Shown one piece after another: positions 1 to 64,000 of a DNA stretch of 64,000 bases. The stretch covers positions 11,153-75,152 of the forward strand of contig JASEFS010000005.1 in the NCBI GenBank assembly GCA_030018495.1, read 5' to 3'. Positions within the stretch are counted from its first letter, which is position 1, and each line of letters begins with the position of its first letter. A program made the position numbers and the translations under genes. A model generated the notes under the pieces. It was not told the DNA's origin. It did not search any database and saw only the letters and a list, made by a program, of their open reading frames with translations. The DNA is from Deltaproteobacteria bacterium (GTDB taxonomy: Bacteria; Desulfobacterota; Desulfobaccia; Desulfobaccales; 0-14-0-80-60-11).

Positions 1-59
1 AGCCTGCGCCACCGAGTCCGAAGGAGACAGGGGCTTCATACTACCCCCGGTAGGAAAAC

Positions 60-1589
60 TCATCCTCTCTTGGCCGCGAAATACCCCTTTATGGCTTCTA
101 CCAGGGCCGGGATGGTGTAATCTTGCGGCTGAACCTGCGCGGTTACGCCGTATTCGGCAAGCGTGGCCGCGGTGATGGGGCCGATGGCGGCGACCACGGC
201 CTTTCGGGCCAGGGCCTGGAAAATCTTTTTTCCCATGAGGACCGCGAAATTGTGCACCGTGGCCGAACTGGTGAAGGTCAGGATATCCACCTGGCCGGCG
301 TCCAGATAAGCCATGGCCTCGGGGGGGACGGCCACGGGAATCATGGTCTGGTAAACGGGGACCACGTCAACTGAAGCGACATGCTGAGCCAGGGTTTCCG
401 GCAGCACCTCCCGGGCTTTGGCGGCCCGGGCCAAAAGGACCTTTTCTCCGGGTTTAAGGTGGGGCAGCAGGGCCGCGGCCAGGTCTTCCGCGACAAAGCG
501 GGCCGGCACCACGTCCGCGACCAGGGCGTAGCCCCGCAGGGCCTCGGCGGTGGCCGGGCCGATGGCCGCGAGTTTAAGATGCCCCAGGGCCCGGATATCC
601 AGGTGGTGTTCGAACAGGCGCCTCATAAAGGCGATGACCCCGTTGGCGCTGGTGAAGATAAGCCAGTGGTAGGCGGACAGATTTTTCAGGGCGTTGTCCA
701 AGGGACCGAAGTCGTCCGGGGGGAGGACTTCCAGGGTGGGCACCTCCAGGCAGCGCGCCCCGGCATCGGAGAGAAGCTCCACCAGGGCGCTGGCCTGCTC
801 CCGGGTGCGGGTGACCACCGCGACTTTGCCCCATAGGGGCCGGGCCTCCCACCAGGCCAGGCGGTCCCGCAGGGCCGCGACTTCGCCCACCACCAGGACT
901 GCGGGGGGACGGATGTCGGCTGCTTTGGCCAGCTCGGCAATATCGCCCAAGACGCCGGTGACGGTGCGCTGGGTGGGCAGGGTGCCGGACTGGATCACCG
1001 CCGCGGGGGTGTCGGCAGGTCTGCCGCCTGCCACCAGCCGGCGGCAGTTTTCCGCCAGGTTTTTCACCCCCATGAGAAATACCAGGGTGCCCCGGGTTTT
1101 GGCCAGGATATCCCAGGGAATGTCGCTCTCCGGCTTGGCGGGGTCTTCATGGCCGGTGATAAAGGTGACCAGGGAAGCCAGACCCCGGTGGGTGACGGGG
1201 ATGCCGGCGTACGCGGGCACGGCCACCGCGGCGCTGACGCCCGGCACCACTTCAAAGGTGATGCCGGCTGCGGCCAGTGCTTCGGCTTCTTCGCCCCCCC
1301 GGCCGAAGACAAAGGGGTCGCCGCCTTTGAGGCGCACCACGGTCTTGCCTTCCCCGGCCTTGTCCACCAAAAGCCGGTTGATGCCGCTCTGGGGCAGGGC
1401 GTGCTCGCCGGCTTTCTTGCCCACGTAAATGAGTTCGGCCTCGGGCCTGGCCTCCCGCAGGAGCTCCGGGCTCGCCAACTGGTCATAAACGACGACGTCG
1501 GCCCGGCTCAGGACCTTGCGGCCCTTGACGGTGATGAGCCCGGGGTCGCCGGGGCCCGCGCCCACCAGGTACACTTTGCCTTTTTGCAT
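60..1589 (-). CDS. cobA-hemD: Fused uroporphyrinogen-III C-methyltransferase / uroporphyrinogen-III synthase
   Basis: 509-aa ORF. The N-terminus VYLVGAGPGDPGLITVKG...VVRLKGGDPFVFGRGGEE is the tetrapyrrole methylase signature. The C-terminal half (VAVVTRTREQAS...LIFTSANGV...ILTFTSSATV) has the two-lobe HemD pattern. Confidence 0.85.
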   Translation of the reverse strand: MQKGKVYLVGAGPGDPGLITVKGRKVLSRADVVVYDQLASPELLREARPEAELIYVGKKAGEHALPQSGINRLLVDKAGEGKTVVRLKGGDPFVFGRGGEEAEALAAAGITFEVVPGVSAAVAVPAYAGIPVTHRGLASLVTFITGHEDPAKPESDIPWDILAKTRGTLVFLMGVKNLAENCRRLVAGGRPADTPAAVIQSGTLPTQRTVTGVLGDIAELAKAADIRPPAVLVVGEVAALRDRLAWWEARPLWGKVAVVTRTREQASALVELLSDAGARCLEVPTLEVLPPDDFGPLDNALKNLSAYHWLIFTSANGVIAFMRRLFEHHLDIRALGHLKLAAIGPATAEALRGYALVADVVPARFVAEDLAAALLPHLKPGEKVLLARAAKAREVLPETLAQHVASVDVVPVYQTMIPVAVPPEAMAYLDAGQVDILTFTSSATVHNFAVLMGKKIFQALARKAVVAAIGPITAATLAEYGVTAQVQPQDYTIPALVEAIKGYFAAKRG

Positions 1590-1637
1590 GGATACTGTTA
1601 TAGCAGATTAACGGGCTAAAATCTTCCCAAAGGAAGT

Positions 1638-1720
1638 GTAGGGGCTTGATTCATCAAGCCCTAAAAGGTAATTTCAACTTTGGCTGTCAAAGAAAGGGCG
1701 CAATAAATTGCGCCCCTACA
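1638..1720. repeat. REP doublet: two inverted GTAG-headed palindromic units with heads outward
   Basis: The + strand reads GTAGGGGCTTGATTCATCAAGCCC (1638-1661). The opposite strand reads GTAGGGGCGCAATTTATTGCGCCC (1696-1719). Each unit carries a 9-bp perfect stem. Related copies lie at 43858-43903 and 54382-54428. Confidence 0.7.
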
Positions 1721-1727
1721 CAAGACC

Positions 1728-2210
1728 ATGCAAGCCCTCATTTGTCCCGACTGCGGCAAAATCCTCGATCCGGCCGATCACGGCCGACTGGTCTGTGACG
1801 GGCGGGTTTACTGCGACGGCTGCCGCCTGTATGACCGGAGACTCCTTGAGCCGCGGGCATTCCGCGAGCTTCAGGAATGGGGGAGGCGGCTCTGTGAGGC
1901 TTTTGGCTGCGAGACCATCGCCTTGCTCAAGGGTGACGCGGGGCCGCCCCCCGGGCCTTTTGATTTTCTTCAGGAGACCAAACTGCTGATGGCCGAAGCA
2001 GATCACCGGGCCAAAGCCATCACCCTTTATCCGCCGGGCCTGCGGCTCGCCACGCTGTGCCACGAGCTGGCCCACCTCATGACCGGCCAGGACCACACTG
2101 CGGCCTGGGCCAGAACCTTTGCCGAACTGGTGGCCTGGGTCAAGGCCCGCCTGCCGGAGGACCGGTTTTCCAGGGGAATGTATATGAGCTTGCTGAGCAG
2201 TAAGCAGTGA
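1728..2210 (+). CDS. Hypothetical Zn-ribbon protein with HExxH metallopeptidase-like motif (SprT/DUF45-like)
   Basis: The N-terminus CPDCG...CDGRVYCDGC is a Cys4 zinc-ribbon pattern. The C-terminal motif is LCHELAHLMTGQDHTAAW (HExxH plus a downstream His). Family assignment is tentative. Confidence 0.5.
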   Translation: MQALICPDCGKILDPADHGRLVCDGRVYCDGCRLYDRRLLEPRAFRELQEWGRRLCEAFGCETIALLKGDAGPPPGPFDFLQETKLLMAEADHRAKAITLYPPGLRLATLCHELAHLMTGQDHTAAWARTFAELVAWVKARLPEDRFSRGMYMSLLSSKQ

Positions 2211-2295
2211 GCAGTCATCAGTCAGCGGTCAGCAGCCAGCAGTCAGCAGTCAGCAGTTCGCTTAAAGCTTATAGCTTATAGCTTAAAGCTTACAT
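2198..2295. repeat. Phase-locked heptamer tandem array (9 x CAGTNAG-type plus 5 x CTTAWAG)
   Basis: 14 contiguous 7-nt units span exactly 98 nt: CAGTAAG CAGTGAG CAGTCAT CAGTCAG CGGTCAG CAGCCAG CAGTCAG CAGTCAG CAGTTCG CTTAAAG CTTATAG CTTATAG CTTAAAG CTTACAT. The array overlaps both convergent stop codons. Confidence 0.9.
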
Positions 2296-2855
2296 GAGCG
2301 GCGGTTTTCGATGCCCTCCACGGTGACGCGGTATTTTTCGTGGATCATCTGGCGGTCGAATTCGTGCATGCGGGCCAGCATGTCATCCTTTTCCTCTTGG
2401 CTGAAATACTCCATGCAGGGAATGAAAAAGTGCTTGTCCTCTTTTTCGATGTGCCTGGGATAGAGTTCGGCCAGGGTGCGCATGTGCATGATAATGTGCT
2501 CCAGGGCCTCCGGCTCCTGGCGCAGATGATTCTCCTTGGCTTTGATGAGCGCATCGGTGGTGGCGCGGCTGACCTTGTGCTCTTCGATAAGCTCATCCAT
2601 GATGCGCCGGTGCTCCGTTGAGAGTTCTTTCTTGTCCAGGTCCACAAAAAGAATGTCCTCTTCTTTGCCGTGATGACAACGGTCGGCATAGGTGCGCAGA
2701 AAATCCACCGCGGTGTCGATGAAAACGGGGTCCACAAAGGCGAACTCCGGGTCCACCTGGATATTGTCCTGAATGCGCGTGAGCTCCTGCTGAATGAGGG
2801 CGATCATGCGTTCGATGAGGCGGTGTTCGATCATCAGGGGGCCGATGGGGAGCAT
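2283..2855 (-). CDS. Hemerythrin-like (HHE cation-binding) domain protein
   Basis: 190 aa. IEHRLIERM..., CHHGKEEDILF, EEHKVSR and HIEKEDKHFF are spaced His/Glu ligand motifs typical of hemerythrin-like four-helix bundles. Confidence 0.7.
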   Translation of the reverse strand: MLPIGPLMIEHRLIERMIALIQQELTRIQDNIQVDPEFAFVDPVFIDTAVDFLRTYADRCHHGKEEDILFVDLDKKELSTEHRRIMDELIEEHKVSRATTDALIKAKENHLRQEPEALEHIIMHMRTLAELYPRHIEKEDKHFFIPCMEYFSQEEKDDMLARMHEFDRQMIHEKYRVTVEGIENRRSCKL

Positions 2856-2915
2856 GGCAACCTCCGTGACTGCTGTTCGTTAAAACATAATCCCAAAACG
2901 CGGTCAGGCAAGTTT

Positions 2916-4034
2916 TCAGATTTTCACCAATTCATATTCACGAGTGCCCAAGCCCAGGCGCTCGGCGTACTCCAACTGGATGGGCCAGTCGATCTGAGGG
3001 TAGAGGTCCTTGAACTTGTCGCTGCCGGGAGTGAGGTCTTTCAGTTCCGAACCGGGGAGTCCGGGGCTCTGGATCACCATATCGGCGCAGGCCTGGTCGA
3101 TGGCCACCGGGTCGGCGGAGGCCATGATGCCGATGTCGCCGACGATGGGGAAGTCGTTGAAACCGTAGCAGTCGCAGGCCGGGGACACCTGGGTGATGAA
3201 ATTGATGAACAGGGACCGGTCCTTTTTGTTGAGCATGACCGCGTAGGCGTATTCCATCATCTTTTTCAGAAACACGGGGATGGCTTCGTTCCATTGAATC
3301 TGGATGTTGCCGTAAGGGCAGGTGGCGATGCATTCGGCGCAACCCACGCATTTTTTGGGGTCGATGACGGCCTTCTCCGTCTCCGGGTTGATGTGGATGG
3401 CTTCCGAGGCGCAGACGGCCACGCAGTCGCCGCAGCCGGTGCATTTCTTTTCGGTGATCACGGGGCTGATGTTGCTGTGCTGGGCCAGCTTGCCTTTGCG
3501 GGAGGCGCCGCCCATGCCCATGTTTTTCAAGGCGCCGCCGAAGCCGGTCATTTCATGGCACTTGAAGTGGCTCATGACCACCATGCCTTCGGCTTCGTAA
3601 AGGGCCTGGGCCAGGTAGACCCGGTCGAACTGCTCTTTATTGATCTCCACTTCCACTTCGTTTTTGCCGGTGAGGCCGTCCGCAATGATGATGGGGGCCC
3701 GGGTGACCGCGTAGGCAAAGCCGTTTTCAATGGCCGTGATGAGGTGACTCACCGCTTCCAGGCGGGTCCCCAGGTACAGGGTGTTGCTGTCGGTGAGGAA
3801 GGGGTTGGCGCCGCTCTCCCAGAGGGCGTCCACCACCAGGCGCACGAAATTGGGGCGGATGTAGCTGGTGTTGCCTTTTTCCCCGAAGTGTATCTTGATG
3901 GCGATCAGGGGCCGCTTCTTTTTGCGCTGCACGATTTTTTTCACGTCCAGGGCCTTTAAAAGCTTTTGGAACTTCTGGAAGTTGGTCTCTTTGAGCGACG
4001 CGCGCAGGTCCATGAAATAAACGGTGCTGGGCAT
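2916..4034 (-). CDS. DUF362 domain protein with inserted 2x[4Fe-4S] ferredoxin domain
   Basis: 372 aa. The N-terminus VYFMDLRA...IAIKIHFGEKGNTSYIRPNFV is the DUF362 pattern. CTGCGDCVAVCASEAI and CVGCAECIATCPYGNI are two CxxCxxCxxxCP clusters. Confidence 0.75.
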   Translation of the reverse strand: MPSTVYFMDLRASLKETNFQKFQKLLKALDVKKIVQRKKKRPLIAIKIHFGEKGNTSYIRPNFVRLVVDALWESGANPFLTDSNTLYLGTRLEAVSHLITAIENGFAYAVTRAPIIIADGLTGKNEVEVEINKEQFDRVYLAQALYEAEGMVVMSHFKCHEMTGFGGALKNMGMGGASRKGKLAQHSNISPVITEKKCTGCGDCVAVCASEAIHINPETEKAVIDPKKCVGCAECIATCPYGNIQIQWNEAIPVFLKKMMEYAYAVMLNKKDRSLFINFITQVSPACDCYGFNDFPIVGDIGIMASADPVAIDQACADMVIQSPGLPGSELKDLTPGSDKFKDLYPQIDWPIQLEYAERLGLGTREYELVKI

Positions 4035-4052
4035 AGGGTCACCTCTAAAAGA

Positions 4053-4094
4053 CAGTGGTCAGTGGTCAGTGGTCAGTGGTCAGTTGACAGTCAG
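4053..4094. repeat. Heptamer tandem array (4 x CAGTGGT, then CAGTTGA, CAGTCAG)
   Basis: Six in-phase 7-nt units lie 19 nt upstream of the DUF362 start codon (4034, minus strand). Confidence 0.9.
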
Positions 4095-4278
4095 GACATG
4101 GTCATTGTTCCTGAATTGTGCTGCTCATATTAGCCTATATCGCATAGAAACTGCAAAAATGAGCATTTGTTCAAACTCCCTCTCCCCCAACGGGGAAGAG
4201 GGTTGTTTTACCTTTATCTTGAGACCTAGCGAGAAGCCTGCCCGAACCCAAAAGTTCTTCTAATTCACCCCATATGTT

Positions 4279-4302
4279 GTAGCGCCGGCGCCCTCGCCGG
4301 CG
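4279..4302 (+). repeat. Single GTAG-headed REP-like palindrome
   Basis: The sequence is GTAG-CGCCGGCG-CCCT-CGCCGGCG, an 8-bp stem with a 4-nt loop directly after a GTAG head. It lies in the pyrC/DUF362 spacer. Confidence 0.55.
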
Positions 4303-4425
4303 ATAACTCGCAGAGGGCGGCTGTTCTGCATGGTTTTTCAGAGTCTTATCTCGGAGAAATCTTTTTTATTTAGAGTCCATCAATAGATTTATAATTTATG
4401 CGGCTCGTCCTAGAAATCTATCTTG

Positions 4426-5709
4426 TCAATTGGTTTCCTTGAACACCACCTTCCCGCCTAGAATAGTCATCACCGCCTTGCCCTTCAAGGTCCAGCCGTG
4501 GAAGGGGCAGTTTCTGCTCCTGGACGCGAAGGCGGCGGTGTCCACAGTCCATTCCCGGTTCAGGTCGATCAGGGTGACGTCCGCGGGGGAGCCGGGGGCG
4601 AGCGTGCCGCCGGGGACGCGCAGGATTGCGGCCGGGTTGGCGCTCAGCAGGGCGATGGCCCGGCGAAGGGTAATTTCACCGGCGTGCACCAGACGCAGGG
4701 TCAGGCCCAGGGAGGTTTCGAGGCCGATCAGCCCGAAGGCCGCGGCCGCGAATTCCAAATCTTTTTCCAGGACGCTGTGCGGCGCGTGGTCGCTGGCGAC
4801 GGCGTCCAGCGTGCCGTCGGCCAGGCCTTCGATGACCGCCAGCCGGTCCCACTCCGAGCGCAGGGGAGGATTCACCTTGGCGTTGGTGTCGAAGCCGACC
4901 ACAGCCTCATCGGTAAGGGTGAAGTAATGAGGCGCGGTTTCCGCGGTGACGTTCACCCCTGCCGCCTTGGCCTCCCGGATAATGGCCACCGCGCCCGCGG
5001 TGGAGACATGGGCGATGTGCAATCGGGCGCCGGTGAGTCTGGCCAGGCGGACGTCCCGGTACACCATGACCTCTTCGGCCGCGGCGGGGATGCCTTTTAG
5101 CCCCAGGCGCACGGAAACCTTGCCTTCGTGCATGACGCCGTCGGCCCGGAGCGCGAGGTCTTCGGCGTGGGAAATGACGGGCATATCGAAGGTTTTGGCG
5201 TACTCCAGGGCCCGTCGCATGAGGAGGGCGTTCATCACCGGCCAGCCGTCATCGGAGAAGGCCACCGCGCCCGCGGCTTTCTGGTCCGCGTATTCGCTCA
5301 GGGCCTCACCCTTGGAGCCCATGGAGATGGCTCCTACGGGATAAACCCTGGCGCTGCCAACGGCTTTGGCCTGATCCAGGATATAGCGGGTGATGGAGGC
5401 GTTGTCGTTCACCGGCCTGGTGTTGGGCATGCAGGCCACCCCCGTGAAGCCGCCTTTAGCCGCGGCCCGGGTGCCGGTCTCGATGGTCTCCTTGTACTCT
5501 TCGCCCGGCTCCCTGAGGTGCACGTGCATGTCGATGAGGCCGGGGGCCACGACAAGGCCTTGGGCGTCGATGACCTTCCGTCCTTCTTTGGGGATGACGC
5601 CCGCAGGCTCCAGGGCCGCGACTTTGCCCTTCTCAAGCAAGAGGTCGCGGGGTTCTTCCAGATTCCGGGCCGGGTCGATGATAAGGCCGCTTGTTATTAA
5701 GAGGGTCAT
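4426..5709 (-). CDS. pyrC: Dihydroorotase
   Basis: 427 aa. PGLIDMHVHLREPG (the HxH metal site) and the overall amidohydrolase pattern are present. The gene is adjacent to pyrB. Confidence 0.9.
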   Translation of the reverse strand: MTLLITSGLIIDPARNLEEPRDLLLEKGKVAALEPAGVIPKEGRKVIDAQGLVVAPGLIDMHVHLREPGEEYKETIETGTRAAAKGGFTGVACMPNTRPVNDNASITRYILDQAKAVGSARVYPVGAISMGSKGEALSEYADQKAAGAVAFSDDGWPVMNALLMRRALEYAKTFDMPVISHAEDLALRADGVMHEGKVSVRLGLKGIPAAAEEVMVYRDVRLARLTGARLHIAHVSTAGAVAIIREAKAAGVNVTAETAPHYFTLTDEAVVGFDTNAKVNPPLRSEWDRLAVIEGLADGTLDAVASDHAPHSVLEKDLEFAAAAFGLIGLETSLGLTLRLVHAGEITLRRAIALLSANPAAILRVPGGTLAPGSPADVTLIDLNREWTVDTAAFASRSRNCPFHGWTLKGKAVMTILGGKVVFKETN

Positions 5710-5724
5710 GTTGGCATTCCGAAG

Positions 5725-5752
5725 GGTTCAAGGTTCAAAGTTCAAGGTTGGG
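5725..5752. repeat. Heptamer tandem array (GGTTCAA GGTTCAA AGTTCAA GGTTGGG)
   Basis: Four in-phase 7-nt units lie 16 nt upstream of the pyrC start codon (5709, minus strand). Confidence 0.8.
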
Positions 5753-5783
5753 AATGGCAGCCCACCATTATAAAAGAACTGCT

Positions 5784-5834
5784 GTAGCCGCAGGCTTCAG
5801 CCTGGGCCTGCACAGGCTGGAAAGCCTGTGCCAC
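5784..5834. repeat. REP-like doublet (inverted hairpin pair, heads outward)
   Basis: The + strand reads GTAGCCGCAGGCTTCAGCCTGGG. The opposite strand reads GTGGCACAGGCTTTCCAGCCTGTGCAGG (9-bp stem GCACAGGCT/AGCCTGTGC, loop GGAA). Confidence 0.5.
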
Positions 5835-5908
5835 TTAAAATCTTAATTTAAATTAAAAGTCGATAATTCAAGCCATGGCTTTTGGTGCGGAGACGCCTGC
5901 TGAAAACC

Positions 5909-6832
5909 TCAGGCCTTGTCGCCCATGAGGAGCAGCATGACGGCCATGCGCACGGCCACGCCGTTGGTCACCTGGTCCAAGATGACGGAATGGGGGCCGT
6001 CGGCCACTTCCGGCGATATCTCCACGCCCCGGTTCATGGGGCCGGGATGCATGATAATCACGTCTTTTTTAGCCAGGTCCAGGTGCCGGAGGGCCAGTCC
6101 GAACTGCTTGCTGTATTCCCGCAGGGTGGAAAAAAACATCTGGCCCATGCGCTCCAGTTGAATGCGCAGCATCATGATAACGTCAGCCCCGGCCACGGCC
6201 TCCTCCAGTGAAGGCGCAATTTTTACTCCCAGAGTGTCGAGATATGGCGGCAGCAGGGTGGCCGGGCCGGCCACGGTGACTTCCGAGCCCATTTTGGTAA
6301 AGCCGTGAATATTGGAGCGGGCCACCCGGGAATGCAGTATGTCGCCGACAATGGCAACCTTAAGGCCGTGCAGGCGGCCCTTGGCCTCCTTAACCGTGAG
6401 CATGTCCAGAAGCGCCTGGGTGGGATGCTCGTGGAGGCCGTCGCCCGCATTAATGACGCCACATTTCAGGCGCTTGGCCAGAAAATGGGGGGCGCCCGAG
6501 GCCTGATGCCGGATGATCAAAAGATCAGGGCGCATGGCCTCCAGGTTGGCCGCGGTGTCCGCCAGGGTCTCCCCCTTGACCGCGCTGGAGGCCGCGACCG
6601 TCAAACTGACGGTGTCGGCGCTAAGGCGCTTGGCCGCGATCTCAAAGGACATACGGGTGCGGGTGCTGGGCTCATAAAACAAAGTCACCACGGTTCTGCC
6701 TCTCAAAGTAGGCACCTTTTTAATGGAGCGGGTGGAGATCTCCTTCAGGATCGCGGCATTATCCAGGATGAGGGCAATCTCCTCCCGGGTAAGATCAGCT
6801 ATGCCCAGCAAGTCCTTACGCCGTAGTTCCAT
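5909..6832 (-). CDS. pyrB: Aspartate carbamoyltransferase catalytic subunit
   Basis: 307 aa. [13 protein letters not shown] (the STRTR carbamoyl-phosphate site) and HPTQALLD...HPGP motifs are present. Confidence 0.92.
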
Positions 6833-6887
6833 AGGCGGTTTCCATCTCCGGTATCAATAAGTAAAAATCTTTTGGTCCCCCAAAACG

Positions 6888-6920
6888 ACAAAAAAAAACC
6901 TCCTGGCCGGAAGGAGGTTT
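6888..6920 (-). promoter_or_regulatory. Terminator-like hairpin plus U-run inside the pyrB leader (candidate transcription attenuator)
   Basis: The minus strand reads AACCTCCT-TCCGGCC-AGGAGGTT followed by a run of about 9 T. It ends about 56 nt upstream of the pyrB ATG. No upstream co-directional gene needs terminating here. Confidence 0.55.
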
Positions 6921-7113
6921 CACCAGATGCCATTTCTGGCCTGACGCATGGAAGGCAACCTTCGCATCGTCTTTTATGTATCATATTTAAAACCGCAAAT
7001 TCAAGGGAGAATATCCGGAAATTTGTCGGGCCACCTTGACAAGCCCAAGCCTGAGCATTATCTGATTCTTAAAAAATATCAGTATCATATCCTTTTATGG
7101 AGGTGTCTTAAAT

Positions 7114-7566
7114 ATGGCCAGAGAATTGATGAAATGGGAACCGTTTCGCGAAGTCTCCCGGTTGCGCCGGGAAATCGACCGCTTGTGGGAAGACTTTTTC
7201 GGTCCGAGCCGGCGGGCCTTCGAGCCCATCACCGAAGCCTGGATGCCGGCGGTGGATGTCTCCGAAAGCGGGGACAAGGTGACCGTGAAGGCGGAAGTCC
7301 CTGGCATGGAAGCCAAAGACATCGAAATCTCCCTGGCAGGGGACACTCTTACCATTAAAGGTGAAAAGAAAGCCGAGCGGGAGGAAAAAGAAGAGAATTA
7401 TCACCTGGTGGAACGGAGCTACGGCTCATTTATCCGTTCCATCCGGATGCCGGCGCCGGTGGACCCCGATAAGATTGAAGCAAAGTACAAGAATGGGGTG
7501 TTGACCATAACCTGCCCCAAGAAGGAGGAGGTCAAGCCCAAGGCCATCGAGGTTAAGACCGGCTAA
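7114..7566 (+). CDS. hsp20: Small heat-shock protein, Hsp20/alpha-crystallin family
   Basis: 150 aa. WEPFREVSRLRREIDRLWEDFF..., PAVDVSE...VTVKAEVPGM and GVLTITCPK are typical alpha-crystallin domain strands. Confidence 0.9.
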   Translation: MARELMKWEPFREVSRLRREIDRLWEDFFGPSRRAFEPITEAWMPAVDVSESGDKVTVKAEVPGMEAKDIEISLAGDTLTIKGEKKAEREEKEENYHLVERSYGSFIRSIRMPAPVDPDKIEAKYKNGVLTITCPKKEEVKPKAIEVKTG

Positions 7567-7595
7567 CGGTCGAATTCTGAGTTAATCTCATAGAA

Positions 7596-7624
7596 GGGGC
7601 GGGGCTTCCCGCCCCTGTTCGTTT
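7596..7624 (+). terminator. Rho-independent terminator candidate after hsp20
   Basis: The stem is GGGGCGGG-GCTT-CCCGCCCC, followed by TGTTCGTTT. Confidence 0.6.
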
Positions 7625-7805
7625 ACGGTTATTGAATTCATCAATCCCTGTTTCGCTTCCAAACCGCACCCATTCAGTCGGGTGGGAACTCTAGGGGTCT
7701 TTTTGACCAGAGAGGACAAAATCTGCTTCTCTGCTTGGTGTTTTCGGACCCGGATGCTAAAATTTAATGGTTGAAGCTCTCAACCGGAGAGAAGGGGTAA
7801 ATTTC

Positions 7806-8255
7806 ATGAACCAGGAATTGCAGGCCCTGATCGAGCAGGCCATCGCCCAGGAGGAGTTGTCCCACGCGTTTTACAAACGCATGGCCGAACTGGTCAGTCA
7901 CCAGGAAACCAGGGAGACCTTTGAGTATCTGGCCCATGAGGAGCTGGACCACAAGGCCTTTCTCCAGAAGTGTCTGACACCCGCGGGATGCCCCTTGGCG
8001 GGCAAGGCCACGGACGCGAAACTGGCGGAAATAATGGCGGCGCCTGCCATTTCGGAAGACCTCGGCCCCAAGGAAGCGTTGATAGTGGCTATGAAACGGG
8101 AGGAGGGCTCTCACAACTTCTACAAACACTTAGCCAGCTTGCAGCCGCCGGGGGAAGCCAGAGATTTCCTGGAAAAGATGGCCGAGGTGGAATTGAGCCA
8201 CAAAGAGAAAGTGGAATACCTCTACGATAACGCGGCCTTCCCTGAGGTGTGGTAG
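7806..8255 (+). CDS. Rubrerythrin/ferritin-like di-iron domain protein
   Basis: Four ExxH motifs are present (EELSHAF, EELDHKAF, EEGSHNF, VELSHKE). The start was moved to the ATG at 7806, which follows GAAGGGG; the ORF track begins at 7767. Confidence 0.7.
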   Translation: MNQELQALIEQAIAQEELSHAFYKRMAELVSHQETRETFEYLAHEELDHKAFLQKCLTPAGCPLAGKATDAKLAEIMAAPAISEDLGPKEALIVAMKREEGSHNFYKHLASLQPPGEARDFLEKMAEVELSHKEKVEYLYDNAAFPEVW

Positions 8256-8263
8256 CGCCTAAA

Positions 8264-8872
8264 ATGGGGCGGGGGTTTTTCATCGTCCTGGAAGGGATAG
8301 ACGGGACCGGCAAAACCACCCAGGCCGGCCTTCTGGCTGAGGCCTTGCGGACCCGAGGCCACCAGGTGGTGTTGACCCGGGAGCCTTCGGACGGGCCTGC
8401 TGGCGAAAAAATCAGGAACTATCTCAAGGGACCCATTAGGTATTTGACCGCCGATCAAGAGCTGGCGTTATTTATGGCTGACCGGCGGGAGCACGTGGAT
8501 GCCGTTATCCGGCCGGCCTTGGAGCAGGGGCGGGTCGTTATAAGCGACCGGTATTATTTTTCTTCCGCGGCCTACCAGGGGGCCCTGGGGCTGGACCCGC
8601 AATGGATAATGGCGGAGCACGAGAAGTTTAAGGCGCCGCGGCCTGATTTGGTATTTTTTTTCAGCCTCCCCCCCACAATGGCTCTGGCCCGGCAGGGGAA
8701 CAAGGCAAGGCAGGTGAGCGAATCGCCGGCATATTTGGAGAAAGTGGCGGCTATTTACCGGACTTTTCAGGCGCCGCATATGCATCACCTGGATGCGGCC
8801 GAAGCGCCGCGGGAAATTCATGATAAGATATTGACGATTACTCTGAAGGCCTTGCAGGAATCAGGAAATTAG
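8264..8872 (+). CDS. tmk: Thymidylate kinase
   Basis: FIVLEGIDGTGKTTQ is the P-loop, with DRY and lid-region patterns also present. The start at the internal ATG 8264 avoids overlap with the upstream stop. Confidence 0.88.
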   Translation: MGRGFFIVLEGIDGTGKTTQAGLLAEALRTRGHQVVLTREPSDGPAGEKIRNYLKGPIRYLTADQELALFMADRREHVDAVIRPALEQGRVVISDRYYFSSAAYQGALGLDPQWIMAEHEKFKAPRPDLVFFFSLPPTMALARQGNKARQVSESPAYLEKVAAIYRTFQAPHMHHLDAAEAPREIHDKILTITLKALQESGN

Positions 8873-8883
8873 TGGAGGGCATT

Positions 8884-9153
8884 ATGAGCATGTGGTTTTT
8901 CGACGAAGCCGGTGAGATGGAAGAATACAAGAGCGTCAAGAAAAAGTTCAGCAGCCTGGAGAAAGAATATCTGGAACTTCGGGTGATGTTGAAAAATAGC
9001 CAGGAGGCCCTCAGGGAAGATCCCCGGAGTGAGCGCTCTCAAGCCCGGGTAAGGCACCTGGAAAAACGTATCAGAAACCTGGAGGAGCAATACCCCTGGC
9101 TCACCTGGGAAACGCCCGTCGAGGTAGCCCTATTCACTCCGCCGCATGGCTGA
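8884..9153 (+). CDS. Small hypothetical coiled-coil protein
   Basis: GGAGGG precedes the ATG at 8884. The sequence is charged and heptad-like (KKKFSSLEKEYLELRVMLKNSQEALRE). I recognise no family. Confidence 0.45.
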   Translation: MSMWFFDEAGEMEEYKSVKKKFSSLEKEYLELRVMLKNSQEALREDPRSERSQARVRHLEKRIRNLEEQYPWLTWETPVEVALFTPPHG

Positions 9154-9258
9154 GGCTGTCGTTAAAGGCCGCTGAGGCTATGGGCTTGGCAGCTAGGTCG
9201 GCGTGGCTCATGCCGTGATGCGCCGGAAGATTCTCGCCTGGGATTCAGTCTGAAGCGC

Positions 9259-9287
9259 TTGACAAACATGAGGCGGAGGGTTAAATA
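9259..9287 (+). promoter_or_regulatory. Sigma-70-type promoter candidate for the tRNA-Lys/tRNA-Glu unit
   Basis: TTGACA (9259-9264), a 17-nt spacer, then TAAATA (9282-9287). The -10 element ends 10 nt before the mature tRNA 5' end. Confidence 0.5.
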
Positions 9288-9297
9288 ATAGCGATTC

Positions 9298-9373
9298 GGG
9301 CCGTTAACTCAGTCGGTAGAGTATCTGCCTTTTAAGCAGAGAGTCGTTGGTTCGAATCCAACACGGCCCACCA
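9298..9373 (+). tRNA. tRNA-Lys (anticodon UUU)
   Basis: Manual cloverleaf: acceptor GGGCCGT/ACGGCCC, anticodon stem TCTGC/GCAGA, loop CTTTTAA, T-arm GTTGG-TTCGAAT-CCAAC, encoded CCA. Confidence 0.93.
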
Positions 9374-9383
9374 CTAAAAAGAC

Positions 9384-9461
9384 GTCCCCATCGTCTAGCC
9401 TGGTCCAGGACACCGGCCTTTCACGCCGGCAACACCGGTTCAAATCCGGTTGGGGACGCCA
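9384..9461 (+). tRNA. tRNA-Glu (anticodon UUC)
   Basis: Acceptor GTCCCCA/TGGGGAC, anticodon stem CCGGC/GCCGG with loop CTTTCAC, T-loop TTCAAAT, encoded CCA. Confidence 0.93.
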
Positions 9462-9470
9462 CGATATTGC

Positions 9471-9499
9471 AACCTCTTGAATTTTCAAGAGGTTTTTTT
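9471..9499 (+). terminator. Rho-independent terminator after tRNA-Glu
   Basis: AACCTCTTGA-ATTT-TCAAGAGGTT (10-bp perfect stem) runs into a T tract. Confidence 0.85.
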
Positions 9500-9578
9500 C
9501 TTTGGCGCTTCCTCTGGCTTTAGGCTGGAATTCCTTTTCAGAATTTGATGATGATGGTTTCGGGACACTATTCGCAGG

Positions 9579-9608
9579 TTGACATGCTAGGTTTATGGTG
9601 TGTATAAT
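9579..9608 (+). promoter_or_regulatory. Near-consensus sigma-70 promoter of hicAB
   Basis: TTGACA (9579-9584), an 18-nt spacer, then TATAAT (9603-9608). The hicA ATG begins at 9614. Confidence 0.65.
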
Positions 9609-9613
9609 TACAC

Positions 9614-9802
9614 ATGGACAGTCGGGAAATCATCCGTCGCTTGGAGGCGGACGGCTGGTATCCGGTGGGGCAACGCGGCTCTCATGTGCAATTCAAGCAT
9701 CCGTCGAAGCCTGGTCGGGTGACGGTTCCCCACCCGGAAAAGGATATTCCCGCCAAGACGCTTAAGAGCATTGAACGGCAGTCGGGCGTCAGGTTCAGAT
9801 AG
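9614..9802 (+). CDS. hicA: HicA mRNA-interferase toxin (type II TA)
   Basis: 62 aa. EIIRRLEADGW...QRGSHVQFKHP...VTVPHP...DIPAKTLKSI is the classic HicA pattern. Confidence 0.9.
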   Translation: MDSREIIRRLEADGWYPVGQRGSHVQFKHPSKPGRVTVPHPEKDIPAKTLKSIERQSGVRFR

Positions 9803-9811
9803 GAGGAGGAC

Positions 9812-10228
9812 ATGCCCAATTACATCGCCGTAGTCCACAAGGAACCTGCCAGCGATTACGGGGTGTCGTTCCCCGACTTCCCCGGTTGCATCACCGCTGG
9901 TAAGACCATCGACGAGGCCAAGGACCTGGCCTATGAGGCGCTGCTCCTTCATGTGGAGGGCCTGTGGGAAGATGGGGAACAACTGCCTGCCCCCTCGAAT
10001 CTGGAAGACATTATCGCCGATCCCGAGAATGCCGATGCCGTGGCCTTTCTGGTGGTTTCAGTGCCCGATGGCCAGGGGAAGGCGAAGAGAATCAATATTA
10101 CCATGCCTGAGGAGACCCTGCGCCGGGTGGACGCGGCGGCGAAACGCCGGGGCTTGAGTCGTTCTTCTTTTCTTACCCGAGCCGCCCAGAAAGTCATAGA
10201 ACAGGAAGGCCGCAATCCCGCGGCTTAA
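9812..10228 (+). CDS. hicB: HicB antitoxin with C-terminal ribbon-helix-helix domain
   Basis: YIAVVHKEPASDYGVSFPDFPGCITAGKTIDEA is the HicB RNase-H-like fold. The C-terminal KRINITMPEETLRRVD...GLSRSSFL is a CopG/RHH motif. Confidence 0.9.
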   Translation: MPNYIAVVHKEPASDYGVSFPDFPGCITAGKTIDEAKDLAYEALLLHVEGLWEDGEQLPAPSNLEDIIADPENADAVAFLVVSVPDGQGKAKRINITMPEETLRRVDAAAKRRGLSRSSFLTRAAQKVIEQEGRNPAA

Positions 10229-10661
10229 AGCTACCCCAAAAATGCGTTCGCCAAGGGGGGAGGGATACTTGCTTTATCCAGCGCGGTAAGGCAAAAGGTT
10301 CGAAAATCTTCTATGAAGGTACGCCAACTCAACCTCTTCTTTTTCTTCAAGATTTATCTATCTGGCCTAGTTGTCCCTGTTCAGGCCAATCCTGGGCGGG
10401 GATTTTTTCTTTTCTGCGCGGCCTCGTATTCTACCGGGGCGCCCCTCTCCAATAAAGCGGCTTCACCGGAACTGCCGGCAACTTTCTCGAAAACAGAGCC
10501 ATTGTCCCGGCCTTTATGAACAAGCGGGAAAAGGTCCATCCGGCGACGGACCCGGCCTCCAAATAATTACCCCAAAGGGATTGAAGACGTAAGGAAATGA
10601 TGGTATAAGATGAGCCTCTTGTTTTCGTCCTAATTCATTGCACCAGGAAAGAGGAAGTCAA

Positions 10662-10982
10662 ATGGCTCAAGTTATTGATTTTGAAGAGCGAAAAAGAAAA
10701 ATTAAGCAGGCACGAGAAGCAGAGATAAGGAAAAAACATATTCCAGCTCCGGATTTTCAGGAGTTTGTTATACATATGCTTAAAAAAATCAATGACCAGG
10801 CAAGTTTCGCTGTGAGCTATATATTGGAGCATTGTATCAGCCATAGAGTTGTAGACGAAACTGTAATAAAAATTCTACAGGAAAAAGGCGAGCCGGTTGA
10901 GGAAAGCCGATTATACGACCTACTGATGGAAAGGCTGAGAAAAGATTTATCTTTGAATGAATGGAGGCTTTTGAGGAAGTAG
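10662..10982 (+). CDS. Hypothetical protein in a locally AT-rich patch
   Basis: The ATG at 10662 follows AGGAAAGAGGAAG. The region is visibly more AT-rich than its surroundings. I recognise no motif. Confidence 0.4.
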   Translation: MAQVIDFEERKRKIKQAREAEIRKKHIPAPDFQEFVIHMLKKINDQASFAVSYILEHCISHRVVDETVIKILQEKGEPVEESRLYDLLMERLRKDLSLNEWRLLRK

Positions 10983-11263
10983 ATTAGACGCTTTGAAGCC
11001 GAGTTCCCAAAACAGGGCCTTATTTTGCCAAGGCCAAGAGAACCGGAAGCAATATCGCCTGCGAATTTTTACAATCATCAAATCAAATCCTGGCGTGAGA
11101 CGCCGAATTCACGTTAAGCGACCTAAAGCCGGTTAATCAGCAAAATTCGTTCGCCGCGGCCTTCCGCGGCCGGAAGGCCTCCTCCTTTTCCCGATCATGC
11201 TCTACAAGTCTCTTCAGGACATGGGATTTGGCCCGCCGCGGCCATTAAGGTAAATCAGCCCCC

Positions 11264-11617
11264 TTATTGGTCACCGATAAGGGCGTCATAGTAATCGTAA
11301 ACCTCCTGGCGCCAGCCTGGATCTGAGAAGTCCGGCCAGTTGTCCCGGTCGAAACTTCTCACATCCTGCAAGCTCTCCTTCGGCACATTGAGGATAAAAG
11401 TCTTATCCTTGTCGGAGGGTGAAAGCCTATCCCAGGGGACCGCGAAAAGTTTTCCTCCCATTCCCAGCACGCCGCCGGAGCTAAGCACGGCATAAGCGAC
11501 GCACCCGTCAACATCGATCATTATATCTTCGATGCTGCCGAGATTGTCTCCCGCCGGGTTTTCCACATTAAAATCCATGATGGTTGAAGCTGACAAGGTT
11601 TTCCTTGAGTGGCGCAT
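11264..11617 (-). CDS. PRC-barrel domain protein
   Basis: 117 aa. LSASTIMDFNVENPAGDNLGSIEDIMIDVDGCVAYAVLS...GGKLFAVPW matches the PRC-barrel pattern. Confidence 0.75.
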   Translation of the reverse strand: MRHSRKTLSASTIMDFNVENPAGDNLGSIEDIMIDVDGCVAYAVLSSGGVLGMGGKLFAVPWDRLSPSDKDKTFILNVPKESLQDVRSFDRDNWPDFSDPGWRQEVYDYYDALIGDQ

Positions 11618-11748
11618 AGCATTCTCCTTTGACTTGATTAATGCTTAAATAATCGGGGCGGCGCCGGATGCAAGTCTTCCCCTTGATTTCATCAGGTAAA
11701 AAGCGGTCTTATCTATAAGCGGAGACATGCCGCCCAAGCCCTTATGCA

Positions 11749-13524
11749 ATGCCCCGTCTCCAAGAGATCAGATCTGCCAGTGCCTCCGGTGGCGGGACCA
11801 AGCCGGGGCGAAAAGCCTCCTCAAACTGCTTGCCCAAATCAATTCTGGTCTGCTATGATTCCAGGAGCCTAACTCATCCCTGGATAAAGACCGTGAAGAA
11901 AAAGAAAGTTACCCCGGAAAACGCGAGGCCCCGGCGATTCAGGCAATACGAGGCGCTGATCTTTATCACCGGTGCGGCAACCCTGTCGCTGGAGGTGCTG
12001 GCTTCGAGGATTATGACCCCTTATTTTGGCGTAAGTCTCTATATCTGGGCCGGCATCCTCTCCATCACCCTGATTTTTTTAGCGCTGGGCTATCAGTTGG
12101 GCGGGCAGGTTTCCCAACGGCGGGACAAGAGCGCCTTGCAGCTGACCTTGCTTGCCGCCCCTTTGTGGGCCGCGCTGTCCATTGTGTTGGCTGCGGCAGT
12201 TTACCCGATCGTATTTCCTTTTCTGGCCACCATAAATCTGATTATTGCCAGTTTCCTGGGCGGCACCATTCTACTGGCGCTGCCGCTGGTGGTTTTATCG
12301 GCCATGAACCCTTTGCTCATCGCGCTGGCCAGGGATGCCAGCCCGACAGGCGACGGCGGCGCGGGCAAGATTTTTTTTATAAGCACGGTGGGATCAGTGG
12401 CGGGGGTACTGCTTACCGCTTTCCTGGTGATTCCCTATCTGACCAACTTTCGCGCCTTGTTGTGGATGAGTCTGGGGTTGGGGTTAATAGTTGGCGTGCT
12501 GTCATCCCTCAATCAGGAGATTGCCGGAAGCCGTAAAAAGCGCCTGATTTGCGGTTGTCTGGTTATAGTCTTGTTGAGCGGCGGTTTACTGGCAGGGCAG
12601 CGCACTTACTTCAGATATCTCGCCGGCCTCAGCGACATCGGCAAAAATCTTGAGTTACTGGCGGAATACACCTCGGTTTTCGGCAATATTAAAGTCCTGG
12701 CGGTGCATCCGGAGGTGGAAGGCATAAAACCCGCACGCGCTTACTTGCAGGACGGCATTATTCAAAATATGGTGACCTCAGATGGCATAGTGGTGGATCA
12801 CACCGCTTTTATAGTGCGGTTAATCGAAGCCTATGCTCCAGGGGCGCAAAACTCGCTGGTTCTGGGAATGGCAGCCAGCATGATACCGCGCAATCTCCAG
12901 CGTAAAGGGCATAAAGTTACAGCGGTGGAGATTAATCCCGACTCATTGCGCGCGGCTACGGAGTTTTTTGACTTCGATCCGCAGGGAATTGAAGTATATC
13001 TGGAAGACGCCCGGACCTTCGTGCGCCGCCACAAAAAGGCCTACGACCTTATAGTTGTGGATCTCTTCCAGGGTGATTGCACCCCGGACTACCTGATGAC
13101 CGTCGAGTTTTTCGGGGAAGTGCACGCCTGTTTGCGGACCGGCGGCGTGGTGATCATCAACACCTATTTTGATCCGAACAATGAGACGGTCAACGAAACC
13201 ATTCTGGCAACAGTCAGCGCGGCTTTCCCTTATGTCTTGGAATTGCGCTCACCCTCTTCTGAGGGTCTGGTAAGCAGCGCCTGCATGGTGGCGGCGGATT
13301 TCCCGCTGTCTCCCGAGGTGGCGATAAAACTGGCCGACAGCCAGCCGATGCCGCCGAAAGACTATAAAACTTTGAAAGCTGCCAGGCTGGTTAACCGGGA
13401 GATGCTAAAAGACGTGAAGCCGGTGAGCGACGACCACAATATTTTTTCCATCCTGTCCGCGGCCAGCCAGATTCGCTACCGCAGCCAATTCAACAAACTG
13501 CCGCCCAACCTGCTGGTTAATTAA
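11749..13524 (+). CDS. Fused polytopic membrane domain / spermidine-synthase-like SAM methyltransferase-fold protein
   Basis: The N-terminal part contains about 7 hydrophobic helices (ALIFITGAATLSLEVLASRIMTPYFG...). The C-terminus has LVLGMAASMIPRNL...VTAVEINP...YDLIVVDLFQGD. The start is uncertain; an in-frame GTG at 11893 is an alternative. Confidence 0.7.
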   Translation: MPRLQEIRSASASGGGTKPGRKASSNCLPKSILVCYDSRSLTHPWIKTVKKKKVTPENARPRRFRQYEALIFITGAATLSLEVLASRIMTPYFGVSLYIWAGILSITLIFLALGYQLGGQVSQRRDKSALQLTLLAAPLWAALSIVLAAAVYPIVFPFLATINLIIASFLGGTILLALPLVVLSAMNPLLIALARDASPTGDGGAGKIFFISTVGSVAGVLLTAFLVIPYLTNFRALLWMSLGLGLIVGVLSSLNQEIAGSRKKRLICGCLVIVLLSGGLLAGQRTYFRYLAGLSDIGKNLELLAEYTSVFGNIKVLAVHPEVEGIKPARAYLQDGIIQNMVTSDGIVVDHTAFIVRLIEAYAPGAQNSLVLGMAASMIPRNLQRKGHKVTAVEINPDSLRAATEFFDFDPQGIEVYLEDARTFVRRHKKAYDLIVVDLFQGDCTPDYLMTVEFFGEVHACLRTGGVVIINTYFDPNNETVNETILATVSAAFPYVLELRSPSSEGLVSSACMVAADFPLSPEVAIKLADSQPMPPKDYKTLKAARLVNREMLKDVKPVSDDHNIFSILSAASQIRYRSQFNKLPPNLLVN

Positions 13525-13749
13525 TTTACCCACGCATTTTGAATCAACTTTCCGTGACGCCCATCCGCTTTTGCCAGCCCGTGCGGCAAGTTCTGAAGCT
13601 GCCATGAAAAGGATTGGCGAACAGGTGTACTCACCTGCGCCATTTTAATGACAAGGCGGGATGCGCTTCGCTTTCCCGCCTTACGAATTCAGGATTTATG
13701 CCAAGTTGCCCTCCTAAATCCCAATTCACATCTTGTCGCCGAGGTTCCG

Positions 13750-14655
13750 TCAGGTATTCGGGTTGACGTCCGTCATGCGGCTGATGACGGAGTCCCGGGG
13801 AACGCTACATATGGCGGAGACCTGCTTCGGATCAAATCCCAGACAAAGGGCGAGGAGCTGGTTGTAATCAAAGACCGGGATTCTATATCGCTCTTCGCCA
13901 ATCTGCTCATTAAGGGTATTCTGAACCCGCTCCATGTGCATCAGGCAGGTAATGCAGGAGACCGCGATGAAATCGGCCTTGGTTTCAGCAAGTATGGCAT
14001 CGAACTTGGCTTTGGCGAATGCGACAGCCTGCTCCGGAGTGCTTTTCATGAAGCCGCCGGCGCCGCCGCAGCATTGCAGTTCACGGCTGTAGCCGTCCAC
14101 CGCGGCGCCCAGCGCCTCCACCAGCCGCCGCAAGCCCTGCGGCGCCCGGGGGGATTCTTCAAAGCCCACGACTTCGCTCGGGAACAGGGTATGGCAGGGA
14201 TATTGGACGACGCCATGGAGTCCCTTCAGACTTTTTTTGCGATGCGCGGCAATCTTCTCCGGGCCGATTTCCTTAAAGAGGACCTCCGACACGTGGCGCA
14301 CCCTGGATTTACCCGTGACCTGGCGGCCGGCGGGCTCCAGCAGTTCGTTGACGCGCGTCAGTTTTTCGGCATCATGCAGCAGATGCTCCCGACCCATGCA
14401 CAGGGAGCTGTAACAGGAGCCGCACTGGACGACGAAATCGCACCCCTTTTCCTCGGCAATGGAGAGGTTCCAGCCGCTGGTCGCCATCCAGGCCTCCTCA
14501 TCCGCGGACGGAAAGGAGCCGAAGGCCGGACAGCAGACGTAATTGTCGGCATCCACCAGCTCAATGCCAAGAACAGGCATGGACGCCCTTATGGCCCGCT
14601 CCACATCAGGCCGGATGGCAGGGGTGTTACAGCCCGGGAAGAAACATAATTGCAT
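13750..14655 (-). CDS. hdrB: Heterodisulfide reductase subunit B-like (two CCG domains)
   Basis: FFPGCN...YVCCPAFG and QYPCHTL...LQCCGGAGG are the CCG motifs. The start was chosen at the ATG after AAGGAAAAAGAG; the ORF track start is 14676. Confidence 0.85.
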   Translation of the reverse strand: MQLCFFPGCNTPAIRPDVERAIRASMPVLGIELVDADNYVCCPAFGSFPSADEEAWMATSGWNLSIAEEKGCDFVVQCGSCYSSLCMGREHLLHDAEKLTRVNELLEPAGRQVTGKSRVRHVSEVLFKEIGPEKIAAHRKKSLKGLHGVVQYPCHTLFPSEVVGFEESPRAPQGLRRLVEALGAAVDGYSRELQCCGGAGGFMKSTPEQAVAFAKAKFDAILAETKADFIAVSCITCLMHMERVQNTLNEQIGEERYRIPVFDYNQLLALCLGFDPKQVSAICSVPRDSVISRMTDVNPNT

Positions 14656-14699
14656 CTCTTTTTCCTTCATATGCAAGAAGACGGCTCAAGCAGCGGCCC

Positions 14700-15209
14700 T
14701 TATCCGCCGAACATGTAGTCGTTTTCGCTGACTATCCGGGTCTTCATGAGCATTGCACGGAACAGTTCCAGTTGCTCCGGGTTGTTGGTTATGGTGTTCA
14801 ATCGGGGCAAACCCAAAGACTCCCGCAGTTCCGTGTTCACGCCCACAGCCTGGGTATAACCCCGCTTGTAGATCTCGACGATGGCCGTGGGCACCCGGGT
14901 CTCATCGTTTCGGCACTGCCATTGCCGAATAAAGAGAATCATCTCAAAGGGCATGACATTCATGGGGCACATCTCTTCGCATCTTGAACAGGAGACGCAG
15001 GCCCATGGGGTGTCATCGTCGAGGAGTTCCTCCTCAAGTCCCAGGATCAGCTTGCGGGCCAGGTTTCTGACCAGAAGGGGCGGGTCTCCATGGGAGGCGG
15101 GACATCCGGATATGCAGGTGCTGCAGTTGAAACAATAGTGGAGATTGCCTGCACTGTAAACATCTTGCCACAGGTCTTTGACCGATACTTCTTGCAAGTC
15201 CATAGTCAC
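14700..15209 (-). CDS. hdrC: Heterodisulfide reductase subunit C-like (2x[4Fe-4S])
   Basis: CFNCSTCISGCP and CVSCSRCEEMCP are the cluster motifs. The gene lies immediately upstream of hdrB. Confidence 0.85.
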   Translation of the reverse strand: MTMDLQEVSVKDLWQDVYSAGNLHYCFNCSTCISGCPASHGDPPLLVRNLARKLILGLEEELLDDDTPWACVSCSRCEEMCPMNVMPFEMILFIRQWQCRNDETRVPTAIVEIYKRGYTQAVGVNTELRESLGLPRLNTITNNPEQLELFRAMLMKTRIVSENDYMFGG

Positions 15210-15218
15210 CGCCTCTTA

Positions 15219-18200
15219 TCACCCGGCCGACGCAAGCGGACGGTCCATAAGCTTGGCATCAATGGCGGCCATCAACTGCTTGTCGCCCCAGCCCCTGACC
15301 TCAGCCGCATTGTTCTGGCATTCAACCGCGCACAGGCCGCATGCCTGGCACGCGGCGGCATCAATATCAATACATTTGTCCGCCTCATTATAGGATCTGG
15401 CGCCGTACGGACAGATGTTGACGCATCTCCGGCAGCGCGCGCACAAGGCGTCTTTCACCATGGAAGTGACCGCGGCCGTGGGCAACTCCCTGCCGGACAA
15501 ATAAGTATAAGCCTTCTGGGCCGCGGCTTCGGCCTGCAGAAGCACATTCTTCAAAGGCATCGGCGAGTGGGCCGTACCAGCAAGATAAATTCCCACTTTC
15601 TGAAATTCGATGGGGCGCCATTTGGAATCCGCTTCGGCCAAAAAGCCGTCCTCGGTCAAGGAAAGATTTAAGGCATCGGCAAGCCCCTGGTTCGACTCTC
15701 CCGGGTCCACGCCCGTGGAAAGGACCAGCAGGTCCGCGGGCAGCTCCATCTCTTCTTTCAGGACCGGGTCCGTAAACTTGACGACCGGCCGGCCCTCCGC
15801 CATCTCCACCCGAGGCTTGGCATCCGGGCTGTAATTCACGAAGATAATCCCGGCTGCCCGCGCCTTCGTATAGTACTGCTCGTAAAAGCCGTAGGTCATG
15901 ACATCGCGGTAGAGAATAAAGACCCGGGCATCGGGATTTTTTTCTTTGATCTCCAGGGCATTGCCGATGGCCCCCAGGCAGCAGATGCGGCTGCAGTAAC
16001 GGCGCCCCTCCTTCTGCCGCGAGCCCGCACACTGAATCATCACGACATTTTCGACTTCACTGACGTCAACGTTGCCGTCGGTTAATCCTCTCTTCAATTC
16101 CGCCTGGGTCAGCACCTTCTCCGAGGTCCCGTAGCCGTATTCGGTAGTGGCTCCTTCGCGCCCGCCTGTGGCAATGATCATCGCGCCATGGTGTAAGTAC
16201 TTGTTTTCACCGTTATTTTTAAAACGCAACTGGGACTCAAAGCGGCCCAGGGTGCCGAGGCTTTTCTCAACTTCACAGTTCAGATGGACCGTTATGTGCT
16301 TGTGCGCGAGCACTTTCTGCCTCAAGTCCGCGGCCAGGGCCACCGGGGCCAGCCCGTCAATGGTATGTTCCACCCGGGTGCCGAGATAACCGCCCAGATG
16401 GCCTTCCTTTTCCACCAGATGCACCGGCACGCCCCGGTCGGCCAGGGACAGGGCGGCCGTCATGCCGCCGATACCGCCGCCGATCACCAGGGCGGTCTGA
16501 TTGATGGGCAAGGTGTTCACCTGCAGGGCCGGTTTATACTTGAGGCTGTGGATATCTGCCTTGATTTCCCCCGCCGCCCGCAAGGTCCAGTCCGCGGCGG
16601 AAGGTTCGGCCATGCCTCGCCGGGCTACTCCGAACAGATCAAATATCTCCACCATGGCGGAGTTGAACCCAGCCTTTCGGGCGACATCCTTCAGCTTCCG
16701 CCGGTATATGAAAGGCTGGCAGGCCCCGATCAGCAAACGGTTGCAGGCTGTTTTGGCGAGGCTGTCAAGCAGGGCCGCCTCTCCGTCCGCCTTGCAGATG
16801 GAATCTATGACCTGGACCGCGCCCACTGACGGGTAGCGCGTTAGTTCGGCGCGGAAAAGCTCATAATCAAGTCCGGCTGCACCTGTCTTTTCCCCGCATC
16901 TGCAGAGGGCCACCGCCACCAGGGGCAGTTCCCGGGCCTTAGAGGCCGGCTCGGGGATATCCTCCTTCTTAACGGTGTCAACGCCCAAGGCAGTCAGAAA
17001 TTTGGCTGCCTCCCCTGCCGCGGCAATGCCGCTGATTATGGCCTCGCTGATATCGGTGAGCCCCGTCAGGGAACCGCAGAGAAACAGGCCGGGTTTGCCG
17101 GCGACCCTCACCATGCCGGGCTGTTCTGTCGCAAGCAGGCCGCGCTCATCCAGCGGCGCCTTCAGCAAATCGGCCCATCTCCTGTGGGCCTCAAAAGGTA
17201 TCTGGCCTGTTGACAGTACCACCAGATCGAAATCCTTCTCAAAGAACTCATTAGTCTCGGGATCGTGATAACGCATCATAAGACTGCCGTCCGGCTTGAG
17301 CATAACCCCCTGCACCCGGCAGCGGATAAGCTTGACCCCATGCTCCTCGACGGCCTTGTCCCGGTACTGTTGAAAGCCTTTGCCGAACGTTCGCATATCC
17401 ATGTAAAAAATGGTGGCCTCAACTTCAGGTCCGCCTTTCTGTTTGGCCAGGACGGCCTCCTTGAGCGCGAACATGCAGCATATGGAGGAACAGTAGTCTC
17501 TATGCTGGCGCCTGTTCCGTGATCCCATGCATTGGATCCAGGCAATCTTTTTAGCCGGCCTGGCGTCGGACGGCCGCCTGATCGCGCCGCCCTGATACGT
17601 GCCGGAACTGCTCAGCACCCGCTCAAAGGCAAGGGAGGTGACCACATCCGGCGACACCGCGTAGGACCTGGCATCCTCGAAATCACGAGTATTATAGAGT
17701 TGCACCCCGGAAGCCAGGATGACGGCGTGAACCTCCCTGGTCTCCACTTCGTCCTGGGCATCCAGATTGATGGCACCGGTGGGACAGACCTTCAGGCATT
17801 CACCGCAGCGGGTGCAGGCCTGCTTGTCGATGAGCAGCATCCTCGGGTTATTGTGAGGCACCGCTTGGTAGACCGCCTTCCGCCTGGTCAGCCCGTGGTT
17901 GAACTCGTCCTCGACTTCGACGGGACAGACGTCGATGCACTTTCCCAATTCGTTGCAGATTGCCGGGTCGATGAAGCGGGCCCTCTTCCGCAGGTCCACC
18001 CGGTAATTCCCCCCGTTGCCCTGCACCGAGTCAATCCCTGTAAACGGCAGGATCTCGATGTTTTCATGGAACAGGCTTTTTCGCATGCAGTACTGCGAAG
18101 CATACTCGCGGCCCACCAGGGGCAGCATTCTGCACATGCCGCAATGGTCCGTCGGGAACTGGTAATCAAGTTTGGCCAGGATGCCCCCCATCTGCGGGGA

Positions 18201-18314
18201 TTCATCGGTGAGTATTACCTTATAGCCTGATTCGGCCAACTCTATGGCCGCCTTGATCCCGGAAATGCCGGCGCCGACCACCAGGACTGTGCCTGTGGGC
18301 TTCTCTTCAGCCAT
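15219..18314 (-). CDS. hdrA: Tandem HdrA-HdrA fusion flavo-iron-sulfur protein
   Basis: 1031 aa with two complete HdrA-like units. The first has VLVVGAGISGIKAA...HCGMC...CTRCGECLKVCP...CSSICC. The second has LCRCGEK..., ALVIGGGIGGMTAA...CSRICC...CARCRRCVNICP...CQACGLCAVEC. Confidence 0.85.
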   Translation of the reverse strand: MAEEKPTGTVLVVGAGISGIKAAIELAESGYKVILTDESPQMGGILAKLDYQFPTDHCGMCRMLPLVGREYASQYCMRKSLFHENIEILPFTGIDSVQGNGGNYRVDLRKRARFIDPAICNELGKCIDVCPVEVEDEFNHGLTRRKAVYQAVPHNNPRMLLIDKQACTRCGECLKVCPTGAINLDAQDEVETREVHAVILASGVQLYNTRDFEDARSYAVSPDVVTSLAFERVLSSSGTYQGGAIRRPSDARPAKKIAWIQCMGSRNRRQHRDYCSSICCMFALKEAVLAKQKGGPEVEATIFYMDMRTFGKGFQQYRDKAVEEHGVKLIRCRVQGVMLKPDGSLMMRYHDPETNEFFEKDFDLVVLSTGQIPFEAHRRWADLLKAPLDERGLLATEQPGMVRVAGKPGLFLCGSLTGLTDISEAIISGIAAAGEAAKFLTALGVDTVKKEDIPEPASKARELPLVAVALCRCGEKTGAAGLDYELFRAELTRYPSVGAVQVIDSICKADGEAALLDSLAKTACNRLLIGACQPFIYRRKLKDVARKAGFNSAMVEIFDLFGVARRGMAEPSAADWTLRAAGEIKADIHSLKYKPALQVNTLPINQTALVIGGGIGGMTAALSLADRGVPVHLVEKEGHLGGYLGTRVEHTIDGLAPVALAADLRQKVLAHKHITVHLNCEVEKSLGTLGRFESQLRFKNNGENKYLHHGAMIIATGGREGATTEYGYGTSEKVLTQAELKRGLTDGNVDVSEVENVVMIQCAGSRQKEGRRYCSRICCLGAIGNALEIKEKNPDARVFILYRDVMTYGFYEQYYTKARAAGIIFVNYSPDAKPRVEMAEGRPVVKFTDPVLKEEMELPADLLVLSTGVDPGESNQGLADALNLSLTEDGFLAEADSKWRPIEFQKVGIYLAGTAHSPMPLKNVLLQAEAAAQKAYTYLSGRELPTAAVTSMVKDALCARCRRCVNICPYGARSYNEADKCIDIDAAACQACGLCAVECQNNAAEVRGWGDKQLMAAIDAKLMDRPLASAG

Positions 18315-18324
18315 AATGCCGCTC

Positions 18325-19455
18325 CTATTTGACCTGGCCGGTCACTTCAATCAGCTCATCCGTTGCGAAGCCGGCCATGGGCTGTTCTTCTTCCAGGGAT
18401 CGTCCCGCCTGATAGTCGAATCGGGCCTGGGTCTTCTCGGCGCATGTCCTGAACAGCGGCATCAGGTCAAGGCCGTTCGGGCAGGCGCTGGTGCACTGGC
18501 CGCAGCCGACGCAGAAAAGGCTCATGTGGGTCAGGCGGGTCAGGTGGTAGAACATGGTGTCGGTGGGCATTTTCAGCATGCCGCTTTGTTCCGCCCACAT
18601 CATGAACTGCTCGCCGGTGTGCCGGAAGGTGTCCGTGATGAAGACGCATTCCTTGCAATAGCAGACCGGGCAGGCAACCCGGCAGTTGTAGCAGTTGACG
18701 CAGCCGGCCAGTTTGTCTGCCAGAGCCTCGAAGCTGTTGACTTCAGCCCGGAATTCGGCAAACTTCTTATCCCTGGCCTCCAGGCGCGCCGCCGCCAGTT
18801 TCTTCACCGCCTCATTCCTGCCGGCAGGGGCCTCACTCGGCTTCATGCCCGATTTTTCCAGAGTCTGCCCGCCTTTTTCGGTTAGGGCTTCGATGAAGAC
18901 GGCGCCGTTTCCCCCGCCTATGGCACACAGGCTTAAATCGGCATTGGCAGCCGTCGGGAATTCACATATCTTGCAGGCGCCGACGATATCGAAGTCCGGC
19001 CCGGAGGTCTTGCCGGCCAGGGCGTTCTCCAGGAAAGCCTCGGATGTGCCTCCCTGCTCCTGGAATTTGACGAAATCGGTATTTTCATAGCGGCCGAGAC
19101 AATCCATGCCGATCAGCAGGACATCATCCAGATTCACCTGCTTCAGCTTGGCGAGTTCAACCACGGCTCGAATTTCACAGGGCCGCAGGACCATGGCAAT
19201 GGTTCGTCCGGATGGCCGCGAGGTAAGTGAAGAGGCGATTTTTGCGCCGCTAACGGCCGCGACCGGGGCAAAAGGATCGACCCCGGCAGTATGTGAGGCA
19301 GAGGTTACGAGTGTCAGCCGGACCCATTTGTGGTTTTGAGCCATCGGCACAAGGACGCCATCAACCGCCCCATTTTCCAGCAGGCCTCGGAAAAACGCGG
19401 CAAGTTCCTTATTCAGTCCGCCTTTTTGAAAAGACAACTTTGCATATTCAGCCAT
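18325..19455 (-). CDS. FrhB/FdhB-family-like iron-sulfur (flavo)protein
   Basis: The N-terminal two thirds (MVLRPCEIRAVVELAKL...LLIGMDCLG) resemble the F420-hydrogenase/dehydrogenase beta-subunit fold. The C-terminus has CVNCYNCRVACPVCYC and CVGCGQCTSACP clusters. Family call is tentative. Confidence 0.5.
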   Translation of the reverse strand: MAEYAKLSFQKGGLNKELAAFFRGLLENGAVDGVLVPMAQNHKWVRLTLVTSASHTAGVDPFAPVAAVSGAKIASSLTSRPSGRTIAMVLRPCEIRAVVELAKLKQVNLDDVLLIGMDCLGRYENTDFVKFQEQGGTSEAFLENALAGKTSGPDFDIVGACKICEFPTAANADLSLCAIGGGNGAVFIEALTEKGGQTLEKSGMKPSEAPAGRNEAVKKLAAARLEARDKKFAEFRAEVNSFEALADKLAGCVNCYNCRVACPVCYCKECVFITDTFRHTGEQFMMWAEQSGMLKMPTDTMFYHLTRLTHMSLFCVGCGQCTSACPNGLDLMPLFRTCAEKTQARFDYQAGRSLEEEQPMAGFATDELIEVTGQVK

Positions 19456-19474
19456 TTTCTGCCATCTCCGTGCC

Positions 19475-19903
19475 TTATATCGCCATTTGGCCCATGTTCT
19501 TAAGGGGGCTCGGCCCGAGCTCTTTCAGTTTCGCCGTCATTTGCACTGCCACTTCCCTCAGCATGGTTCCCTCACTGGCGGCGATCCACCTGAGCCAGAA
19601 GCGCTCTTCGCCGATGCCGTACTGCTTCAGGACCTCGGTGAGGAGCGCCACCCGGCGCCGCGCCTTCAGATTGCCGTTGATGTAATGGCAGTCCCCGGGC
19701 CAGCAGCCGCCGATCAGGACGCCGTCCGCGCCGTTCAGGAAAGCCTTGATGACATACTTCGGATCCACCATGCCGCTGCACATAACCCTGATGATTTTGA
19801 GGTTGGGCGGGTAGGAAAGACGTGAAGTTCCGGCGAGGTCTGCGGCGGTGAAGGTGCACCAGTTGCAAAAAAACGCCACTATTTTGGGTTCAAACTCGCT
19901 CAT
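19475..19903 (-). CDS. mvhD: MvhD/FlpD-type [2Fe-2S] hydrogenase delta-subunit-like protein
   Basis: 142 aa. KIVAFFCNWCTFTAADLAG...IIRVMCSGMVDP...GADGVLIGGCWPGDCHY is the MvhD signature. Confidence 0.88.
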   Translation of the reverse strand: MSEFEPKIVAFFCNWCTFTAADLAGTSRLSYPPNLKIIRVMCSGMVDPKYVIKAFLNGADGVLIGGCWPGDCHYINGNLKARRRVALLTEVLKQYGIGEERFWLRWIAASEGTMLREVAVQMTAKLKELGPSPLKNMGQMAI

Positions 19904-19913
19904 GGTTAACTCC

Positions 19914-22900
19914 TCAGTTAAGTAAAAGGCCGTCTATTTCAGCAAAGATCTGTTTATCGGTAAAGTGTCTCACCTTGGCGGCGCCGCTCGGGCAAGCGCC
20001 GGAGCAGCTTCCGCAGCCTTTGCAGATGGCGCTGTTGACTTCGCTGACTCCGGCAAACTTGTTGAATTCAATGGCCGAATAGGAACAGAGCCCGAGACAA
20101 AGCTGGCAGCCGACGCAGATGTCAGGGTCGATACTGGATATCATGGGCGGGATCTCAACCTGACCCGCGGAGCTCAATGCCAGGCATTCCGCCGCGGCTC
20201 CCTTGGCCTGGGCCACCGTGTCCGGGATGTCCTTCGGCCCCTGGCAGGCCCCGGCCAGAAAGACGCCGCTCGTGGGGGTGGAGACGGGGGCCAGCTTCGG
20301 GTGTTGTTCCTGAAAGAATCCGTCCGGACCGATGCCTATGCCGAACTTCCGCATGACCTCCGGAGCATCCGGCCTGGCCTCCATGGCGGTGCAGAGAATG
20401 ACCATGTCCACCTTGACTTCGATGAGGCGGTTGGAAAGCGTATCCTCTCCCTTAACGGTAAGAATGCCGTTCTCGTCCTCGGTGATGGAGCCGGCCTTGC
20501 CGCGGATCATCTTGACCCCTTCGGCCTGCACCTTTTTGTAGAATTCCTCGTAGCCCTTGCCGAAACAGCGCATGTCGATATAGAAGTTGTAGACCTCGGT
20601 GTCATGCCCGCATTTATCCTTCAGCAGGTGGGCGTACTTGAGGGCGTACATGCAGCAGGTGCGGGAGCAGTATTCATGGTAGTTTTTGTCGCGGCTGCCC
20701 ACGCAATGGAGAATGGCCACGCTTTTCGGCGGGTCGGTGAACTTCAGGGGGTCTTTCAGATCGCGTTTGAGGAGTTTGCCGGCAGTCGGGCCGGTGGCGT
20801 TGGAAAGACGCTCGAATTCAATATTGGTGAAGACGTTCCGGTACTTGCCGTAGCCGTACTGAGTCATCCCGGCCGGGTTCATGGGATCAAAACCGGTGGC
20901 AATGATGATGGAGCCGACCTCGATGGTTTCCTGCGTATCAGTCATGTCGTGGTCAATGGCGCCGGCCTTGCACTCGTTGACACATAGTTTGCATTCGCAG
21001 CAGCTGCCGCAAAGCACGCAGCGGCCCGCCTCGGTCCTGGCCTGCTCCTCGCTGAAGCCCAGTTCGACTTCATTATAGTTGTGGATGCGCTCTGCCGCGG
21101 GCAAGACGGGCATCTTCGCCCGCGGCAGGCGCACGATATTTTTGGGAATCCCCCTCCAGTTGCTCCCGGTGGGCTTGCCGGGTCTTTTTTCCGCCAGTTC
21201 CTCTTCCAGCAGGTATTTTTCTATGGAAATAGCCGCCTGCTGTCCCGCGGCCACGGCTTCGACGGCGTTGGACGGACCGGTAAACAGGTCGCCGCCTGCG
21301 AAGATGCCCGGGAAGCTGGTCTGATAAGTCACCGGGTCCGCGGCGACTGTGCCCCAGGGGGTCATTTCGACGCCTTCGGTGCCTTCCAGGAATTTGGGGT
21401 TGACCTGTTGACCGATGGCCGGGATAACCATGTCGCAGTCAATTTCAAATTCGGAACCGGCCACCGGGACCGGCCGCCGCCTGCCGGATTCGTCGGGTTC
21501 GCCGAGCTCCATCCTGATGCAGCGGATGCCGCAAACCTTTCCATCTTCAGCCAGGATCTCAATCGGATTCACCAGCAGTTCGAGCTTGACGCCTTCTTCC
21601 TCCGCGGCCAGGATCTCACTTTTCACTGCCGGCATCTCCGCCCTGCTCCGGCGGTAGAGTATCATCACCTCGGAGGCGCCCTGCCTGATGGCTTCCCGGC
21701 TGGTGTCAATGGCCACGTCGCCGCCGCCGACCACCACTACCTTCCTGCCGGTCTTGACCGGCTGTTTGTAATTGAGCAGGTTCAGATAATCGATGCCGGG
21801 TATGACGCCTGCGGCATCCTCGTTCCGGATATTCAGCTTCACGCTTTTGGGCGCGCCGGTTGCCAAATAGATGGCCTTAAATCCCTCCTTGAAGAGTCCG
21901 CCGACCGGACGGTTCTTGCCGATGGAGACGTTCATCTGGAAATCCACGCCCAACTTCCTGATGTAGTTGACCTCCTGCTCCAGGATTGCAGGCGGCAGCC
22001 GGTAGTCAGGGATGCCGTAGCGCAGGACCCCTCCGGCTTGGGGCGCCTTTTCGAAAATCGTCGGATGGTACCCCTTTTTGGCCAGGAAATAGGCGGCGGA
22101 AAGCCCTGCCGGACCGGCACCGATGATGGCCACCTTTTCGGTGTCAGGCTTTTTCTCAATGGTCGGCACCGGCAAGGTGTCCCAATCAACCTGGTCCGCC
22201 GCGAAGCGTTTCAATTTGGAAATCGCCAGCGGGGCATCAACCTCCTGCCGTCGGCACTTGGTCTCACAGGGGGCGGGGCAGATGCGGCCAAGAGAGCCGG
22301 GAAGCGGCATTTTTTCCATGATCAGGTCGAGAGCCTCCCGGTACTTCCCCACTCTGATCAGGGCGACAAACCCCTGGATGTTGATGCCGGCCGGACAGGT
22401 CTGCACGCAGGGAGCCCGGTCTTTTTTATCAATGGCATAGCGCACCGGCACAGCCTGAGGGAAGGAGATATAGATGGCCTTGCGCATCTTGGTCCCGACA
22501 TCCCATTCGTTGGGGGCCTCGATGGGGCAGACCTTGGCACAGTCGCCGCAACCGGTGCAGTTCGTCCTCACATAACGGGAGCGCTGGTTGACTTTGACTT
22601 TGAAGTTGCCCACAAAGCCGCTGACGCTCTCTACTTCCGTATTGGTCAGCAATTGAATATTCTTGTTCTGGCCGACAGCCACCATCTTCGGGGTGCCGAT
22701 GCAGGCCGCACAGTCCAGGGTCGGGAAGGTCTTGTCATACTGGAGCATGTGACCCCCGACAGTGGGCTGCCGTTCCACCAGATAAACCTTGTTGCCGGAA
22801 CTGGCGATATCCAGAGCCGCCTGCATGCCGGCGATGCCGCCGCCGACCACCAGGGTATTGGGATTGACCGAAAATTTGCTGGGGTAGAGGGCGCTTTGAT

Positions 22901-23288
22901 GCGTGACCCGCATCAGACCGGCCCTGACCAGGACGATGGCCTTTGCCGTAGCCTCATCTTCGGTCTCTGAGACCCAGGAGCCGTGTTCACGAACACAGAC
23001 CATATGAAAGCCGCGATAGGGATTCAACCCCGCCCTTTGGCAGGCGGCGCGGAAGGTTTTTTCATGCATGCGGGGCGAGCAGGAGGCCACCACCACCCGG
23101 GTCAGATTTTGATGCTTTATTTCCTTCTCAATGAGGTCCTGTCCCGGGTCCGAGCACATGAACAGATAATCCTTGGAGACTACGACGCCGGGGAAGGCGG
23201 CCGCATATTGCACCACCTCCTCCACTCTGACACGATAGGCGATGTTGATCCCACAGTGGCAGATGAAAAACCCGATCCGCTCAGACAT
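19914..23288 (-). CDS. hdrL: HdrL-type large HdrA homolog with inserted GltD/NfnB-like NAD(P)H module
   Basis: 1124 aa. The HdrA N-domain is IGFFICHCGINI and the FAD site is LVVGGGIAGMQAA. Residues about 290-695 carry CVQTCPAGINI...GRICPAPCETKC plus KVAIIGAGPAGLSAAYFL and VVVVGGGDVAID (glutamate synthase small-subunit pattern). The HdrA core then resumes (CSRTCC, CVGCQLC, CKGCGSCSGACP). Confidence 0.8.
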   Translation of the reverse strand: MSERIGFFICHCGINIAYRVRVEEVVQYAAAFPGVVVSKDYLFMCSDPGQDLIEKEIKHQNLTRVVVASCSPRMHEKTFRAACQRAGLNPYRGFHMVCVREHGSWVSETEDEATAKAIVLVRAGLMRVTHQSALYPSKFSVNPNTLVVGGGIAGMQAALDIASSGNKVYLVERQPTVGGHMLQYDKTFPTLDCAACIGTPKMVAVGQNKNIQLLTNTEVESVSGFVGNFKVKVNQRSRYVRTNCTGCGDCAKVCPIEAPNEWDVGTKMRKAIYISFPQAVPVRYAIDKKDRAPCVQTCPAGINIQGFVALIRVGKYREALDLIMEKMPLPGSLGRICPAPCETKCRRQEVDAPLAISKLKRFAADQVDWDTLPVPTIEKKPDTEKVAIIGAGPAGLSAAYFLAKKGYHPTIFEKAPQAGGVLRYGIPDYRLPPAILEQEVNYIRKLGVDFQMNVSIGKNRPVGGLFKEGFKAIYLATGAPKSVKLNIRNEDAAGVIPGIDYLNLLNYKQPVKTGRKVVVVGGGDVAIDTSREAIRQGASEVMILYRRSRAEMPAVKSEILAAEEEGVKLELLVNPIEILAEDGKVCGIRCIRMELGEPDESGRRRPVPVAGSEFEIDCDMVIPAIGQQVNPKFLEGTEGVEMTPWGTVAADPVTYQTSFPGIFAGGDLFTGPSNAVEAVAAGQQAAISIEKYLLEEELAEKRPGKPTGSNWRGIPKNIVRLPRAKMPVLPAAERIHNYNEVELGFSEEQARTEAGRCVLCGSCCECKLCVNECKAGAIDHDMTDTQETIEVGSIIIATGFDPMNPAGMTQYGYGKYRNVFTNIEFERLSNATGPTAGKLLKRDLKDPLKFTDPPKSVAILHCVGSRDKNYHEYCSRTCCMYALKYAHLLKDKCGHDTEVYNFYIDMRCFGKGYEEFYKKVQAEGVKMIRGKAGSITEDENGILTVKGEDTLSNRLIEVKVDMVILCTAMEARPDAPEVMRKFGIGIGPDGFFQEQHPKLAPVSTPTSGVFLAGACQGPKDIPDTVAQAKGAAAECLALSSAGQVEIPPMISSIDPDICVGCQLCLGLCSYSAIEFNKFAGVSEVNSAICKGCGSCSGACPSGAAKVRHFTDKQIFAEIDGLLLN

Positions 23289-25614
23289 GAAGCTCCTCCT
23301 GAGAAAACCCCAATAACGCCCCGCTGTCTTTCTTTCCGGTTTTTACCATGGCATCCGACAAATCAACCGACTGCAGAAGCAGCTCCGAGATATCCAGGAC
23401 CTTCAGCCTGTCTCCGGCATTCATTCGGGTGATGGACTCGTTGAGCATGCGGATGCAGTAAGGGCAGGCCGTGGCGATCACTTCGGCCCCGGTCCCTATG
23501 GCCTCCTTGATCCGTATCCCTGCAAGGTTTTCTTTTCCGGCGCCGTTTTTCCAGGGCCCGCCGCTGCCGCCGCCGCAACAGAAGCTCCGTTCCCGGCTGT
23601 TCTGCATTTCAATCAGGGTCACCCCCGGGTTGGATTCCAGGATTCTGCGGGGGGCTTCGTAAACGGCAGAATGTCTGCCGAGGTAGCAGGGATCATGATA
23701 AGTAACTTTGAGGTCAAGTCTGTGGACGGGTCTGATGGAGCCCTTTTGGACGAGTTCACTCAGAAGCTCGGAAGAGTGAACAACAGCTACATTCTTCAAA
23801 CCTTCATAAGTTCTTTGGAAGGAATTCAGACAGTGAGGGGAAAGGGTAAGGATTTTGGAAACCCCTGCCTCCAGAAACAGTTGGGTGTTCTTCCGGGCCA
23901 AGTCTGCGGCAACTTCCGCAGCTCCGATCTTTTCCGCCAAGTCGCCGCAACAATTCTCCCTTGTTCCCAGAGTTCCATAGGAAACGCCGGCATGTTCGAG
24001 CAGGCGCAGGAGAGCGAGGCCTGCATTTTGGCTGCCTTTGCCGTTATCGGTGTCGTAGGCCATGGCACAGCAGGTGAACAAGCAATACTCATGTTCTTTT
24101 GTGTAAGTTGGCAGGCTTGCGCCCTTGGCCCAATCCAGGCGATCTTCCCGTTTTCCTCCCCAAGGATTGCCGTCTTTCTGCAAATTCGCCACCGCGGCGT
24201 TAAAAAACACCGGCAGCAATCCCGCGTCCACGATCTGACGGCGGACGGATTTTACCAGCTCAGTCAAACCGATGCCCCGGGGACAGTGGGCGACGCAACT
24301 GTTGCAGGTGGCGCAGGTCCACGAGGCCTCATCCACAGAAACGTTGGTGGAAATGTCCAGGGAGATATCCCGGAGGATCTTCCGGGGACTGTAGCTCGTA
24401 ACTTCCCCCCAGGGGCAAACCCCGGTGCAGGCGCCGCACTGCATGCAGCTCTGGAAGGTCTCATCCGCTTCCAGACGGATTGTCGCAAGGTCGGCCTGAG
24501 AGTCGCGCCGGGCCTTTGCCTTCAGGGTGGTCAGGAAGATGGCCAAAGGCCTGTACATCAGGTGGGAAAGCTTGCCGAAAGGCAGCATCAGGCAGAGCAT
24601 GCCCACGCAGATGGCGACATGGATCACATAGATGCTGTAAGTCATAAGCGGCAAGCCGGCAAGCCGAAAGAGGTGCACCATGATGCCGGTCGTGGCAATG
24701 CTGATGATCAACACCAGGAAGAACACGTCCGTAAAATCCGAATACCGGTGAGGTTTGGCCTCTTTTTTGAACCAGCGGCTGTAAAGCATGCTTGTGGAGG
24801 CGACCATCAGGGCGATGGTGGCGTAGTAGCCCAACAGCCGGGTCCAATGCCAGACCGGCTGAACCATGTCGGTCTGGAAGGAGGAGAGATACCCCATAAC
24901 GAGGATCTCCATCGACACCCAGCCGGAGAACAGGAAGAGATGCCTCCACCAGGCGCTGCCCGGACCTGTCCCACATTTCCCCCACCGTTTTTGGGTGAGG
25001 TAATTGATAAAGAACACGGGCGCCTGGGTCACATAAAGATAAAGGGGTATCTTTGTGCCTTTCATAATTCGGTAATGCATGTGGGCCGCATTGGAGAACA
25101 GCATCACAAACACGAATCCCATCATGATCCGGTCGCCGAGATGGACCCAATGAACCGGAGCGAAGGTGGTGAGTTCCACGCGGTCGGTAACGACCGGCCC
25201 GTGAAAGACCAGGAAAAGCAGGACAACGAACAGGGCAATGCCGAGAAAGGCGGCCAATTCAGTTTTGGGCGACGTATAAAACCGCCAGGCAAGCCCCGTC
25301 CAGTCGTACTGGGTTATCAGCCAGCGCCGGGTCGCCATCATGGTTTCGGCGGGCTCCGCGCCCCGAGGGCAGTCGGTGTTGCAGTCGCCGCAATAATAGC
25401 ACAGCCAGGGTTCCGGAGATTCCAGCAGCTTGTCCCTCAGGCCGAGCTGAAGATAGCGGTAAATTCTGCGAGGAAAGGTGTTCTCTCCGGCTGACAAAGG
25501 ACAAGCAGAGGCGCAGTTGCCGCATTGCATGCAGACTTCCATATCCCTGGCCCCAAGCCTTTTGAGCTCGCCGTACAAATCCGGACTGACGTTATTTTCC
25601 TTCACGATATTCAC
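23281..25614 (-). CDS. Membrane-bound fusion: HdrC-like ferredoxin / NarI-DsrM-like cytochrome-b membrane domain / HdrD-DsrK-like CCG domain
   Basis: 777 aa. The N-terminus has CMQCGNCASACP...CYYCGDCNTDCP. Roughly 6 hydrophobic helices with conserved His follow. Then CMQCGACTGVCP...CATCNSCVAHCP and the CCG motifs TCCAMAYD and FCCGGGSG. The start is a GTG and is uncertain. Confidence 0.75.
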   Translation of the reverse strand: MNIVKENNVSPDLYGELKRLGARDMEVCMQCGNCASACPLSAGENTFPRRIYRYLQLGLRDKLLESPEPWLCYYCGDCNTDCPRGAEPAETMMATRRWLITQYDWTGLAWRFYTSPKTELAAFLGIALFVVLLFLVFHGPVVTDRVELTTFAPVHWVHLGDRIMMGFVFVMLFSNAAHMHYRIMKGTKIPLYLYVTQAPVFFINYLTQKRWGKCGTGPGSAWWRHLFLFSGWVSMEILVMGYLSSFQTDMVQPVWHWTRLLGYYATIALMVASTSMLYSRWFKKEAKPHRYSDFTDVFFLVLIISIATTGIMVHLFRLAGLPLMTYSIYVIHVAICVGMLCLMLPFGKLSHLMYRPLAIFLTTLKAKARRDSQADLATIRLEADETFQSCMQCGACTGVCPWGEVTSYSPRKILRDISLDISTNVSVDEASWTCATCNSCVAHCPRGIGLTELVKSVRRQIVDAGLLPVFFNAAVANLQKDGNPWGGKREDRLDWAKGASLPTYTKEHEYCLFTCCAMAYDTDNGKGSQNAGLALLRLLEHAGVSYGTLGTRENCCGDLAEKIGAAEVAADLARKNTQLFLEAGVSKILTLSPHCLNSFQRTYEGLKNVAVVHSSELLSELVQKGSIRPVHRLDLKVTYHDPCYLGRHSAVYEAPRRILESNPGVTLIEMQNSRERSFCCGGGSGGPWKNGAGKENLAGIRIKEAIGTGAEVIATACPYCIRMLNESITRMNAGDRLKVLDISELLLQSVDLSDAMVKTGKKDSGALLGFSQEELHV

Positions 25615-25656
25615 CTTGAAACCAAAGGGACGAGAAACCGTTTCAGGTCCCCCAAA

Positions 25657-25672
25657 AGCATATCCAATACCC
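25657..25672 (-). promoter_or_regulatory. Sigma-54 (-24/-12) promoter candidate for the hdr cluster
   Basis: The minus strand reads GGGTAT-TGGAT-ATGCT, with GG and GC at the canonical 10-nt spacing. It lies about 45 nt upstream of the first cluster gene. It shares the ATGCTTT -12 region with the candidate at 27742. Confidence 0.4.
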
Positions 25673-26091
25673 TGTCCCGCACTGCGGGCAGTCAGTCCTG
25701 CGCCTGGCCTCTCTTAAAGAAAATCAAAGAGAGACTCTACCACTTGCGGCCCGGAGCCTCTGACGCGGGTCAAGGCGGCGGCCGGTAACCGAATGTCGAG
25801 AATATGGCTGATGTCCGCAGGCGTGTTTTTCTAGGGGGCAAAGTCAAATATCCCCAGGCCTGACCTTTTGCCGGCTCACCCGGGGAGCGGCCAGACGGGC
25901 CGCCGGAAAACATATTAATTGCCAAGCCTAAGCTGATTCTCCTTTTTCCCGGACATAAGGTCCGCCTCCGGCTTGCACTCAGGCGCACGCGAAGAGAGCC
26001 AACCTTTCCTTTCCAATCATCATGCCAGGTTAGACTGTTTTATAAGCATTTGTAATTAATGAAAAATTAAAATTGGAGCCCTTCCCTGACG

Positions 26092-26148
26092 AAAAAAAGG
26101 GAACAATATGACCCCATTTTCATCCGGCAATGGGGTTAAATTGTTCCC
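26092..26148 (-). terminator. Rho-independent terminator of the sigma-54 activator gene
   Basis: The minus strand reads GGGAACAAT-tta-ACCCCATT-(10 nt)-AATGGGGT-cat-ATTGTTCCC followed by TTTTTTT. It lies 57 nt after the stop. Confidence 0.8.
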
Positions 26149-26204
26149 TAATTTTTAGCCGTCAGGGCGCTAGCGAGACGGTCCGTGACAGACCTGAGGA
26201 CGGA

Positions 26205-27707
26205 TCAGGCCCTTTCCGCCGCATCGCCGGCGGTCTTCGGCGGCACCAAGCCGAAGCGTTGGATCTTGCGGCGGAGGGTATTTTTGTCGATCCCAAGTTC
26301 GCGAGCGGTGGCCAGGCGGCGCCAGCCGTGGCGCTCCAGGGTTTCCAGGAGGAGTCGCTTCTCCCGCTCTTTCAAGCTCAGGCTGGAGGCCGCCGGGGAC
26401 CCGCCGCCTTCGGTCCGGGGTTCGGGCTGAAAATGGTCAGGGAGGTGCTCCGGCAGGATGGGTCCCTGGGGACAAAGGATGAAGGCGTGTTCAATGGCGT
26501 TTTCCAACTCCCGGACGTTGCCGGGCCAGTCATGATGCATGAAAATGGCCAGGGTGTCGTGGCTCAGTCCGGTGATTCTCTTGTTCTGCAATTTATTGAA
26601 GCTGTCGATGAAATGCTCGGCCAGCAGCGGGATATCTTCCTTGCGCTCGGCCAGCCGCGGCAGCCGCAGTTTGACCACGTTGATGCGGTAATAGAGGTCC
26701 TTGCGGAAGCTGCCTGCGGCCACCCGCTGGTCCAGGTCCACATGGGTGGCGGTGACGATGCGCACGTCGGCCTTGACCGGGTTGGAGGCCCCGAGAGGGG
26801 TATAGGCCCGCTCCTCCAGGACGCGCAGCAGGCGCACCTGCAGGGCCGGGGAAATATCGCCGATTTCGTCCAGGAACAAAGTGCCGCCTTCGGCCATGGC
26901 GAAGCGGCCCTGGCGGTCCCGGCGGGCGTCGGTAAAGGCGCCGGCGGTGTGGCCGAAGAGTTCCGATTCCAGCAGGGTGTCGGGCAGCGCCCCACAATTC
27001 ACCGCTACAAAAGGACCTTGGGCTCGGGGGCTGAGGTGGTGCAAAGCCCGGGCCACCAGTTCCTTGCCGGTGCCGCTTTCCCCTTGAATCAAAACGGTGC
27101 TGTCGGTGCGGGCGATGGCCGGCAGGAGATCGAAAACCTTCTGCATCAGGGGCGATTTGGAAATGATATCACCCAGGCGGTACTGGCGCTTCACTTGGCG
27201 GCGGAGCTCCTCCACCAGGCTCAGGTCCCGAAAGATTTGGACCCCGCCGATGACCTGGCCTTCCTTGTCCCTGAGAATGGCGGTGCTGACGCTGATGGGA
27301 ATCTCCCGGCCATCGACCCGAAGAATCTCCACCGCGTCGCTGTCCACCGATTCGCCGGTCTCCAGGGTGAGTCCCAGGATGCAGGTGGTTTCGCAGATAT
27401 TGGCCTGGAAGACCTCGCAGCAGGGCCTTCCCAGAGCTTCAGCCGCCGGGATGCCGGTGATCTCCTGTGCGGCCCGATTCATGAAGGTGATGCGCCAATC
27501 GGGGTCCACCGTGAACACCCCTTCGGCAATGCTGTCCAGAATGATGGCGTTTTGCTCCAAAAGAGCGGCCGGGGAAGGAGGTTTGCGACTCTGGCTCCGC
27601 CTTCTGCACCTGGCATGAGACCCCGTTTTGGCATTTACCCTTCCATGCATGACCTTTTCCATAAATATAAATTGCCTTATTTTAGTAAAAGATGGTTCGA
27701 CCTTCAA
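26205..27707 (-). CDS. Sigma-54-dependent transcriptional activator with N-terminal PAS domain (Fis-type HTH)
   Basis: The PAS domain is [13 protein letters not shown]...ITFMNRAA. The AAA+ module has GESGTGKE and the [15 protein letters not shown] (GAFTGA-like) loop. The C-terminal HTH is [19 protein letters not shown]. The true start is probably an internal Met (M16 or M20). Confidence 0.9.
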
Positions 27708-27741
27708 GAGGAAGGGAGCTTAGCCGGGAGAGCCTGCTTCT

Positions 27742-27757
27742 TGGTCGGGGACATGCT
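27742..27757 (+). promoter_or_regulatory. Sigma-54 (-24/-12) promoter candidate for the 27824-29440 operon
   Basis: TGGTCG-GGGAC-ATGCT has GG/GC at the canonical spacing. It lies about 67 nt upstream of the ATG at 27824 and is divergent from the activator gene. Confidence 0.4.
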
Positions 27758-27823
27758 TTCTCCGGAATGGGCGGAGAATTTTAATGCTTGTTATTCGGAA
27801 AATAAAAATGTATAGAAAAAACC

Positions 27824-28165
27824 ATGGGGATGAAAAGCCGGCCGATTTTTCAGGCCATCATGGCCTGGGTTTTTCTCCTGACCGTGTCGGGCCAGCCCCT
27901 GGGCCTCTGCCACGGCGCGCCCAGTCCATGCTGCCAGGATAACCTAGTCGCCCCTCAATGCCAGGAGGTCCTGAGCGCGGTTCAGTGCCCAAGCCACGGA
28001 CCTTGTGGCCAAGCCACCGGGAAATGTGAGTGTTGCGGCGCTCTCTTTCTGGCTGCCGAAAGACCCTTTCAGCAGAGTTTCCTAATTTTGCCATATCGCT
28101 TCTTTTGGACCCAGCCCATTTTAGAGCTTATCCCCCCCGGAATCTTCCACCCGCCCCGGTCTTAA
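27824..28165 (+). CDS. Small Cys-rich exported/membrane protein (hypothetical)
   Basis: There is an N-terminal hydrophobic segment, then 10 Cys in about 50 residues (LCHGAPSPCCQD...QCQE...QCPSHGPCGQATGKCECCG). The C-terminus ends IFHPPRS. Function is unknown. Confidence 0.45.
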   Translation: MGMKSRPIFQAIMAWVFLLTVSGQPLGLCHGAPSPCCQDNLVAPQCQEVLSAVQCPSHGPCGQATGKCECCGALFLAAERPFQQSFLILPYRFFWTQPILELIPPGIFHPPRS

Positions 28166-28307
28166 TTTTCCCTAGCAGTAATTTTCCCTAGCCAAAAAAT
28201 CGATAACCAGGCGCGGCGGCATCCGGTGACACGCGCCGGCCCATTACCGGCCTTTCTCGGATGGCACCGGTGTTCCTGCCGCCCCCCACGCCAGAAGGAA
28301 ATTTGCG

Positions 28308-28652
28308 ATGAAGATGAAGTTAACACTGACAATATGCGGCACTTTTATTCTGGGCGCCCTGGCTCTTTCCGCAGCCGCAGCCGCTTATGCCTGCGGCGGC
28401 TCCATGGGCCACGGGCCCATGGACCACAGTTCCACGTGCCCGGGCGGCTTGGGCCATGGGCAGGGAGACTTTGGCCACATGACCCAAGGGCATCCGGGAT
28501 CCGCCCCCGAAGAACTTGGCGAGCCGCCGCATGTTTCTGCGGCTCCGCAAGCCGAATGGTCGCCGAAGGCCGCCGACGTTCCCCCTGGACGGGGACAGGC
28601 GGCGGCCGCTCCTAAGCCGGGAACCACTCATGACCATCAACACGGACGCTAA
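28308..28652 (+). CDS. Secreted His/Met/Gly-rich protein (candidate periplasmic metal binder)
   Basis: The signal peptide MKMKLTLTICGTFILGALALSAAAAAYA is followed by GSMGHGPMDHSS...GLGHGQGDFGHMTQGH and a C-terminal THDHQHG. An AAGGAAA RBS is present. Confidence 0.55.
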   Translation: MKMKLTLTICGTFILGALALSAAAAAYACGGSMGHGPMDHSSTCPGGLGHGQGDFGHMTQGHPGSAPEELGEPPHVSAAPQAEWSPKAADVPPGRGQAAAAPKPGTTHDHQHGR

Positions 28653-28720
28653 GCGCTTCGGGCCGACAGATAAAAGGATTCATCCACGCATATGCCGGGG
28701 ATGAACAATGGAGGAAAAAA

Positions 28721-29440
28721 ATGAAAAGACCTTGGGTTGTAGCGCTGTTGTTTGGTGCGGCATGGTATTTACTCCTGGGGACGGCGGCTTGGGCGCAAAT
28801 GTCCCTGGGCACTTACCGAACTATCGGCATGATGCAAGGGACAGGGCAAACCTCGAACTATGCCGGAGAGGACCGGCATAATCTGCAAAGGGGCGCTTAT
28901 GCCGGTCGCCAGCGGAGCACGCAAAATCGCAACGGCAAAATCGGCATGGCCCAGGTGCACGCCACCGGACAGACGGCCAGTTATGCTGAAGGTGATGATG
29001 GTGATTGGCATATGGGCGCCGTTTATGCCGGTGGCCAGCGTTTCACCGACAATGGCGACGGCACGGTGACGGATAATTTGACCGGCCTGATCTGGATGAG
29101 AGACGCTGAGGCATTAGGCATGATGAACTGGTACGATGCCCTCGATGCGGCCGCCCACTTGCAGGATGGCCGATACGGCCTGATGGACGGTTCCAAGGCA
29201 GGAGACTGGCGTTTGCCCAATGTTAGGGAGTTGCAGAGCCTGATCGATTTCGGCGCAGAACATCCCGCCATGCCCGCGGATCATCCATTCGTCGGGGTGA
29301 TGTCCCGATACTGGTCTTCAACCAGCTACGCCTCTTCTCCCGACCTTCACGCCTGGCCTGTACGTTTCGATGACGGCTTCATGGCTTATGACCATAAGAG
29401 CCAAGACTACTATGTGTGGTGTGTGCGCCGCGGCAAGTGA
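28721..29440 (+). CDS. DUF1566 (Lcl C-terminal-like) domain secreted protein
   Basis: It has a signal peptide and a GGAGG RBS. TGQT.SYA.GDD repeats are present, and DNGDGTVTDNLTGLIWMRD...WRLPNVRELQSL...YWSSTS...YVWCVRRG is the DUF1566 pattern. Confidence 0.8.
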   Translation: MKRPWVVALLFGAAWYLLLGTAAWAQMSLGTYRTIGMMQGTGQTSNYAGEDRHNLQRGAYAGRQRSTQNRNGKIGMAQVHATGQTASYAEGDDGDWHMGAVYAGGQRFTDNGDGTVTDNLTGLIWMRDAEALGMMNWYDALDAAAHLQDGRYGLMDGSKAGDWRLPNVRELQSLIDFGAEHPAMPADHPFVGVMSRYWSSTSYASSPDLHAWPVRFDDGFMAYDHKSQDYYVWCVRRGK

Positions 29441-29519
29441 TGCGGTTGCTTGAGTGATTTTGACGATCTCTGAGGGGGAGGGGCATTCCCTCCCCCTGCT
29501 TTAGCAGGTGCGGCTCGGA

Positions 29520-30695
29520 TCACCGGCGCCGTCCCAGGCGGTTGCGCAGGGCCAGGATGAACAGGGCGGCTTGCGCCGGCAGCATGATGCGGCTGACGGC
29601 GCTCACTACATGGGCTCCCGCGGTCGCCGGGGCCGCCCAGGCAGGGCGCAATAAGGTAGCCTGCTCCAGGAGGAAAATCAGGGAGGAGCCAAAGCCGACC
29701 CTTTCTCCGGAAGCATTTTCCAATCCCAGGGAGGACATCAGGAGGCCCATGCCGCACAACAAGCCCAAGAGCCAGGCCAGGGCCCGGAGCGGCCGTTCTC
29801 CATAGCCGCTCAAAGCCCAATACATGTTGTACCAGGAAAGAGGGAAACGGCGGCGCCAGGGGTTGGCCCGGCGGTGCATCTCCAGTTCCCCGTAATGAAA
29901 ATCCCCCGCCTGCTTCAAATCCCCCTCCTGTTCATAATTGAGTTTCAAATACCGGTAAAGCTTCTCTAACCCTGCGCAGATATCTTCATACCTGAACCCG
30001 TATTCGGGCCGTGATGACAAAGAGAAAAGATGCGGCCCTTCCTTTCTGTGCAAGAGCATTTCATCGAAAATGATCTGGCGGCCGTGGAGGACAGGCCAGC
30101 GCACGTTGTCAAACTGCAACCGGCGCACATCAGTGCCTAAAAATCTCGCCCGTTCCAGAGACTGGTCTTGGAAGATAAGACGCCCGCCGGGGCCGAATTT
30201 TACCTCCTGAAACAAAACCTCAAAAGGAGTTGGTGAGGAGCCGTTTACTTGCTGGAACAGGCCCACCTTATTAAAGACGGATCCGCGGAAATCAGCTTCC
30301 CCGAGAATTTCGGTCCTGACAAACTGAACCGGGCCGTCAAATTTTGTTTTGTTAAAGTCGGCGGCCTGAGAGAATTTGGCGTAGGAAAAGTCTGCCGGAG
30401 CAGCAAACTCGGCTTCGTGAAAATCAGCCCATCCGGCGAAATGAGCTCTTTGAAAATTTGCCGCTTCTTTAAAATGTTGCTGAGCAAAGGAGACCGGGCC
30501 GGGGAAGAAGACCTCACGGAAATCAAAATCCTGCCGCGCCAGTTTGTCTTTGAGGGTTTTCTCGAAGAGAAGACTATCCTTCTCCGTTTTCAGGGAATGC
30601 AGGATGCACAACCCCTCCGGGTCAGCCTCCCATGAGTCGTCTTCGCAATGGCGCCCCTCCCAGGAATATTTCAGCCAGCTTTTACAGGTAGACAT
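29520..30695 (-). CDS. Pentapeptide-repeat protein with C-terminal transmembrane segments
   Basis: The central run is AANFQRAHFAGWADFHEAEFAAPADFSYAKFSQAADFNKTKFDG (A(D/N)LXX periodicity). The C-terminus has about 3 hydrophobic helices. Confidence 0.75.
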   Translation of the reverse strand: MSTCKSWLKYSWEGRHCEDDSWEADPEGLCILHSLKTEKDSLLFEKTLKDKLARQDFDFREVFFPGPVSFAQQHFKEAANFQRAHFAGWADFHEAEFAAPADFSYAKFSQAADFNKTKFDGPVQFVRTEILGEADFRGSVFNKVGLFQQVNGSSPTPFEVLFQEVKFGPGGRLIFQDQSLERARFLGTDVRRLQFDNVRWPVLHGRQIIFDEMLLHRKEGPHLFSLSSRPEYGFRYEDICAGLEKLYRYLKLNYEQEGDLKQAGDFHYGELEMHRRANPWRRRFPLSWYNMYWALSGYGERPLRALAWLLGLLCGMGLLMSSLGLENASGERVGFGSSLIFLLEQATLLRPAWAAPATAGAHVVSAVSRIMLPAQAALFILALRNRLGRRR

Positions 30696-30780
30696 CAGCC
30701 AAATTCCAAAATGAGCCTCAAAAGGAATGAACCGAATTTTTGGTTTCTTAACCCCAGCGCATGTTTTGATATTTCGGAGT

Positions 30781-31842
30781 CTAAGGCTGCTTGGGCACTT
30801 CCACGATAAAAACGGCTCCGGCTCCGGGTTTGCTCCAGGCCAGGAGGCGCCCGCCGGCTTTTTCCAGGAGGTGAATACTCACTTTCAACCCAAGATGCGA
30901 GCTTTCCGCCTCCCGCCGCGCCGGCGGGACTTGGAGAAGGCTTTTCAATGTTTCCAATTCGAGGCCCGGGCCGTTGTCTTTAATTTCCACCCGCACCCGA
31001 TCATCTGAGTCACTGACCTTTATCTGAACCAAGTCGCCGTACCTCAGGGCATTGCTCAAGATATTTTGTAATATGACCTCCATGGTGTAAGGCTCAAAAG
31101 GAAACACCAAACTGCCCCGGCATTTCTCAAAAGGCTGGCCGTCGATTTCCACCTTGATCTCTTTCTCCCGAAACCGCATGCCCAGAAGGTCCTCGATGCT
31201 GTGGATCAGCAAAGGGTATAAGTCCCTGGGGGTCCTGACCATGGTATCGCTGGTGAGGGCTTTCAGAAACAGGAGTTCCTGCCCCAGGACGTGGGTGAGG
31301 CGCTGGGAGGCCTCTTCCAGGGTTGCTGCATTCCGGGCCAACGGCTCATACTCCTTTCCGAAACGGTTGTATGTGGGGCAGTCCGCTTCGGCGCAACGGC
31401 GAAATTCTTCCTCCAGGACGGCCAATTTGCGCCGGATGCGGCCGGAGAACCCGTGTATGCCTATGGCCAGATTCTTGTAATGATGTCTTAGCGTGGCGAC
31501 CTGAAATTCAAATTCCTGGTGCAGGGTGTCCAGGCGCAGGCGATTTTGCCTCACCAGTTGGAAAATCCGGCCCACCAGAGCCCCGACAAGTCCTCCCAGC
31601 ACGACATAAGGTATAATCATGGGCCACATGTGCAGGTGAAAGCTATGGATGAGGGACCCCCAGACGTCCAGGGAAGCATTGCCATAAACATACTCATGAA
31701 GATTGTAAACCACCATGGCCAGGGGATGGCCCGTCAGCACGCCCAGACCCACTCCTGCCAAAAGACCTATCCAGGGGTAGGTCCAGGTTCTCTCCGTTTG
31801 GCTCGGCACTTCCAAGACGACGGGTTCCATGCGGTCAGGCAT
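30781..31842 (-). CDS. Membrane sensor histidine kinase (no adjacent response regulator)
   Basis: Two N-terminal TM helices are followed by the H-box LRHHYKNLAIGIHGFSG. The HATPase has LSNALRYG...IKDNGPGL...GLKVSIHLLEKAGG. Confidence 0.75.
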   Translation of the reverse strand: MPDRMEPVVLEVPSQTERTWTYPWIGLLAGVGLGVLTGHPLAMVVYNLHEYVYGNASLDVWGSLIHSFHLHMWPMIIPYVVLGGLVGALVGRIFQLVRQNRLRLDTLHQEFEFQVATLRHHYKNLAIGIHGFSGRIRRKLAVLEEEFRRCAEADCPTYNRFGKEYEPLARNAATLEEASQRLTHVLGQELLFLKALTSDTMVRTPRDLYPLLIHSIEDLLGMRFREKEIKVEIDGQPFEKCRGSLVFPFEPYTMEVILQNILSNALRYGDLVQIKVSDSDDRVRVEIKDNGPGLELETLKSLLQVPPARREAESSHLGLKVSIHLLEKAGGRLLAWSKPGAGAVFIVEVPKQP

Positions 31843-31864
31843 TTTATTCCTTTCTCGAATTTTC

Positions 31865-32059
31865 TCAGCGGTTCTTTTCCATCCGCCATATCCTCATCTG
31901 CCGCTCATAATCAGTCTCAGGATTTTGCCAAGTCAATTCCTGCCAATGAATTTGGTTTTCGCGGCGAATTTCCCTGACTTCGTAACTTGGGGCACAGCCC
32001 ATAATCAAGCCGATAATAATCAAGGCTGACCCCAGCCATGGTTGTCGCATTTTCATCAT
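31865..32059 (-). CDS. Small putative lipoprotein
   Basis: 64 aa. MMKMRQPWLGSALIIIGLIMGC is a signal peptide with a lipobox-like IMGC. The gene is directly upstream of the kinase. Confidence 0.45.
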   Translation of the reverse strand: MMKMRQPWLGSALIIIGLIMGCAPSYEVREIRRENQIHWQELTWQNPETDYERQMRIWRMEKNR

Positions 32060-32558
32060 GTCATGTTACCTCCCCGTCTTACGCTGAAAATAACGGAGAC
32101 CGGACGTCTGCCGGGTCGGCGCATCTTCCACTTGGTTATTTCCGGCACGGCGGCGGCGATCAGTGTAAGAACAAGAAGGTTCCGGGATTGCCGGAGAAAA
32201 ATGGCGAAGAAGGATGTTTTCTCAGGAACCGCCAGGTCACTCGCACTGCCGCGGTCAAGATGTTCCCGCGCCTGGACTTGGCACAAAGTCCGGGTTCGGC
32301 GCCCAGGAGCTCCATTACCTGGACGCCGGTGAACTGCTGCTTTCCTGCGCCATATGCGCCTCACCGGCTGGCTTGGGTTTTAATGCTAATCATTTTTTTG
32401 ACAGGGTGCAAGTGCACTAGCTTGTGCACTCCCGGAAGAAGGCAGATTTTTACAGTTTAAAGATATGCGAATCAGAATAACTTAGGTGGAAACGGCAAAA
32501 GACAAGCCCGATGAGTAAAAGATTGACGCTTCGGTGAAGCAAGCTGAAAACCGGGAGC

Positions 32559-33785
32559 CTACCCGGCCGCCAACAGCAGCGAGTCGCTTGTCTGCCGCCT
32601 TTGACGGCAGAGGCGCAGCGCATCCCGGAACGCCAAAGCCACGCGCTCAATGTCGGCCTTTGACAGCGCAGCATAATTGGGCAGGGTGATCAGACGGTCC
32701 GCCACCGATTCGGAAACAGGACAGCCGCCTTGGTAGCCCAGTTTCCGGCTGTGCTCAATCACATCGGAGTATAGCTGAGAGGTGTCCACTCCTCGCGCCA
32801 GCATTGCCGCCCTGATCTTGGCGCGCTCCTCAGCATCGGCCACGAGCACCGGGAATATGTGGTAATTGTATTCGGCCCCCGGCCATTCCGCTGGCAGGAC
32901 GACATTTTCCAAGTCCTGCAGCAGGGAAAGCAGGTACAAACTGTTCTGGCGCTGGCTGGCGACGCGCCGGCGGAACCGCGCCGCCTGCCGGACGGCCACC
33001 GCCGCATGATGCCGCTGAATCCCGTGGTGGTTCAGCTCAGGCTCCAGGATCGCTTTTTTTTCTGCCCAACCCCGGTTCGGCACCCCAATAATGCCGTATA
33101 GACGCCTTCTGAAAGTGATCGTCTTTGCCGCTTGAAGCGCCAGATTTCTCCATTCGCTGAACGCGGACCAGCGCTGCAGCGATTTGGCTTCGGCAGCCAC
33201 CTGCGCGGCGACCTCGGCGTCACGCACAACCAGCAGGCCTCCTCCACCCGCGGGCCAGTATTTCGTGGACCCGAAGCTGTGGAAGCTGGCGATGCCGAAT
33301 GAACCCAGTTCCTGATTATCCAGCCGCGACAGCGGGGCGTGAACCGTGTCCTCAATCAGCGGAACCTGACCGGCAGCCTGGCAAATAGCCCTGATATCGG
33401 CCACATTGCCGAACAGATGAACGGCAATGACTGCGGAGAACCTGCCGGCGGCGGCTGCCAAAGAGGCCGGAGCCATGGTGATGGAGCTTTCGCTGACGTC
33501 GATGAACACAGGACGATAGCCGGCTTTCACCACAGCCGTAGAGACGGAAAGGTCATTATACAGGGGTATGGCCACGCCGCTTCCAGGCGGCAGCCTCAAC
33601 GCCTTCAAGACCAGCCATAATGCTTGTCGCCCGCTGCCGGCCCAAAATTTTTCGCCTGCGCCGAACAGCGCATCGAAAGGAGCCGGGGAGACGATCCGCC
33701 TCCGACAGAGCGCTCCCAATGCCGCCACGAAATCGCCGGGGGAATAAGGCAGCGCGAACCGCGGAATGATATCCAATTTCAGCAT
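32559..33785 (-). CDS. DegT/DnrJ/EryC1/StrS-family PLP-dependent aminotransferase
   Basis: 408 aa. SGRQALWLVLKAL, AVIAVHLFG and SFHSFGSTKYWPAGGGG (PLP-Lys region) are present. Confidence 0.75.
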   Translation of the reverse strand: MLKLDIIPRFALPYSPGDFVAALGALCRRRIVSPAPFDALFGAGEKFWAGSGRQALWLVLKALRLPPGSGVAIPLYNDLSVSTAVVKAGYRPVFIDVSESSITMAPASLAAAAGRFSAVIAVHLFGNVADIRAICQAAGQVPLIEDTVHAPLSRLDNQELGSFGIASFHSFGSTKYWPAGGGGLLVVRDAEVAAQVAAEAKSLQRWSAFSEWRNLALQAAKTITFRRRLYGIIGVPNRGWAEKKAILEPELNHHGIQRHHAAVAVRQAARFRRRVASQRQNSLYLLSLLQDLENVVLPAEWPGAEYNYHIFPVLVADAEERAKIRAAMLARGVDTSQLYSDVIEHSRKLGYQGGCPVSESVADRLITLPNYAALSKADIERVALAFRDALRLCRQRRQTSDSLLLAAG

Positions 33786-34381
33786 GAGAAATCCTTATCT
33801 GGGATGCAGGCGCCGGATTACGGCGTGCCAGGCAAAAGTTGAGCTAACGTGGTCTTCGTATTCTACTTCCACGCCAGAACCCTTTTACGTTCGCGTAAGA
33901 AAACCTTCCAAGTGAACAACCTATAGCCCCGCACCTTTTCATGGGTTGCCTGGACCATATTGAAGTGACCTGAATTTAATCACGATCAATTGTTGCGGCG
34001 GTAAAAATCCGGTCTGGTGTCCGACCGGAGAAGTCCGGCGGGCACGAGTTTCATTACGCGCGGTACATGATGCACCCGAAAGGCGCCAGTTATGAGGTTT
34101 GGTTGGGCAATTACCTGAAAAGGATTACAAGGCCAATAATGAATTTAAAATAATTCAAAGCCGGAGAAAAAAACAAGGAATGAAAGTACCATTTTCGGGT
34201 AGAGAAAAATACCTTGGCTTTGTTTCCATTGATTTGCTCTTCCTGGAGCTTATGTTTTTAGAGAGCAGCTTTCTCTTGCTTTTTGGTCAAAAAGATCGTC
34301 CAGCTTAAAGGTTGTCCTACACCAAGCGCTATGAGCAGGAACAGCCATAAAATGTCAGCAGTATTTGCCAAGGAGGCTTTT

Positions 34382-35089
34382 ATGTCTCGGGATACGTGTC
34401 AAACGCGCCGCAGTTTAATTGCCGCCGGTGCAGCGGGTGTCGGTCTCCTGCTGGTGGAGCCGGTGCGTTTTGCTCTGGCCGCGTCAAAGGAAGAAAAAAC
34501 AAGAGAAGGGATAGGCCCGGTTGAAGACCTTATGCGGGAGCACGGAGTTTTGCGCCGCGTATTGCTTATTTATGATGAAGTGATTCGGCGCCTCGATGCA
34601 GGCAAAGACCTGCCGCCGGGGGTGGTGGCGGACGCGGCCGGTGTGATCCGGCGTTTTGTGGAAGATTACCACGAAAAGAATGAAGAACAGGAAATCTTCC
34701 CCAGGTTAGAAAAAGCCGGGAAATTGGTTGAACTGGTGAAGGTGCTTTATGCACAGCACCGCGCCAGCCGGGGCCTCACGGAAGTGGTCTTGACGTCTTC
34801 GACTCCGGCCGCCTTGGCAAATGCCGAATCCCGACGTCGGCTGGGTGAGGCCTTGCGCCGATTCACCAGGATATACCGACCTCACGCGGCCCGCGAGGAT
34901 ACCGTGCTTTTCCCGGCCTTCCGTTCCCTGGTGTCTCCTAAGGAATTCGCGGCACTGGGAGAAAAATTTGAGAATAAGGAACACGAACTGTTTGGCGAAG
35001 AAGGCTTTGAAAAGATGGTTAATCAAGTGGCCGGGTTGGAAAAGAAGCTCGGCATCTATGATCTTTCCCAGTTTACTTCAACACTGTAA
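34382..35089 (+). CDS. Hemerythrin-like domain protein with twin-arginine (Tat) signal
   Basis: The ATG at 34382 follows AAGGAGG. TRRSLIAAGAAGVGLL is the Tat motif. LMREHGVLRR..., EDYHEKNEEQEIFP and RPHAAREDTVLFP are the hemerythrin ligand motifs. Confidence 0.75.
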   Translation: MSRDTCQTRRSLIAAGAAGVGLLLVEPVRFALAASKEEKTREGIGPVEDLMREHGVLRRVLLIYDEVIRRLDAGKDLPPGVVADAAGVIRRFVEDYHEKNEEQEIFPRLEKAGKLVELVKVLYAQHRASRGLTEVVLTSSTPAALANAESRRRLGEALRRFTRIYRPHAAREDTVLFPAFRSLVSPKEFAALGEKFENKEHELFGEEGFEKMVNQVAGLEKKLGIYDLSQFTSTL

Positions 35090-35126
35090 AGTCAAAATGT
35101 TTGAATAACCAAGCAAGCTGCAAAGG

Positions 35127-35558
35127 CTATCCAGGGGGAATCGGCTTCCCCCTCCGTTTATGCTGTTCAGTTTTCCATAATGTCCAGGCATAGAGGCCCA
35201 GGTTCACGCTCAGCACCAGAAAGCCAAGAAAGATCTGCAAGTTGCGTGTGAGGGCAGCGGGATACAATAGTGGAAGGACATAATACTCGATGAAGTCGGT
35301 TCGATAAGCAAGCCCCCCACCTTTCTCCCGCAGCCAGATTTCAAGAGGAGTGAGCGGGCACACCCAGCCGGCAAGTTCGGCGAGCGCCCCCCATAAGAAG
35401 GCCGGTATATGGATCCAGGCCAAGCTGCGCCACTTGAGCACCAGGACCCCTCCGAAGATTACGAAGAGAACAAAAGCAAAGTGGGCTATTATGACGAAAT
35501 TCGCCAGGGTTTGATATATCATCCCGGTCATCCCACGTCTGGTCTTAACCGGCTGCAT
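35127..35558 (-). CDS. DUF2784-like small membrane protein
   Basis: It has four hydrophobic helices. LAWIHIPAFLWGALAELAGWVCPLTPLE matches my memory of DUF2784. The start is uncertain (M1, M10 or M13). Confidence 0.55.
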   Translation of the reverse strand: MQPVKTRRGMTGMIYQTLANFVIIAHFAFVLFVIFGGVLVLKWRSLAWIHIPAFLWGALAELAGWVCPLTPLEIWLREKGGGLAYRTDFIEYYVLPLLYPAALTRNLQIFLGFLVLSVNLGLYAWTLWKTEQHKRRGKPIPPG

Positions 35559-35719
35559 GAGGCCCGGAAGAGCGAGTTTGCCCGGCTGGATACGGGAGAG
35601 GGAAGCGGCTCTTGGGCTGCCCCTGGGGAGGAATCCGTTTGCAGCGATGATGCAACTTTGGCTATCTAACGGCCAAAGAAAAAGCGTAATCTTAATGATT
35701 ACGCTTGGTTAAGCAATCA

Positions 35720-35805
35720 TGGTGCCGAAGGCGGGATTTGAACCCGCACGGGTCTCCCCACCACCCCCTCAAGATGGCGTGTCTACCAGGTTCCACCACT
35801 TCGGC
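35720..35805 (-). tRNA. tRNA-Leu (anticodon GAG), long variable arm
   Basis: The reverse complement is GCCGAAGTGGTGGAACCTGGTAGACACGCCATCTTGAGGGGGTGGTGGGGAGACCCGTGCGGGTTCAAATCCCGCCTTCGGCACCA. The anticodon loop is TTGAGGG. Confidence 0.9.
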
Positions 35806-35815
35806 ATAGGAGCGC

Positions 35816-36181
35816 TCATTTGGATGGGGCCGGCGCAGCCGGAGCCGGGGCGGGAGCCGCCGGTTGTTGCGGGGCTGCCGGCTTTTCCGGAGCGGCGGGC
35901 GCAGTCTGCTGGGCCGCCGGTCTTCGGCCTGCGTCCCGCATAATGGACGTCTCTTTCTGCTTGGTGAAAAAGGTCAGAGCCAGAGACGTGCACATAAACA
36001 AAATCGCCGCGGCGGCTGTGAGTTTGGCCAAAAACGGGGCGGCGCCGGTGCTGCCGAATACCGTCTGGCTGGAGCCCCCGAAGGCCGCGCCGATGCCGGC
36101 CCCTTTGCCGTGCTGGAGGAGCACGATAAAAATCAGGGCAAGACAGACGATAATGTGTACTATGATAACTGCGGTAGCCAT
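35816..36181 (-). CDS. secG: Preprotein translocase subunit SecG with Ala/Pro-rich C-terminal tail
   Basis: LLQHGKGAGIGAAFGGSSQTVFGS is the SecG signature. The last about 40 aa are low-complexity (PAAPQQPAAPAPAPAAPAPSK). Confidence 0.88.
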   Translation of the reverse strand: MATAVIIVHIIVCLALIFIVLLQHGKGAGIGAAFGGSSQTVFGSTGAAPFLAKLTAAAAILFMCTSLALTFFTKQKETSIMRDAGRRPAAQQTAPAAPEKPAAPQQPAAPAPAPAAPAPSK

Positions 36182-36291
36182 AACATTATAAATATAAATT
36201 AGTGATCAGAGGTAAGCAAGGGTTTTTCGCCTGCAATCCGGGCAAGCTCCATCTGAAAACTGATGCCTTTCAAAGGCCTGATAGCCGCCGC

Positions 36292-37047
36292 TCAGCCGGC
36301 GGCGTTGATGATTCCCAAAAAAGACGCGGCTTTCAAGGAGGCGCCGCCCACCAGGGCGCCGTTGATGTCGGGTTGCCCCATGAGTTCCCCGGCATTATCC
36401 GGGGTGACGCTGCCGCCGTAAAGGATGCGCAGGTCGGCCGCGCCGGCCACCTCCGGCAGCAGGCCCCGGATGAGCTTATGCACCTCCTGGGCCTGGTCCG
36501 GGGTCGCGGTTTTGCCGGTGCCGATGGCCCATACGGGCTCATAGGCGATCACCAGGCGCTCGCCCTGCCCGGGGGCGAGGGCGGCCAAGCCCTGGCGGAT
36601 TTGTTTTTCAACAACGGCAAAGGTGCGGCCCTGCTCCCGCTGCTCCAAGGTCTCCCCGACACAGACAATGGGAAAAAGGCCGGCTTCCAGGGCCGCCTTG
36701 ACCTTGCGGTTTACGGTCTCGTCGGTCTCACCGAAATACTGGCGCCGCTCGGAATGGCCGATAATGACGTAGTGGCAGCCCACATCGGTCAGCATGAGCG
36801 GCGAAATGGCTCCGGTATAGGCTCCCTGCTTTTCCCAAAAGACCTCCTGGGCCGCAAGTTTTATGGGCGAGCCGGCGATTTCATCAGCCACCGCGGCCAA
36901 GGCCGTGTAGGGCGGCGCCACGGCCACTTCCACACCCCGGGAAGGGCTCAGACCCTGGCGGATCTCCCTGGCCAGGGCCCGCGCTTCAGGCACGGTTTTA
37001 TTCATTTTCCAGTTTCCGGCGATCAGGGGAGTCAATGCCTTGGTCAT
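36292..37047 (-). CDS. tpiA: Triosephosphate isomerase
   Basis: [18 protein letters not shown] and [11 protein letters not shown] are the catalytic motifs. Confidence 0.93.
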
Positions 37048-38243
37048 GATTTCTTCCTGCTGGCCCAGTTTTCCAGGGCCTCGATGCCCGGCAGCTTTTT
37101 CCCTTCGAGAAGTTCGATAAACGCGCCGCCGCCGGTGGAGACATAGGAAAATTTCTGAAATTCTCCGGCCTTATGCAAAGCGACGTCGGTGTCGCCGCCG
37201 CCGACGATGGTCAAGGCGTACATATCCGCCACCTTGTGCACCATGGCCATGGTGCCCCGGCTGAAAGCATCATATTCAAAGGCCCCCATGGGGCCGTTCC
37301 AGACAATGGTCTTGGCGTTTTGCAGGGCTTCGCCGAACAAGGTCACCGTAGCCGGGCCGATGTCTGCAATGACCCAATAATCAGGCACTTCCTGCACCGG
37401 GCATATCTTGGTTTCGGCCCGTGGATCCAAGCGGTCCGCGACCACCACATCAACGGGCAGGTAAAACTTCACCCCTTTTTTCAACGCCTCGGACATGAGT
37501 TCCTTGGCAGTATCGATAAGACTGTCGTCCACCAGGGATTTGCCCACGCTGTAGCCTTGGGCCTTGAGAAAGGTGTTGGCCATGGCCCCGCCGATGATGA
37601 GCTTGTCCACGTGCTTCATCAGGTTGACCAGGGCGCCCAGTTTGCTGGAGATCTTCGCTCCGCCGATGAGCGCGGCCAACGGCCGGGCCGGGTCCTCCAT
37701 GGACTTGTGGAAGTAGAGCACTTCGTCCCGCATCAGAAAGCCCGCCACACAAACCGGCGCATAGCGGGTCACGGCATCCACCGAGGCATGGGCCCGGTGC
37801 GCCACGGCAAAGGCGTCGTTCACGTAAACGTCAATGCCTTTCATCAATTCCTTGGCGAATTCCGGGTCGTTTTTGGTTTCACCGGGGTGAAAGCGAAGGT
37901 TTTCCAGGAGAATAACATCCCTGGCCTTCATCCCCTTTTTCAGTTTATCGACTTCGGGGCCCACTACGTCCGGCGCCAGCTTGACTTTGCGGTGCAGCCG
38001 GTAAGCCAGGCGGCGGGCTACAGGGGCCATGGAGAATTCCTCCACCCGCTTGCCTTCGGGCCGCCCCAGGTGAGAGGCGATGATCACTTTGGCTCCCTCT
38101 TCCAGGCAGTAGTTCAGGGTGGGCAGGACAGCCCGGATACGGGTGTCGTCGGTGATGTTGCGGTGACGGTCCAGAGGCACATTGAAGTCCACCCGGATGA
38201 ACAGGGTCTTTCCTTTGATATCCACTTCATTAATGTATTTCAA
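37044..38243 (-). CDS. pgk: Phosphoglycerate kinase
   Basis: [17 protein letters not shown] and GGGDT...[10 protein letters not shown]-type motifs are present. It overlaps tpiA by 4 nt. Confidence 0.93.
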
Positions 38244-38262
38244 AGGGACCTCCTTTAAAGGC

Positions 38263-38290
38263 GGTTTTCAGTTTCCAGTTTCCGGTTTTC
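38263..38290. repeat. Heptamer tandem array (GGTTTTC AGTTTCC AGTTTCC GGTTTTC)
   Basis: Four in-phase units lie in the gap-pgk spacer, 20 nt upstream of the pgk ATG. The array is the reverse-complement family of the array at 42955-42989. Confidence 0.85.
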
Positions 38291-38358
38291 GATGGAAAAA
38301 CAGACAAAATCAGCGATACCTCAGTGATGTTCAATATCAGGAAGAACCGCGCCCGCGT

Positions 38359-39369
38359 TCAGAGCATTCGGGCGAGATACACCGCCAGGTCCACCATGCG
38401 GTGGGAAAAGCCCATTTCATTGTCATACCATGCCATGACTTTGACCAGGTTGCCGCCCATGACATTGGTCAACTCCGCATCTACAGTGGCTGAATAGAAG
38501 GTGCTGTTGTAATCAATGGAGACCAGGGGCTCATTGGAGACGGCCAGGATGCCTTTCAAGTCACCCGCGGCCGCGGCCGCGAAGGCCTGGTTAACTTCGT
38601 CTATGGAGGTCGATTTTTTAACCAGCGCGGTAAAATCGATGATGGAGACATTGGGGGTGGGGACCCTGACCGCGACGCCGTCAAGGCGCCCTTTGAGCTC
38701 CGGAATTACCTCCGTCACGGCCCGGGCCGCGCCGGTGGAAGTGGGGACCATGGACATGGCCGCAGCCCGGGCCCGCCTGAGGTCGCTGTGAGAGCCGTCC
38801 AGCAGGCGCTGGTCCATGGTATAGGAGTGGGTGGTGGTCATAAGCCCGTGCTCGATGCCGAAGTTCTGGTGGAGAACTTTAACAACCGGGGCCAGACAGT
38901 TGGTGGTGCAGGAGGCGTTGGAGATCACGTCGTGTTTGGCCGGGTCATACAGGTGGTGATTGACGCCCATGACAAAGGTGCCGTCCAATTTCTTGCCGGG
39001 GGCGGAAAGCACCACTTTTTTGGCCCCGGCCCGGATATGCCCCTCCACGCTGGCCTTGTCCCGAAACGCGCCGGTGGACTCCAGGACCACCTGAATGCCG
39101 AACTCACGCCAGGGGAGTTTTTCCGGGAGGTCGTCCACCCGGAGAAGATGTATCTCCTTGCCGGCCACTACCAGGTTTTCGTTTTTGACTTCCACGCTGA
39201 GAGGAAAGGTCCCGTGTACGGAATCATATTTCAGCAGATGAGCATGGATCTCGGCAGGGGCGCGGCTGTTGATGGCCACCAGCTCCACGTCGATATCCTG
39301 GGTGAATATGATGCGGGCCAGGCACCGCCCGATGCGCCCGAAACCATTGATCGCCACTTTAACGGGCAT
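38359..39369 (-). CDS. gap: Type I glyceraldehyde-3-phosphate dehydrogenase
   Basis: VKVAINGFGRIGR and SNASCTTNCLAP are present. The start is set at the ATG after AAGGAGG (39369); the ORF track extends to 39399. Confidence 0.93.
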   Translation of the reverse strand: MPVKVAINGFGRIGRCLARIIFTQDIDVELVAINSRAPAEIHAHLLKYDSVHGTFPLSVEVKNENLVVAGKEIHLLRVDDLPEKLPWREFGIQVVLESTGAFRDKASVEGHIRAGAKKVVLSAPGKKLDGTFVMGVNHHLYDPAKHDVISNASCTTNCLAPVVKVLHQNFGIEHGLMTTTHSYTMDQRLLDGSHSDLRRARAAAMSMVPTSTGAARAVTEVIPELKGRLDGVAVRVPTPNVSIIDFTALVKKSTSIDEVNQAFAAAAAGDLKGILAVSNEPLVSIDYNSTFYSATVDAELTNVMGGNLVKVMAWYDNEMGFSHRMVDLAVYLARML

Positions 39370-39620
39370 TTGACCTCCTTGCTTCCGCCTCAATGCCAAA
39401 GCAGTTTATTGACCATTGTTTACACAAGTTTATGTTAATCGTATATATTTAGAGCGTCAACGGTTTTATCCGGGGGCGGGGGCTTTTCCCTTTCCGGTTT
39501 TTTTATCAGGAATTTTGTATTGGCGCAGAAGCTTAAGCCTTAGTATTGCGTATTTAGCAATTTCATATTTTAATATAAAAATTTTAACTTTCTGAATCAG
39601 AAAACCGAAAATCTTTTGAA

Positions 39621-40391
39621 ATGATCGCTTTTTTACGGTTACTCGGTCAGGGCGTTCTTGAGTTCCTGCAAGGCGTCGGCCATGTGACGCTGTTCCTTTT
39701 GGAGGGGCTGTATCTGGCCTTTGTGCCTCCGTTTCGGTTCCGGCGCATTTTGCGGGAAGTCTTTTTCATCGGCTTCAAATCCAGCGTCATCATTCTGCTC
39801 ACGGCCTCCTTCACCGGCATGGTCTTGGGATTGCAGGGCTACTACACCTTGAAGCAGTACGGCTCCGAAAGCGCCTTGGGCTCCGCGGTGGCTTTAAGCC
39901 TCATCCGGGAACTAGGGCCGGTGCTTACCGCGCTTATGGTCTCCGGCCGCGCCGGCTCGGCCATCACTGCGGAAGTGGGCATAATGCGCATCACCGAACA
40001 ACTGGACGCGCTGGATACCATGGCGGTAAACCCCATGCAGTACGTCATTATGCCCAAGCTGCTGGCCGGGCTTATTTCAGTGCCGCTGCTCACCGCCATG
40101 TTCGACGTTGTCGGCATCCTGGGAGGCTATGCGGTGGGGGTGATGATTTTGGGAGTCAGTTCAGGGGCCTACTTCTCCGGCATGGTGCAAAGCGTGGTTC
40201 CTCTGGACATCAACGGCGGCATCGTTAAATCCATAGTTTTTGGCCTCCTCATCATCCTGGTGGCTTGTTATAAGGGCTATTACACCGGGCGGGGGGCCGA
40301 AGGTGTCAGCAAGGCCACCACGGAAACCGTGGTGACCTCCGCGGTATTGGTCCTGGCCTGGGACTACATTCTCACGTCTTTTTTCATGTAG
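39621..40391 (+). CDS. mlaE: MlaE-type ABC transporter permease (phospholipid transport)
   Basis: 256 aa, polytopic. LIRELGPVLTALMVSGRAGSAITAE is the MlaE/Ttg2B signature. Confidence 0.85.
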   Translation: MIAFLRLLGQGVLEFLQGVGHVTLFLLEGLYLAFVPPFRFRRILREVFFIGFKSSVIILLTASFTGMVLGLQGYYTLKQYGSESALGSAVALSLIRELGPVLTALMVSGRAGSAITAEVGIMRITEQLDALDTMAVNPMQYVIMPKLLAGLISVPLLTAMFDVVGILGGYAVGVMILGVSSGAYFSGMVQSVVPLDINGGIVKSIVFGLLIILVACYKGYYTGRGAEGVSKATTETVVTSAVLVLAWDYILTSFFM

Positions 40392-40393
40392 CC

Positions 40394-41137
40394 ATGATCA
40401 AGCTTATCAAGGTTACCCGCAGCTTCAATGGTCAAAGAGTGCTGGACGGAGTCGACCTCGAAGTGCCCAAAGGCAAAATCACCGTAATTATGGGCAAAAG
40501 CGGAGCCGGCAAGAGCGTTCTGCTGAAGCATATCGCCGGCCTGATCAAACCTGATTCCGGCCAGATCATCATCGACGGCTTTGATATCACCCAAGCCACA
40601 GGGCGGGAATTGCAGGAATTCAAGAAACGTTTCGGCATTCTGTTTCAAGGCGGGGCCTTGTTCGACTCCCTTACCGTCTTTGAGAATGTGGCTTTTCCTC
40701 TGAGGGAAAAAACCCGCCTCAGCGAAGAGGAAATTAGGAAAAGGGTCAGGGAGCGTCTGGACCAGGTTGCCCTGCCGCCGGAAGTGGAGGAAAAATTTCC
40801 TGACGAGTTGAGCGGCGGTATGAAAAAAAGGGTGGCCTTGGCCCGGGCCCTGATTCAGGAGCCGGCCATTCTCCTTTTCGACGAGCCGGTCACGGGTCTT
40901 GACCCGCCTATGACCAACACCGTTTTTCATCTCATCAGCAAGACTCACGAGGAAATCGGTTACACCGGCGTGGTGGTGAGCCATGATATTCCGGAGGTGT
41001 TTCAAATAGCCGATCAGGTAGCCATGCTGCATCGCGGCCGCATCATTGCGGTCGGCACTCCTGAGGAAATTCAGCGCTTCCCCGACCCCGTGGTGCAAGA
41101 TTTTATCCATGGCGAGATAGACTATATGGAGGCGTAA
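40394..41137 (+). CDS. mlaF: MlaF-type ABC transporter ATP-binding protein
   Basis: Walker A is GKSGAGKS, the ABC signature is LSGGMKKRVALARAL, and Walker B is LLFDEP. Confidence 0.88.
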   Translation: MIKLIKVTRSFNGQRVLDGVDLEVPKGKITVIMGKSGAGKSVLLKHIAGLIKPDSGQIIIDGFDITQATGRELQEFKKRFGILFQGGALFDSLTVFENVAFPLREKTRLSEEEIRKRVRERLDQVALPPEVEEKFPDELSGGMKKRVALARALIQEPAILLFDEPVTGLDPPMTNTVFHLISKTHEEIGYTGVVVSHDIPEVFQIADQVAMLHRGRIIAVGTPEEIQRFPDPVVQDFIHGEIDYMEA

Positions 41138-41181
41138 GGGCTTTCAATTAAGGAAGACTCTACTCAAGCAAGAGCACTGAC

Positions 41182-41622
41182 ATGAAAAAGGCTAACATGG
41201 AAATCGGCGTGGGGATCTTTGTCCTGGTGGGCATTGCCTGCCTCACCTATCTGGCGGTCCATCTGGGAGCCTGGGATATGCTGGGACGGGGCTATAAGGT
41301 ATACGCCTACTTCGATAATATCTCCGGGCTCAAAGAGGGCTCTGCGGTGGAGGTCGCCGGGGTTGAAGTGGGCAAGGTGGAAAGGATCCAGGTGACGGAT
41401 GATTACCGGGCCAAGCTGACCATGACCATTCAAAAGGATATCGTCTTGCACGAGGATGCCATCGCCTCTGTCCGCACCAAAGGCATCATCGGCGATAAAT
41501 TTGTGAAGATCTCCCCCGGCTACGGAGAAAACAAAATTGCCCCTGGAGGAGTAATCAGGGAAACCGAGTCAGTCATCGAATTGGAGGAGCTCGTCAGCAA
41601 ATTCGTGCACGGCCAGATTTAG
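41182..41622 (+). CDS. mlaD: MlaD-type MCE-domain lipid-binding protein
   Basis: An N-terminal anchor is followed by FDNISGLKEGSAVEVAGVEVGKV (the MCE domain). Confidence 0.85.
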   Translation: MKKANMEIGVGIFVLVGIACLTYLAVHLGAWDMLGRGYKVYAYFDNISGLKEGSAVEVAGVEVGKVERIQVTDDYRAKLTMTIQKDIVLHEDAIASVRTKGIIGDKFVKISPGYGENKIAPGGVIRETESVIELEELVSKFVHGQI

Positions 41623-41818
41623 CAGGCTGGATCATTTGAGCCTGTAATGGGCGAGGTTGCTCTTTGCCACAAGACAACAATCTAATTTTTCGTGGCCAAA
41701 GGCAGTCAAACCAGCAGCCATTGACTTTCCGGTTTAAAACCTTATTTGGATAAACAGGGGAAAATTTCAGGCTGAACTCAGCCTGAGATTTTATCTGACA
41801 TGCCACAAGGAGCTTTTT

Positions 41819-42430
41819 ATGCAACGAACCGTCAGGGCAGTCCTTATAATGCTTTGTCTATCACTGATTTGGGCTGCGGGCGAGGCCAGGGCCGGCGCGC
41901 CCACTGAAGCTGTCAGGAGCATCGTGGACGAAGTAGTGCGGATTCTCAGCAATGCCAACCTTGAGAACCCTTCTGAGCGGCGCCAGGTGCGCCGGCGGGT
42001 GAAAGCGGTGGTGGACCGCCGCTTTGATTACGCTGAAATGGCCCAACGCAGTTTGGGCCCTACCTGGAATAAACTGAGCGCCTCCCAGCGTCAGGAGTTC
42101 ACGGAGTTGTTCGCGGAATTGTTGGAAGCTTCCTATTCCGACAAAATCGAAAAATACTCAGGGGAGACCGTCAGCTATGTGGGCGAAAACCAGGACGGCA
42201 AATACGCCGAAGTCCGCACCATGCTGGTCCGCCGCAATGACCGTATCCCGATAAATTACAAGCTCATCGATAAGTCCAACTGGGTAATCTATGATGTGGT
42301 GATTGAAGGGGTGAGTCAGGTGAACAATTACCGCTCCCAATTCCGCCGCATGCTCAGCCAGGGGTCCTATGCGGACTTGGTGCAGCGTCTGCGCACCAGG
42401 GTGAACGAGCTTCGCCATACCAGCAGCTGA
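41819..42430 (+). CDS. mlaC: MlaC/Ttg2D-type periplasmic phospholipid-binding protein
   Basis: It has a signal peptide. FDYAEMAQRSLGPTWNKLSASQRQEF...YRSQF is the MlaC family pattern. Confidence 0.8.
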   Translation: MQRTVRAVLIMLCLSLIWAAGEARAGAPTEAVRSIVDEVVRILSNANLENPSERRQVRRRVKAVVDRRFDYAEMAQRSLGPTWNKLSASQRQEFTELFAELLEASYSDKIEKYSGETVSYVGENQDGKYAEVRTMLVRRNDRIPINYKLIDKSNWVIYDVVIEGVSQVNNYRSQFRRMLSQGSYADLVQRLRTRVNELRHTSS

Positions 42431-42468
42431 TTGGGAAGAGGGGAGGGCGGGAGACCTCCCCTTGCGGG

Positions 42469-42936
42469 TCAAAATTCGTGGGGTTGGCCCTTCCGGTAGG
42501 CCAGGGCCTGGCAAGAGGCCACCAGGGCGCCGCTGGCGTCGGTGGCTTCGATGTGACAGGTGGCCAGGCGGCGGCTGGTATGGATTTCCCTGGCCGTGGC
42601 GGTAAGGCGCTCCCCCAGCTTGGGGGCCTGATGAAAGGTCAGGCTCATATTCAGGGCAACCGCCACCGTGCCGTGGGAGTTGACCGCGGCCTGAAAAACC
42701 TCGTCCATCAGGGCGAACAGCGCGGTGCCGTGGATCATCCCCATAATATTGTTCATATCCTCCCGGCAAACCATGCTGGCTTTGGCATAGCCGGCATCCA
42801 CCTCCTCCAGGACGATGCCGAAGCGCTCGGCGATTTTTTGGGCCGCGGCCCGCTGCCGCAATTTCTCCAGAAATTCCTTTCCTTCCTTCACGTCATCTTT
42901 CCTTTTCCCTCGGATTAATTCACCACAAAGACACAA
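42469..42936 (-). CDS. PaaI/hotdog-fold thioesterase
   Basis: NIMGMIHGTALFALMDEVFQAAV...RLATCHIEATD is a hotdog thioesterase pattern. The start is uncertain. Confidence 0.65.
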   Translation of the reverse strand: MCLCGELIRGKRKDDVKEGKEFLEKLRQRAAAQKIAERFGIVLEEVDAGYAKASMVCREDMNNIMGMIHGTALFALMDEVFQAAVNSHGTVAVALNMSLTFHQAPKLGERLTATAREIHTSRRLATCHIEATDASGALVASCQALAYRKGQPHEF

Positions 42937-42954
42937 AGCTAACTACATTGCGTT

Positions 42955-42989
42955 AAACTGAAAACTGAAAACGGAAAACTGAAAACTGC
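42955..42989. repeat. Heptamer tandem array (AAACTGA AAACTGA AAACGGA AAACTGA AAACTGC)
   Basis: Five in-phase units fill the spacer between the acyltransferase stop (42991) and the thioesterase start (42936). Confidence 0.9.
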
Positions 42990-42990
42990 A

Positions 42991-43848
42991 TTACAGTCCT
43001 TCGTATAATTCCGGATATTGATTTTTCCAGCGCCGATGGAGCCAAAGCCACTGGGAGGGCTCGGCCCGCACCCAGGCCTCCACGGCCAGACTCTGTTCCT
43101 GGAGGTGGCGCCGGATATCCGCCTCCGGGTCGCTGGTTTTGCGCATAGGGATGGGCGGAAAAAAGATCATCAAATGCCGGCCGTCCGGCAGGCGGCGGGA
43201 AAAAGACGGCAATACCGGAATATCCCGGCGGCGGGCCAGAATCGCGGCCACCGGTGTGGTGCGGGCCGGCTTGCCGAAGAAATCCACCAGCAAGCCCCCT
43301 TCGGAGGTGGTGTTCTGGTCGATGACGATGCCGACGACGCGGTTCTGCCTGAGATGCGCCAAAATGTCTTTCAACCCTTTTTGCTTGTTGATCATCCAGT
43401 TGCCGCCCCGTTGCCGGAGATACCGGGCCAGGCCCCGGGCCAGCGGCTGGTCCAGCTCCCGGGCCACCACCGCCACCGGGCGGTATTGCAGGCCGTAGCC
43501 CATGACCGTGTATTCCCAGTTGCCGGCATGCGCCGCGATGGCGATCAAGCCTCGGCCTTTCGCCAGGGCCTCTTCGTAATGCTCATTTCCCACGATTATG
43601 ACTTTTTTCTTCAGGTGCGACAAAGGAGCGAACATGAGCTCGGCCATTTCCCAGACAAAGCGCAGAAAGTGGCGAAAGACGTTCCGGGCAAGCCGTTCGC
43701 GTTCTTCGGGGCTCAGCTCCGCACCATAGGCAAAGGCCAGATTACGCCGGGCAATCTCCCGGTGGCGCCGGTCCAAGCGGTACCATAAATCCGCCAGGAA
43801 GTCGATCAGCAAGGCCGCGGCTTTCTGTACCATCCTTGACAACTTCAT
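42991..43848 (-). CDS. Lipid A biosynthesis (LpxL/HtrB-family) lysophospholipid acyltransferase
   Basis: 285 aa. IAAHAGNWEY is the HxxxxE-type acyltransferase motif. The overall family pattern fits. Confidence 0.75.
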   Translation of the reverse strand: MKLSRMVQKAAALLIDFLADLWYRLDRRHREIARRNLAFAYGAELSPEERERLARNVFRHFLRFVWEMAELMFAPLSHLKKKVIIVGNEHYEEALAKGRGLIAIAAHAGNWEYTVMGYGLQYRPVAVVARELDQPLARGLARYLRQRGGNWMINKQKGLKDILAHLRQNRVVGIVIDQNTTSEGGLLVDFFGKPARTTPVAAILARRRDIPVLPSFSRRLPDGRHLMIFFPPIPMRKTSDPEADIRRHLQEQSLAVEAWVRAEPSQWLWLHRRWKNQYPELYEGL

Positions 43849-43857
43849 TAAGATCCT

Positions 43858-43903
43858 GTAGGGGCCTGATTCATCAAGCCCTTTGGGCGCAATAATTCGC
43901 TAC
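43858..43903. repeat. REP doublet, second unit degenerate
   Basis: GTAGGGGCCTGATTCATCAAGCCC is followed after TTT by GGGCGCAATAATTCGCTAC, a decayed copy of GGGCGCAATAAATTGCGCCCCTAC. Confidence 0.65.
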
Positions 43904-44004
43904 AAAAAACCTCGAACAATCAATATGCTTTTATAAGAGAACCTTGGCATTCTCTAAAGCGGCTCAGCAGCGTTTGCCACTTTGGCGGAGGTCTCTTAAT
44001 CGAG

Positions 44005-44172
44005 TTAACGCTTTTTCGCTTTAGCCCCCGAAGGTTTGGCTGGGGCGGAAGGGGATTTGACCACCACCTTCCCTTTGCCCTTGTCCGGAGACAGTGAAAC
44101 AGATTTCAATGTGCAGGAGAATGCCGCCAGAGACAGGGCCAACACCAGGATGAGCCATCCTTTTGCACCCAT
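44005..44172 (-). CDS. Unlisted 55-aa putative lipoprotein ORF
   Basis: My manual translation is MGAKGWLILVLALSLAAFSCTLKSVSLSPDKGKGKVVVKSPSAPAKPSGAKAKKR. It has a signal peptide with a Cys at position 20. It starts 8 nt after the upstream glycosyltransferase stop. It falls below the 60-aa ORF-track cutoff. Confidence 0.4.
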   Translation of the reverse strand: MGAKGWLILVLALSLAAFSCTLKSVSLSPDKGKGKVVVKSPSAPAKPSGAKAKKR

Positions 44173-44182
44173 GGAAGTGCCC

Positions 44183-45442
44183 TCAAACGCGCCGGATCAA
44201 TCGGTGCTTGCGAGTTTCCAATCGCCGCAGGTCCGCGCCCGCCACTTTATCATACACCGCCTCCACCTGCTCCGCCATGCGTTCGAGCGAAAACTGCTGC
44301 ATCACCTTTGCTCTTCCCTGCTGGGCCATTTTGTTTCTAAGGGCCTCATCGGTGAGCACCATGGTCATAGCCTGGGCCAAAGCATCGGCATCCTTGGGCG
44401 GCACCAGCAGGCCGGTGCTCCCGGGTGTGACCGCTTCCGGAATGCCCCCTATGCTGCTGGCGACCACCGGTTTGGCCATGGCCATGGCCTGGAGCACGGC
44501 CTGGGGCACCCCTTCATGGGCATAAGAAGGCATGACCAGGGCATCCATAAGGGCCAGCCAGTCGGCGGCGCGCTCCTGGTGGCCCGCCAGGCGGACGCGC
44601 GGCTTCAGATTCAAGGCGGCCAGGCGCTCTTCGATGACCGGCCGGTAGGGACCTTCGCCGACGATGAGCAGATAACAATTATGGTTTGCCGCCACCTTTT
44701 TCAGGGCCTCCAAAGCAAAGAGGTGCCCCTTCCAGGAGCGCAGCACCGACAGGGTGCCGAATATAAAGGCTTCAGGCGGCAGATTGAGGCCCGCCCGCAG
44801 TTCAGGGGGCGCGGGCCGCGGCGTAAATTCCGTCAAAGGCACCCCCGTAGGTATGGCGAAAAGGCGGGATTGGGGGATTCCCAGGCGTTCATGGAGCAAG
44901 TCCGCGATGTTCACGCCGGTGGTAATGGTGGCCGCCGGCTGGTTATACAGCCAGCGGGTGGGCCAGGATTGCCTCACCGGGGTGGAGAGATGGCGGGTGC
45001 GCACCAGGGCCGGATGATTCTTCATAGTCCGCCAGGCCAGCACGCCGGCCCAGGAATCCAGTGAGCTGTGGGTGTTGAGAATGTCTACCCTTTCTTGAAC
45101 CGATATCCGGCGCAAGTCCTGCCAGGATTTGAAATTCTGTATCAGGCCGCCGAAGGGGAGGGCGTGCACCGGAAAACCTGTACCTCGGGCACGTTCATAC
45201 AATTCCCCCTCAGGGTCGCAGGCGATGAGGACGCGATGGCCCCGCTCCCGCATGGCCCCGCCCTCAAGGATGATGCGTCTCTCTTGCCCGCCCCAGCCGC
45301 GAGATGATTCGGTATGGAGGATAGTATAAATCTTGCGCTCCAAGATGCTTTTAGTTGTGAAGTTGTTGATTCCCCTCCCAAATGGTCGAGGGTGGGGTTC
45401 AGGGGGTAGCTTTCTCCTGAGAGCTGTTGCGCCCTTCGGCAA
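44183..45442 (-). CDS. Family 4 (GT-B) glycosyltransferase
   Basis: GGQERRIILE..., VMPSYAHEGVPQAVLQAMAMAKPVVASSIGGIPE is the EX7E-type GT4 motif. The true start is probably an internal TTG/ATG near 45340, because the 5' end overlaps the upstream gene. Confidence 0.75.
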   Translation of the reverse strand: MPKGATALRRKLPPEPHPRPFGRGINNFTTKSILERKIYTILHTESSRGWGGQERRIILEGGAMRERGHRVLIACDPEGELYERARGTGFPVHALPFGGLIQNFKSWQDLRRISVQERVDILNTHSSLDSWAGVLAWRTMKNHPALVRTRHLSTPVRQSWPTRWLYNQPAATITTGVNIADLLHERLGIPQSRLFAIPTGVPLTEFTPRPAPPELRAGLNLPPEAFIFGTLSVLRSWKGHLFALEALKKVAANHNCYLLIVGEGPYRPVIEERLAALNLKPRVRLAGHQERAADWLALMDALVMPSYAHEGVPQAVLQAMAMAKPVVASSIGGIPEAVTPGSTGLLVPPKDADALAQAMTMVLTDEALRNKMAQQGRAKVMQQFSLERMAEQVEAVYDKVAGADLRRLETRKHRLIRRV

Positions 45443-46586
45443 GTTCTTGATAGAGCTCCGCCAGCTTTTGGAGCATGACTTCCTGGGAAAATCTCTTTTT
45501 AATCGTTTCCTGAGCCGCGTTCCCCATGGCCGTGCGCCGGTCGGGGCGGCGGCTCAGTTCCACAATGGCGGCCGCCAATGCCTGGGGATCACCGGCCGGA
45601 ATCAGCCGTCCGTTTATACCGTCACTGATCACATCCTTGACGCCGCCCACCCGCGAGGCCACCACCGGCAAACCCGCGCCCATGGCTTCCAGCAAGGCCA
45701 GCGGCAGGCCCTCCCAAAGGGAGGGCAGCGCCATAATATCCATAGCCCGATAAACCAGAGGCATGTCCCGTCTGGTACCCAGAAACTTGACGCGGCCAGT
45801 TATGCCAAGGTCTTCCGCCTGACGCTCCAGGTTGGGCCTAAGCTTGCCGTCTCCCGCCAAAAGCAACGTGATATCCCCCACTTCTGCGATGACAGCCGGG
45901 AAGGCCTCCAAAAGGAGGGCATGTCCTTTTTGTTCTTCCAGGCGGCCCACCGCGCCCAGGCATAACCCGTTGACCCCCAGTTGAGCTTTGGCTGCCTCCC
46001 GGCTGACCTGGATATCCAAAGCCGCCAGGTTGATGCCGTTGGGCAGGAGATCAAGACGGGAGGGGGGCACCGCGTCGTAGACCAGGACATCGCGCCGGAC
46101 CTGAGGACTTACAGCCACAATGCGGTCGGTGGTCCAACTCAGGAGAAAGTTCCACAACCGCCGATGGAATTTTCGCCTGGTATAAACGTTGTGGATGGAC
46201 GCCACCACGCCTTTGAGGCCCATGCCCAGAGCGGCCAGGCGGCCATAGTAGTTGGGATGATAAAGGTGGGTATGCAAAATATCCGGCCTGAGATGCTTTA
46301 GGAGCTGCCGTATCCGGTGTATGATTTTAAGATCCGGGTCTTTCTTTAGGCTCAGTCCTAAAGCGTGGACCGGGTAGCCGGCCCGGCGCAGCTCCTCCCC
46401 GATGACTCCGGCGGGCCCGATAGTAGCGGCCTGAACATCAAAACGCCCGGCGTCAAGACCTCTGACCACCGCGGCCACCAGTGCTTCAGCACCCCCCACC
46501 GGCAGGCTGTCCAGGAGATGGAGCACTCTAAGGCGCTTTCCGGTCTGCGGTTTTCGATTACCGGTGAAAAAAAGAATTTTATCCAA
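45399..46586 (-). CDS. Family 4 (GT-B) glycosyltransferase
   Basis: LRVLHLLDSLPVGGAE... and ALPSLWEGLPLALLEAMGAGLPVVASRVGGVKD are GT4 motifs. Confidence 0.8.
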   Translation of the reverse strand: MDKILFFTGNRKPQTGKRLRVLHLLDSLPVGGAEALVAAVVRGLDAGRFDVQAATIGPAGVIGEELRRAGYPVHALGLSLKKDPDLKIIHRIRQLLKHLRPDILHTHLYHPNYYGRLAALGMGLKGVVASIHNVYTRRKFHRRLWNFLLSWTTDRIVAVSPQVRRDVLVYDAVPPSRLDLLPNGINLAALDIQVSREAAKAQLGVNGLCLGAVGRLEEQKGHALLLEAFPAVIAEVGDITLLLAGDGKLRPNLERQAEDLGITGRVKFLGTRRDMPLVYRAMDIMALPSLWEGLPLALLEAMGAGLPVVASRVGGVKDVISDGINGRLIPAGDPQALAAAIVELSRRPDRRTAMGNAAQETIKKRFSQEVMLQKLAELYQELAEGRNSSQEKATP

Positions 46587-46691
46587 TTGCTTGCTCGTCT
46601 ATAAAGATTGCTTCATCTCCAGGCAGACCACATTATACCAAAAATGCAGGCTAACTTATTACCCCTGGCAGGAATTTTGTTGCGGGATGGC

Positions 46692-46718
46692 TTGACAGGC
46701 TCAAGTGCTTTGGATAAT
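46692..46718 (+). promoter_or_regulatory. Sigma-70-type promoter candidate for tRNA-Ala
   Basis: TTGACA (46692-46697) is followed by GATAAT (46713-46718). The 15-nt spacer is short. The -10 element ends 11 nt before the tRNA. Confidence 0.4.
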
Positions 46719-46729
46719 CTTAAAAAGTC

Positions 46730-46805
<76 letters not shown>

Positions 46806-46814
46806 AGGGATTTT

Positions 46815-46850
46815 AAAGGGTTAGGTCAGGCGGCCTAACCTTTCTTTTTT
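46815..46850 (+). terminator. Rho-independent terminator after tRNA-Ala
   Basis: The stem is AAAGGGTTAGG-(8 nt)-CCTAACCTTT, followed by CTTTTTT. Confidence 0.8.
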
Positions 46851-47139
46851 GAGAACATTTCCAGGGCACACCATACAATCCCGACTCATACATCCGCTCT
46901 GCAATGGCCTGGTGTCCGGAAAGCATGCGCCAGCATGCCTTCGCCGTCTCGCCTCATGGTTGCCTTCTCTCAGGGCTACTTTTATGTGAACAATTGCCAT
47001 TGTCGTTTCCCTCCTGCCTTTAATGAATATAATATAAATGAGCATTTACTTAATGAGCCATAAAGGCTTTTCCCCTGAACCGGGTATCCCTCACAATGGA
47101 TATCGACCGGCCAAAGATTCTTTGTGATCAAAGAACAGG

Positions 47140-47847
47140 ATGGGAAACATGAAGTTGATCAAATACTTAGCCGTCTTCCTTTTAGTTATAGCCATATCGG
47201 CATTTTGTTTTGCTCTGGGCTGGGGGTTTGGCTATAAGGGTTACTTCGGCTGGATACGCTCCAAGGATTATGCCTCTCTCCCAAAACCGTCCTTGGCCGA
47301 GACCGGGGCAGAAAAGCGAATCTTAAGCGTCCTCCACGACATTCATAGTCCTGGACAGGCGGACCCTCTGCTGGGGAGGTTTCTGAGAATCCTCGTAGAG
47401 GCAGTAAACGCCAAGAATGTGGTGGAGATCGGCACTTCCAACGGTTACTCCGCTTTATGGATTTCCCTGGGCCTCCGGGCTACCGGCGGCAAGCTGATCA
47501 CCCACGAAATCATGCCCGACCGGGCAGCTACAGCCAGGTCGAATTTCGAGAGGGCGGGAGTGGAGGATATCGTCACGGTAGTGGTGGGCGATGCCCACCA
47601 GACGATCACCGCTGTTGAGGGGCCCATCGACATACTTTTTATAGACGCCGAAAAATCAGGTTATTTCGATTACTTGAACAAGCTCCTGCCTAAGGTCCGC
47701 CCCGGAGGCCTGATTTTGGCCGATAGTGCCAACAAGCCTTCTCTTTTTCCGGATTTCATCAAAGCAATCACAACCGACCAAAACCTGGAGACAATCGGTT
47801 TGGAAATGCGGTCGATCGGGATCAGCCTGAGTCTCAAGAAACGGTGA
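47140..47847 (+). CDS. Class I SAM-dependent O-methyltransferase with N-terminal membrane anchor
   Basis: VVEIGTSNGYSALW is the SAM motif I. ILFIDAEKSGY and GGLILADS match the caffeoyl-CoA OMT-like family. Confidence 0.75.
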   Translation: MGNMKLIKYLAVFLLVIAISAFCFALGWGFGYKGYFGWIRSKDYASLPKPSLAETGAEKRILSVLHDIHSPGQADPLLGRFLRILVEAVNAKNVVEIGTSNGYSALWISLGLRATGGKLITHEIMPDRAATARSNFERAGVEDIVTVVVGDAHQTITAVEGPIDILFIDAEKSGYFDYLNKLLPKVRPGGLILADSANKPSLFPDFIKAITTDQNLETIGLEMRSIGISLSLKKR

Positions 47848-47850
47848 CTT

Positions 47851-48711
47851 CTAGTTGGAAATACGCAATTCCTCCAGGGCCCGGGGGAGGTGCGCAATAA
47901 TTTCCCCCACCTGGGTGGCAGGGGTAGGATGGGCCAGGAGACCGGCCAGACGGTTGGCCCTGGCTGCCAGAACCGCGGCGGCTTTGAGGTCCAGACCCGC
48001 GGCCAGGAGTCCGGCCGTGATGCCGGTCAGGGTGTCGCCGGTGCCGCCGATGGCCTCCAGGGCGTCGATGCGGGGCTCGGCCACGGTGGCCAGAATGCCA
48101 CCCGAGTCGGCCAGGAAGTCGGTTTCGCCTTTGGCCAAAATATAGCGGGACGCGTTGTGATGCTCAAAGGTCCTGGCAATCAAGTCGGGGACCTTGTTGT
48201 CGTCGTGCAGGATGAAGCCCCGGGTGTAAAAGGGGTGGGGCGCGGTTTCATCCGCCAGGAAGGCCAACTCCCCGGCATCAGGAGTAAAAAGATCATATTC
48301 CGCGGCCTGGCCGCTCATTTTGGCCACATACATGAAGCCTGCATCAGCAATGAGCAGGGGCCGGGGCTGCATCTCCTGGACCGCGAACAGGACCCGGTTG
48401 TGCCAATCCACGTCAGGCTGGAGATAATGGAAACAAATCACCCCGAACTTGCGGTCAGGAAGGGTATTGACCAGGTACTCGTAAAGACGGCGGCTGCCTT
48501 GGCCCGTGCCGATGTCTCCGGCCAGGCAGGCGACGGGGGAGGGCCGGCGGCAGTATTTCAAGGTCGCGGCGGCCGCGGCCAGGAGCGCGGCGGTGCCCCG
48601 GTTCACCGGGATATCCCTCCCGGCCACTAAAAGCCGGCCTCCCGCCAATTCGGCCTTGCCCTCGACCACGGGAAAGGCCGCGTCCGGGACCGTGCCCACC
48701 ACTAAGAGCAT
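47851..48711 (-). CDS. YjeF_C / NAD(P)HX-dehydratase-like ribokinase-fold protein (divergent)
   Basis: The C-terminal IGGTGDTLTGITAGLLAAG is the family motif, while the N-terminal part is divergent. The start is at the internal ATG 48711, overlapping the upstream gene by 10 nt. Confidence 0.45.
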   Translation of the reverse strand: MLLVVGTVPDAAFPVVEGKAELAGGRLLVAGRDIPVNRGTAALLAAAAATLKYCRRPSPVACLAGDIGTGQGSRRLYEYLVNTLPDRKFGVICFHYLQPDVDWHNRVLFAVQEMQPRPLLIADAGFMYVAKMSGQAAEYDLFTPDAGELAFLADETAPHPFYTRGFILHDDNKVPDLIARTFEHHNASRYILAKGETDFLADSGGILATVAEPRIDALEAIGGTGDTLTGITAGLLAAGLDLKAAAVLAARANRLAGLLAHPTPATQVGEIIAHLPRALEELRISN

Positions 48712-49250
48712 CGGCGCACCATTTCCTGAAAGGCCAGTTCCAAGGCATAGCCGCACAGGGTATGGCCCAGGTCCCGGGGCCGGGGAGCCCCATCCAGGGG
48801 TCGGCCCACCAGCTCCCGGGCCAAATACGGCACATCAGGGCAGCCGCCCCCGGAGACGTTGACGATGGTCCGGGTTTCCTTGTCCACCGTCAGCTTCATG
48901 TTGGCGGCCCGCACCATGAGAAAGCGGCCGAAATCCTTCACGTGGCAGAGGTCCACCGGCTTGAGCAGCGGACCGCTCACCGGCACCACTTCAAGAGGGG
49001 CCAAGCGAGCCTGCTCAAGCACTTTGAGAATGTTCAATTCCTCGATAATGGGGATCTCGATGACCAGATCGCAGCCGCTCTGAATTTCGGGGGGCGGCCC
49101 CATGACGCGCACGGGCCGCCCCGCTTCTTTGAGGACTTTTTCCGCTCGAATGACCTCGCTGGTGTGGGAAAACACCAACATGCCCCGATCGCCGGTGGGA
49201 TGGGCGGCAAGTTGAGGTTCGCGGCGTTTGCTGAAAGGCCACCAGGCCAT
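48702..49250 (-). CDS. DUF3343-like (putative Se/S carrier) protein with Cys-containing C-terminal domain
   Basis: The ATG at 49250 follows AAGGAG. MLVFSHTSEVIRAEKVLKEAG...CDLVIEIP is the DUF3343 pattern. The C-terminal part carries SGGGCPDVPY. Confidence 0.55.
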   Translation of the reverse strand: MAWWPFSKRREPQLAAHPTGDRGMLVFSHTSEVIRAEKVLKEAGRPVRVMGPPPEIQSGCDLVIEIPIIEELNILKVLEQARLAPLEVVPVSGPLLKPVDLCHVKDFGRFLMVRAANMKLTVDKETRTIVNVSGGGCPDVPYLARELVGRPLDGAPRPRDLGHTLCGYALELAFQEMVRRCS

Positions 49251-49327
49251 GATTACTCCTTTGCGGGCAACCACAGGGGCTTTGATTGAGAGCACCCCTG
49301 CCGTCAAAGTTCGGCGCTGGCGCCCGA

Positions 49328-49546
49328 TCAACTTTTTTGCAGGGTAATCCGGTACTCTTCGCCTTCGGACTGCACTTCCTTCACCTGCCAACCCAAACTG
49401 GCCGCCGCCCGGCTGACATTTTCCCGGGACGTGTCCGTGTCCACCAAAACCACCAGTTCTTCCTGATTAAGCGTTTTCAACTTTTCCATGGTCAGCAACA
49501 CCGGCTGGGGGCAGGAAAGTCCCCGGGCATCAATTTGTTCAGACAT
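49328..49546 (-). CDS. yedF: TusA/SirA/YedF-type sulfurtransferase-like protein
   Basis: 72 aa starting at the ATG after GGAGG. IDARGLSCPQPVLLT is the CPxP active-site motif. The long ORF-track extension to 49837 is spurious. Confidence 0.8.
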   Translation of the reverse strand: MSEQIDARGLSCPQPVLLTMEKLKTLNQEELVVLVDTDTSRENVSRAAASLGWQVKEVQSEGEEYRITLQKS

Positions 49547-49575
49547 GGGTTCCTCCGTTTGCTTTTGAAACTTGT

Positions 49576-50667
49576 TCAGGCTTTTTGCCGCATGGTAAGG
49601 CCGATGAAAACCAGAACGATCAGGCTTATCAACACCGCCGCCACCCCGTGGGGGCCGATCCCCTGGGGGGAGCTGGCCAAGCCGAAATTGTGGGACACCG
49701 CCGCGCCGATAATCATGCCCAAAGCAAAAACCGCGGCGTCCCCGTCGCCCTCGCCGGCCATGAAAAGCTGCCTCCCCGGACAGCCGCCCGCCAAGGCGAA
49801 GGCCAGGCCCGCCACCGCCATGCCCAGGAAGTTCCACAACTGCATGGTATGGGCCACCGGCTGGCCGGCAAACCCCGGCTTAAACTGCCCCAAGGCCAGG
49901 TTGGCCACAAAAGCCGCGACCAGCAAGGCGATCAATCCGGACAGCAGGTGCGTCTGCCGGAACAGGAACAAATCCCGGAAAGCCCCCATGGTGCAAAAAC
50001 GGCTGCGTTGGGCCGCCATGCCGATGGCCAGACCGGCTATAAGGGAAACGGCCAGAGGCGCGTGCATGGCCCCCGGACCCTTGAGGCTGTAAAACAGGAT
50101 GCCGCTTTTGTCCTGGTCGGGAATTTGCGGATAGAGTAATCGCAAAGCCAGCAGGCCGAGGATTACCAGGGGAAAGAGCCAGCCTACCGAGGGATAGGCT
50201 TTTTGGGTCCGTCCCAGGTTGTAGCCGGCTTTGAAGAAGAGGGCGCCGACGCCGATGCCCGCGGCCAGACCCAGCAGGCCGAAGATGGCGTTGCCGTCTC
50301 CGCCGCCCAGGCGAAGCAGGGCGCGCCAGGGGCACCCCAGAAAAACCAGGGCCCCGATCATGGCAATCATTCCCAGGATAAAGCGCACGATGGGGGCCGA
50401 CCCGGCCCGCGGCCGAAATTCTTTGAACACATAAGCGGAAATCAAGGCTCCCAGAACGAACCCCAAGATCTCCGGCCGCAGATACTGCACCACCGCGGCC
50501 CGGTGCATGCCGAGCGCGCCGGTGATGTCCCGCTCGAAGCAGGCGACGCATATGCCCATGTTGCCGGGGTTGCCCCACTTCTGCAGCAGCGCCGCCAAAA
50601 CGCCGATGAAGAGTCCCACACTGATGATCCCGGTTCGGGAGGCAAAGAATTCCTTTACACGAGACAT
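49576..50667 (-). CDS. yedE: YedE-family putative selenium/sulfur-compound transporter
   Basis: It is polytopic. GNPGNMGICVACFERD and FLGCPWRALLRLGGGD match my memory of the YedE family. The ATG at 50667 follows GGAGGA. Confidence 0.7.
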   Translation of the reverse strand: MSRVKEFFASRTGIISVGLFIGVLAALLQKWGNPGNMGICVACFERDITGALGMHRAAVVQYLRPEILGFVLGALISAYVFKEFRPRAGSAPIVRFILGMIAMIGALVFLGCPWRALLRLGGGDGNAIFGLLGLAAGIGVGALFFKAGYNLGRTQKAYPSVGWLFPLVILGLLALRLLYPQIPDQDKSGILFYSLKGPGAMHAPLAVSLIAGLAIGMAAQRSRFCTMGAFRDLFLFRQTHLLSGLIALLVAAFVANLALGQFKPGFAGQPVAHTMQLWNFLGMAVAGLAFALAGGCPGRQLFMAGEGDGDAAVFALGMIIGAAVSHNFGLASSPQGIGPHGVAAVLISLIVLVFIGLTMRQKA

Positions 50668-51443
50668 GTCACCATATCCTCCATTCTCTCTAGCCAATGG
50701 CTGCTTGCACTTCGAAAGTCTGGTCCTGGAATTGCCTGAACACCCAAGTACTTAAGGCAGCAATCCTGCTTCAGCCCCAACGCGGCGGCAACCTTGGGCA
50801 GGGGCTGAAGTTCAGGCCTCTGCCAAGCTTGGGGCTCGACGTTGAGCGGTGTACTTGCGGCCTGGACGAGGGCGCAGGCGGTCCATCACCTTTTCCCAGG
50901 CGAGGTCCGAAATATGACTGGCAGGCGAGAATTGCGGGGAATTCTTTCCCGAGGAGGGTGGGCGGAGGGTCTGGTGGGGCTTCCGGATACTATCCGGACC
51001 TGAGCTTATCCCAGGCGCTCCGTCCCCGGCTCAGCCAGCCGATTTCGGTTGAGAACCTTGCCAAGGCTCTCAAAACTCCCGGGCCTCAGGATTTTCTGCG
51101 AACAATGAGCACGGGCCGGCGCACCTGGAATCACCTCCTTTGCGAAAATTTTCTCAATTATAGGGCATTCGTTCAGGAAGTCAAAAAACTTTTTATGACC
51201 AAGCCCTCATCTCTGGCCATGTTTGTGCAAAAGCGGCTTTAATATAGTCCCCTCACGTTGGCTCCCTGAACCGTAAGTGTTGCCTGACTCTCCGAACGCC
51301 TGTTAACCTTCTCTCCGTCCAAACAGGTGTGGCATTGGGAGAGAGGGGGGAGCCGGTATTTCCGATTGAACCCCCCAGACCCTTCTCTCCGCGCAACTAC
51401 AGAATACGCATTTAAAAGCTCTCGGAGACTTTTTATGCCGCGA

Positions 51444-53645
<2,202 letters not shown>

Positions 53646-53756
53646 TTATTGGCTGATCTTATTATGTTTCAGGAAATAAGGCCGGGCCTGCGCTCTCCCG
53701 TCTCATAACTATTCCGGTCATACTCAGCCGTATCCTGAAAGCCGTAGTTAAGGTTT

Positions 53757-54224
53757 TTATTCATTGCTGATGGTTCTCGCCAAGTCAATTTCTGCCGTGC
53801 ACTCGGGACAGAGGCCGAAGAAATCCAGGCGATGACTGAGAATTCGAAAACCGGTCTCCTTGCCTGCGGCTTCGGTCAAATGCTCCAGGCTGCCCAGCTC
53901 CGGGTCCATGATTTTCTTGCACCTCAGACAGATCAAGTGGGGATGGGGGAAAGGCTTCCTGCCGTCGTAGCGGCTGACTCCTCCGGGGAAGGCCAATTCC
54001 AGGACCTCTCCTAATTCTTTTAAAAGAGCCATGGTCTTGTAAACGGTGGCAATGCTCATGGTGGGGAAATCCGCCTTCATGCGGTCATAAATTGCTTCAA
54101 TGCTCGGGTGTCCGTCGCCGGCAGCCAGGAGGCGCAGTATGGCCAGCCGTTGCGGGGTAAGGCGCAGCCCCTTGGCCTTAAGCCTGTCCACCATCTGAGT
54201 CAGGCGGTTCTGCGGCGTTGTCAT
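53757..54224 (-). CDS. perR: Fur-family peroxide-responsive repressor
   Basis: LRLTPQRLAILRLL is the winged helix. HPHLICLRCKKI...GLCPEC are the CxxC pairs. It lies directly upstream of katG. Confidence 0.8.
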   Translation of the reverse strand: MTTPQNRLTQMVDRLKAKGLRLTPQRLAILRLLAAGDGHPSIEAIYDRMKADFPTMSIATVYKTMALLKELGEVLELAFPGGVSRYDGRKPFPHPHLICLRCKKIMDPELGSLEHLTEAAGKETGFRILSHRLDFFGLCPECTAEIDLARTISNE

Positions 54225-54231
54225 AAAAATC

Positions 54232-54246
54232 TAATAATAATTATCA
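54232..54246. promoter_or_regulatory. PerR/Fur-type 7-1-7 inverted repeat box
   Basis: TAATAAT-A-ATTATCA differs from the PerR box TTATAAT-N-ATTATAA at one position per half-site. It ends 8 nt upstream of the perR ATG. Confidence 0.6.
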
Positions 54247-54381
54247 GAGGAAAAATGTTTTCCATAAATTAGACACGCTTTTTGCCCTGTCAAGGGCCCC
54301 ATGTTTTCATTGGGAATTCCAGTGCTCTGCATGGAGGGCGATAACCGGAGTATGCATAAAGCAAAATCAGCATGATGGAGC

Positions 54382-54428
54382 GGCGCAATTTATTGCGTTT
54401 TTAAGGGCGTGATGAATCACGCCCCTAC
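54382..54428. repeat. REP doublet in opposite orientation to the 1638 and 43858 copies
   Basis: GGCGCAATTTATTGCG (54382-54397) is followed by GGGCGTGATGAATCACGCCCCTAC (54405-54428). The latter is the reverse complement of GTAGGGGCGTGATTCATCACGCCC. Confidence 0.7.
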
Positions 54429-54533
54429 ATCAAAAATGCCTCTCTGACCCGGGTATGACCGCAATTGGCGGATTTCCGTAAGTTGCTAAAGCAGGAGGGC
54501 GTCCGTGTTTTCTAAAGGGGGTGAATAGGGGGT

Positions 54534-57125
54534 TCAGGCCGAGCGCAGGCAGGTCAGGCTGTAATCCTTGCGGCGGAAAGCCTGGAGGCAGCGGTCCATG
54601 ACAGCTTCAGAAGCCAGGGCCAGGTCCAGTTGGCGGCAGAAGGCCATCAGCAGGGCCACCATTTCCAGGGTTTGCTCGGATTGCAGGAGAGAAAATTTGA
54701 CCATGCGGCCCTGGACCAAATCTCCTATAACCCGGACTTTGAAGCCCAATTCGTCCAGAATCCGGCTCAGCAGACGCACCCGGCGCTCGCGCCGGTCGAT
54801 GCTGGCCGCGCCGCCCTTGAACTGGAAGCTGATGTAGTTGTCGTTTACCTCTTCGGAGAGGTAGGTGTCCACCAAACCGAAATGGTAGCCCAGGCGGGAG
54901 TTGAAATTGAGGTAGCTGTCCGTGATGATGGCGAAGCTTTTGCCCCCCAGCCCCCGGTCGGCCTTGTTCATATCATACATCGTGTTGGCGAAGACCGAAA
55001 TGAAGCCTTTCAGGTCCGGGGCCACCGAGCCGGCCCAACTGACTTCGGGGTGATGGAAGCCCCTGAGCACAGCCTTGAAGGGGCGGCTGACCACATCCTT
55101 TTCCTCTACTTCAGGTTGCCCTGATACCGCCAAGCCCCCGCCCAAGTCAAGGACAAAGAGGTTCAAGGGCAGGTCGGTTTTCAGGCGGCAGACGCCGCTG
55201 GCCGTGACCGCCTCCTCCACGTCCAGGGCAAACATCGCGTCCATGGCCTTTTCATGGCTGAACCGGGTGATGTCGTGCAGGGTGCGGCAGTTTTCCGCCT
55301 TGAATTCCGGACTCTCCGGGTCGATGAGATAAAGGGGCGCAATCTTTTTCAAAATCTCCTTGAGCTTCAAGAAAACCAGGTTGTCCCGCCAATGCGCGGG
55401 CCGCTCCGCGCGGCGCTCCAGCAGTTCCAGCACCAGACCGGGATAAATCCGGGCATTGTCGGCGTCCACGGTAACAAGCTGGCCCGGCTGCAGGATTTCG
55501 GTGGCGCCCCCGACGTCCACCAGAGTGGGCAGCCGGAATTCCCGGGTCAGGATGGTCATGTGGTCGGTGGGGCTTCCCACCTCGGTGATAACCGCGTTGA
55601 TGCGGTCCATGACCAACACCAGGCGGGCGGAAGGCTGGCGGGCCACCACCACCGCGCCTTCGGGGATGTCTTCCAGTTCCTTATCGCTTTTAAGGATGTG
55701 GACTACACCCGCGGCCACCCCTCCTACGGCTCGCACGCCGTGTTGGATGAGAGGCTGGCGCCGGGGACCAGGGGCGGCTTTGGCCGTTTCGGGCTTGCGC
55801 CCAGGCGGTGCGCTGAGGCGCAAAGGGCGTGATTGCAATATGACAATCCGGCCGCGCTCGTCCACGGCCCACTCGATGTCCTGGGGGCAGCCGAAATGCT
55901 TCTCCAGGAGCGCGGCGATATGGGCCAGAGATTTGACCTGGTCCGGGGTGAGACAGGGAGCTCCGGCTTCTTCCGGGGGGAGGGCTGATTCAGCACAGCC
56001 CCCTTCAGGGTCGCACCTGAGGGCCAGAGGTTTTTGGGCGATTTTTTGCTCCAGCAATTGGTGCGGTTCGCTCCGCGCGGCGCTGAAATGGTCCGGAGTG
56101 ATGGTCCCGTCCACGGCATATTTTCCCAATCCCCAAACCGCGTTGATGAGCACCCGGTCGCTTTCCGGGTCCTGGGGGTCTGTGGAAAACATCACGCCGC
56201 TGGCCGCGGCCGGCACCATGGCCAGGACCCCCACCGCCATAGGCAGGGACTGCACGGAAAAGTTGTAATGCTTCCAGTAAAAAATGGCCCGGGTGGTGAA
56301 TTTGCTGGCCACAATTTTCTTGTAATAGACGGGCAGATCCTGCACCGGTACATTGAGCAGGGTGGCGAACTGGCCGGCAAAGGAGAATTCGGTGTCCTCC
56401 CCCACCGCGCTGGAGCGCACCGCCAGGCGGTCGGTAGGCAGGGCCTCGGCCGCCAAGCGGAGAATCTGCTCCAGGTCGGGGGGCAGGGGGGCGGCCTCCA
56501 CCAGGGTCTGAATTTCCCGGCTGACGGCTTGCAGGGTTTTCAGGTCGTCAATGTCGGCCTGCTGGAGCCGGACCTCGATCTCCTCCGCCAAGCCGCTTTT
56601 ATTGATAAAAGCCTGGTACGCGGAGGCAGTAATGGCAAACCCGCGGGGCACCTCCAGACCCAGCTTGTTTTTGATTTCTCCCAGGTTGGCCATTTTGCTG
56701 CCCACGATTGCAGCTTTTTCTCTGGTTAGGGCCTGCAAGGGCAGGATGTAGGGGGCCTCGGGGATGGCGGGGACCGCGGCTATCTCCCGGCGGATATCTT
56801 CCCGGATGGCCTCCAGGATAGGGAAAAGCTCCTGGTAACGGTTCTGGGTGAGGCGGTTCAAGGCCGCCACTATTTTGGCAAGGCATGCTTCCAAATGGTC
56901 GACCTGCTGGTGCAGGTAGCCCATATCAAAGACAAATTCTTCCGAGGCCTTCTCCTCCATGTCCGCCATGGAGACCAGCGCCTGGTTGTTGTTCTCCAAC
57001 AGTTCCCGGAAGCTGGCGAATTTCTTCATCAGCCTGGTGTGAGGGTCCTCTTCCTCCTTCAGGAACCGCCGTAAGAATTTGAACATGGTCAGCCTTCGCC
57101 TGGCCCATTTTGAATAAAAGCGCAA
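54534..57125 (-). CDS. PEP/pyruvate-binding (PPDK_N ATP-grasp) plus PEP-utilising mobile-His domain protein with uncharacterised N- and C-terminal regions
   Basis: IVGSKMANLGEI...VPRGFAITASAY is the PpsA-like ATP-grasp. GAVVVARQPSARLV...INAVITEVGSPTDHMTILTREFRLP is the swivel His domain. The last roughly 300 aa are unrecognised. An alternative start is at 57086. Confidence 0.7.
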   Translation of the reverse strand: MRFYSKWARRRLTMFKFLRRFLKEEEDPHTRLMKKFASFRELLENNNQALVSMADMEEKASEEFVFDMGYLHQQVDHLEACLAKIVAALNRLTQNRYQELFPILEAIREDIRREIAAVPAIPEAPYILPLQALTREKAAIVGSKMANLGEIKNKLGLEVPRGFAITASAYQAFINKSGLAEEIEVRLQQADIDDLKTLQAVSREIQTLVEAAPLPPDLEQILRLAAEALPTDRLAVRSSAVGEDTEFSFAGQFATLLNVPVQDLPVYYKKIVASKFTTRAIFYWKHYNFSVQSLPMAVGVLAMVPAAASGVMFSTDPQDPESDRVLINAVWGLGKYAVDGTITPDHFSAARSEPHQLLEQKIAQKPLALRCDPEGGCAESALPPEEAGAPCLTPDQVKSLAHIAALLEKHFGCPQDIEWAVDERGRIVILQSRPLRLSAPPGRKPETAKAAPGPRRQPLIQHGVRAVGGVAAGVVHILKSDKELEDIPEGAVVVARQPSARLVLVMDRINAVITEVGSPTDHMTILTREFRLPTLVDVGGATEILQPGQLVTVDADNARIYPGLVLELLERRAERPAHWRDNLVFLKLKEILKKIAPLYLIDPESPEFKAENCRTLHDITRFSHEKAMDAMFALDVEEAVTASGVCRLKTDLPLNLFVLDLGGGLAVSGQPEVEEKDVVSRPFKAVLRGFHHPEVSWAGSVAPDLKGFISVFANTMYDMNKADRGLGGKSFAIITDSYLNFNSRLGYHFGLVDTYLSEEVNDNYISFQFKGGAASIDRRERRVRLLSRILDELGFKVRVIGDLVQGRMVKFSLLQSEQTLEMVALLMAFCRQLDLALASEAVMDRCLQAFRRKDYSLTCLRSA

Positions 57126-57215
57126 AGAAGCTTCCTCACTTTGGATAAGAAGCTTCTCGCGACGATACCTTTATTTTAATCAAAAAATTGAATAATTTAA
57201 ACCTGATTGCCGGAT

Positions 57216-58067
57216 TTAAACTTTCACCACCAGGACCGGGCAGGGAGACAGGCCGATGACCCGCTCGGTGACGCTGCCCATGAGCAGCCGGGACAGGCCG
57301 GTGCGTCCGTGGGAGCCCATGACGATTAAGTTCACGCCTTGTTTTTGGGCCTCCGCCACAATAGTTCTGGCGGGGGGACCCTGGCTCGTGAAGCACTCGG
57401 TGGTGAGCCCCAGCGCCTCGGCTTGGGCCCGGATATCGGTCAGCACATTTTTCCGGCTCTTTTCAAGATCCGCCAACACTTCGCGGACGTTGCCGCCGAT
57501 GGGGGAGGGCAGTTCCAGGACCGACAGCACCTTGAGTTCAGCCCCGTAAGCCTGGGCCAGCTCCAGAGCCCGATTGCCTGCGGGTTGGCTGTTTTCGGAG
57601 CCGTCGGTGGCCAGCATGATTTTGTTTAGAGCCAGTGAGCCCTTGAACGGCACCACCAGCACGTCCCGCTTGGTGAAGCCGATGACCCGCCGGGCGACGC
57701 TGCCCACCAGAAGGCGTTCCAGCAAGCCGCGTCCCTTGGCGCCGATGACGATAAGGTCGCAATTTTCGGATTCCGCCACATTGACGATGCCGGCGTGCGG
57801 CTCGTCAAAAACACAAGCGGTTTTGAGAGGCACCCCGGCTTCATCGGCAATTTTCTGGGCTGCGGCCAGCGCCGTGTCGCATGGCTGGCGAATCAGGGTC
57901 TTAATATCATTCACCCCCACCGACCGGAGGTCGCCCTCATAGGGGGGAGCCACCGACACCGCCAGGAAGCTTCGAGCGTCGGCAAGCTTGAAAGCCTCCC
58001 GGAGGGCGTGGAGGCTCTCTTCGGAGCCGTCCACGGCCACCAGGATATTCTGATACCAAGCCATCAT
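57216..58067 (-). CDS. Tandem universal stress protein (2 x UspA domain)
   Basis: NILVAVDGSEES...LIVIGAKGRG and KIMLATDGSENS...LIVMGSHGRTG are the two domains. Confidence 0.85.
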   Translation of the reverse strand: MMAWYQNILVAVDGSEESLHALREAFKLADARSFLAVSVAPPYEGDLRSVGVNDIKTLIRQPCDTALAAAQKIADEAGVPLKTACVFDEPHAGIVNVAESENCDLIVIGAKGRGLLERLLVGSVARRVIGFTKRDVLVVPFKGSLALNKIMLATDGSENSQPAGNRALELAQAYGAELKVLSVLELPSPIGGNVREVLADLEKSRKNVLTDIRAQAEALGLTTECFTSQGPPARTIVAEAQKQGVNLIVMGSHGRTGLSRLLMGSVTERVIGLSPCPVLVVKV

Positions 58068-59134
58068 GCCTCCTCGACGGCCAATTCCATGGCTTTTTTG
58101 GTTTCAGCCCGCTTGGCCCGCCACATGGCGCCCAAGATGATCGCTGACCCGACTCCCAGGGCGATGCACATGCTGACAAAGCTGGCGGTCATAAGCAGGT
58201 CGATAGTGTTTTGGGGCATGGTTATCACGTTGAGATTAACCAAGTACTTGGGAATGGCCAGACCCCGGCTCACCGCCACGATGAGCATGATGGTGCCCAT
58301 GACGATTTTGATCATGTGTTCTTTGACATAGGTGGTGCCGATAGCCCCCAATTGCACCCCCAGCAGGGACCCGGCCAGGATGATCAGGGTCAGGCGGATG
58401 TCGATCATGCCGGTTACAGCCCACTTGACGGAGCCGCCGAAGCCCATGACAAAGGCGATGACCAGCTCGGTGGCCGAAGAGACCAAACCTGAGGCGCCGA
58501 TGACATAGATCATGCCGGGCACGCCGATAAAGCCGCCCACCGCGATGGTCGCGGCCAGCATGCCCGTAGCGAAGCCGATGGGAATGGTGAACCACAGGGA
58601 GATGGTGACGTTGGCGGTTTTGAAGTGCACCATGGGCGGCAGTTTTATTTGCTGCAGCCATAGCGCCAGTTTGGAAACCTGCTCGCCGCCGCCGGACCGG
58701 GCTATCTTCCAGGCGTCATAGAAGACATAGCCGCCGACCACCACCAGGATGACCACAAACGACACGCTGACATAGAGATTGGAGCCGGCCTGCCCCCAGC
58801 GGTTGAGGATATACTCCTGAATTTTGATGCCCACCTGCACGCCGACCCCCGCGGAAGCGGCCATCACCAAACCGAGCTTCAAGTCCACCTGGCCGTACTT
58901 GTAACGCTTGTAAGCGCCCACCAGGGCTTTGGGGAATTTGTGGCACATATTGCTGGCCACGGCCACGGCCCCGGGCACCCCCAGGCTCATCATGCCCGGG
59001 GTGAGCACAAACGCGCCGCCGGAGCCGATAAAGCCGCTCACCAGTCCGCCGATAAAACCGACGATGAATAAGAACATCACCGCGGTGGCATTCAAGTCGA
59101 TGAATTGCACTACCTCATGGGCTACATCAGTCAT
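58064..59134 (-). CDS. TauE/SafE (TSUP) family anion exporter
   Basis: It is polytopic. GGLVSGFIGSGGAFVLTPGMM and GFIGVPGMIYVIG match the family. It overlaps the usp gene by 4 nt. Confidence 0.75.
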   Translation of the reverse strand: MTDVAHEVVQFIDLNATAVMFLFIVGFIGGLVSGFIGSGGAFVLTPGMMSLGVPGAVAVASNMCHKFPKALVGAYKRYKYGQVDLKLGLVMAASAGVGVQVGIKIQEYILNRWGQAGSNLYVSVSFVVILVVVGGYVFYDAWKIARSGGGEQVSKLALWLQQIKLPPMVHFKTANVTISLWFTIPIGFATGMLAATIAVGGFIGVPGMIYVIGASGLVSSATELVIAFVMGFGGSVKWAVTGMIDIRLTLIILAGSLLGVQLGAIGTTYVKEHMIKIVMGTIMLIVAVSRGLAIPKYLVNLNVITMPQNTIDLLMTASFVSMCIALGVGSAIILGAMWRAKRAETKKAMELAVEEA

Positions 59135-59182
59135 GCTTGGTTTCCTCCTTGCATATTTAAACCGATGGGATAATTCGCGTGG

Positions 59183-60064
59183 CTAGACATTCAGGCGCAG
59201 ACGAGGCCGGGGCCGCTGCCGCTTGGCCGGGCGTTTGGCCGCCGCAGGTCTGGGCTGAACGGCCTTCTTGGGAGCCTGAATACCCAGGACTTCCCACACA
59301 TGGTGGGAAAAAGCTCCATGCACAAAGGAAAAAATAAACACGGTGGCTATGGGCAGCGCCGCGTACCAGCCGCCTAAGGTGAAGTATTTCATCACCGTGC
59401 CGGTATTCAGGAAGACCGCGGCGTAAAGCGCCGCGGTGGCCAGGCCCAAGCCGGCGGTTTTGGCGGCGAGGTTGTAATTCCTTTTCGGTTCATGTGCCAT
59501 AAGTCTCTCTCCTTGGTCTCCTTTGATGGTAAACACAGGGAGCGTCACTCCCCCGGCCATCTCCGCCTCGCTCATTTCCGAGGCGTTAATGACAAATTCA
59601 ATCCTGCGTTTCTCGTGGTTCAGAGTCTCCACGGCCCGGCCGAGGTCGCCGAACCGCACCAGATGCTCAAAGCCCAGGCCTTTTTGCCGCACCCGAGGCT
59701 CTATGAGCCGGGCCGCGGCCTTGGCCTGCTTCTTAAATTTTTCCTGCAAGTACCGGCGGTAGGGAGAATTGAACATCCCTCCCGGCGCGGCCTCCGGCCC
59801 CACCACCATGGTTATGAGGTCGTAGCCCAGCCGTTCCGCCAGGTTCACCGCATAATCCATCACTGCTTCGCTGAAGCCGGCTTCTTTGCCGACCACCAGG
59901 ATTTTGCGGTTTTCGCTTTTAACAGCAAGCCCTGCACCTGCTTGGCCTTCCGGGGACCGGCCCGTGCTGTGGTTAAGACCCGGCTCGGAAGGCGGGTCTG
60001 GACCTGCTCCTATTAGGGGCCCTTTTCCCCCTGCCTCAATCCGTCTTGTGCCATTTTTTCCCAT
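59183..60064 (-). CDS. Hypothetical USP-like domain protein with two C-terminal TM helices and Arg/Pro-rich tail
   Basis: KILVVGKEAGFSEAVMDYAVNLAERLG...ITMVV resembles a USP/adenine-nucleotide alpha-hydrolase fold. Two hydrophobic helices follow. The ATG at 60064 follows GGAG. Confidence 0.45.
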   Translation of the reverse strand: MGKNGTRRIEAGGKGPLIGAGPDPPSEPGLNHSTGRSPEGQAGAGLAVKSENRKILVVGKEAGFSEAVMDYAVNLAERLGYDLITMVVGPEAAPGGMFNSPYRRYLQEKFKKQAKAAARLIEPRVRQKGLGFEHLVRFGDLGRAVETLNHEKRRIEFVINASEMSEAEMAGGVTLPVFTIKGDQGERLMAHEPKRNYNLAAKTAGLGLATAALYAAVFLNTGTVMKYFTLGGWYAALPIATVFIFSFVHGAFSHHVWEVLGIQAPKKAVQPRPAAAKRPAKRQRPRPRLRLNV

Positions 60065-60523
60065 AATGAACTCCGGGATGAATCGCCTCAAAGGCGATGT
60101 TGCAAATTCATTAAGCTTTAATGTGGACTTGAAAAGACATAATACAAGGGGTGTGCCATTGCTGGCCAAAAGGATAACTATTTGAAATTTAATAAAAATT
60201 AAGTTAGATAACGGTATGCTGGCTGGTGCAGGCCTGTTGCTGAATGCAACAGTATTTCCCTAAAAAATTAATTTAATAATAAAACCAATAGTTTATATAA
60301 TGTTGCATAGGAAGTAACCCTCGTGTTGCAATCTGCAATATCGAAGAGCCTCTCCGCCAAGGTTGCTGGGTATGAAAAAAACTTATTGAAATCCTTTATA
60401 TTTTTTACTCAAGGCCGCCTTGCCCTGATGGAGAATTTCCCCTATAATTCTTTTATGATGGCGTGCTGAATTCATCCACCCTGGAGATAAAGCTTCAAGC
60501 TGAAGCTTAAGGCGCGCCCTATA

Positions 60524-62551
60524 ATGAAAGGCAACCCGATGTTTTTCCGCAAAACCGAAGAAGAACCGGCCAAGCTCAGCCCCGAACTGCAAGAGCTGCG
60601 CGCCGCCCTGGCCAAGGCGAATCTGCCCGAAGCAGTAGCCGCGGTGGCCAAAAAAGAGCTGGAACGCCTGGAAAAAACCGACCCCAGCGTGGCCGAATAC
60701 AGCATCGGTCTCAATTATCTCGAGTTCCTGCTGGGACTGCCCTGGAACCGCTCCACCGATGACAACCTGGACCTGGGCAATGCCGAAATAATCCTGGAGC
60801 GGCGTCACTATGGACTCAGGCCGGTCAAGGAGCGGGTTTTGGAATTCCTGGCCGGGCGCACCTTATGCAGCCTCCAGGCCTCCCGGGTCCTGGTGGTGGA
60901 TGACGAAGAGATCGCGCGCACCAATTTGGAATACATCCTGAGGAAAGACGGCTATCAGGTGGCGACTGCGGCCAGCGGCCTGGAGGCCCTGGACCGCCTC
61001 AAAGAGCAGGATTTCGATTTGGTCCTGACCGACCTGAAGATGGAAAAAATGGACGGCCTGCAGTTGTTGGAAAGCGTCAAGCAGACCGCGCCGGCCACGG
61101 ACATCATTATGATTACGGGCTATGCCACCGTGGCCACCGCGGTGGACGCCTTGCGCAAAGGTGCGGCCCATTACCTCTCCAAACCCATCAACCTGGATGA
61201 ACTGCGCAGCAGCGTACGTGAGATCATCGACAAAAAGCGCCATTTTCAGCTTTCCCAGGGTCCTGTCCTGTGCTTTGCCGGGCCGCCGGGCACCGGCAAG
61301 ACTTCCATCGGCCAGGCCGTGGCCGAAGCCCTGGGCCGCAAGTTCGTGCGCCTGTCATTGGCGGGGCTCAGGGACGAAGCCGAGCTGAGAGGCCATCGGC
61401 GCACCTATGTGGGGGCCATGCCCGGCCGCATCATAAACGAACTGCGGCGCCTGGAGGTCAACAACCCGGTGTTCATGCTGGACGAAATCGACAAGATCGG
61501 CCAGGACTTCCGGGGTGATCCGGCCTCCGTCCTGCTGGAAATCCTGGACCCGGAGCAAAACCGCCATTTTGTGGACCACTACCTGGACGTGCCCTTTGAC
61601 CTGTCCCGGGTGATGTTCATCGCCACCGCCAATATAGTGGAAACCCTGCCCGCCCCCTTGCTGGACCGGTTGGAAGTCATCCAGTTTTCGGGTTATACCG
61701 AGCACGAAAAAAAGGAAATCGCCAAAAAGTTCCTGCTTCCCAAGCAGCTTCGCACGCACGGCCTGGCCAACCTGGCGGTGGAGGTTGCCGACGACGCGGT
61801 CGTCAAGGTGATCCGGGATTACACTCGGGAGGCGGGTCTGCGCCAGCTGGAAAGAGAGCTGGCCACCATCTGCCGCAAGCTCGCCCGGCTGGCGCTCCAG
61901 AACAAAAGCGCGGCAGGGTCGCTGGCAGTGGACGAATTGATGGTTGAGAAGCTCCTTGGACCCCGCAAGTTCACTCATGAAGCCGCGGAAGGCGAAAACC
62001 GGGTAGGGGTGGCCACGGGGCTGGTCTGGACGGAATTCGGCGGGGAAATCATCTTTGTGGAAGCGACCCGCATGAAAGGTGTGCGCCAGTTGATTCTGAC
62101 CGGCTCTTTGGGGGACGTGCTCCGGGAATCGGCCCAGACCGCGCTGAGCTATGTGCGCAGCCACGCCAGGGAATTGGGGATCGATCCAGATTTTTTCAAG
62201 GAAAGCGATATTCACATACATATCCCTTCCGGAGCTATTCCCAAGGAAGGCCCCTCCGCCGGGGTGACCATAGCCATGGCCCTTATCTCCCTCCTGACCG
62301 GCCGCCCGGCCCGCCGCGCCGCGGCCTTGTCCGGGGAAATGACTCTGAACGGCCGGCTTCTGCCGGTCTCCGGCATCCGGGAAAAGCTCCTGGCCGCCCA
62401 ACGCGCCGGCGTCACCACGGTGATTTTGCCCCAGGGCAACGAAGTGGACGTCAGAAGTCTGGGGGATGAAGTAAAGGAAGGCCTGGAGATAATTATGGCT
62501 GAAGAGGTGGGGCAGATAGTGGATAAAGTTTTGCTGGCCGAGCCGCAATAA
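60524..62551 (+). CDS. lon: Lon-family ATP-dependent protease lacking the LON N-domain, with an inserted CheY-like receiver domain
   Basis: Residues 1-110 match only the distal helical part of the Lon N-region (HYGLRPVKERVLEFLA). Residues about 121-236 are a full receiver (VLVVDDEE...LVLTDLKM...IMITGY...YLSKP). Then come the AAA+ module (GPPGTGKTS, VFMLDEID) and the Lon_C domain with the catalytic KEGPSAGV Ser and SGIREKLLAA Lys. Confidence 0.85.
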   Translation: MKGNPMFFRKTEEEPAKLSPELQELRAALAKANLPEAVAAVAKKELERLEKTDPSVAEYSIGLNYLEFLLGLPWNRSTDDNLDLGNAEIILERRHYGLRPVKERVLEFLAGRTLCSLQASRVLVVDDEEIARTNLEYILRKDGYQVATAASGLEALDRLKEQDFDLVLTDLKMEKMDGLQLLESVKQTAPATDIIMITGYATVATAVDALRKGAAHYLSKPINLDELRSSVREIIDKKRHFQLSQGPVLCFAGPPGTGKTSIGQAVAEALGRKFVRLSLAGLRDEAELRGHRRTYVGAMPGRIINELRRLEVNNPVFMLDEIDKIGQDFRGDPASVLLEILDPEQNRHFVDHYLDVPFDLSRVMFIATANIVETLPAPLLDRLEVIQFSGYTEHEKKEIAKKFLLPKQLRTHGLANLAVEVADDAVVKVIRDYTREAGLRQLERELATICRKLARLALQNKSAAGSLAVDELMVEKLLGPRKFTHEAAEGENRVGVATGLVWTEFGGEIIFVEATRMKGVRQLILTGSLGDVLRESAQTALSYVRSHARELGIDPDFFKESDIHIHIPSGAIPKEGPSAGVTIAMALISLLTGRPARRAAALSGEMTLNGRLLPVSGIREKLLAAQRAGVTTVILPQGNEVDVRSLGDEVKEGLEIIMAEEVGQIVDKVLLAEPQ

Positions 62552-62587
62552 CGGCGGCCAAAAGAAAAAAATGCCTCAGCCATTGAT

Positions 62588-62609
62588 AACCGGCTAACCG
62601 GCCGGTTTT
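62588..62609 (+). terminator. Rho-independent terminator candidate after lon
   Basis: AACCGGC-TAACCG-GCCGGTT runs into TTTT. It lies 37 nt after the stop. Confidence 0.55.
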
Positions 62610-62869
62610 CCAAAGCCAGATCATCCTGCCGCAGAGCCCATCAAACAGAGTCCTCCTCGCCCTTAATCTCCTGAAAAGGAAGCCGGCTGGATAAAAATAC
62701 TCATTTAAAAGGTGAACTTTGCTCTATTGAGAAGTTTGTCACTTTATGCCAATTTGCAGGCAGAAGTCCGTTCAAGGCATCCTGCCTATTTTCGCAAGGT
62801 TGGAAGAAGTAAAGTAACATCAGACGATCTTTCCTTACAGGATCATGGTACAAAAGAGAAAAAGCTCCT

Positions 62870-63400
62870 ATGAGGCGAAGCGTCCTGCTCCGTGATTGTG
62901 CTTGGGCGCTCTTGCTCATGGCGCCTGCCGTCCTTTTCGGGCTTTGGATCTTTTGGCCCCTGATAGGAGTGGCCCACCAAGGGGAACTGCCTTCTTACCT
63001 GTTCAACCTGCGCCAGGAAAAGCGCCGGTCGGAATATGCGGGCATTAAGATCATTAACCTGGACCAGGCCTATGCTCTTTTCAACCAGGGCCAAGCCCTG
63101 TTCGTGGATGTCCGCAAGCCTTATCAATACGAAGAAGAGCATATTCCGGGGGCGGTCAGCCTGCCATTGGATGACTGGAAGAAGAACAAAAACACCCCAT
63201 TACCTTACATTCCCAAGGATCGGCTCATTGTAACCTACTGCATTCGAGAAGCCTGCTACGCTCACCTCGAAATGGCGAAGATCCTTCAAGCACAAGGGTT
63301 TACTCAAGTTATGGCCTACTTGGGCGGATTCCGGGAATGGGAAAAAGCCGGCTATCCCAAGCAGGCCGGCCTTAGCCTTCAAATGGCCGGGAAAAAATAA
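62870..63400 (+). CDS. Membrane-anchored rhodanese-domain protein
   Basis: An N-terminal TM helix is followed by ALFVDVRKPYQYEEEHIPGAVSLP...IVTYCIREACYAH...GGFREWEKAGYP (the rhodanese fold with an active-site loop Cys). Confidence 0.75.
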   Translation: MRRSVLLRDCAWALLLMAPAVLFGLWIFWPLIGVAHQGELPSYLFNLRQEKRRSEYAGIKIINLDQAYALFNQGQALFVDVRKPYQYEEEHIPGAVSLPLDDWKKNKNTPLPYIPKDRLIVTYCIREACYAHLEMAKILQAQGFTQVMAYLGGFREWEKAGYPKQAGLSLQMAGKK

Positions 63401-63976
63401 ATGTCCAGTATCAGCATGCCATGCTGTCTCAGCGCCACCGAATTAAAAAAAAGGTGGCGGCATAGCTTTATTGTGCCGCTTTTTATGGCTATTGCAGGGT
63501 CGGGCTTGGGGCTGCTTTTTTTATATGCGGGGGGCAAGAAATACCTGCACCCCTTTGAGTTCGCGCAGTTTGTGCTGGATTACGAGCTTTTCCCTCAGAT
63601 TTGGGTGGGTTTCGGGGTTGCGATTTTACCCCTGGTGGAGTTCATTTCAGGTTCCCTGCTGGTGCTGGGATATATTTTGGGCGGGCTGGACCGCCTGGCC
63701 ACGAAACGGGGCTGGGCTTCCAGGGCTTACCTGGTGGACGGGCTGAAACGCCGGAGCTGTCTTCTCCTCATCCTGGGACAGTCAATAATGTTCACCAGCG
63801 TGCTCATCGTGACCCTGCTCAGGGGTTTGAAAATTGACTGCGGCTGCGGTCTCTTTTTTCAACGGGAAGTAGGGTTAGTGCCCATAATGGAGGACGCGCT
63901 GCTGGTTTTGTTGGCTGCGGGCCTTTATTGGTGGGAGTTTCCTATCGGCAAAAAAGAGACCTTGCCTCCTTCCTGA
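63401..63976 (+). CDS. MauE/DoxX-family membrane protein
   Basis: It has four hydrophobic helices and an LKIDCGCG motif. Its ATG directly abuts the rhodanese stop. Confidence 0.6.
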   Translation: MSSISMPCCLSATELKKRWRHSFIVPLFMAIAGSGLGLLFLYAGGKKYLHPFEFAQFVLDYELFPQIWVGFGVAILPLVEFISGSLLVLGYILGGLDRLATKRGWASRAYLVDGLKRRSCLLLILGQSIMFTSVLIVTLLRGLKIDCGCGLFFQREVGLVPIMEDALLVLLAAGLYWWEFPIGKKETLPPS

Positions 63977-64000
63977 TAAACACCGATAAAATTCAGTTCA

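Follow-up and report, generated by a model that had tools for sequence, protein, structure and literature searches.

A conserved Desulfobacterota operon that probably links HdrL- and HdrA-type flavoproteins to the membrane quinone pool

Seven adjacent Hdr-type genes in a 64,000-nucleotide stretch of DNA (the window) raise the question of whether they encode a single electron-bifurcating enzyme, which redox carriers it would couple, and whether their combination is as unusual as the first-pass annotation proposed. All seven minus-strand ORFs (13750-25614; Table 1) were recovered from the ORF list and translations at exactly the coordinates first reported, together with the tight co-directional packing described then: the junctions from G1 to G7 are an 8-nt overlap followed by gaps of 10, 19, 10, 9, and 23 nt. 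The ATG at 14655, just after AAGGAGAAGGAG, is the likely true start of G7 (HdrB), and with it the final gap widens to 44 nt. Shine-Dalgarno-like sequences lie upstream of G2 to G6, and the neighbors of the cluster are unrelated, with a convergent gene downstream and a divergent gene upstream. The divergent intergenic region presumably holds the promoter of the cluster, and no sigma-70-like match was found within it. A hairpin beyond G7 may possibly be a bidirectional terminator, with terminator-like sites on both strands in a region where the total of such sites is no higher than in shuffles. As noted originally, a hydrogenase or formate dehydrogenase catalytic subunit is not found among the approximately 30 other window ORFs scanned.

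Table 1. Features of the seven-gene cluster and its flanks.
Feature	Coordinates	Strand	Size or basis
G1, QmoC-like + HdrD-like fusion	23281..25614	-	777 aa
G1 membrane domain, ~aa 110-372, six to seven predicted helices	24499..25287	-	AF2 model
G1 CCG (non-cubane cluster) domains, ~aa 505-750	23365..24102	-	sequence regex + alignment
G2, HdrL	19914..23288	-	1124 aa
NfnB/GltD-like insertion of G2, ~aa 291-760	21009..22418	-	Pfam + motif positions
G3, MvhD-type [2Fe-2S] adaptor	19475..19903	-	142 aa
G4, FdhB/ElpB/FrhB-family Fe-S (flavo)protein	18325..19455	-	376 aa
G5, tandem HdrA-HdrA	15219..18314	-	1031 aa
G5 unit A, aa 1-445	16980..18314	-	alignment to 5odc_A residues 144-500; motifs
G5 unit B, aa 458-1031	15219..16943	-	alignment to HdrA, sHdrA match, motifs
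G6, HdrC-type 2x[4Fe-4S] subunit	14700..15209	-	169 aa
G7, HdrB-type subunit	13750..14676	-	308 aa
Hairpin, possible bidirectional terminator	13616..13641	.	convergent intergenic region 3' of G7
Divergent intergenic region 5' of G1	25615..26129	-	515 nt, sequence read

HMM assignments agree with every gene and domain name first given to the seven products, but all Hdr/Qmo scores fall below the NCBIfam equivalog cut-offs, so that the substrates may differ from those of characterized relatives. G1, which is 100% identical to MDI6852709.1 (NCBI places the start 3 codons later, giving 774 aa), joins an HdrC-type 2x[4Fe-4S] domain and a polytopic membrane domain to an HdrD-like module that comprises a second HdrC-type domain and two CCG domains (Pfam CCG, E 1.9e-28; Fer4_8 twice; four CxxCxxCxxxCP motifs at 28, 72, 390, and 434). 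Its residues 15-359 align to positions 7-358 of the 360 in the qmoC profile NF038018 (E 2.2e-66; 224.8 bits against a cut-off of 300). QmoC is a heme-b, quinol-reactive fusion of HdrC and HdrE (PMC3333476). An AF2 model of aa 1-380 (pLDDT 83.9) has long helices at 116-137, 154-183, 191-213, 220-241, 257-281, 294-318, and 322-346; in Foldseek searches its N-terminal domain matches HdrC, while the membrane part matches NarI chains weakly (probability 0.75-0.98, E 0.3-1.2, TM 0.32-0.42). Comparison of fused with stand-alone QmoC-like homologs leaves only three invariant histidines, His225, His332, and His351. The initial label of a diheme domain rests on the full-length QmoC homology, with its score below the curated cut-off, and on the weak NarI fold match, and we presume that this domain is the heme-b and quinone-facing part of G1.

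Full-length fusions of the G1 type form one family at 50% clustering, and the CCG cysteine columns are invariant in the alignment of homologs. By regex, the second CCG motif is complete (C643-x35-CC-x36-C717xxC720), whereas the first (C511/C515/C516, CC555-556, C595) is a variant in which the terminal CxxC is missing. Among solved structures, mycobacterial EtfD 9ojn_A is closest to this part (E 1e-55 with the single protein, 2.7e-74 with a profile). Two CCG disulfide-reductase sites had been proposed for the cluster; CCG domains are indeed present, but the reductase role was overstated, as the clusters of EtfD/EMO are noncatalytic relays that only pass electrons on, and by analogy the CCG domains here need not be disulfide reductases.

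G2 is a complete HdrA, with N-terminal Fe-S domain, thioredoxin-reductase-type FAD domain, and C-terminal ferredoxin domain, that additionally holds an NfnB/GltD-type NAD(P)H-FAD-2x[4Fe-4S] module. It matches HdrA2 NF040770 (E 1.6e-231) with 770.6 bits, below the cut-off of 1100, and PDB HdrA 8rvu_a in two stretches (E 7e-202), and it carries the motifs DCxxC (C193/C196) and CCMYALK (Lys884). Residues 290-696 match NfnB (4ylf_B, 2.4e-92; 5jca_L, 9.9e-89), and the insertion (Fer4_20 at 291-367, Pyr_redox_2 at 385-682) is flanked by the two CxxCxxCxxxC motifs, at aa 244 and aa 763, that belong to the ferredoxin domain inserted in HdrA. A YRR motif behind the GltD module's second Rossmann fold presumably points to NADPH. 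The same kind of NfnB insertion occurs in ANME-1 HdrA9-11 (PMC9012536). G3 matches Pfam FlpD over its full length (E 2.5e-50). G4 has 17 cysteines and two CxxCxxCxxxCP motifs. Its top PDB matches are precisely the FdhB subunits found in Hdr complexes of methanogens (9t1s_M, E 5.6e-32, with query residues 10-122 and 161-359 aligned to 17-127 and 186-377 of 383; 8rvu_E, 1.6e-26; 7bkb_E, 6.6e-17), which argues for G4 as part of a donor arm like FdhB/ElpB-MvhD/ElpC, structurally proven to feed HdrA (PMC12350162). An FdhA partner for G4 is absent from the cluster. It is conceivable yet highly improbable that a hydride donor (F420H2 or another deazaflavin- or flavin-reactive donor) enters at G4, as in Elp-Hdr, with NfnB as an NADPH-making output: the methanogen chains to which G4 is homologous over nearly its full length oxidize F420H2 at FAD, and the absence of FdhA parallels Elp, where ElpA is catalytically dead, but Pfam FrhB_FdhB_C matches G4 only weakly (1.5e-08) and no match was obtained with the model of the N-terminal FrhB domain. 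Nor is F420 use expected for most Desulfobacterota.

The two halves of G5 are unequal. Unit A consists of the HdrA thioredoxin-reductase core with its inserted ferredoxin domain, lacks the N-terminal and C-terminal HdrA domains, and retains both a motif of the Cys197 type (HC58GMC61) and the lysine equivalent to Lys409 (CCMFALK285), motifs kept in 113-116 of 116 homologs. Unit B has the HdrA N-terminal Fe-S domain (CxCG at 471), an sHdrA-like FAD core, and a C-terminal 2x[4Fe-4S] ferredoxin domain (458-645 and 869-1024 align to HdrA 6-191 and 502-655; 608-948 match sHdrA 6tjr_A, E 2.1e-31), but no Cys197 motif and a glycine at the Lys409 position (CCLGAIG). This Lys/non-Lys asymmetry recurs in 113/116 homologs and, judged from these motifs, G5 is a conserved asymmetric pseudo-heterodimer like the fused HdrAs of methane-oxidizing archaea and BamE, where structural work has established a bifurcating FAD (with Lys) alongside a non-bifurcating one (bioRxiv 10.64898/2026.04.10.717634). 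To count three HdrA cores was therefore too generous, since at motif level only two of the three units, G2 and G5 unit A, have the lysine that marks a bifurcating flavin. G6 (cluster motifs at aa 26 and 71; Fer4_8) matches TIGR03290 with E 2.3e-21 and 76 bits, below the cut-off of 160, and G7 (Pfam CCG twice) matches TIGR03288 with E 5.9e-65 and 219 bits, below the cut-off of 345.

The first reading of this gene combination as unusual is not borne out. Synteny searches found the seven-gene order across several Desulfobacterota families, identical in Desulfopila inferna (L083, a cultured isolate), Syntrophobacteraceae (L084/85), and Desulfobacteraceae (L086), and the recurrence of gene order in independent genomes, with protein identities of 51-89%, places the arrangement far beyond chance. 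A common five-gene variant of G1-G4 plus tandem HdrA (L002, L006, L022, L082, L088/89) lacks HdrCB, which is thus not essential to the core function. G1 lies immediately 5' of HdrL in all Desulfobacterota loci examined but one; in L012, the exception, HdrL is preceded only by an HdrD-like match. Outside this phylum a soluble HdrD-like protein takes that place (L038, L041), with such HdrD-HdrL pairs in Chloroflexota and Acetothermia, so that the quinone link is not universal; L038 reads HdrD-HdrL-HdrAA-MvhD, without FdhB or HdrCB, and in a Methanoperedens locus (L010) the QmoC-like and HdrD-like proteins are on separate genes. Furthermore, six of the seven genes (HdrL, MvhD, FdhB-like, HdrA, HdrC, and HdrB) match, by description, the published clusters Sfum_0819-0824 of Syntrophobacter fumaroxidans and locus VIII of Desulfobacterium autotrophicum HRM2 (hdrL-mvhD-fdhB-hdrA4CB, with hdrD2 nearby), which likewise have no adjacent MvhA/FdhA and belong to sulfate reducers of the same phylum. 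The seven genes represent a widely conserved operon of Desulfobacterota that is partly described and functionally uncharacterized.

That modules occur apart, in L038, in the five-gene loci, and as split genes in Methanoperedens, could suggest two or more enzymes that are merely co-transcribed, namely a membrane unit of G1 and HdrL, to which MvhD and the FdhB-like protein may or may not belong, and a soluble FdhB-MvhD-HdrAA-HdrCB unit. Proteomics of syntrophically grown S. fumaroxidans, in which only the FAD/NAD-binding subunits of HdrABC/HdrL were detected (PMC5947623), would fit this idea. We nevertheless find it unlikely, given that gene order, 8-23 nt junctions, and overlap are conserved across families and that a single MvhD serves two HdrA-type proteins; HdrL is self-complementary (N-terminal domain plus Cys197 motif) and HdrAA internally complementary, so that both could dock on shared partners.

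Several known systems share parts of this architecture. QmoABC of sulfate reducers, for which quinol-linked confurcation was proposed (PMC3333476), also has an HdrC-like Fe-S and HdrE-like cytochrome-b membrane subunit, two HdrA-type flavoproteins, and an MvhD-type module, but G1 falls short of the qmoC cut-off and carries an extra HdrD-like half, aprBA or sat are not adjacent, and HdrL and tandem HdrA stand in for QmoA/QmoB. BamDEF of Geobacter metallireducens likewise combines a fused HdrA dimer (one FAD bifurcating and with Lys, the other non-bifurcating) with an MvhD-type adaptor and with an HdrD-like CCG subunit that serves as high-potential outlet, and its complex contains a further bifurcating module linked to NAD(P)H/ferredoxin; however, the cluster lacks the tungsten BamB/BamC unit and HydABC-like BamGHI of class II benzoyl-CoA reductase, its NAD(P)H module is NfnB-type and inserted into an HdrA, and it encodes a membrane anchor whereas that enzyme is cytoplasmic. 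Methanogen Fdh-MvhD-HdrABC and ElpABC-HdrABC share the FdhB/ElpB plus MvhD/ElpC arm to HdrA and two complete HdrB CCG motifs, but here FdhA/ElpA is missing, the host is a bacterium without CoM/CoB, HdrL and tandem HdrA replace HdrA, and there is an additional membrane module. EtfD/EMO and HdrDE also combine, within a single polypeptide or complex, a heme-b membrane domain with four clusters (two cubane, two non-cubane), and they connect redox partners in the cytoplasm with (methyl)menaquinone or methanophenazine; unlike them, G1 has a QmoC-type membrane domain preceded by an extra HdrC-like domain, EMO-type proteins match it only from about residue 320 on, and etfAB is not adjacent. The fused HdrA3/4 and HdrA-NfnB (HdrA9-11) of ANME also cluster with FdhB-like, MvhD, and HdrD-like genes, but in G5 the complementary units are reversed (Cys197 unit first), the host is bacterial, and the related L010 has G1 split.

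From gene content, domains, motif asymmetry, and synteny we infer one complex, its substrates, and its direction, and tentatively favor a single membrane-anchored multi-flavin Hdr-type complex that would bi- or confurcate electrons. The operon would probably couple NADPH, the membrane quinone pool, and ferredoxin, and a link between NAD(P)H, quinone, and a low-potential carrier, as the first-pass annotation had suggested, is plausible. NAD(P)H, probably NADPH, would be oxidized at the NfnB/GltD module in HdrL, Fe-S chains would carry the electrons on to the HdrA-type flavins, with the FdhB-like protein and MvhD as connecting arm, and pairs would be split at the two Lys-bearing flavins of HdrL and G5 unit A. 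The low-potential electron would reach ferredoxin through a ferredoxin domain, and the high-potential electron would enter the CCG modules of HdrCB and the HdrD-like half of G1, to leave from G1 via the QmoC-type heme-b domain to menaquinone or to a DsrC-type disulfide/trisulfide, so that menaquinone and/or the DsrC-type disulfide would be the high-potential acceptor. Reversibility is expected, with menaquinol and reduced ferredoxin yielding NADPH or thiol. Disulfide chemistry would fall away altogether if the CCG clusters of G1, and perhaps HdrB, were pure relays and the complex an NAD(P)H:menaquinone oxidoreductase in which exergonic quinone reduction drives ferredoxin reduction, with a logic like EtfABCX/Fix. 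The kinship of the C-terminal half of G1 to EtfD, its variant first motif, the electron-transferring CCG clusters of EMO/EtfD and BamD with their variable distal cluster, and the complete absence of HdrB from the five-gene variant speak for such relays, but we think them improbable: G7 has two complete HdrB-type CCG motifs (16-88 and 161-244, by regex) and HdrB as top family match, the soluble HdrD-HdrL pairs of Chloroflexota and Acetothermia have no membrane outlet and suggest a soluble substrate at the CCG site, and the full S. fumaroxidans set was produced only with sulfate (PMC5947623), pointing towards DsrC.

The sole paper discussing a role, that on S. fumaroxidans, regards the complex as soluble by analogy with MvhADG/HdrABC. 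No QmoC-type membrane subunit is described in the papers on the S. fumaroxidans and D. autotrophicum clusters, and the literature searched does not mention a membrane subunit of an HdrABC/HdrL cluster. Here, the QmoC and HdrD fusion precedes HdrL, which adds the gene of a membrane subunit to the published description of HdrABC/HdrL and suggests that the HdrL/HdrABC complex of Desulfobacterota is probably membrane- and quinone-linked rather than soluble.

The window operon is a well-conserved ortholog of a gene cluster that has already been noticed and partly described. HdrL was defined by Strittmatter et al. (2009), who drew locus VIII of D. autotrophicum with hdrL, mvhD, fdhB, hdrA4CB, and hdrD2, and Sedano-Nunez et al. 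(2018, PMC5947623) gave the name "HdrABC/HdrL" to Sfum_0819-0824 of S. fumaroxidans, the whole protein set of which was found only with sulfate; high abundance of these proteins in Syntrophobacter is likewise confined to sulfate. By analogy with soluble MvhADG/HdrABC, the latter study suggested that the proteins form a DsrC-linked confurcating complex, with no membrane subunit mentioned (PMC5947623). Compared by published description only, Sfum_0819-0824 has the same HdrL, MvhD, FdhB-like, HdrA, HdrC, and HdrB neighbors as our cluster and likewise no MvhA or FdhA, and this S. fumaroxidans-type order also occurs in Syntrophobacteraceae MAGs (L084/85). A literature search on Sfum_0825, the potential ortholog of the first gene of our cluster (G1), found nothing, and a homology search that started from an FdhB-like protein of Syntrophobacteraceae did not list S. 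fumaroxidans among its best 120 matches. Three points add to the published picture: a QmoC+HdrD membrane fusion (G1) constantly adjoins HdrL, the tandem HdrA is asymmetric, and the CCG (non-cubane-cluster) domains are no proof of disulfide reduction.

The seven minus-strand ORFs encode, from G1 to G7, the QmoC+HdrD fusion (777 aa), HdrL (1124 aa), MvhD (142 aa), an FdhB/ElpB/FrhB-type Fe-S protein (376 aa), a tandem HdrA-HdrA protein (1031 aa), HdrC (169 aa), and HdrB (308 aa), joined in this order by an 8-nt overlap and gaps of 10, 19, 10, 9, and 23 nt, with Shine-Dalgarno-like sequences upstream of G2 to G6. The longest HdrB ORF begins at a TTG without a ribosome-binding site; the true start is likely at 14655, an ATG with AAGGAGAAGGAG before it, which would leave a G6-G7 gap of 44 nt and, as in L085, a protein of 301 aa. 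Within the cluster, sigma-70-like and terminator-like sites do not outnumber those in shuffled sequences and are uninformative on transcript structure. Upstream of G1, at a distance of about 400 nt, a sigma-54-like TGGCAT-N5-TTGG was spotted by eye and is not counted as evidence. Rfam models matched four tRNAs across the window and nothing inside the cluster. Both flanking genes, a convergent spermine-synthase-like gene downstream and a divergent gene without recognized function across 515 nt upstream, are unrelated to the cluster, and elsewhere the window contains ordinary chromosomal genes (cobA/hemD, pyrB/pyrC, pgk, gap, glycosyltransferases, katG, a PPDK-like gene, TauE, and Lon). Outside the cluster, a receiver domain of the response-regulator type (residues 122-231) precedes the AAA+ and Lon_C domains of the Lon-type protease, a KatG-type catalase-peroxidase with two peroxidase domains sits in what is apparently the genome of a Desulfobaccales-type anaerobe, and a DUF362 protein has a 2x[4Fe-4S] ferredoxin domain inserted. 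As the first-pass annotation had stated, no catalytic subunit of a hydrogenase or formate dehydrogenase was found among the window ORFs scanned.

Coordinates of the cluster, its counterparts, and associated features (window positions or positions within homologous loci from other genomes)
Feature	Locus	Positions	Strand	Remark
Seven-gene cluster	window	13750-25614	-	
Longest HdrB ORF	window	13750-14676	-	
DUF362 protein	window	2916-4034	-	
KatG-type catalase-peroxidase	window	51444-53633	-	
Lon-type protease	window	60524-62551	+	
Receiver-domain tandem HdrA	L082	17314-20721		
Receiver-domain tandem HdrA	L088	7540-11034		
Receiver-domain tandem HdrA	L002, L006, L022			
63-aa Cys-rich ORF	L082	9709-9900		
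63-aa Cys-rich ORF	L088	3-194		
63-aa Cys-rich ORF	L089	3-191		
63-aa Cys-rich ORF	L002	9746-9934		
Ca. Methanoperedens sp. counterpart	L010	9465-20803		archaeal; separate HdrD-like (340 aa) and QmoC-like (374 aa) genes
Operon insert, Ca. Electrothrix sp. YB6	L005	15736-20717		

Domain assignment by HMM agrees with the gene and domain names first given to the cluster. The proteins belong within the Hdr/Qmo superfamilies and are not the characterized enzymes, because all Hdr/Qmo scores stay below the NCBIfam equivalog cut-offs: 770.6 and 677.7 bits for the HdrA matches of HdrL and the tandem HdrA (cut-off 1100), 76.3 bits for HdrC (cut-off 160), and 219.4 bits for HdrB (cut-off 345). In comparison with methanogen HdrABC, the CoB-CoM heterodisulfide reductase, G7 of the bacterial host shares the two complete HdrB CCG motifs (CX31-39CCX35-36CXXC, aa 16-88 and 161-244), and G2, G5, G6, and G7 all score below these cut-offs. 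Membership in other known families was rejected for DsrMK(JOP) (NF045796, DsrK, 49.3 bits versus a cut-off of 400), for Flx-Hdr (no Flx genes present), and for Tmc/Hmc (TmcB and HmcF scores far under their cut-offs).

The first 360 residues of G1 align nearly end to end with QmoC (NF038018, profile positions 7-358 of 360, E 2.2e-66) at a score of 224.8 bits, under the cut-off of 300, and residues 377-748 align with HdrD/TfrB-type proteins, comprising an HdrC-like domain and two CCG domains. Unlike in QmoABC, the cluster has no sat-aprBA or QmoA/QmoB association, and apr, sat, and qmoAB were absent among the window ORFs scanned. Among solved structures, mycobacterial EtfD (9ojn_A) is the closest relative, and the match is confined to G1 residues ~421-756. 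In EtfD/EMO, a NarI-type heme-b domain runs directly into HdrC-like and CCG domains, whereas the membrane domain of G1 is QmoC-type, and no etfAB genes were found near the cluster. A G1-family profile retrieved no sequence relative of the membrane domain from the PDB. An AF2 model of G1 residues 1-380, built with stand-alone QmoC-like homologues, reached a pLDDT of 83.9 and has an HdrC-like head with six to seven long helices; in Foldseek searches it matched HdrC first and then, weakly, NarI chains, with nothing at E <= 0.001. The model of full-length G1 from a 16-sequence alignment (pLDDT 54) was not used for fold search.

The QmoC+HdrD fusion is one compact family, because a single full-length representative was found among 1.84 billion representatives at 50% identity. 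Literature searches found no paper describing this fusion or the seven-gene unit. G1 and G5 are identical to database entries of a 139.7-kb MAG contig labeled Deltaproteobacteria. The operon is widespread: at 90% identity, homologues of G1, of the tandem HdrA, and of the FdhB-like protein fall into more than 120 clusters apiece, with the nearest relatives labeled Desulfobaccales and the homologue sources labeled Desulfobaccales, Syntrophobacteraceae, Desulfocapsaceae, and Desulfobacteraceae, plus Electrothrix among the genome loci. A genome-contig scan for G1 gave about 8 full-length loci among the matches listed, which are mostly partial, QmoC-only or HdrD-only relatives. The same seven-gene order with near-equal gene lengths is found in the isolate Desulfopila inferna (L083), the Syntrophobacteraceae MAGs (L084/85), and a Desulfobacteraceae MAG (L086). 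This synteny contradicts the earlier view of the arrangement as unusual; it is a conserved operon.

A five-gene variant consisting of G1 to G4 and a tandem HdrA, with no HdrCB, is common (L002, L006, L022, L082, and L088/89). It speaks for, and the repeated seven-gene order against, the possibility that the cluster encodes two separate enzymes, which we consider unlikely. In the five-gene variant, the tandem HdrA has a receiver domain of the response-regulator type (PF00072, E 1e-30, residues 192-301) inserted after the inserted ferredoxin domain, an odd feature for an HdrA flavoprotein. Directly 5' of G1 in five-gene loci lies a conserved Cys-rich ORF of 63 aa (CVWMRAxVVNFKLCDRxxxCAECxFDKAM) that is absent from the window. 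Elsewhere, a soluble HdrD-like protein takes the place of G1 before HdrL in one Dehalococcoidales contig and one Acetothermia contig. In the Ca. Methanoperedens locus, after the two separate genes come a tandem HdrA of 1084 aa, MvhD, an HdrA of 669 aa, another MvhD, an FrhB-like protein, an unassigned protein of 169 aa, and an FdhA-like N-terminal fragment. In the cable bacterium Ca. Electrothrix sp. YB6 (CP178758.1), an insert of ~5 kb encoding a SAM methyltransferase, an Eco29kI restriction endonuclease together with a C5 DNA methylase, and a 560-aa protein without assigned function splits the operon between HdrL and MvhD.

HdrL (G2) is a complete HdrA with an NfnB/GltD module (residues ~291-760; PF14691 (Fer4_20), E 4.4e-18; PF07992, E 3.7e-48) placed between both cluster motifs of its inserted ferredoxin domain, the same design as in ANME-1 HdrA9-11 (Chadwick et al., PMC9012536). 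This NAD(P)H-FAD-2x[4Fe-4S] module matches NfnB (4ylf_B) at E 2.4e-92, and its two Rossmann folds, for FAD and for NAD(P)H, show GxGxxG motifs (aa 390 and 521); no NfnA/PyrK-like partner gene was found in the cluster or its flanks. G3 is MvhD by Pfam, and G4 matches the FdhB chain of methanogen Fdh/Elp-Hdr complexes (9t1s_M, E 5.6e-32) over residues 10-359 of 376. FdhB/ElpB and MvhD/ElpC form a donor arm docking on HdrA (PMC12350162), and among the window ORFs scanned there was no FdhA/ElpA-like gene. Donor entry through a putative flavin of the FdhB-like protein, to be set against the NfnB module as entry point, seems very improbable.

The lysine-bearing FAD of HdrA bifurcates electrons to HdrC/HdrB and to a ferredoxin domain. 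Three HdrA cores had been counted at first: HdrL (K884, with C193/C196 of the Cys197 type) and unit A of the tandem HdrA keep the bifurcating lysine, but unit B has a glycine (Gly784) at this position and no Cys197-type DCxxC. Unit A (residues 8-376) matches HdrA residues 144-500 and retains K285 as the equivalent of M. wolfeii Lys409 together with the DCxxC motif (C58/C61) of the inter-protomer ligand Cys197, and unit B provides the HdrA N-terminal Fe-S domain and a C-terminal ferredoxin domain. This asymmetry, kept in 113 to 116 of 116 full-length homologues, marks the tandem HdrA as a conserved asymmetric unit, so that the cluster has two bifurcation-type HdrA flavins, not three. It resembles fused ANME HdrAs with complementary units (PMC9012536) and BamE, a fused HdrA dimer with one bifurcating and one structural FAD by cryo-EM in which a single FAD is used for bifurcation (bioRxiv 10.64898/2026.04.10.717634).

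The cluster most likely encodes a membrane-anchored complex that takes in NAD(P)H and splits its electrons to ferredoxin and to menaquinone or a DsrC-type disulfide, a tentative reading in which we infer assembly, substrates, and direction. Electrons from NAD(P)H would enter at the NfnB module and be split at one or two HdrA flavins, from where low-potential electrons would reach ferredoxin and high-potential electrons would pass to HdrCB and/or, via G1, to menaquinone or a DsrC-type disulfide; the reactions are expected to be reversible. QmoC itself, an HdrC-like Fe-S domain joined to an HdrE-like membrane domain, has two hemes b that quinol can reduce (PMC3333476). The two CCG domain sites had initially been taken as disulfide-reductase sites, which the domain does not prove: in EtfD/EMO, CCG clusters can serve purely as relays to heme b and menaquinone. 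As an alternative to the membrane-anchored complex with a possible disulfide branch, an NAD(P)H:menaquinone/ferredoxin enzyme that only relays electrons, with no disulfide chemistry, is doubtful. It is similarly improbable that the products form a single membrane-bound supercomplex with two HdrA-type and one NfnB-type bifurcating flavin, in series or in parallel, tied directly to menaquinone via the QmoC-type heme-b domain.

The window taken alone is an ordinary result. Sulfate reducers and syntrophs live near the thermodynamic limit, and how their electrons travel among NAD(P)H, menaquinol, ferredoxin, and DsrC is understood only in part. If true, a single supercomplex would be a multi-bifurcation machine interconverting NADPH, menaquinol, ferredoxin, and DsrC-type thiol/disulfide in Desulfobacterota, and in sulfate reducers the "soluble" HdrABC/HdrL would really be a respiratory membrane complex. 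Should the QmoC+HdrD fusion be part of the complex, HdrABC/HdrL, pictured in the literature as confurcating in the cytoplasm, would have to be redrawn as a quinone-linked membrane complex, which would offer a natural study system for coupled bifurcation modules.

Follow-up and report, generated by a model that had tools for sequence, protein, structure and literature searches.

Close to the end of the window, by which we mean the whole 64,000-nucleotide stretch of DNA that was analysed, an open reading frame on the + strand (60524-62551 including the stop codon, 675 aa) encodes, according to Pfam and comparison with homologues, a Lon protease with an internal response-regulator receiver domain (REC). 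We will call it REC-Lon. Its true start is probably M6 (ATG at 60539), giving 670 aa, since nearly all REC-Lon homologues open with M(x)FFRK. Pfam identifies Response_reg (PF00072) at residues 122-231 (E = 1.3e-32, 112.7 bits against a cut-off of 30.2), where the original prediction had expected a receiver to be called within residues 121-236, and then AAA (PF00004, residues 249-389), Lon_lid (PF22667, residues 411-461, E = 2.2e-18) and Lon_C (PF05362, residues 469-670, E = 4e-80). The LON substrate-binding domain PF02190 gave no match to REC-Lon in Pfam down to E = 0.1. The 354 nt 5' of the ORF are indeed AT-rich (GC 0.35-0.39) and non-coding, as had been noted earlier, and they contain six in-frame stop codons, therefore no N-domain is encoded upstream either. 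TIGR00763 matches REC-Lon with 710.7 bits in two stretches (cut-off 608) and NF008053 with 562 bits (cut-off 891). A tblastn search of the 64-kb window with REC-Lon, for a second Lon or another receiver, returned REC-Lon itself alone.

The PF02190 N-domain sets LonA apart from LonB and LonC, while the helical bundle and helix alpha0 that precede the AAA+ core are specific to LonA and missing from LonB. REC-Lon residues 20-114 align to residues 249-344 of T. thermophilus Lon and to residues 8-102 of the B. subtilis Lon construct 3m6a. The start of the former alignment at about residue 249, together with the lack of a PF02190 match and the upstream stops, bears out the proposed loss of the substrate-binding N-domain. 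The similarity to LonA was thought to begin only at HYGL (residue 95), but the alignment starts ~75 residues earlier, at residue 20, and therefore the helical bundle is kept. This retained region, the bundle and helix alpha0 (HYGLRPVKERVLEFLAGRT), covers residues 20-117 (60581-60874, + strand) on the basis of the alignment and an AlphaFold2 (AF2) model, in which helices are found at 20-31, 36-51, 57-71, 84-94 and 99-117 with pLDDT of ~87-92. The model is of the monomer (mean pLDDT 83, pTM 0.65). In ordinary LonA the Walker A strand follows directly on alpha0. The inserted receiver, residues 121-244 (60884-61255, + strand; PF00072 and AF2 secondary structure), is modelled with (beta-alpha)5 secondary structure. 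Only three residues lead from alpha0 (99-117) to the receiver beta1 and three more from its long alpha5 (224-244) to the AAA+ beta1 (248-252). Pfam, alignment and motif positions thus agree on a complete and apparently phosphorylatable receiver placed directly before the Walker A strand, as was predicted originally.

The key residues of all three activities are in place. In the receiver these are DD126/127, D170, T198, Y217 and K220-P221, with D170 (codon 61031-61033, + strand) the predicted phospho-acceptor from its motif position. The AAA+ alpha/beta subdomain (61256-61699), delimited by Pfam, motif positions and conservation, contains Walker A (GPPGTGKTS, residues 253-261, 61280-61306), the pore-loop Tyr295, Walker B D320/E321 and sensor-1 N370, and is followed on the same + strand by the Lon lid (61754-61906, PF22667) and the S16 protease domain (61928-62533; PF05362, motif positions and conservation). 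The latter carries, by motif position, Ser578 of GPSAG (codon 62255-62257, + strand) and Lys621 of IREK (codon 62384-62386, + strand), which align with the catalytic motifs of B. subtilis and T. thermophilus Lon. In an alignment of 56 family sequences D126, D127, D170, K220 and P221 are invariant (D170 in 56/56), while T198 is kept in 55/56, Y217 in 54/56, Walker A K259 in 56/56 and Walker B E321 in 55/56; S578 is kept in 29/32 and K621 in 28/28, counting only the family sequences that reach the protease domain. Motif positions, alignment to other Lons and family conservation all confirm that Walker A/B and the Ser-Lys dyad are intact, and the motif coordinates given earlier, that of the D170 codon included, agree with ours.

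A fold search returned canonical Lon structures only, the best ones all LonA or LONP1. With LonA of E. coli, B. subtilis, Meiothermus taiwanensis and Thermus thermophilus (PDB 3m6a, 4ypl, 7fd4, 7p6u and 6u5z) REC-Lon shares the helical bundle, AAA+ domain, lid and S16 Ser-Lys protease, and it is 45-60% identical over the AAA+-protease core. In contrast to LonA, it is devoid of the first ~240 residues, which comprise the N-domain PF02190 and the long helix, it has a receiver of 126-130 residues where LonA has a linker of 4-9 residues between alpha0 and beta1, and it belongs to a clade of its own: a neighbour-joining tree of 61 Lon cores unites the eight of REC-Lon type in one clade, showing that the subfamily arose once.

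The solved receivers closest to that of REC-Lon come from Aquifex NtrC-family activators, including NtrC1, and its best NCBIfam receiver matches are also NtrC-family, with generic similarity to CpdR and RssB. In NtrC1/DctD-type activators ring assembly depends on whether the receiver is phosphorylated. These proteins (PDB 1ny5, 4l4u and 3dzd) resemble REC-Lon both in the receiver subtype and in its location immediately before the AAA+ domain. However, their AAA+ domain is a sigma-54 remodeller while that of REC-Lon is a Lon unfoldase, their receiver is N-terminal on a coiled-coil linker while that of REC-Lon is internal and held at both ends, and REC-Lon has no DNA-binding domain. RssB and CpdR also couple two-component phosphorylation to ATP-dependent proteolysis through a receiver domain, but they do so as separate ClpXP adaptors acting in trans, whereas the REC-Lon receiver sits covalently inside its own ATPase.

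Upstream of lon lies a divergent operon of three genes on the - strand. The first (59183-60064, 293 aa as called on the longer contig L001 described below) encodes a Usp-like domain, with a weak Usp match, and a C-terminal membrane region; the second (58064-59134) a TauE/SafE-family anion exporter (PF01925, E = 2.2e-35); and the third (57216-58067) a tandem universal stress protein (PF00582, E = 9.3e-64 in two stretches). Usp-TM/TauE genes are divergent from lon at other REC-Lon loci as well: tblastn matches to the first gene were found at 7/7 other loci (25-42% identity), the TauE/SafE gene is present in 6/7 (63-76% identity) and the third gene was found at two loci, L003 and L005. The intergenic region contains two palindromes predicted to bind an activator, TGTTGCTGAATGCAACA at 60235-60251, an exact match to TGTTGC-N5-GCAACA, and TGTTGCAATCTGCAATA at 60324-60340, with one mismatch. 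Both match the DVU3305 site GTTGCGATATGCAAC upstream of DVU3303 in D. vulgaris, a site of the type GTTGC-N5-GCAAC that has been validated there by gel shift. Palindromes of this type (allowing up to three mismatches) are found at 8/8 loci and occur two or more times in 7/8, and at several loci, as well as in D. vulgaris, an activator site precedes the start codon of lon by 8-61 bp. Facing the Usp/TauE operon is a predicted sigma-54-type promoter, TGGCACACCCCTTGT (60144-60158, - strand), which taken alone is not significant; a sigma-54-like minus-strand site occupies the equivalent place in 8/8 loci. On the + strand no sigma-54 promoter was found before lon in the intergenic region, the lone near-consensus site being the one that faces the opposite operon; a sigma-70-like candidate promoter for lon (TTGCCC-17-TATAAT, 60420-60448, + strand) was identified only by consensus scan.

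We read the neighbourhood beyond the window end from a longer contig, L001, which carries an identical REC-Lon gene. There, 3.4-6.3 kb downstream of REC-Lon and just past the end of the window, a histidine kinase is paired with a sigma-54 response regulator. The kinase (HAMP-HisKA-HATPase_c, L001 10086-11555) lies 4.8 kb past the stop codon of lon, and the regulator (L001 8737-10089) consists of Response_reg, Sigma54_activat and HTH_8. Orthologues of both are found within ~5 kb of REC-Lon in 7/7 other loci, at 35-61% identity for the kinase and 55-68% for the activator. The earlier statement that no cognate kinase is adjacent therefore reflects the window edge. The orphan kinase at 30781-31842, put forward at that time as a candidate, matches HATPase_c alone and is 30 kb distant; at other loci it has no counterpart in the vicinity of lon, and we rejected it as the partner. 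On L001 the kinase-activator pair is encoded on the strand opposite to REC-Lon, from which it is separated by genes for a rhodanese and MauE (both unrelated) and DUF4139. Here lon and the kinase are not in one operon, which counts against the reading, preferred below, of a branched system under a single kinase.

The original prediction knew of no characterised Lon with this internal-insertion architecture. The architecture has been described since 2011 as DVU3303 (PMC3333781, PMC4641369, PMC10102598), the Lon-protease response regulator of the "three-component system" put forward for D. vulgaris DVU3303-3305 (Rajeev et al. 2011, PMC3333781). DVU3305 controls both DVU3302-3298 and DVU3303-3305 (Kazakov et al. 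2015, PMC4641369), and the cofitness of DVU3303, DVU3304 and DVU3305 exceeds 0.9 for each pair (Trotter et al. 2023, PMC10102598). Since DVU3303 heads the DVU3303-3305 operon, these values could stem from polarity. In D. vulgaris the module has a genetic link to chlorate tolerance. DVU3303 resembles REC-Lon in combining a receiver and a Lon protease in one protein, in having a histidine kinase and a sigma-54 response regulator nearby, in its divergent operon, which encodes membrane and UspA-type proteins with an anion transporter among them, and in the GTTGC-N5-GCAAC palindrome within the shared intergenic region. The difference is that in D. vulgaris lon, kinase and activator form one operon, whereas here the genes for kinase and activator are found 3.4 kb downstream of lon, on the other strand. 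We regard REC-Lon as the probable orthologue of DVU3303 on the basis of synteny, binding motif and the published description. It adds a member to a type already described and biochemically uncharacterised: the literature searched for a characterised receiver-containing Lon gives genomic and genetic mentions from D. vulgaris only, no biochemistry, and no demonstration of phosphorylation control or of substrate degradation by REC-Lon or DVU3303 was found there. REC-Lon belongs to a stress module with the kinase and sigma-54 activator, the window carries the same module as D. vulgaris, and at the loci examined this comprises Usp proteins and the TauE anion exporter (the latter in 6/7 others). At least in D. 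vulgaris, a normal Lon (DVU1337) coexists with the REC-Lon type.

The two receivers of the module are paralogues. In this genome the Lon receiver is 55% identical to that of the activator (78% positives), and within each locus the Lon and partner-activator receivers are 48-55% identical (mean 52.5%), while the Lon receiver and unrelated receivers of the same loci share ~31%. The segments from alpha4 to beta5 are nearly alike (TGYATVxxAVxAxxKGAxHYLxKP), and the alpha1 recognition helix is near-identical (DDExIARxNLExILRKxGY). This likeness (~53% versus ~31%) points to one kinase feeding two regulators.

What would the receiver do inside Lon then? On balance REC-Lon is probably a specialised LonA paralogue that serves a branched two-component system as its second response regulator and has its ATPase-protease gated by phosphorylation. 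We infer that a single membrane histidine kinase, the neighbouring one, would phosphorylate both paralogous receivers, that of the sigma-54 activator and that of REC-Lon. The activator would bind the GTTGC-N5-GCAAC palindromes at 60235-60340 and, once bound, drive the divergent Usp/TauE operon from the putative sigma-54 promoter at 60144-60158. In REC-Lon, phosphorylation of Asp170 would alter the alpha4-beta5-alpha5 face of the receiver, and this change may in turn affect nucleotide binding or the assembly of the ring, because alpha5 reaches the AAA+ beta1 and the P-loop after only three residues. The catalytically competent ATPase-protease could in this way be turned either on or off. By analogy, control of ring assembly by phosphorylation as in NtrC1/DctD would be the most natural model. 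Two-component control is a reasonable idea that was proposed before for DVU3303 (PMC3333781). Without the N-domain, REC-Lon can be expected to have few substrates and so may be a dedicated signalling protease and not a general quality-control Lon.

Another view is that the receiver serves mainly as a recruitment module that replaces the N-domain: it would pair through alpha4-beta5-alpha5 with the receiver of the activator, or with the kinase, so that the protease resets its own pathway. Aquifex NtrC-family receivers, to which the closest solved structures belong, dimerise via this face, its alpha4-beta5 segment is nearly the same in the Lon and activator receivers of each locus, which are 48-55% identical, the usual substrate-binding domain of LonA is gone, and the activator sites shortly before the lon start hint at tight cross-regulation. 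Sharing one kinase, however, explains the similarity of the receivers equally well. Moreover, removal of the activator by Lon would predict that a lon mutant is the opposite of kinase and activator mutants in its behaviour, whereas the D. vulgaris trio behaves alike (PMC10102598), an objection weakened by the polarity that may mask differing mutant behaviour. We consider recruitment as the main function unlikely. A variant that joins it to the gating seems, as a whole, likewise unlikely to us. Here an activator-derived receiver grafted between alpha0 and the P-loop strand would control ring and nucleotide as in NtrC1, and pairing of receivers would capture the activator or the kinase as substrate. 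If this is true, a single kinase turns on a regulon and at the same time arms the protease that erases the signal, a kinase-timed reset without an adaptor.

Receivers that serve as phosphate sinks are well established among branched two-component systems, and a second receiver with a near-identical alpha1 recognition helix beside one kinase could be such a sink or decoy, tuning the flow of phosphate to the activator while Lon is constitutively active and ungated. A sink, however, could do without being embedded inside an AAA+ fold by two three-residue connectors, and it requires neither the switch residues T198/Y217 nor ATPase and protease sites kept intact throughout the family. Truncated paralogues with a dead ATPase do exist, as a separate group, and show that loss is tolerated elsewhere, yet it did not occur here. 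We therefore hold the sink to be quite improbable.

Gating by phosphorylation, the reading we prefer, would have consequences beyond this locus. In bacteria regulated proteolysis usually meets two-component signalling through separate adaptors, such as RssB and CpdR, while the receiver of REC-Lon is placed within the protease motor itself, two short connectors from the nucleotide-binding loop. If phosphorylation gates REC-Lon, it represents a compact case of an AAA+ protease controlled directly by a kinase and a natural test-bed for how insertions adjacent to the P-loop control ring ATPases. The components can be purified, the binding site is defined and a host amenable to genetics exists, so the hypothesis is directly testable.

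The REC-Lon family is widespread, chiefly among sulfate-reducing anaerobes, syntrophs and Nitrospirota. The Pfam domain list of REC-Lon recurs, with protein lengths of 666-676 aa, in more than 120 clusters at 75-100% identity, and 1177 clusters fit an N-terminal REC-Lon profile at E <= 1e-40, those listed being mostly fragmentary proteins below 500 aa, good for taxon names and not for full-length comparison. An origin of the fusion as an assembly chimera or as a Lon pseudogene in decay, in line with an older annotation by TIGR, which names the D. vulgaris gene "ATP-dependent protease La, truncation", is virtually out of the question, both being refuted by these independent clusters of matching architecture and length, by the identical protein in a second assembly (also GenBank MDI6852743.1), by the genome of a cultured isolate, Desulfobacter vibrioformis DSM 8776, with the same architecture, and by the single clade, in which, moreover, all catalytic residues are conserved. 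The architecture is present also in a Nitrospirota MAG. In the representative library few 50%-identity clusters span bundle, receiver and Walker A, a number that is no measure of spread, since the conserved Lon core makes the family merge into a small number of clusters. The matches listed from a scan of the genome collection, among which D. vulgaris does not figure, include at least seven true family members, along with many canonical Lons and unrelated regulators.

The product of the 675-codon ORF at 60524–62551 (+ strand), REC-Lon, contains according to Pfam a Response_reg domain (PF00072, residues 122–231, E = 1.3e-32, 112.7 bits against a gathering score of 30.2), AAA (249–389), Lon_lid (411–461) and Lon_C (469–670, E = 4e-80), with no Pfam match to the LON substrate-binding domain. 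The NCBIfam model for endopeptidase La (TIGR00763) scores 710.7 bits against a cut-off of 608, in two stretches with the receiver between them. The receiver thus lies between the Lon helical region and the AAA+ module, as originally predicted, and the receiver (D126/D127, D170 at nt 61031–61033, T198, Y217 and K220-P221), Walker (Walker A 253–261, Walker B D320/E321) and Ser-Lys (S578, K621) motifs of that prediction are all in place, along with pore-loop Y295 and sensor-1 N370. The expected loss of the N-terminus holds for the first ~240 residues of LonA, which are missing, but similarity to LonA starts at residue 20 and not, as had been thought, at the HYGL helix: residues 20–114 align with B. 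subtilis Lon (construct 3m6a, residues 8–102) and T. thermophilus Lon (residues 249–344), and residues 245–674 with the LonA AAA+-protease core. By these alignments, the helical bundle ahead of the AAA+ module is kept and the receiver (~126–130 residues) stands where in LonA a linker just a few residues long joins α0 to AAA+ β1. The insertion is absent from all solved structures matched in PDB/fold comparison. Since the 354 nt upstream of the ORF are AT-rich (GC 0.35–0.39) and contain six in-frame stop codons, no N-domain is concealed there, in agreement with the prediction. The actual start codon is probably the ATG at 60539 (M6), because nearly all homologues begin with M(x)FFRK. This motif, followed by acidic residues, forms a short N-terminal tail (60539–60580, residues 6–19) common to nearly all members and treated as disordered in the AlphaFold2 model (pLDDT < 50); roles as a degron, docking peptide or autoinhibitory tail are conceivable.

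The apparent lack of an adjacent kinase turned out to be an artefact of the window edge. Directly after lon come rhodanese-domain and MauE-family membrane genes (62870–63976, +), the last before the window end, and in L001, a longer contig with the identical lon gene, these are followed by genes for a DUF4139 protein, a sigma-54 response regulator (L001 8737–10089, − strand; REC-Sigma54_activat-HTH_8, 450 aa) and a histidine kinase (HAMP-HisKA-HATPase_c, 489 aa), the latter two located 3.4–6.3 kb past the lon stop codon. The "orphan histidine kinase" proposed at 30781–31842 (−) is not a convincing candidate: its sole Pfam match is HATPase_c, HisKA being absent at E ≤ 0.001, and it adjoins a pentapeptide-repeat protein. 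With tblastn, orthologues of both the kinase (35–61% identity over full length) and the activator (55–68%) were found within ~5 kb of REC-Lon in all seven other loci, in two of them immediately 3' of lon on the same strand, while the rhodanese and MauE genes gave no tblastn matches there. Divergent from lon are genes for a Usp-like membrane protein (59183–60064), a TauE/SafE anion exporter (58064–59134), a tandem Usp protein (57216–58067) and an 863-aa PPDK_N/PEP-utilizer protein (54534–57125, −). The Usp-TM gene is divergent from lon in 7/7 other loci and the TauE gene in 6/7. The PEP-utilising gene, on the same strand as the tandem Usp gene and 90 nt after it, was not found by tblastn beside REC-Lon in those seven loci. 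Further along are genes for a Fur-family regulator (53757–54224, −) and a catalase-peroxidase-like protein (51444–53633, −).

The architecture, of which the original prediction was aware of no characterised example, has been published as DVU3303, part of the "three-component system" of D. vulgaris Hildenborough with histidine kinase DVU3304 and sigma-54 response regulator DVU3305 (Rajeev et al., 2011; PMC3333781). Orthologues, usually linked to a Lon-type regulator, were described in other Desulfovibrio species, Thermodesulfovibrio, Thioalkalivibrio and Dechloromonas, and DVU3305 binds 5' of DVU3303–3305 and of the divergent DVU3302–3298, encoding membrane and UspA-type proteins (PMC3333781). 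Its gel-shift-validated site upstream of DVU3303, GTGTTGCGATATGCAACAC (sites in that region being GTTGCGATATGCAAC at −89 and GCTGCATAATGCAAC at −8; PMC3333781), is the palindrome that we find in the window, TGTTGC-N5-GCAACA, a conserved element of the shared lon/Usp intergenic region; the DVU3305 regulon is listed identically by Kazakov et al., 2015 (PMC4641369). The exact copy at 60235–60251 (−289 from the lon start codon) and the one-mismatch copy at 60324–60340 (−200) are the only matches with ≤1 mismatch in the whole 64 kb, and matches with ≤3 mismatches are present in 8/8 loci, at 5.0 per kb in the intergenic region versus 0.36 per kb elsewhere. A sigma-54-like promoter (TGGCAC-N5-TTG in most) lies on the minus strand upstream of the Usp gene in 8/8 loci. 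By synteny, palindrome and published description, the window locus is a system of the DVU3303–3305 type: a fresh member of a known, biochemically unexplored family and not a new kind of system. In the literature searched we found no paper characterising a receiver-bearing Lon biochemically or structurally. In D. vulgaris the receiver-bearing Lon is an extra paralogue, present alongside the ordinary DVU1337. The three genes show pairwise cofitness > 0.9 and are detrimental under chlorate stress, an effect that the authors tied to the target anion transporter DVU3299 (Trotter et al., 2023; PMC10102598). The window palindromes sit farther from lon than in several other genomes, where one palindrome lies only 8–61 bp before the lon start codon (L002 ~7975–7991, L004 7963–7979, L006 ~7940–7975, and the D. 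vulgaris site at −8); in genomes with such close sites, the bound activator may overlap the lon promoter and might even repress it. In the L001 activator the sigma-54 contact motif, canonically GAFTGA, reads EAFTGA; for DVU3305 it is reported as GAFSGA (PMC4641369).

How might the kinase act on both partners? The Lon and activator receivers are paralogues, sharing 55% identity and 78% positives in this genome. Mean identity between the two kinds is 52.5% when both come from one locus and 48.2% across loci, compared to ~57% among orthologues of either kind and ~31% to the remaining receivers of these loci. Receivers dock on their kinase via helix α1, which is nearly identical in both (DDExIARxNLExILRKxGY), and the simplest reading is that a single kinase would phosphorylate both. 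The original idea of a protease under two-component phosphorylation is reasonable. In the AlphaFold2 model (mean pLDDT 83.3, pTM 0.65) α0 (99–117) is separated by three residues from receiver β1 (121–125), and the long receiver α5 (224–244) by three residues from AAA+ β1 (248–252), just ahead of the P-loop. The best-scoring NCBIfam receiver models are of the NtrC family (e.g. AtoC, ZraR, NtrC), and the nearest solved receivers are those of NtrC1-type AAA+ activators. Since phosphorylation moves the α4-β5-α5 face of a receiver, and receiver state decides ring assembly in NtrC1-type activators, we infer that phosphorylation of D170 would pass via α5 to nucleotide binding or ring assembly. An attractive alternative is that the Lon receiver could serve as a recruitment module by pairing with the activator receiver, as suggested by the loss of the N-domain and the strong likeness of the two receivers. 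It is less likely to be a phosphate sink, because it is rigidly inserted into the AAA+ fold and the switch and catalytic residues are preserved. REC-Lon is probably a dedicated signalling protease, since N-terminally truncated LonA keeps ATPase and peptidase activity but handles protein substrates poorly. The locus deserves attention as a case in which direct control of an AAA+ protease by a kinase could be tested. Obvious candidate substrates would be the activator, the Usp proteins and TauE; as DVU3303 heads its operon, polar effects of insertions may contribute to the D. vulgaris cofitness, which thus does not discriminate between substrates or directions of the switch.

The family is widespread. 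Among 5.8 billion proteins searched there were >120 clusters at 75–100% identity, all of 666–712 aa (mostly 666–676) and combining PF00072 with AAA, Lon_lid and Lon_C, the named taxa being Desulfobacca, Desulfobaccales, Thermodesulfobacteriota or "Deltaproteobacteria" MAGs. The identical protein is found in the independent Logan assembly L001 and in GenBank (MDI6852743.1, "endopeptidase La", on a 139.7 kb MAG contig). With a profile built from the first 274 residues, 1177 clusters matched at E ≤ 1e-40, their source names including Syntrophobacteraceae, Desulfobulbaceae, Desulfatirhabdiaceae, Desulfuromusa, Desulfovibrio, Nitrospirota and Thermodesulfovibrionales. Full-length loci from at least seven organisms were among the matches listed in the genome scan (Syntrophobacteraceae, Desulfonema, Syntrophobacter, Desulfobulbales, a delta-proteobacterial MAG, Desulfobacter vibrioformis DSM 8776 and a Nitrospirota MAG), with identical Pfam architecture confirmed for the last two. 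In 56 sequences the receiver catalytic and switch residues and the Walker motifs are invariant or nearly so, and the Ser-Lys dyad is kept in those extending to the protease domain. An assembly chimera or pseudogene is excluded by the shared architecture of the >120 clusters, the independent assembly and the conserved catalytic residues. In a neighbour-joining tree of 61 Lon sequences, built on the AAA+-protease core only, the eight receiver-bearing Lons form a single clade, so the insertion arose once.

Outside the window, P0338 (WP_272701674.1, Desulfovibrio sp. Fe33), a 468-aa "response regulator" in RefSeq, is a REC-Lon with a low-complexity, out-of-frame-looking tail past the lid region, and is probably the product of a frameshifted or truncated gene. 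A separate group of paralogues of 375–382 aa (P0134, P0143, P0156, P0233, P0365 and locus L082, 810–1943) retains the Lon helical bundle and the receiver, but of the AAA+ module just the large subdomain; in these proteins Walker A, Walker B or both have degenerated, and the pore-loop Tyr, lid and protease are absent. They look like receiver-bearing pseudo-ATPases descended from REC-Lon. At L082 the neighbouring gene encodes a Trypsin_2 protease, and neither a kinase nor an activator is close by.
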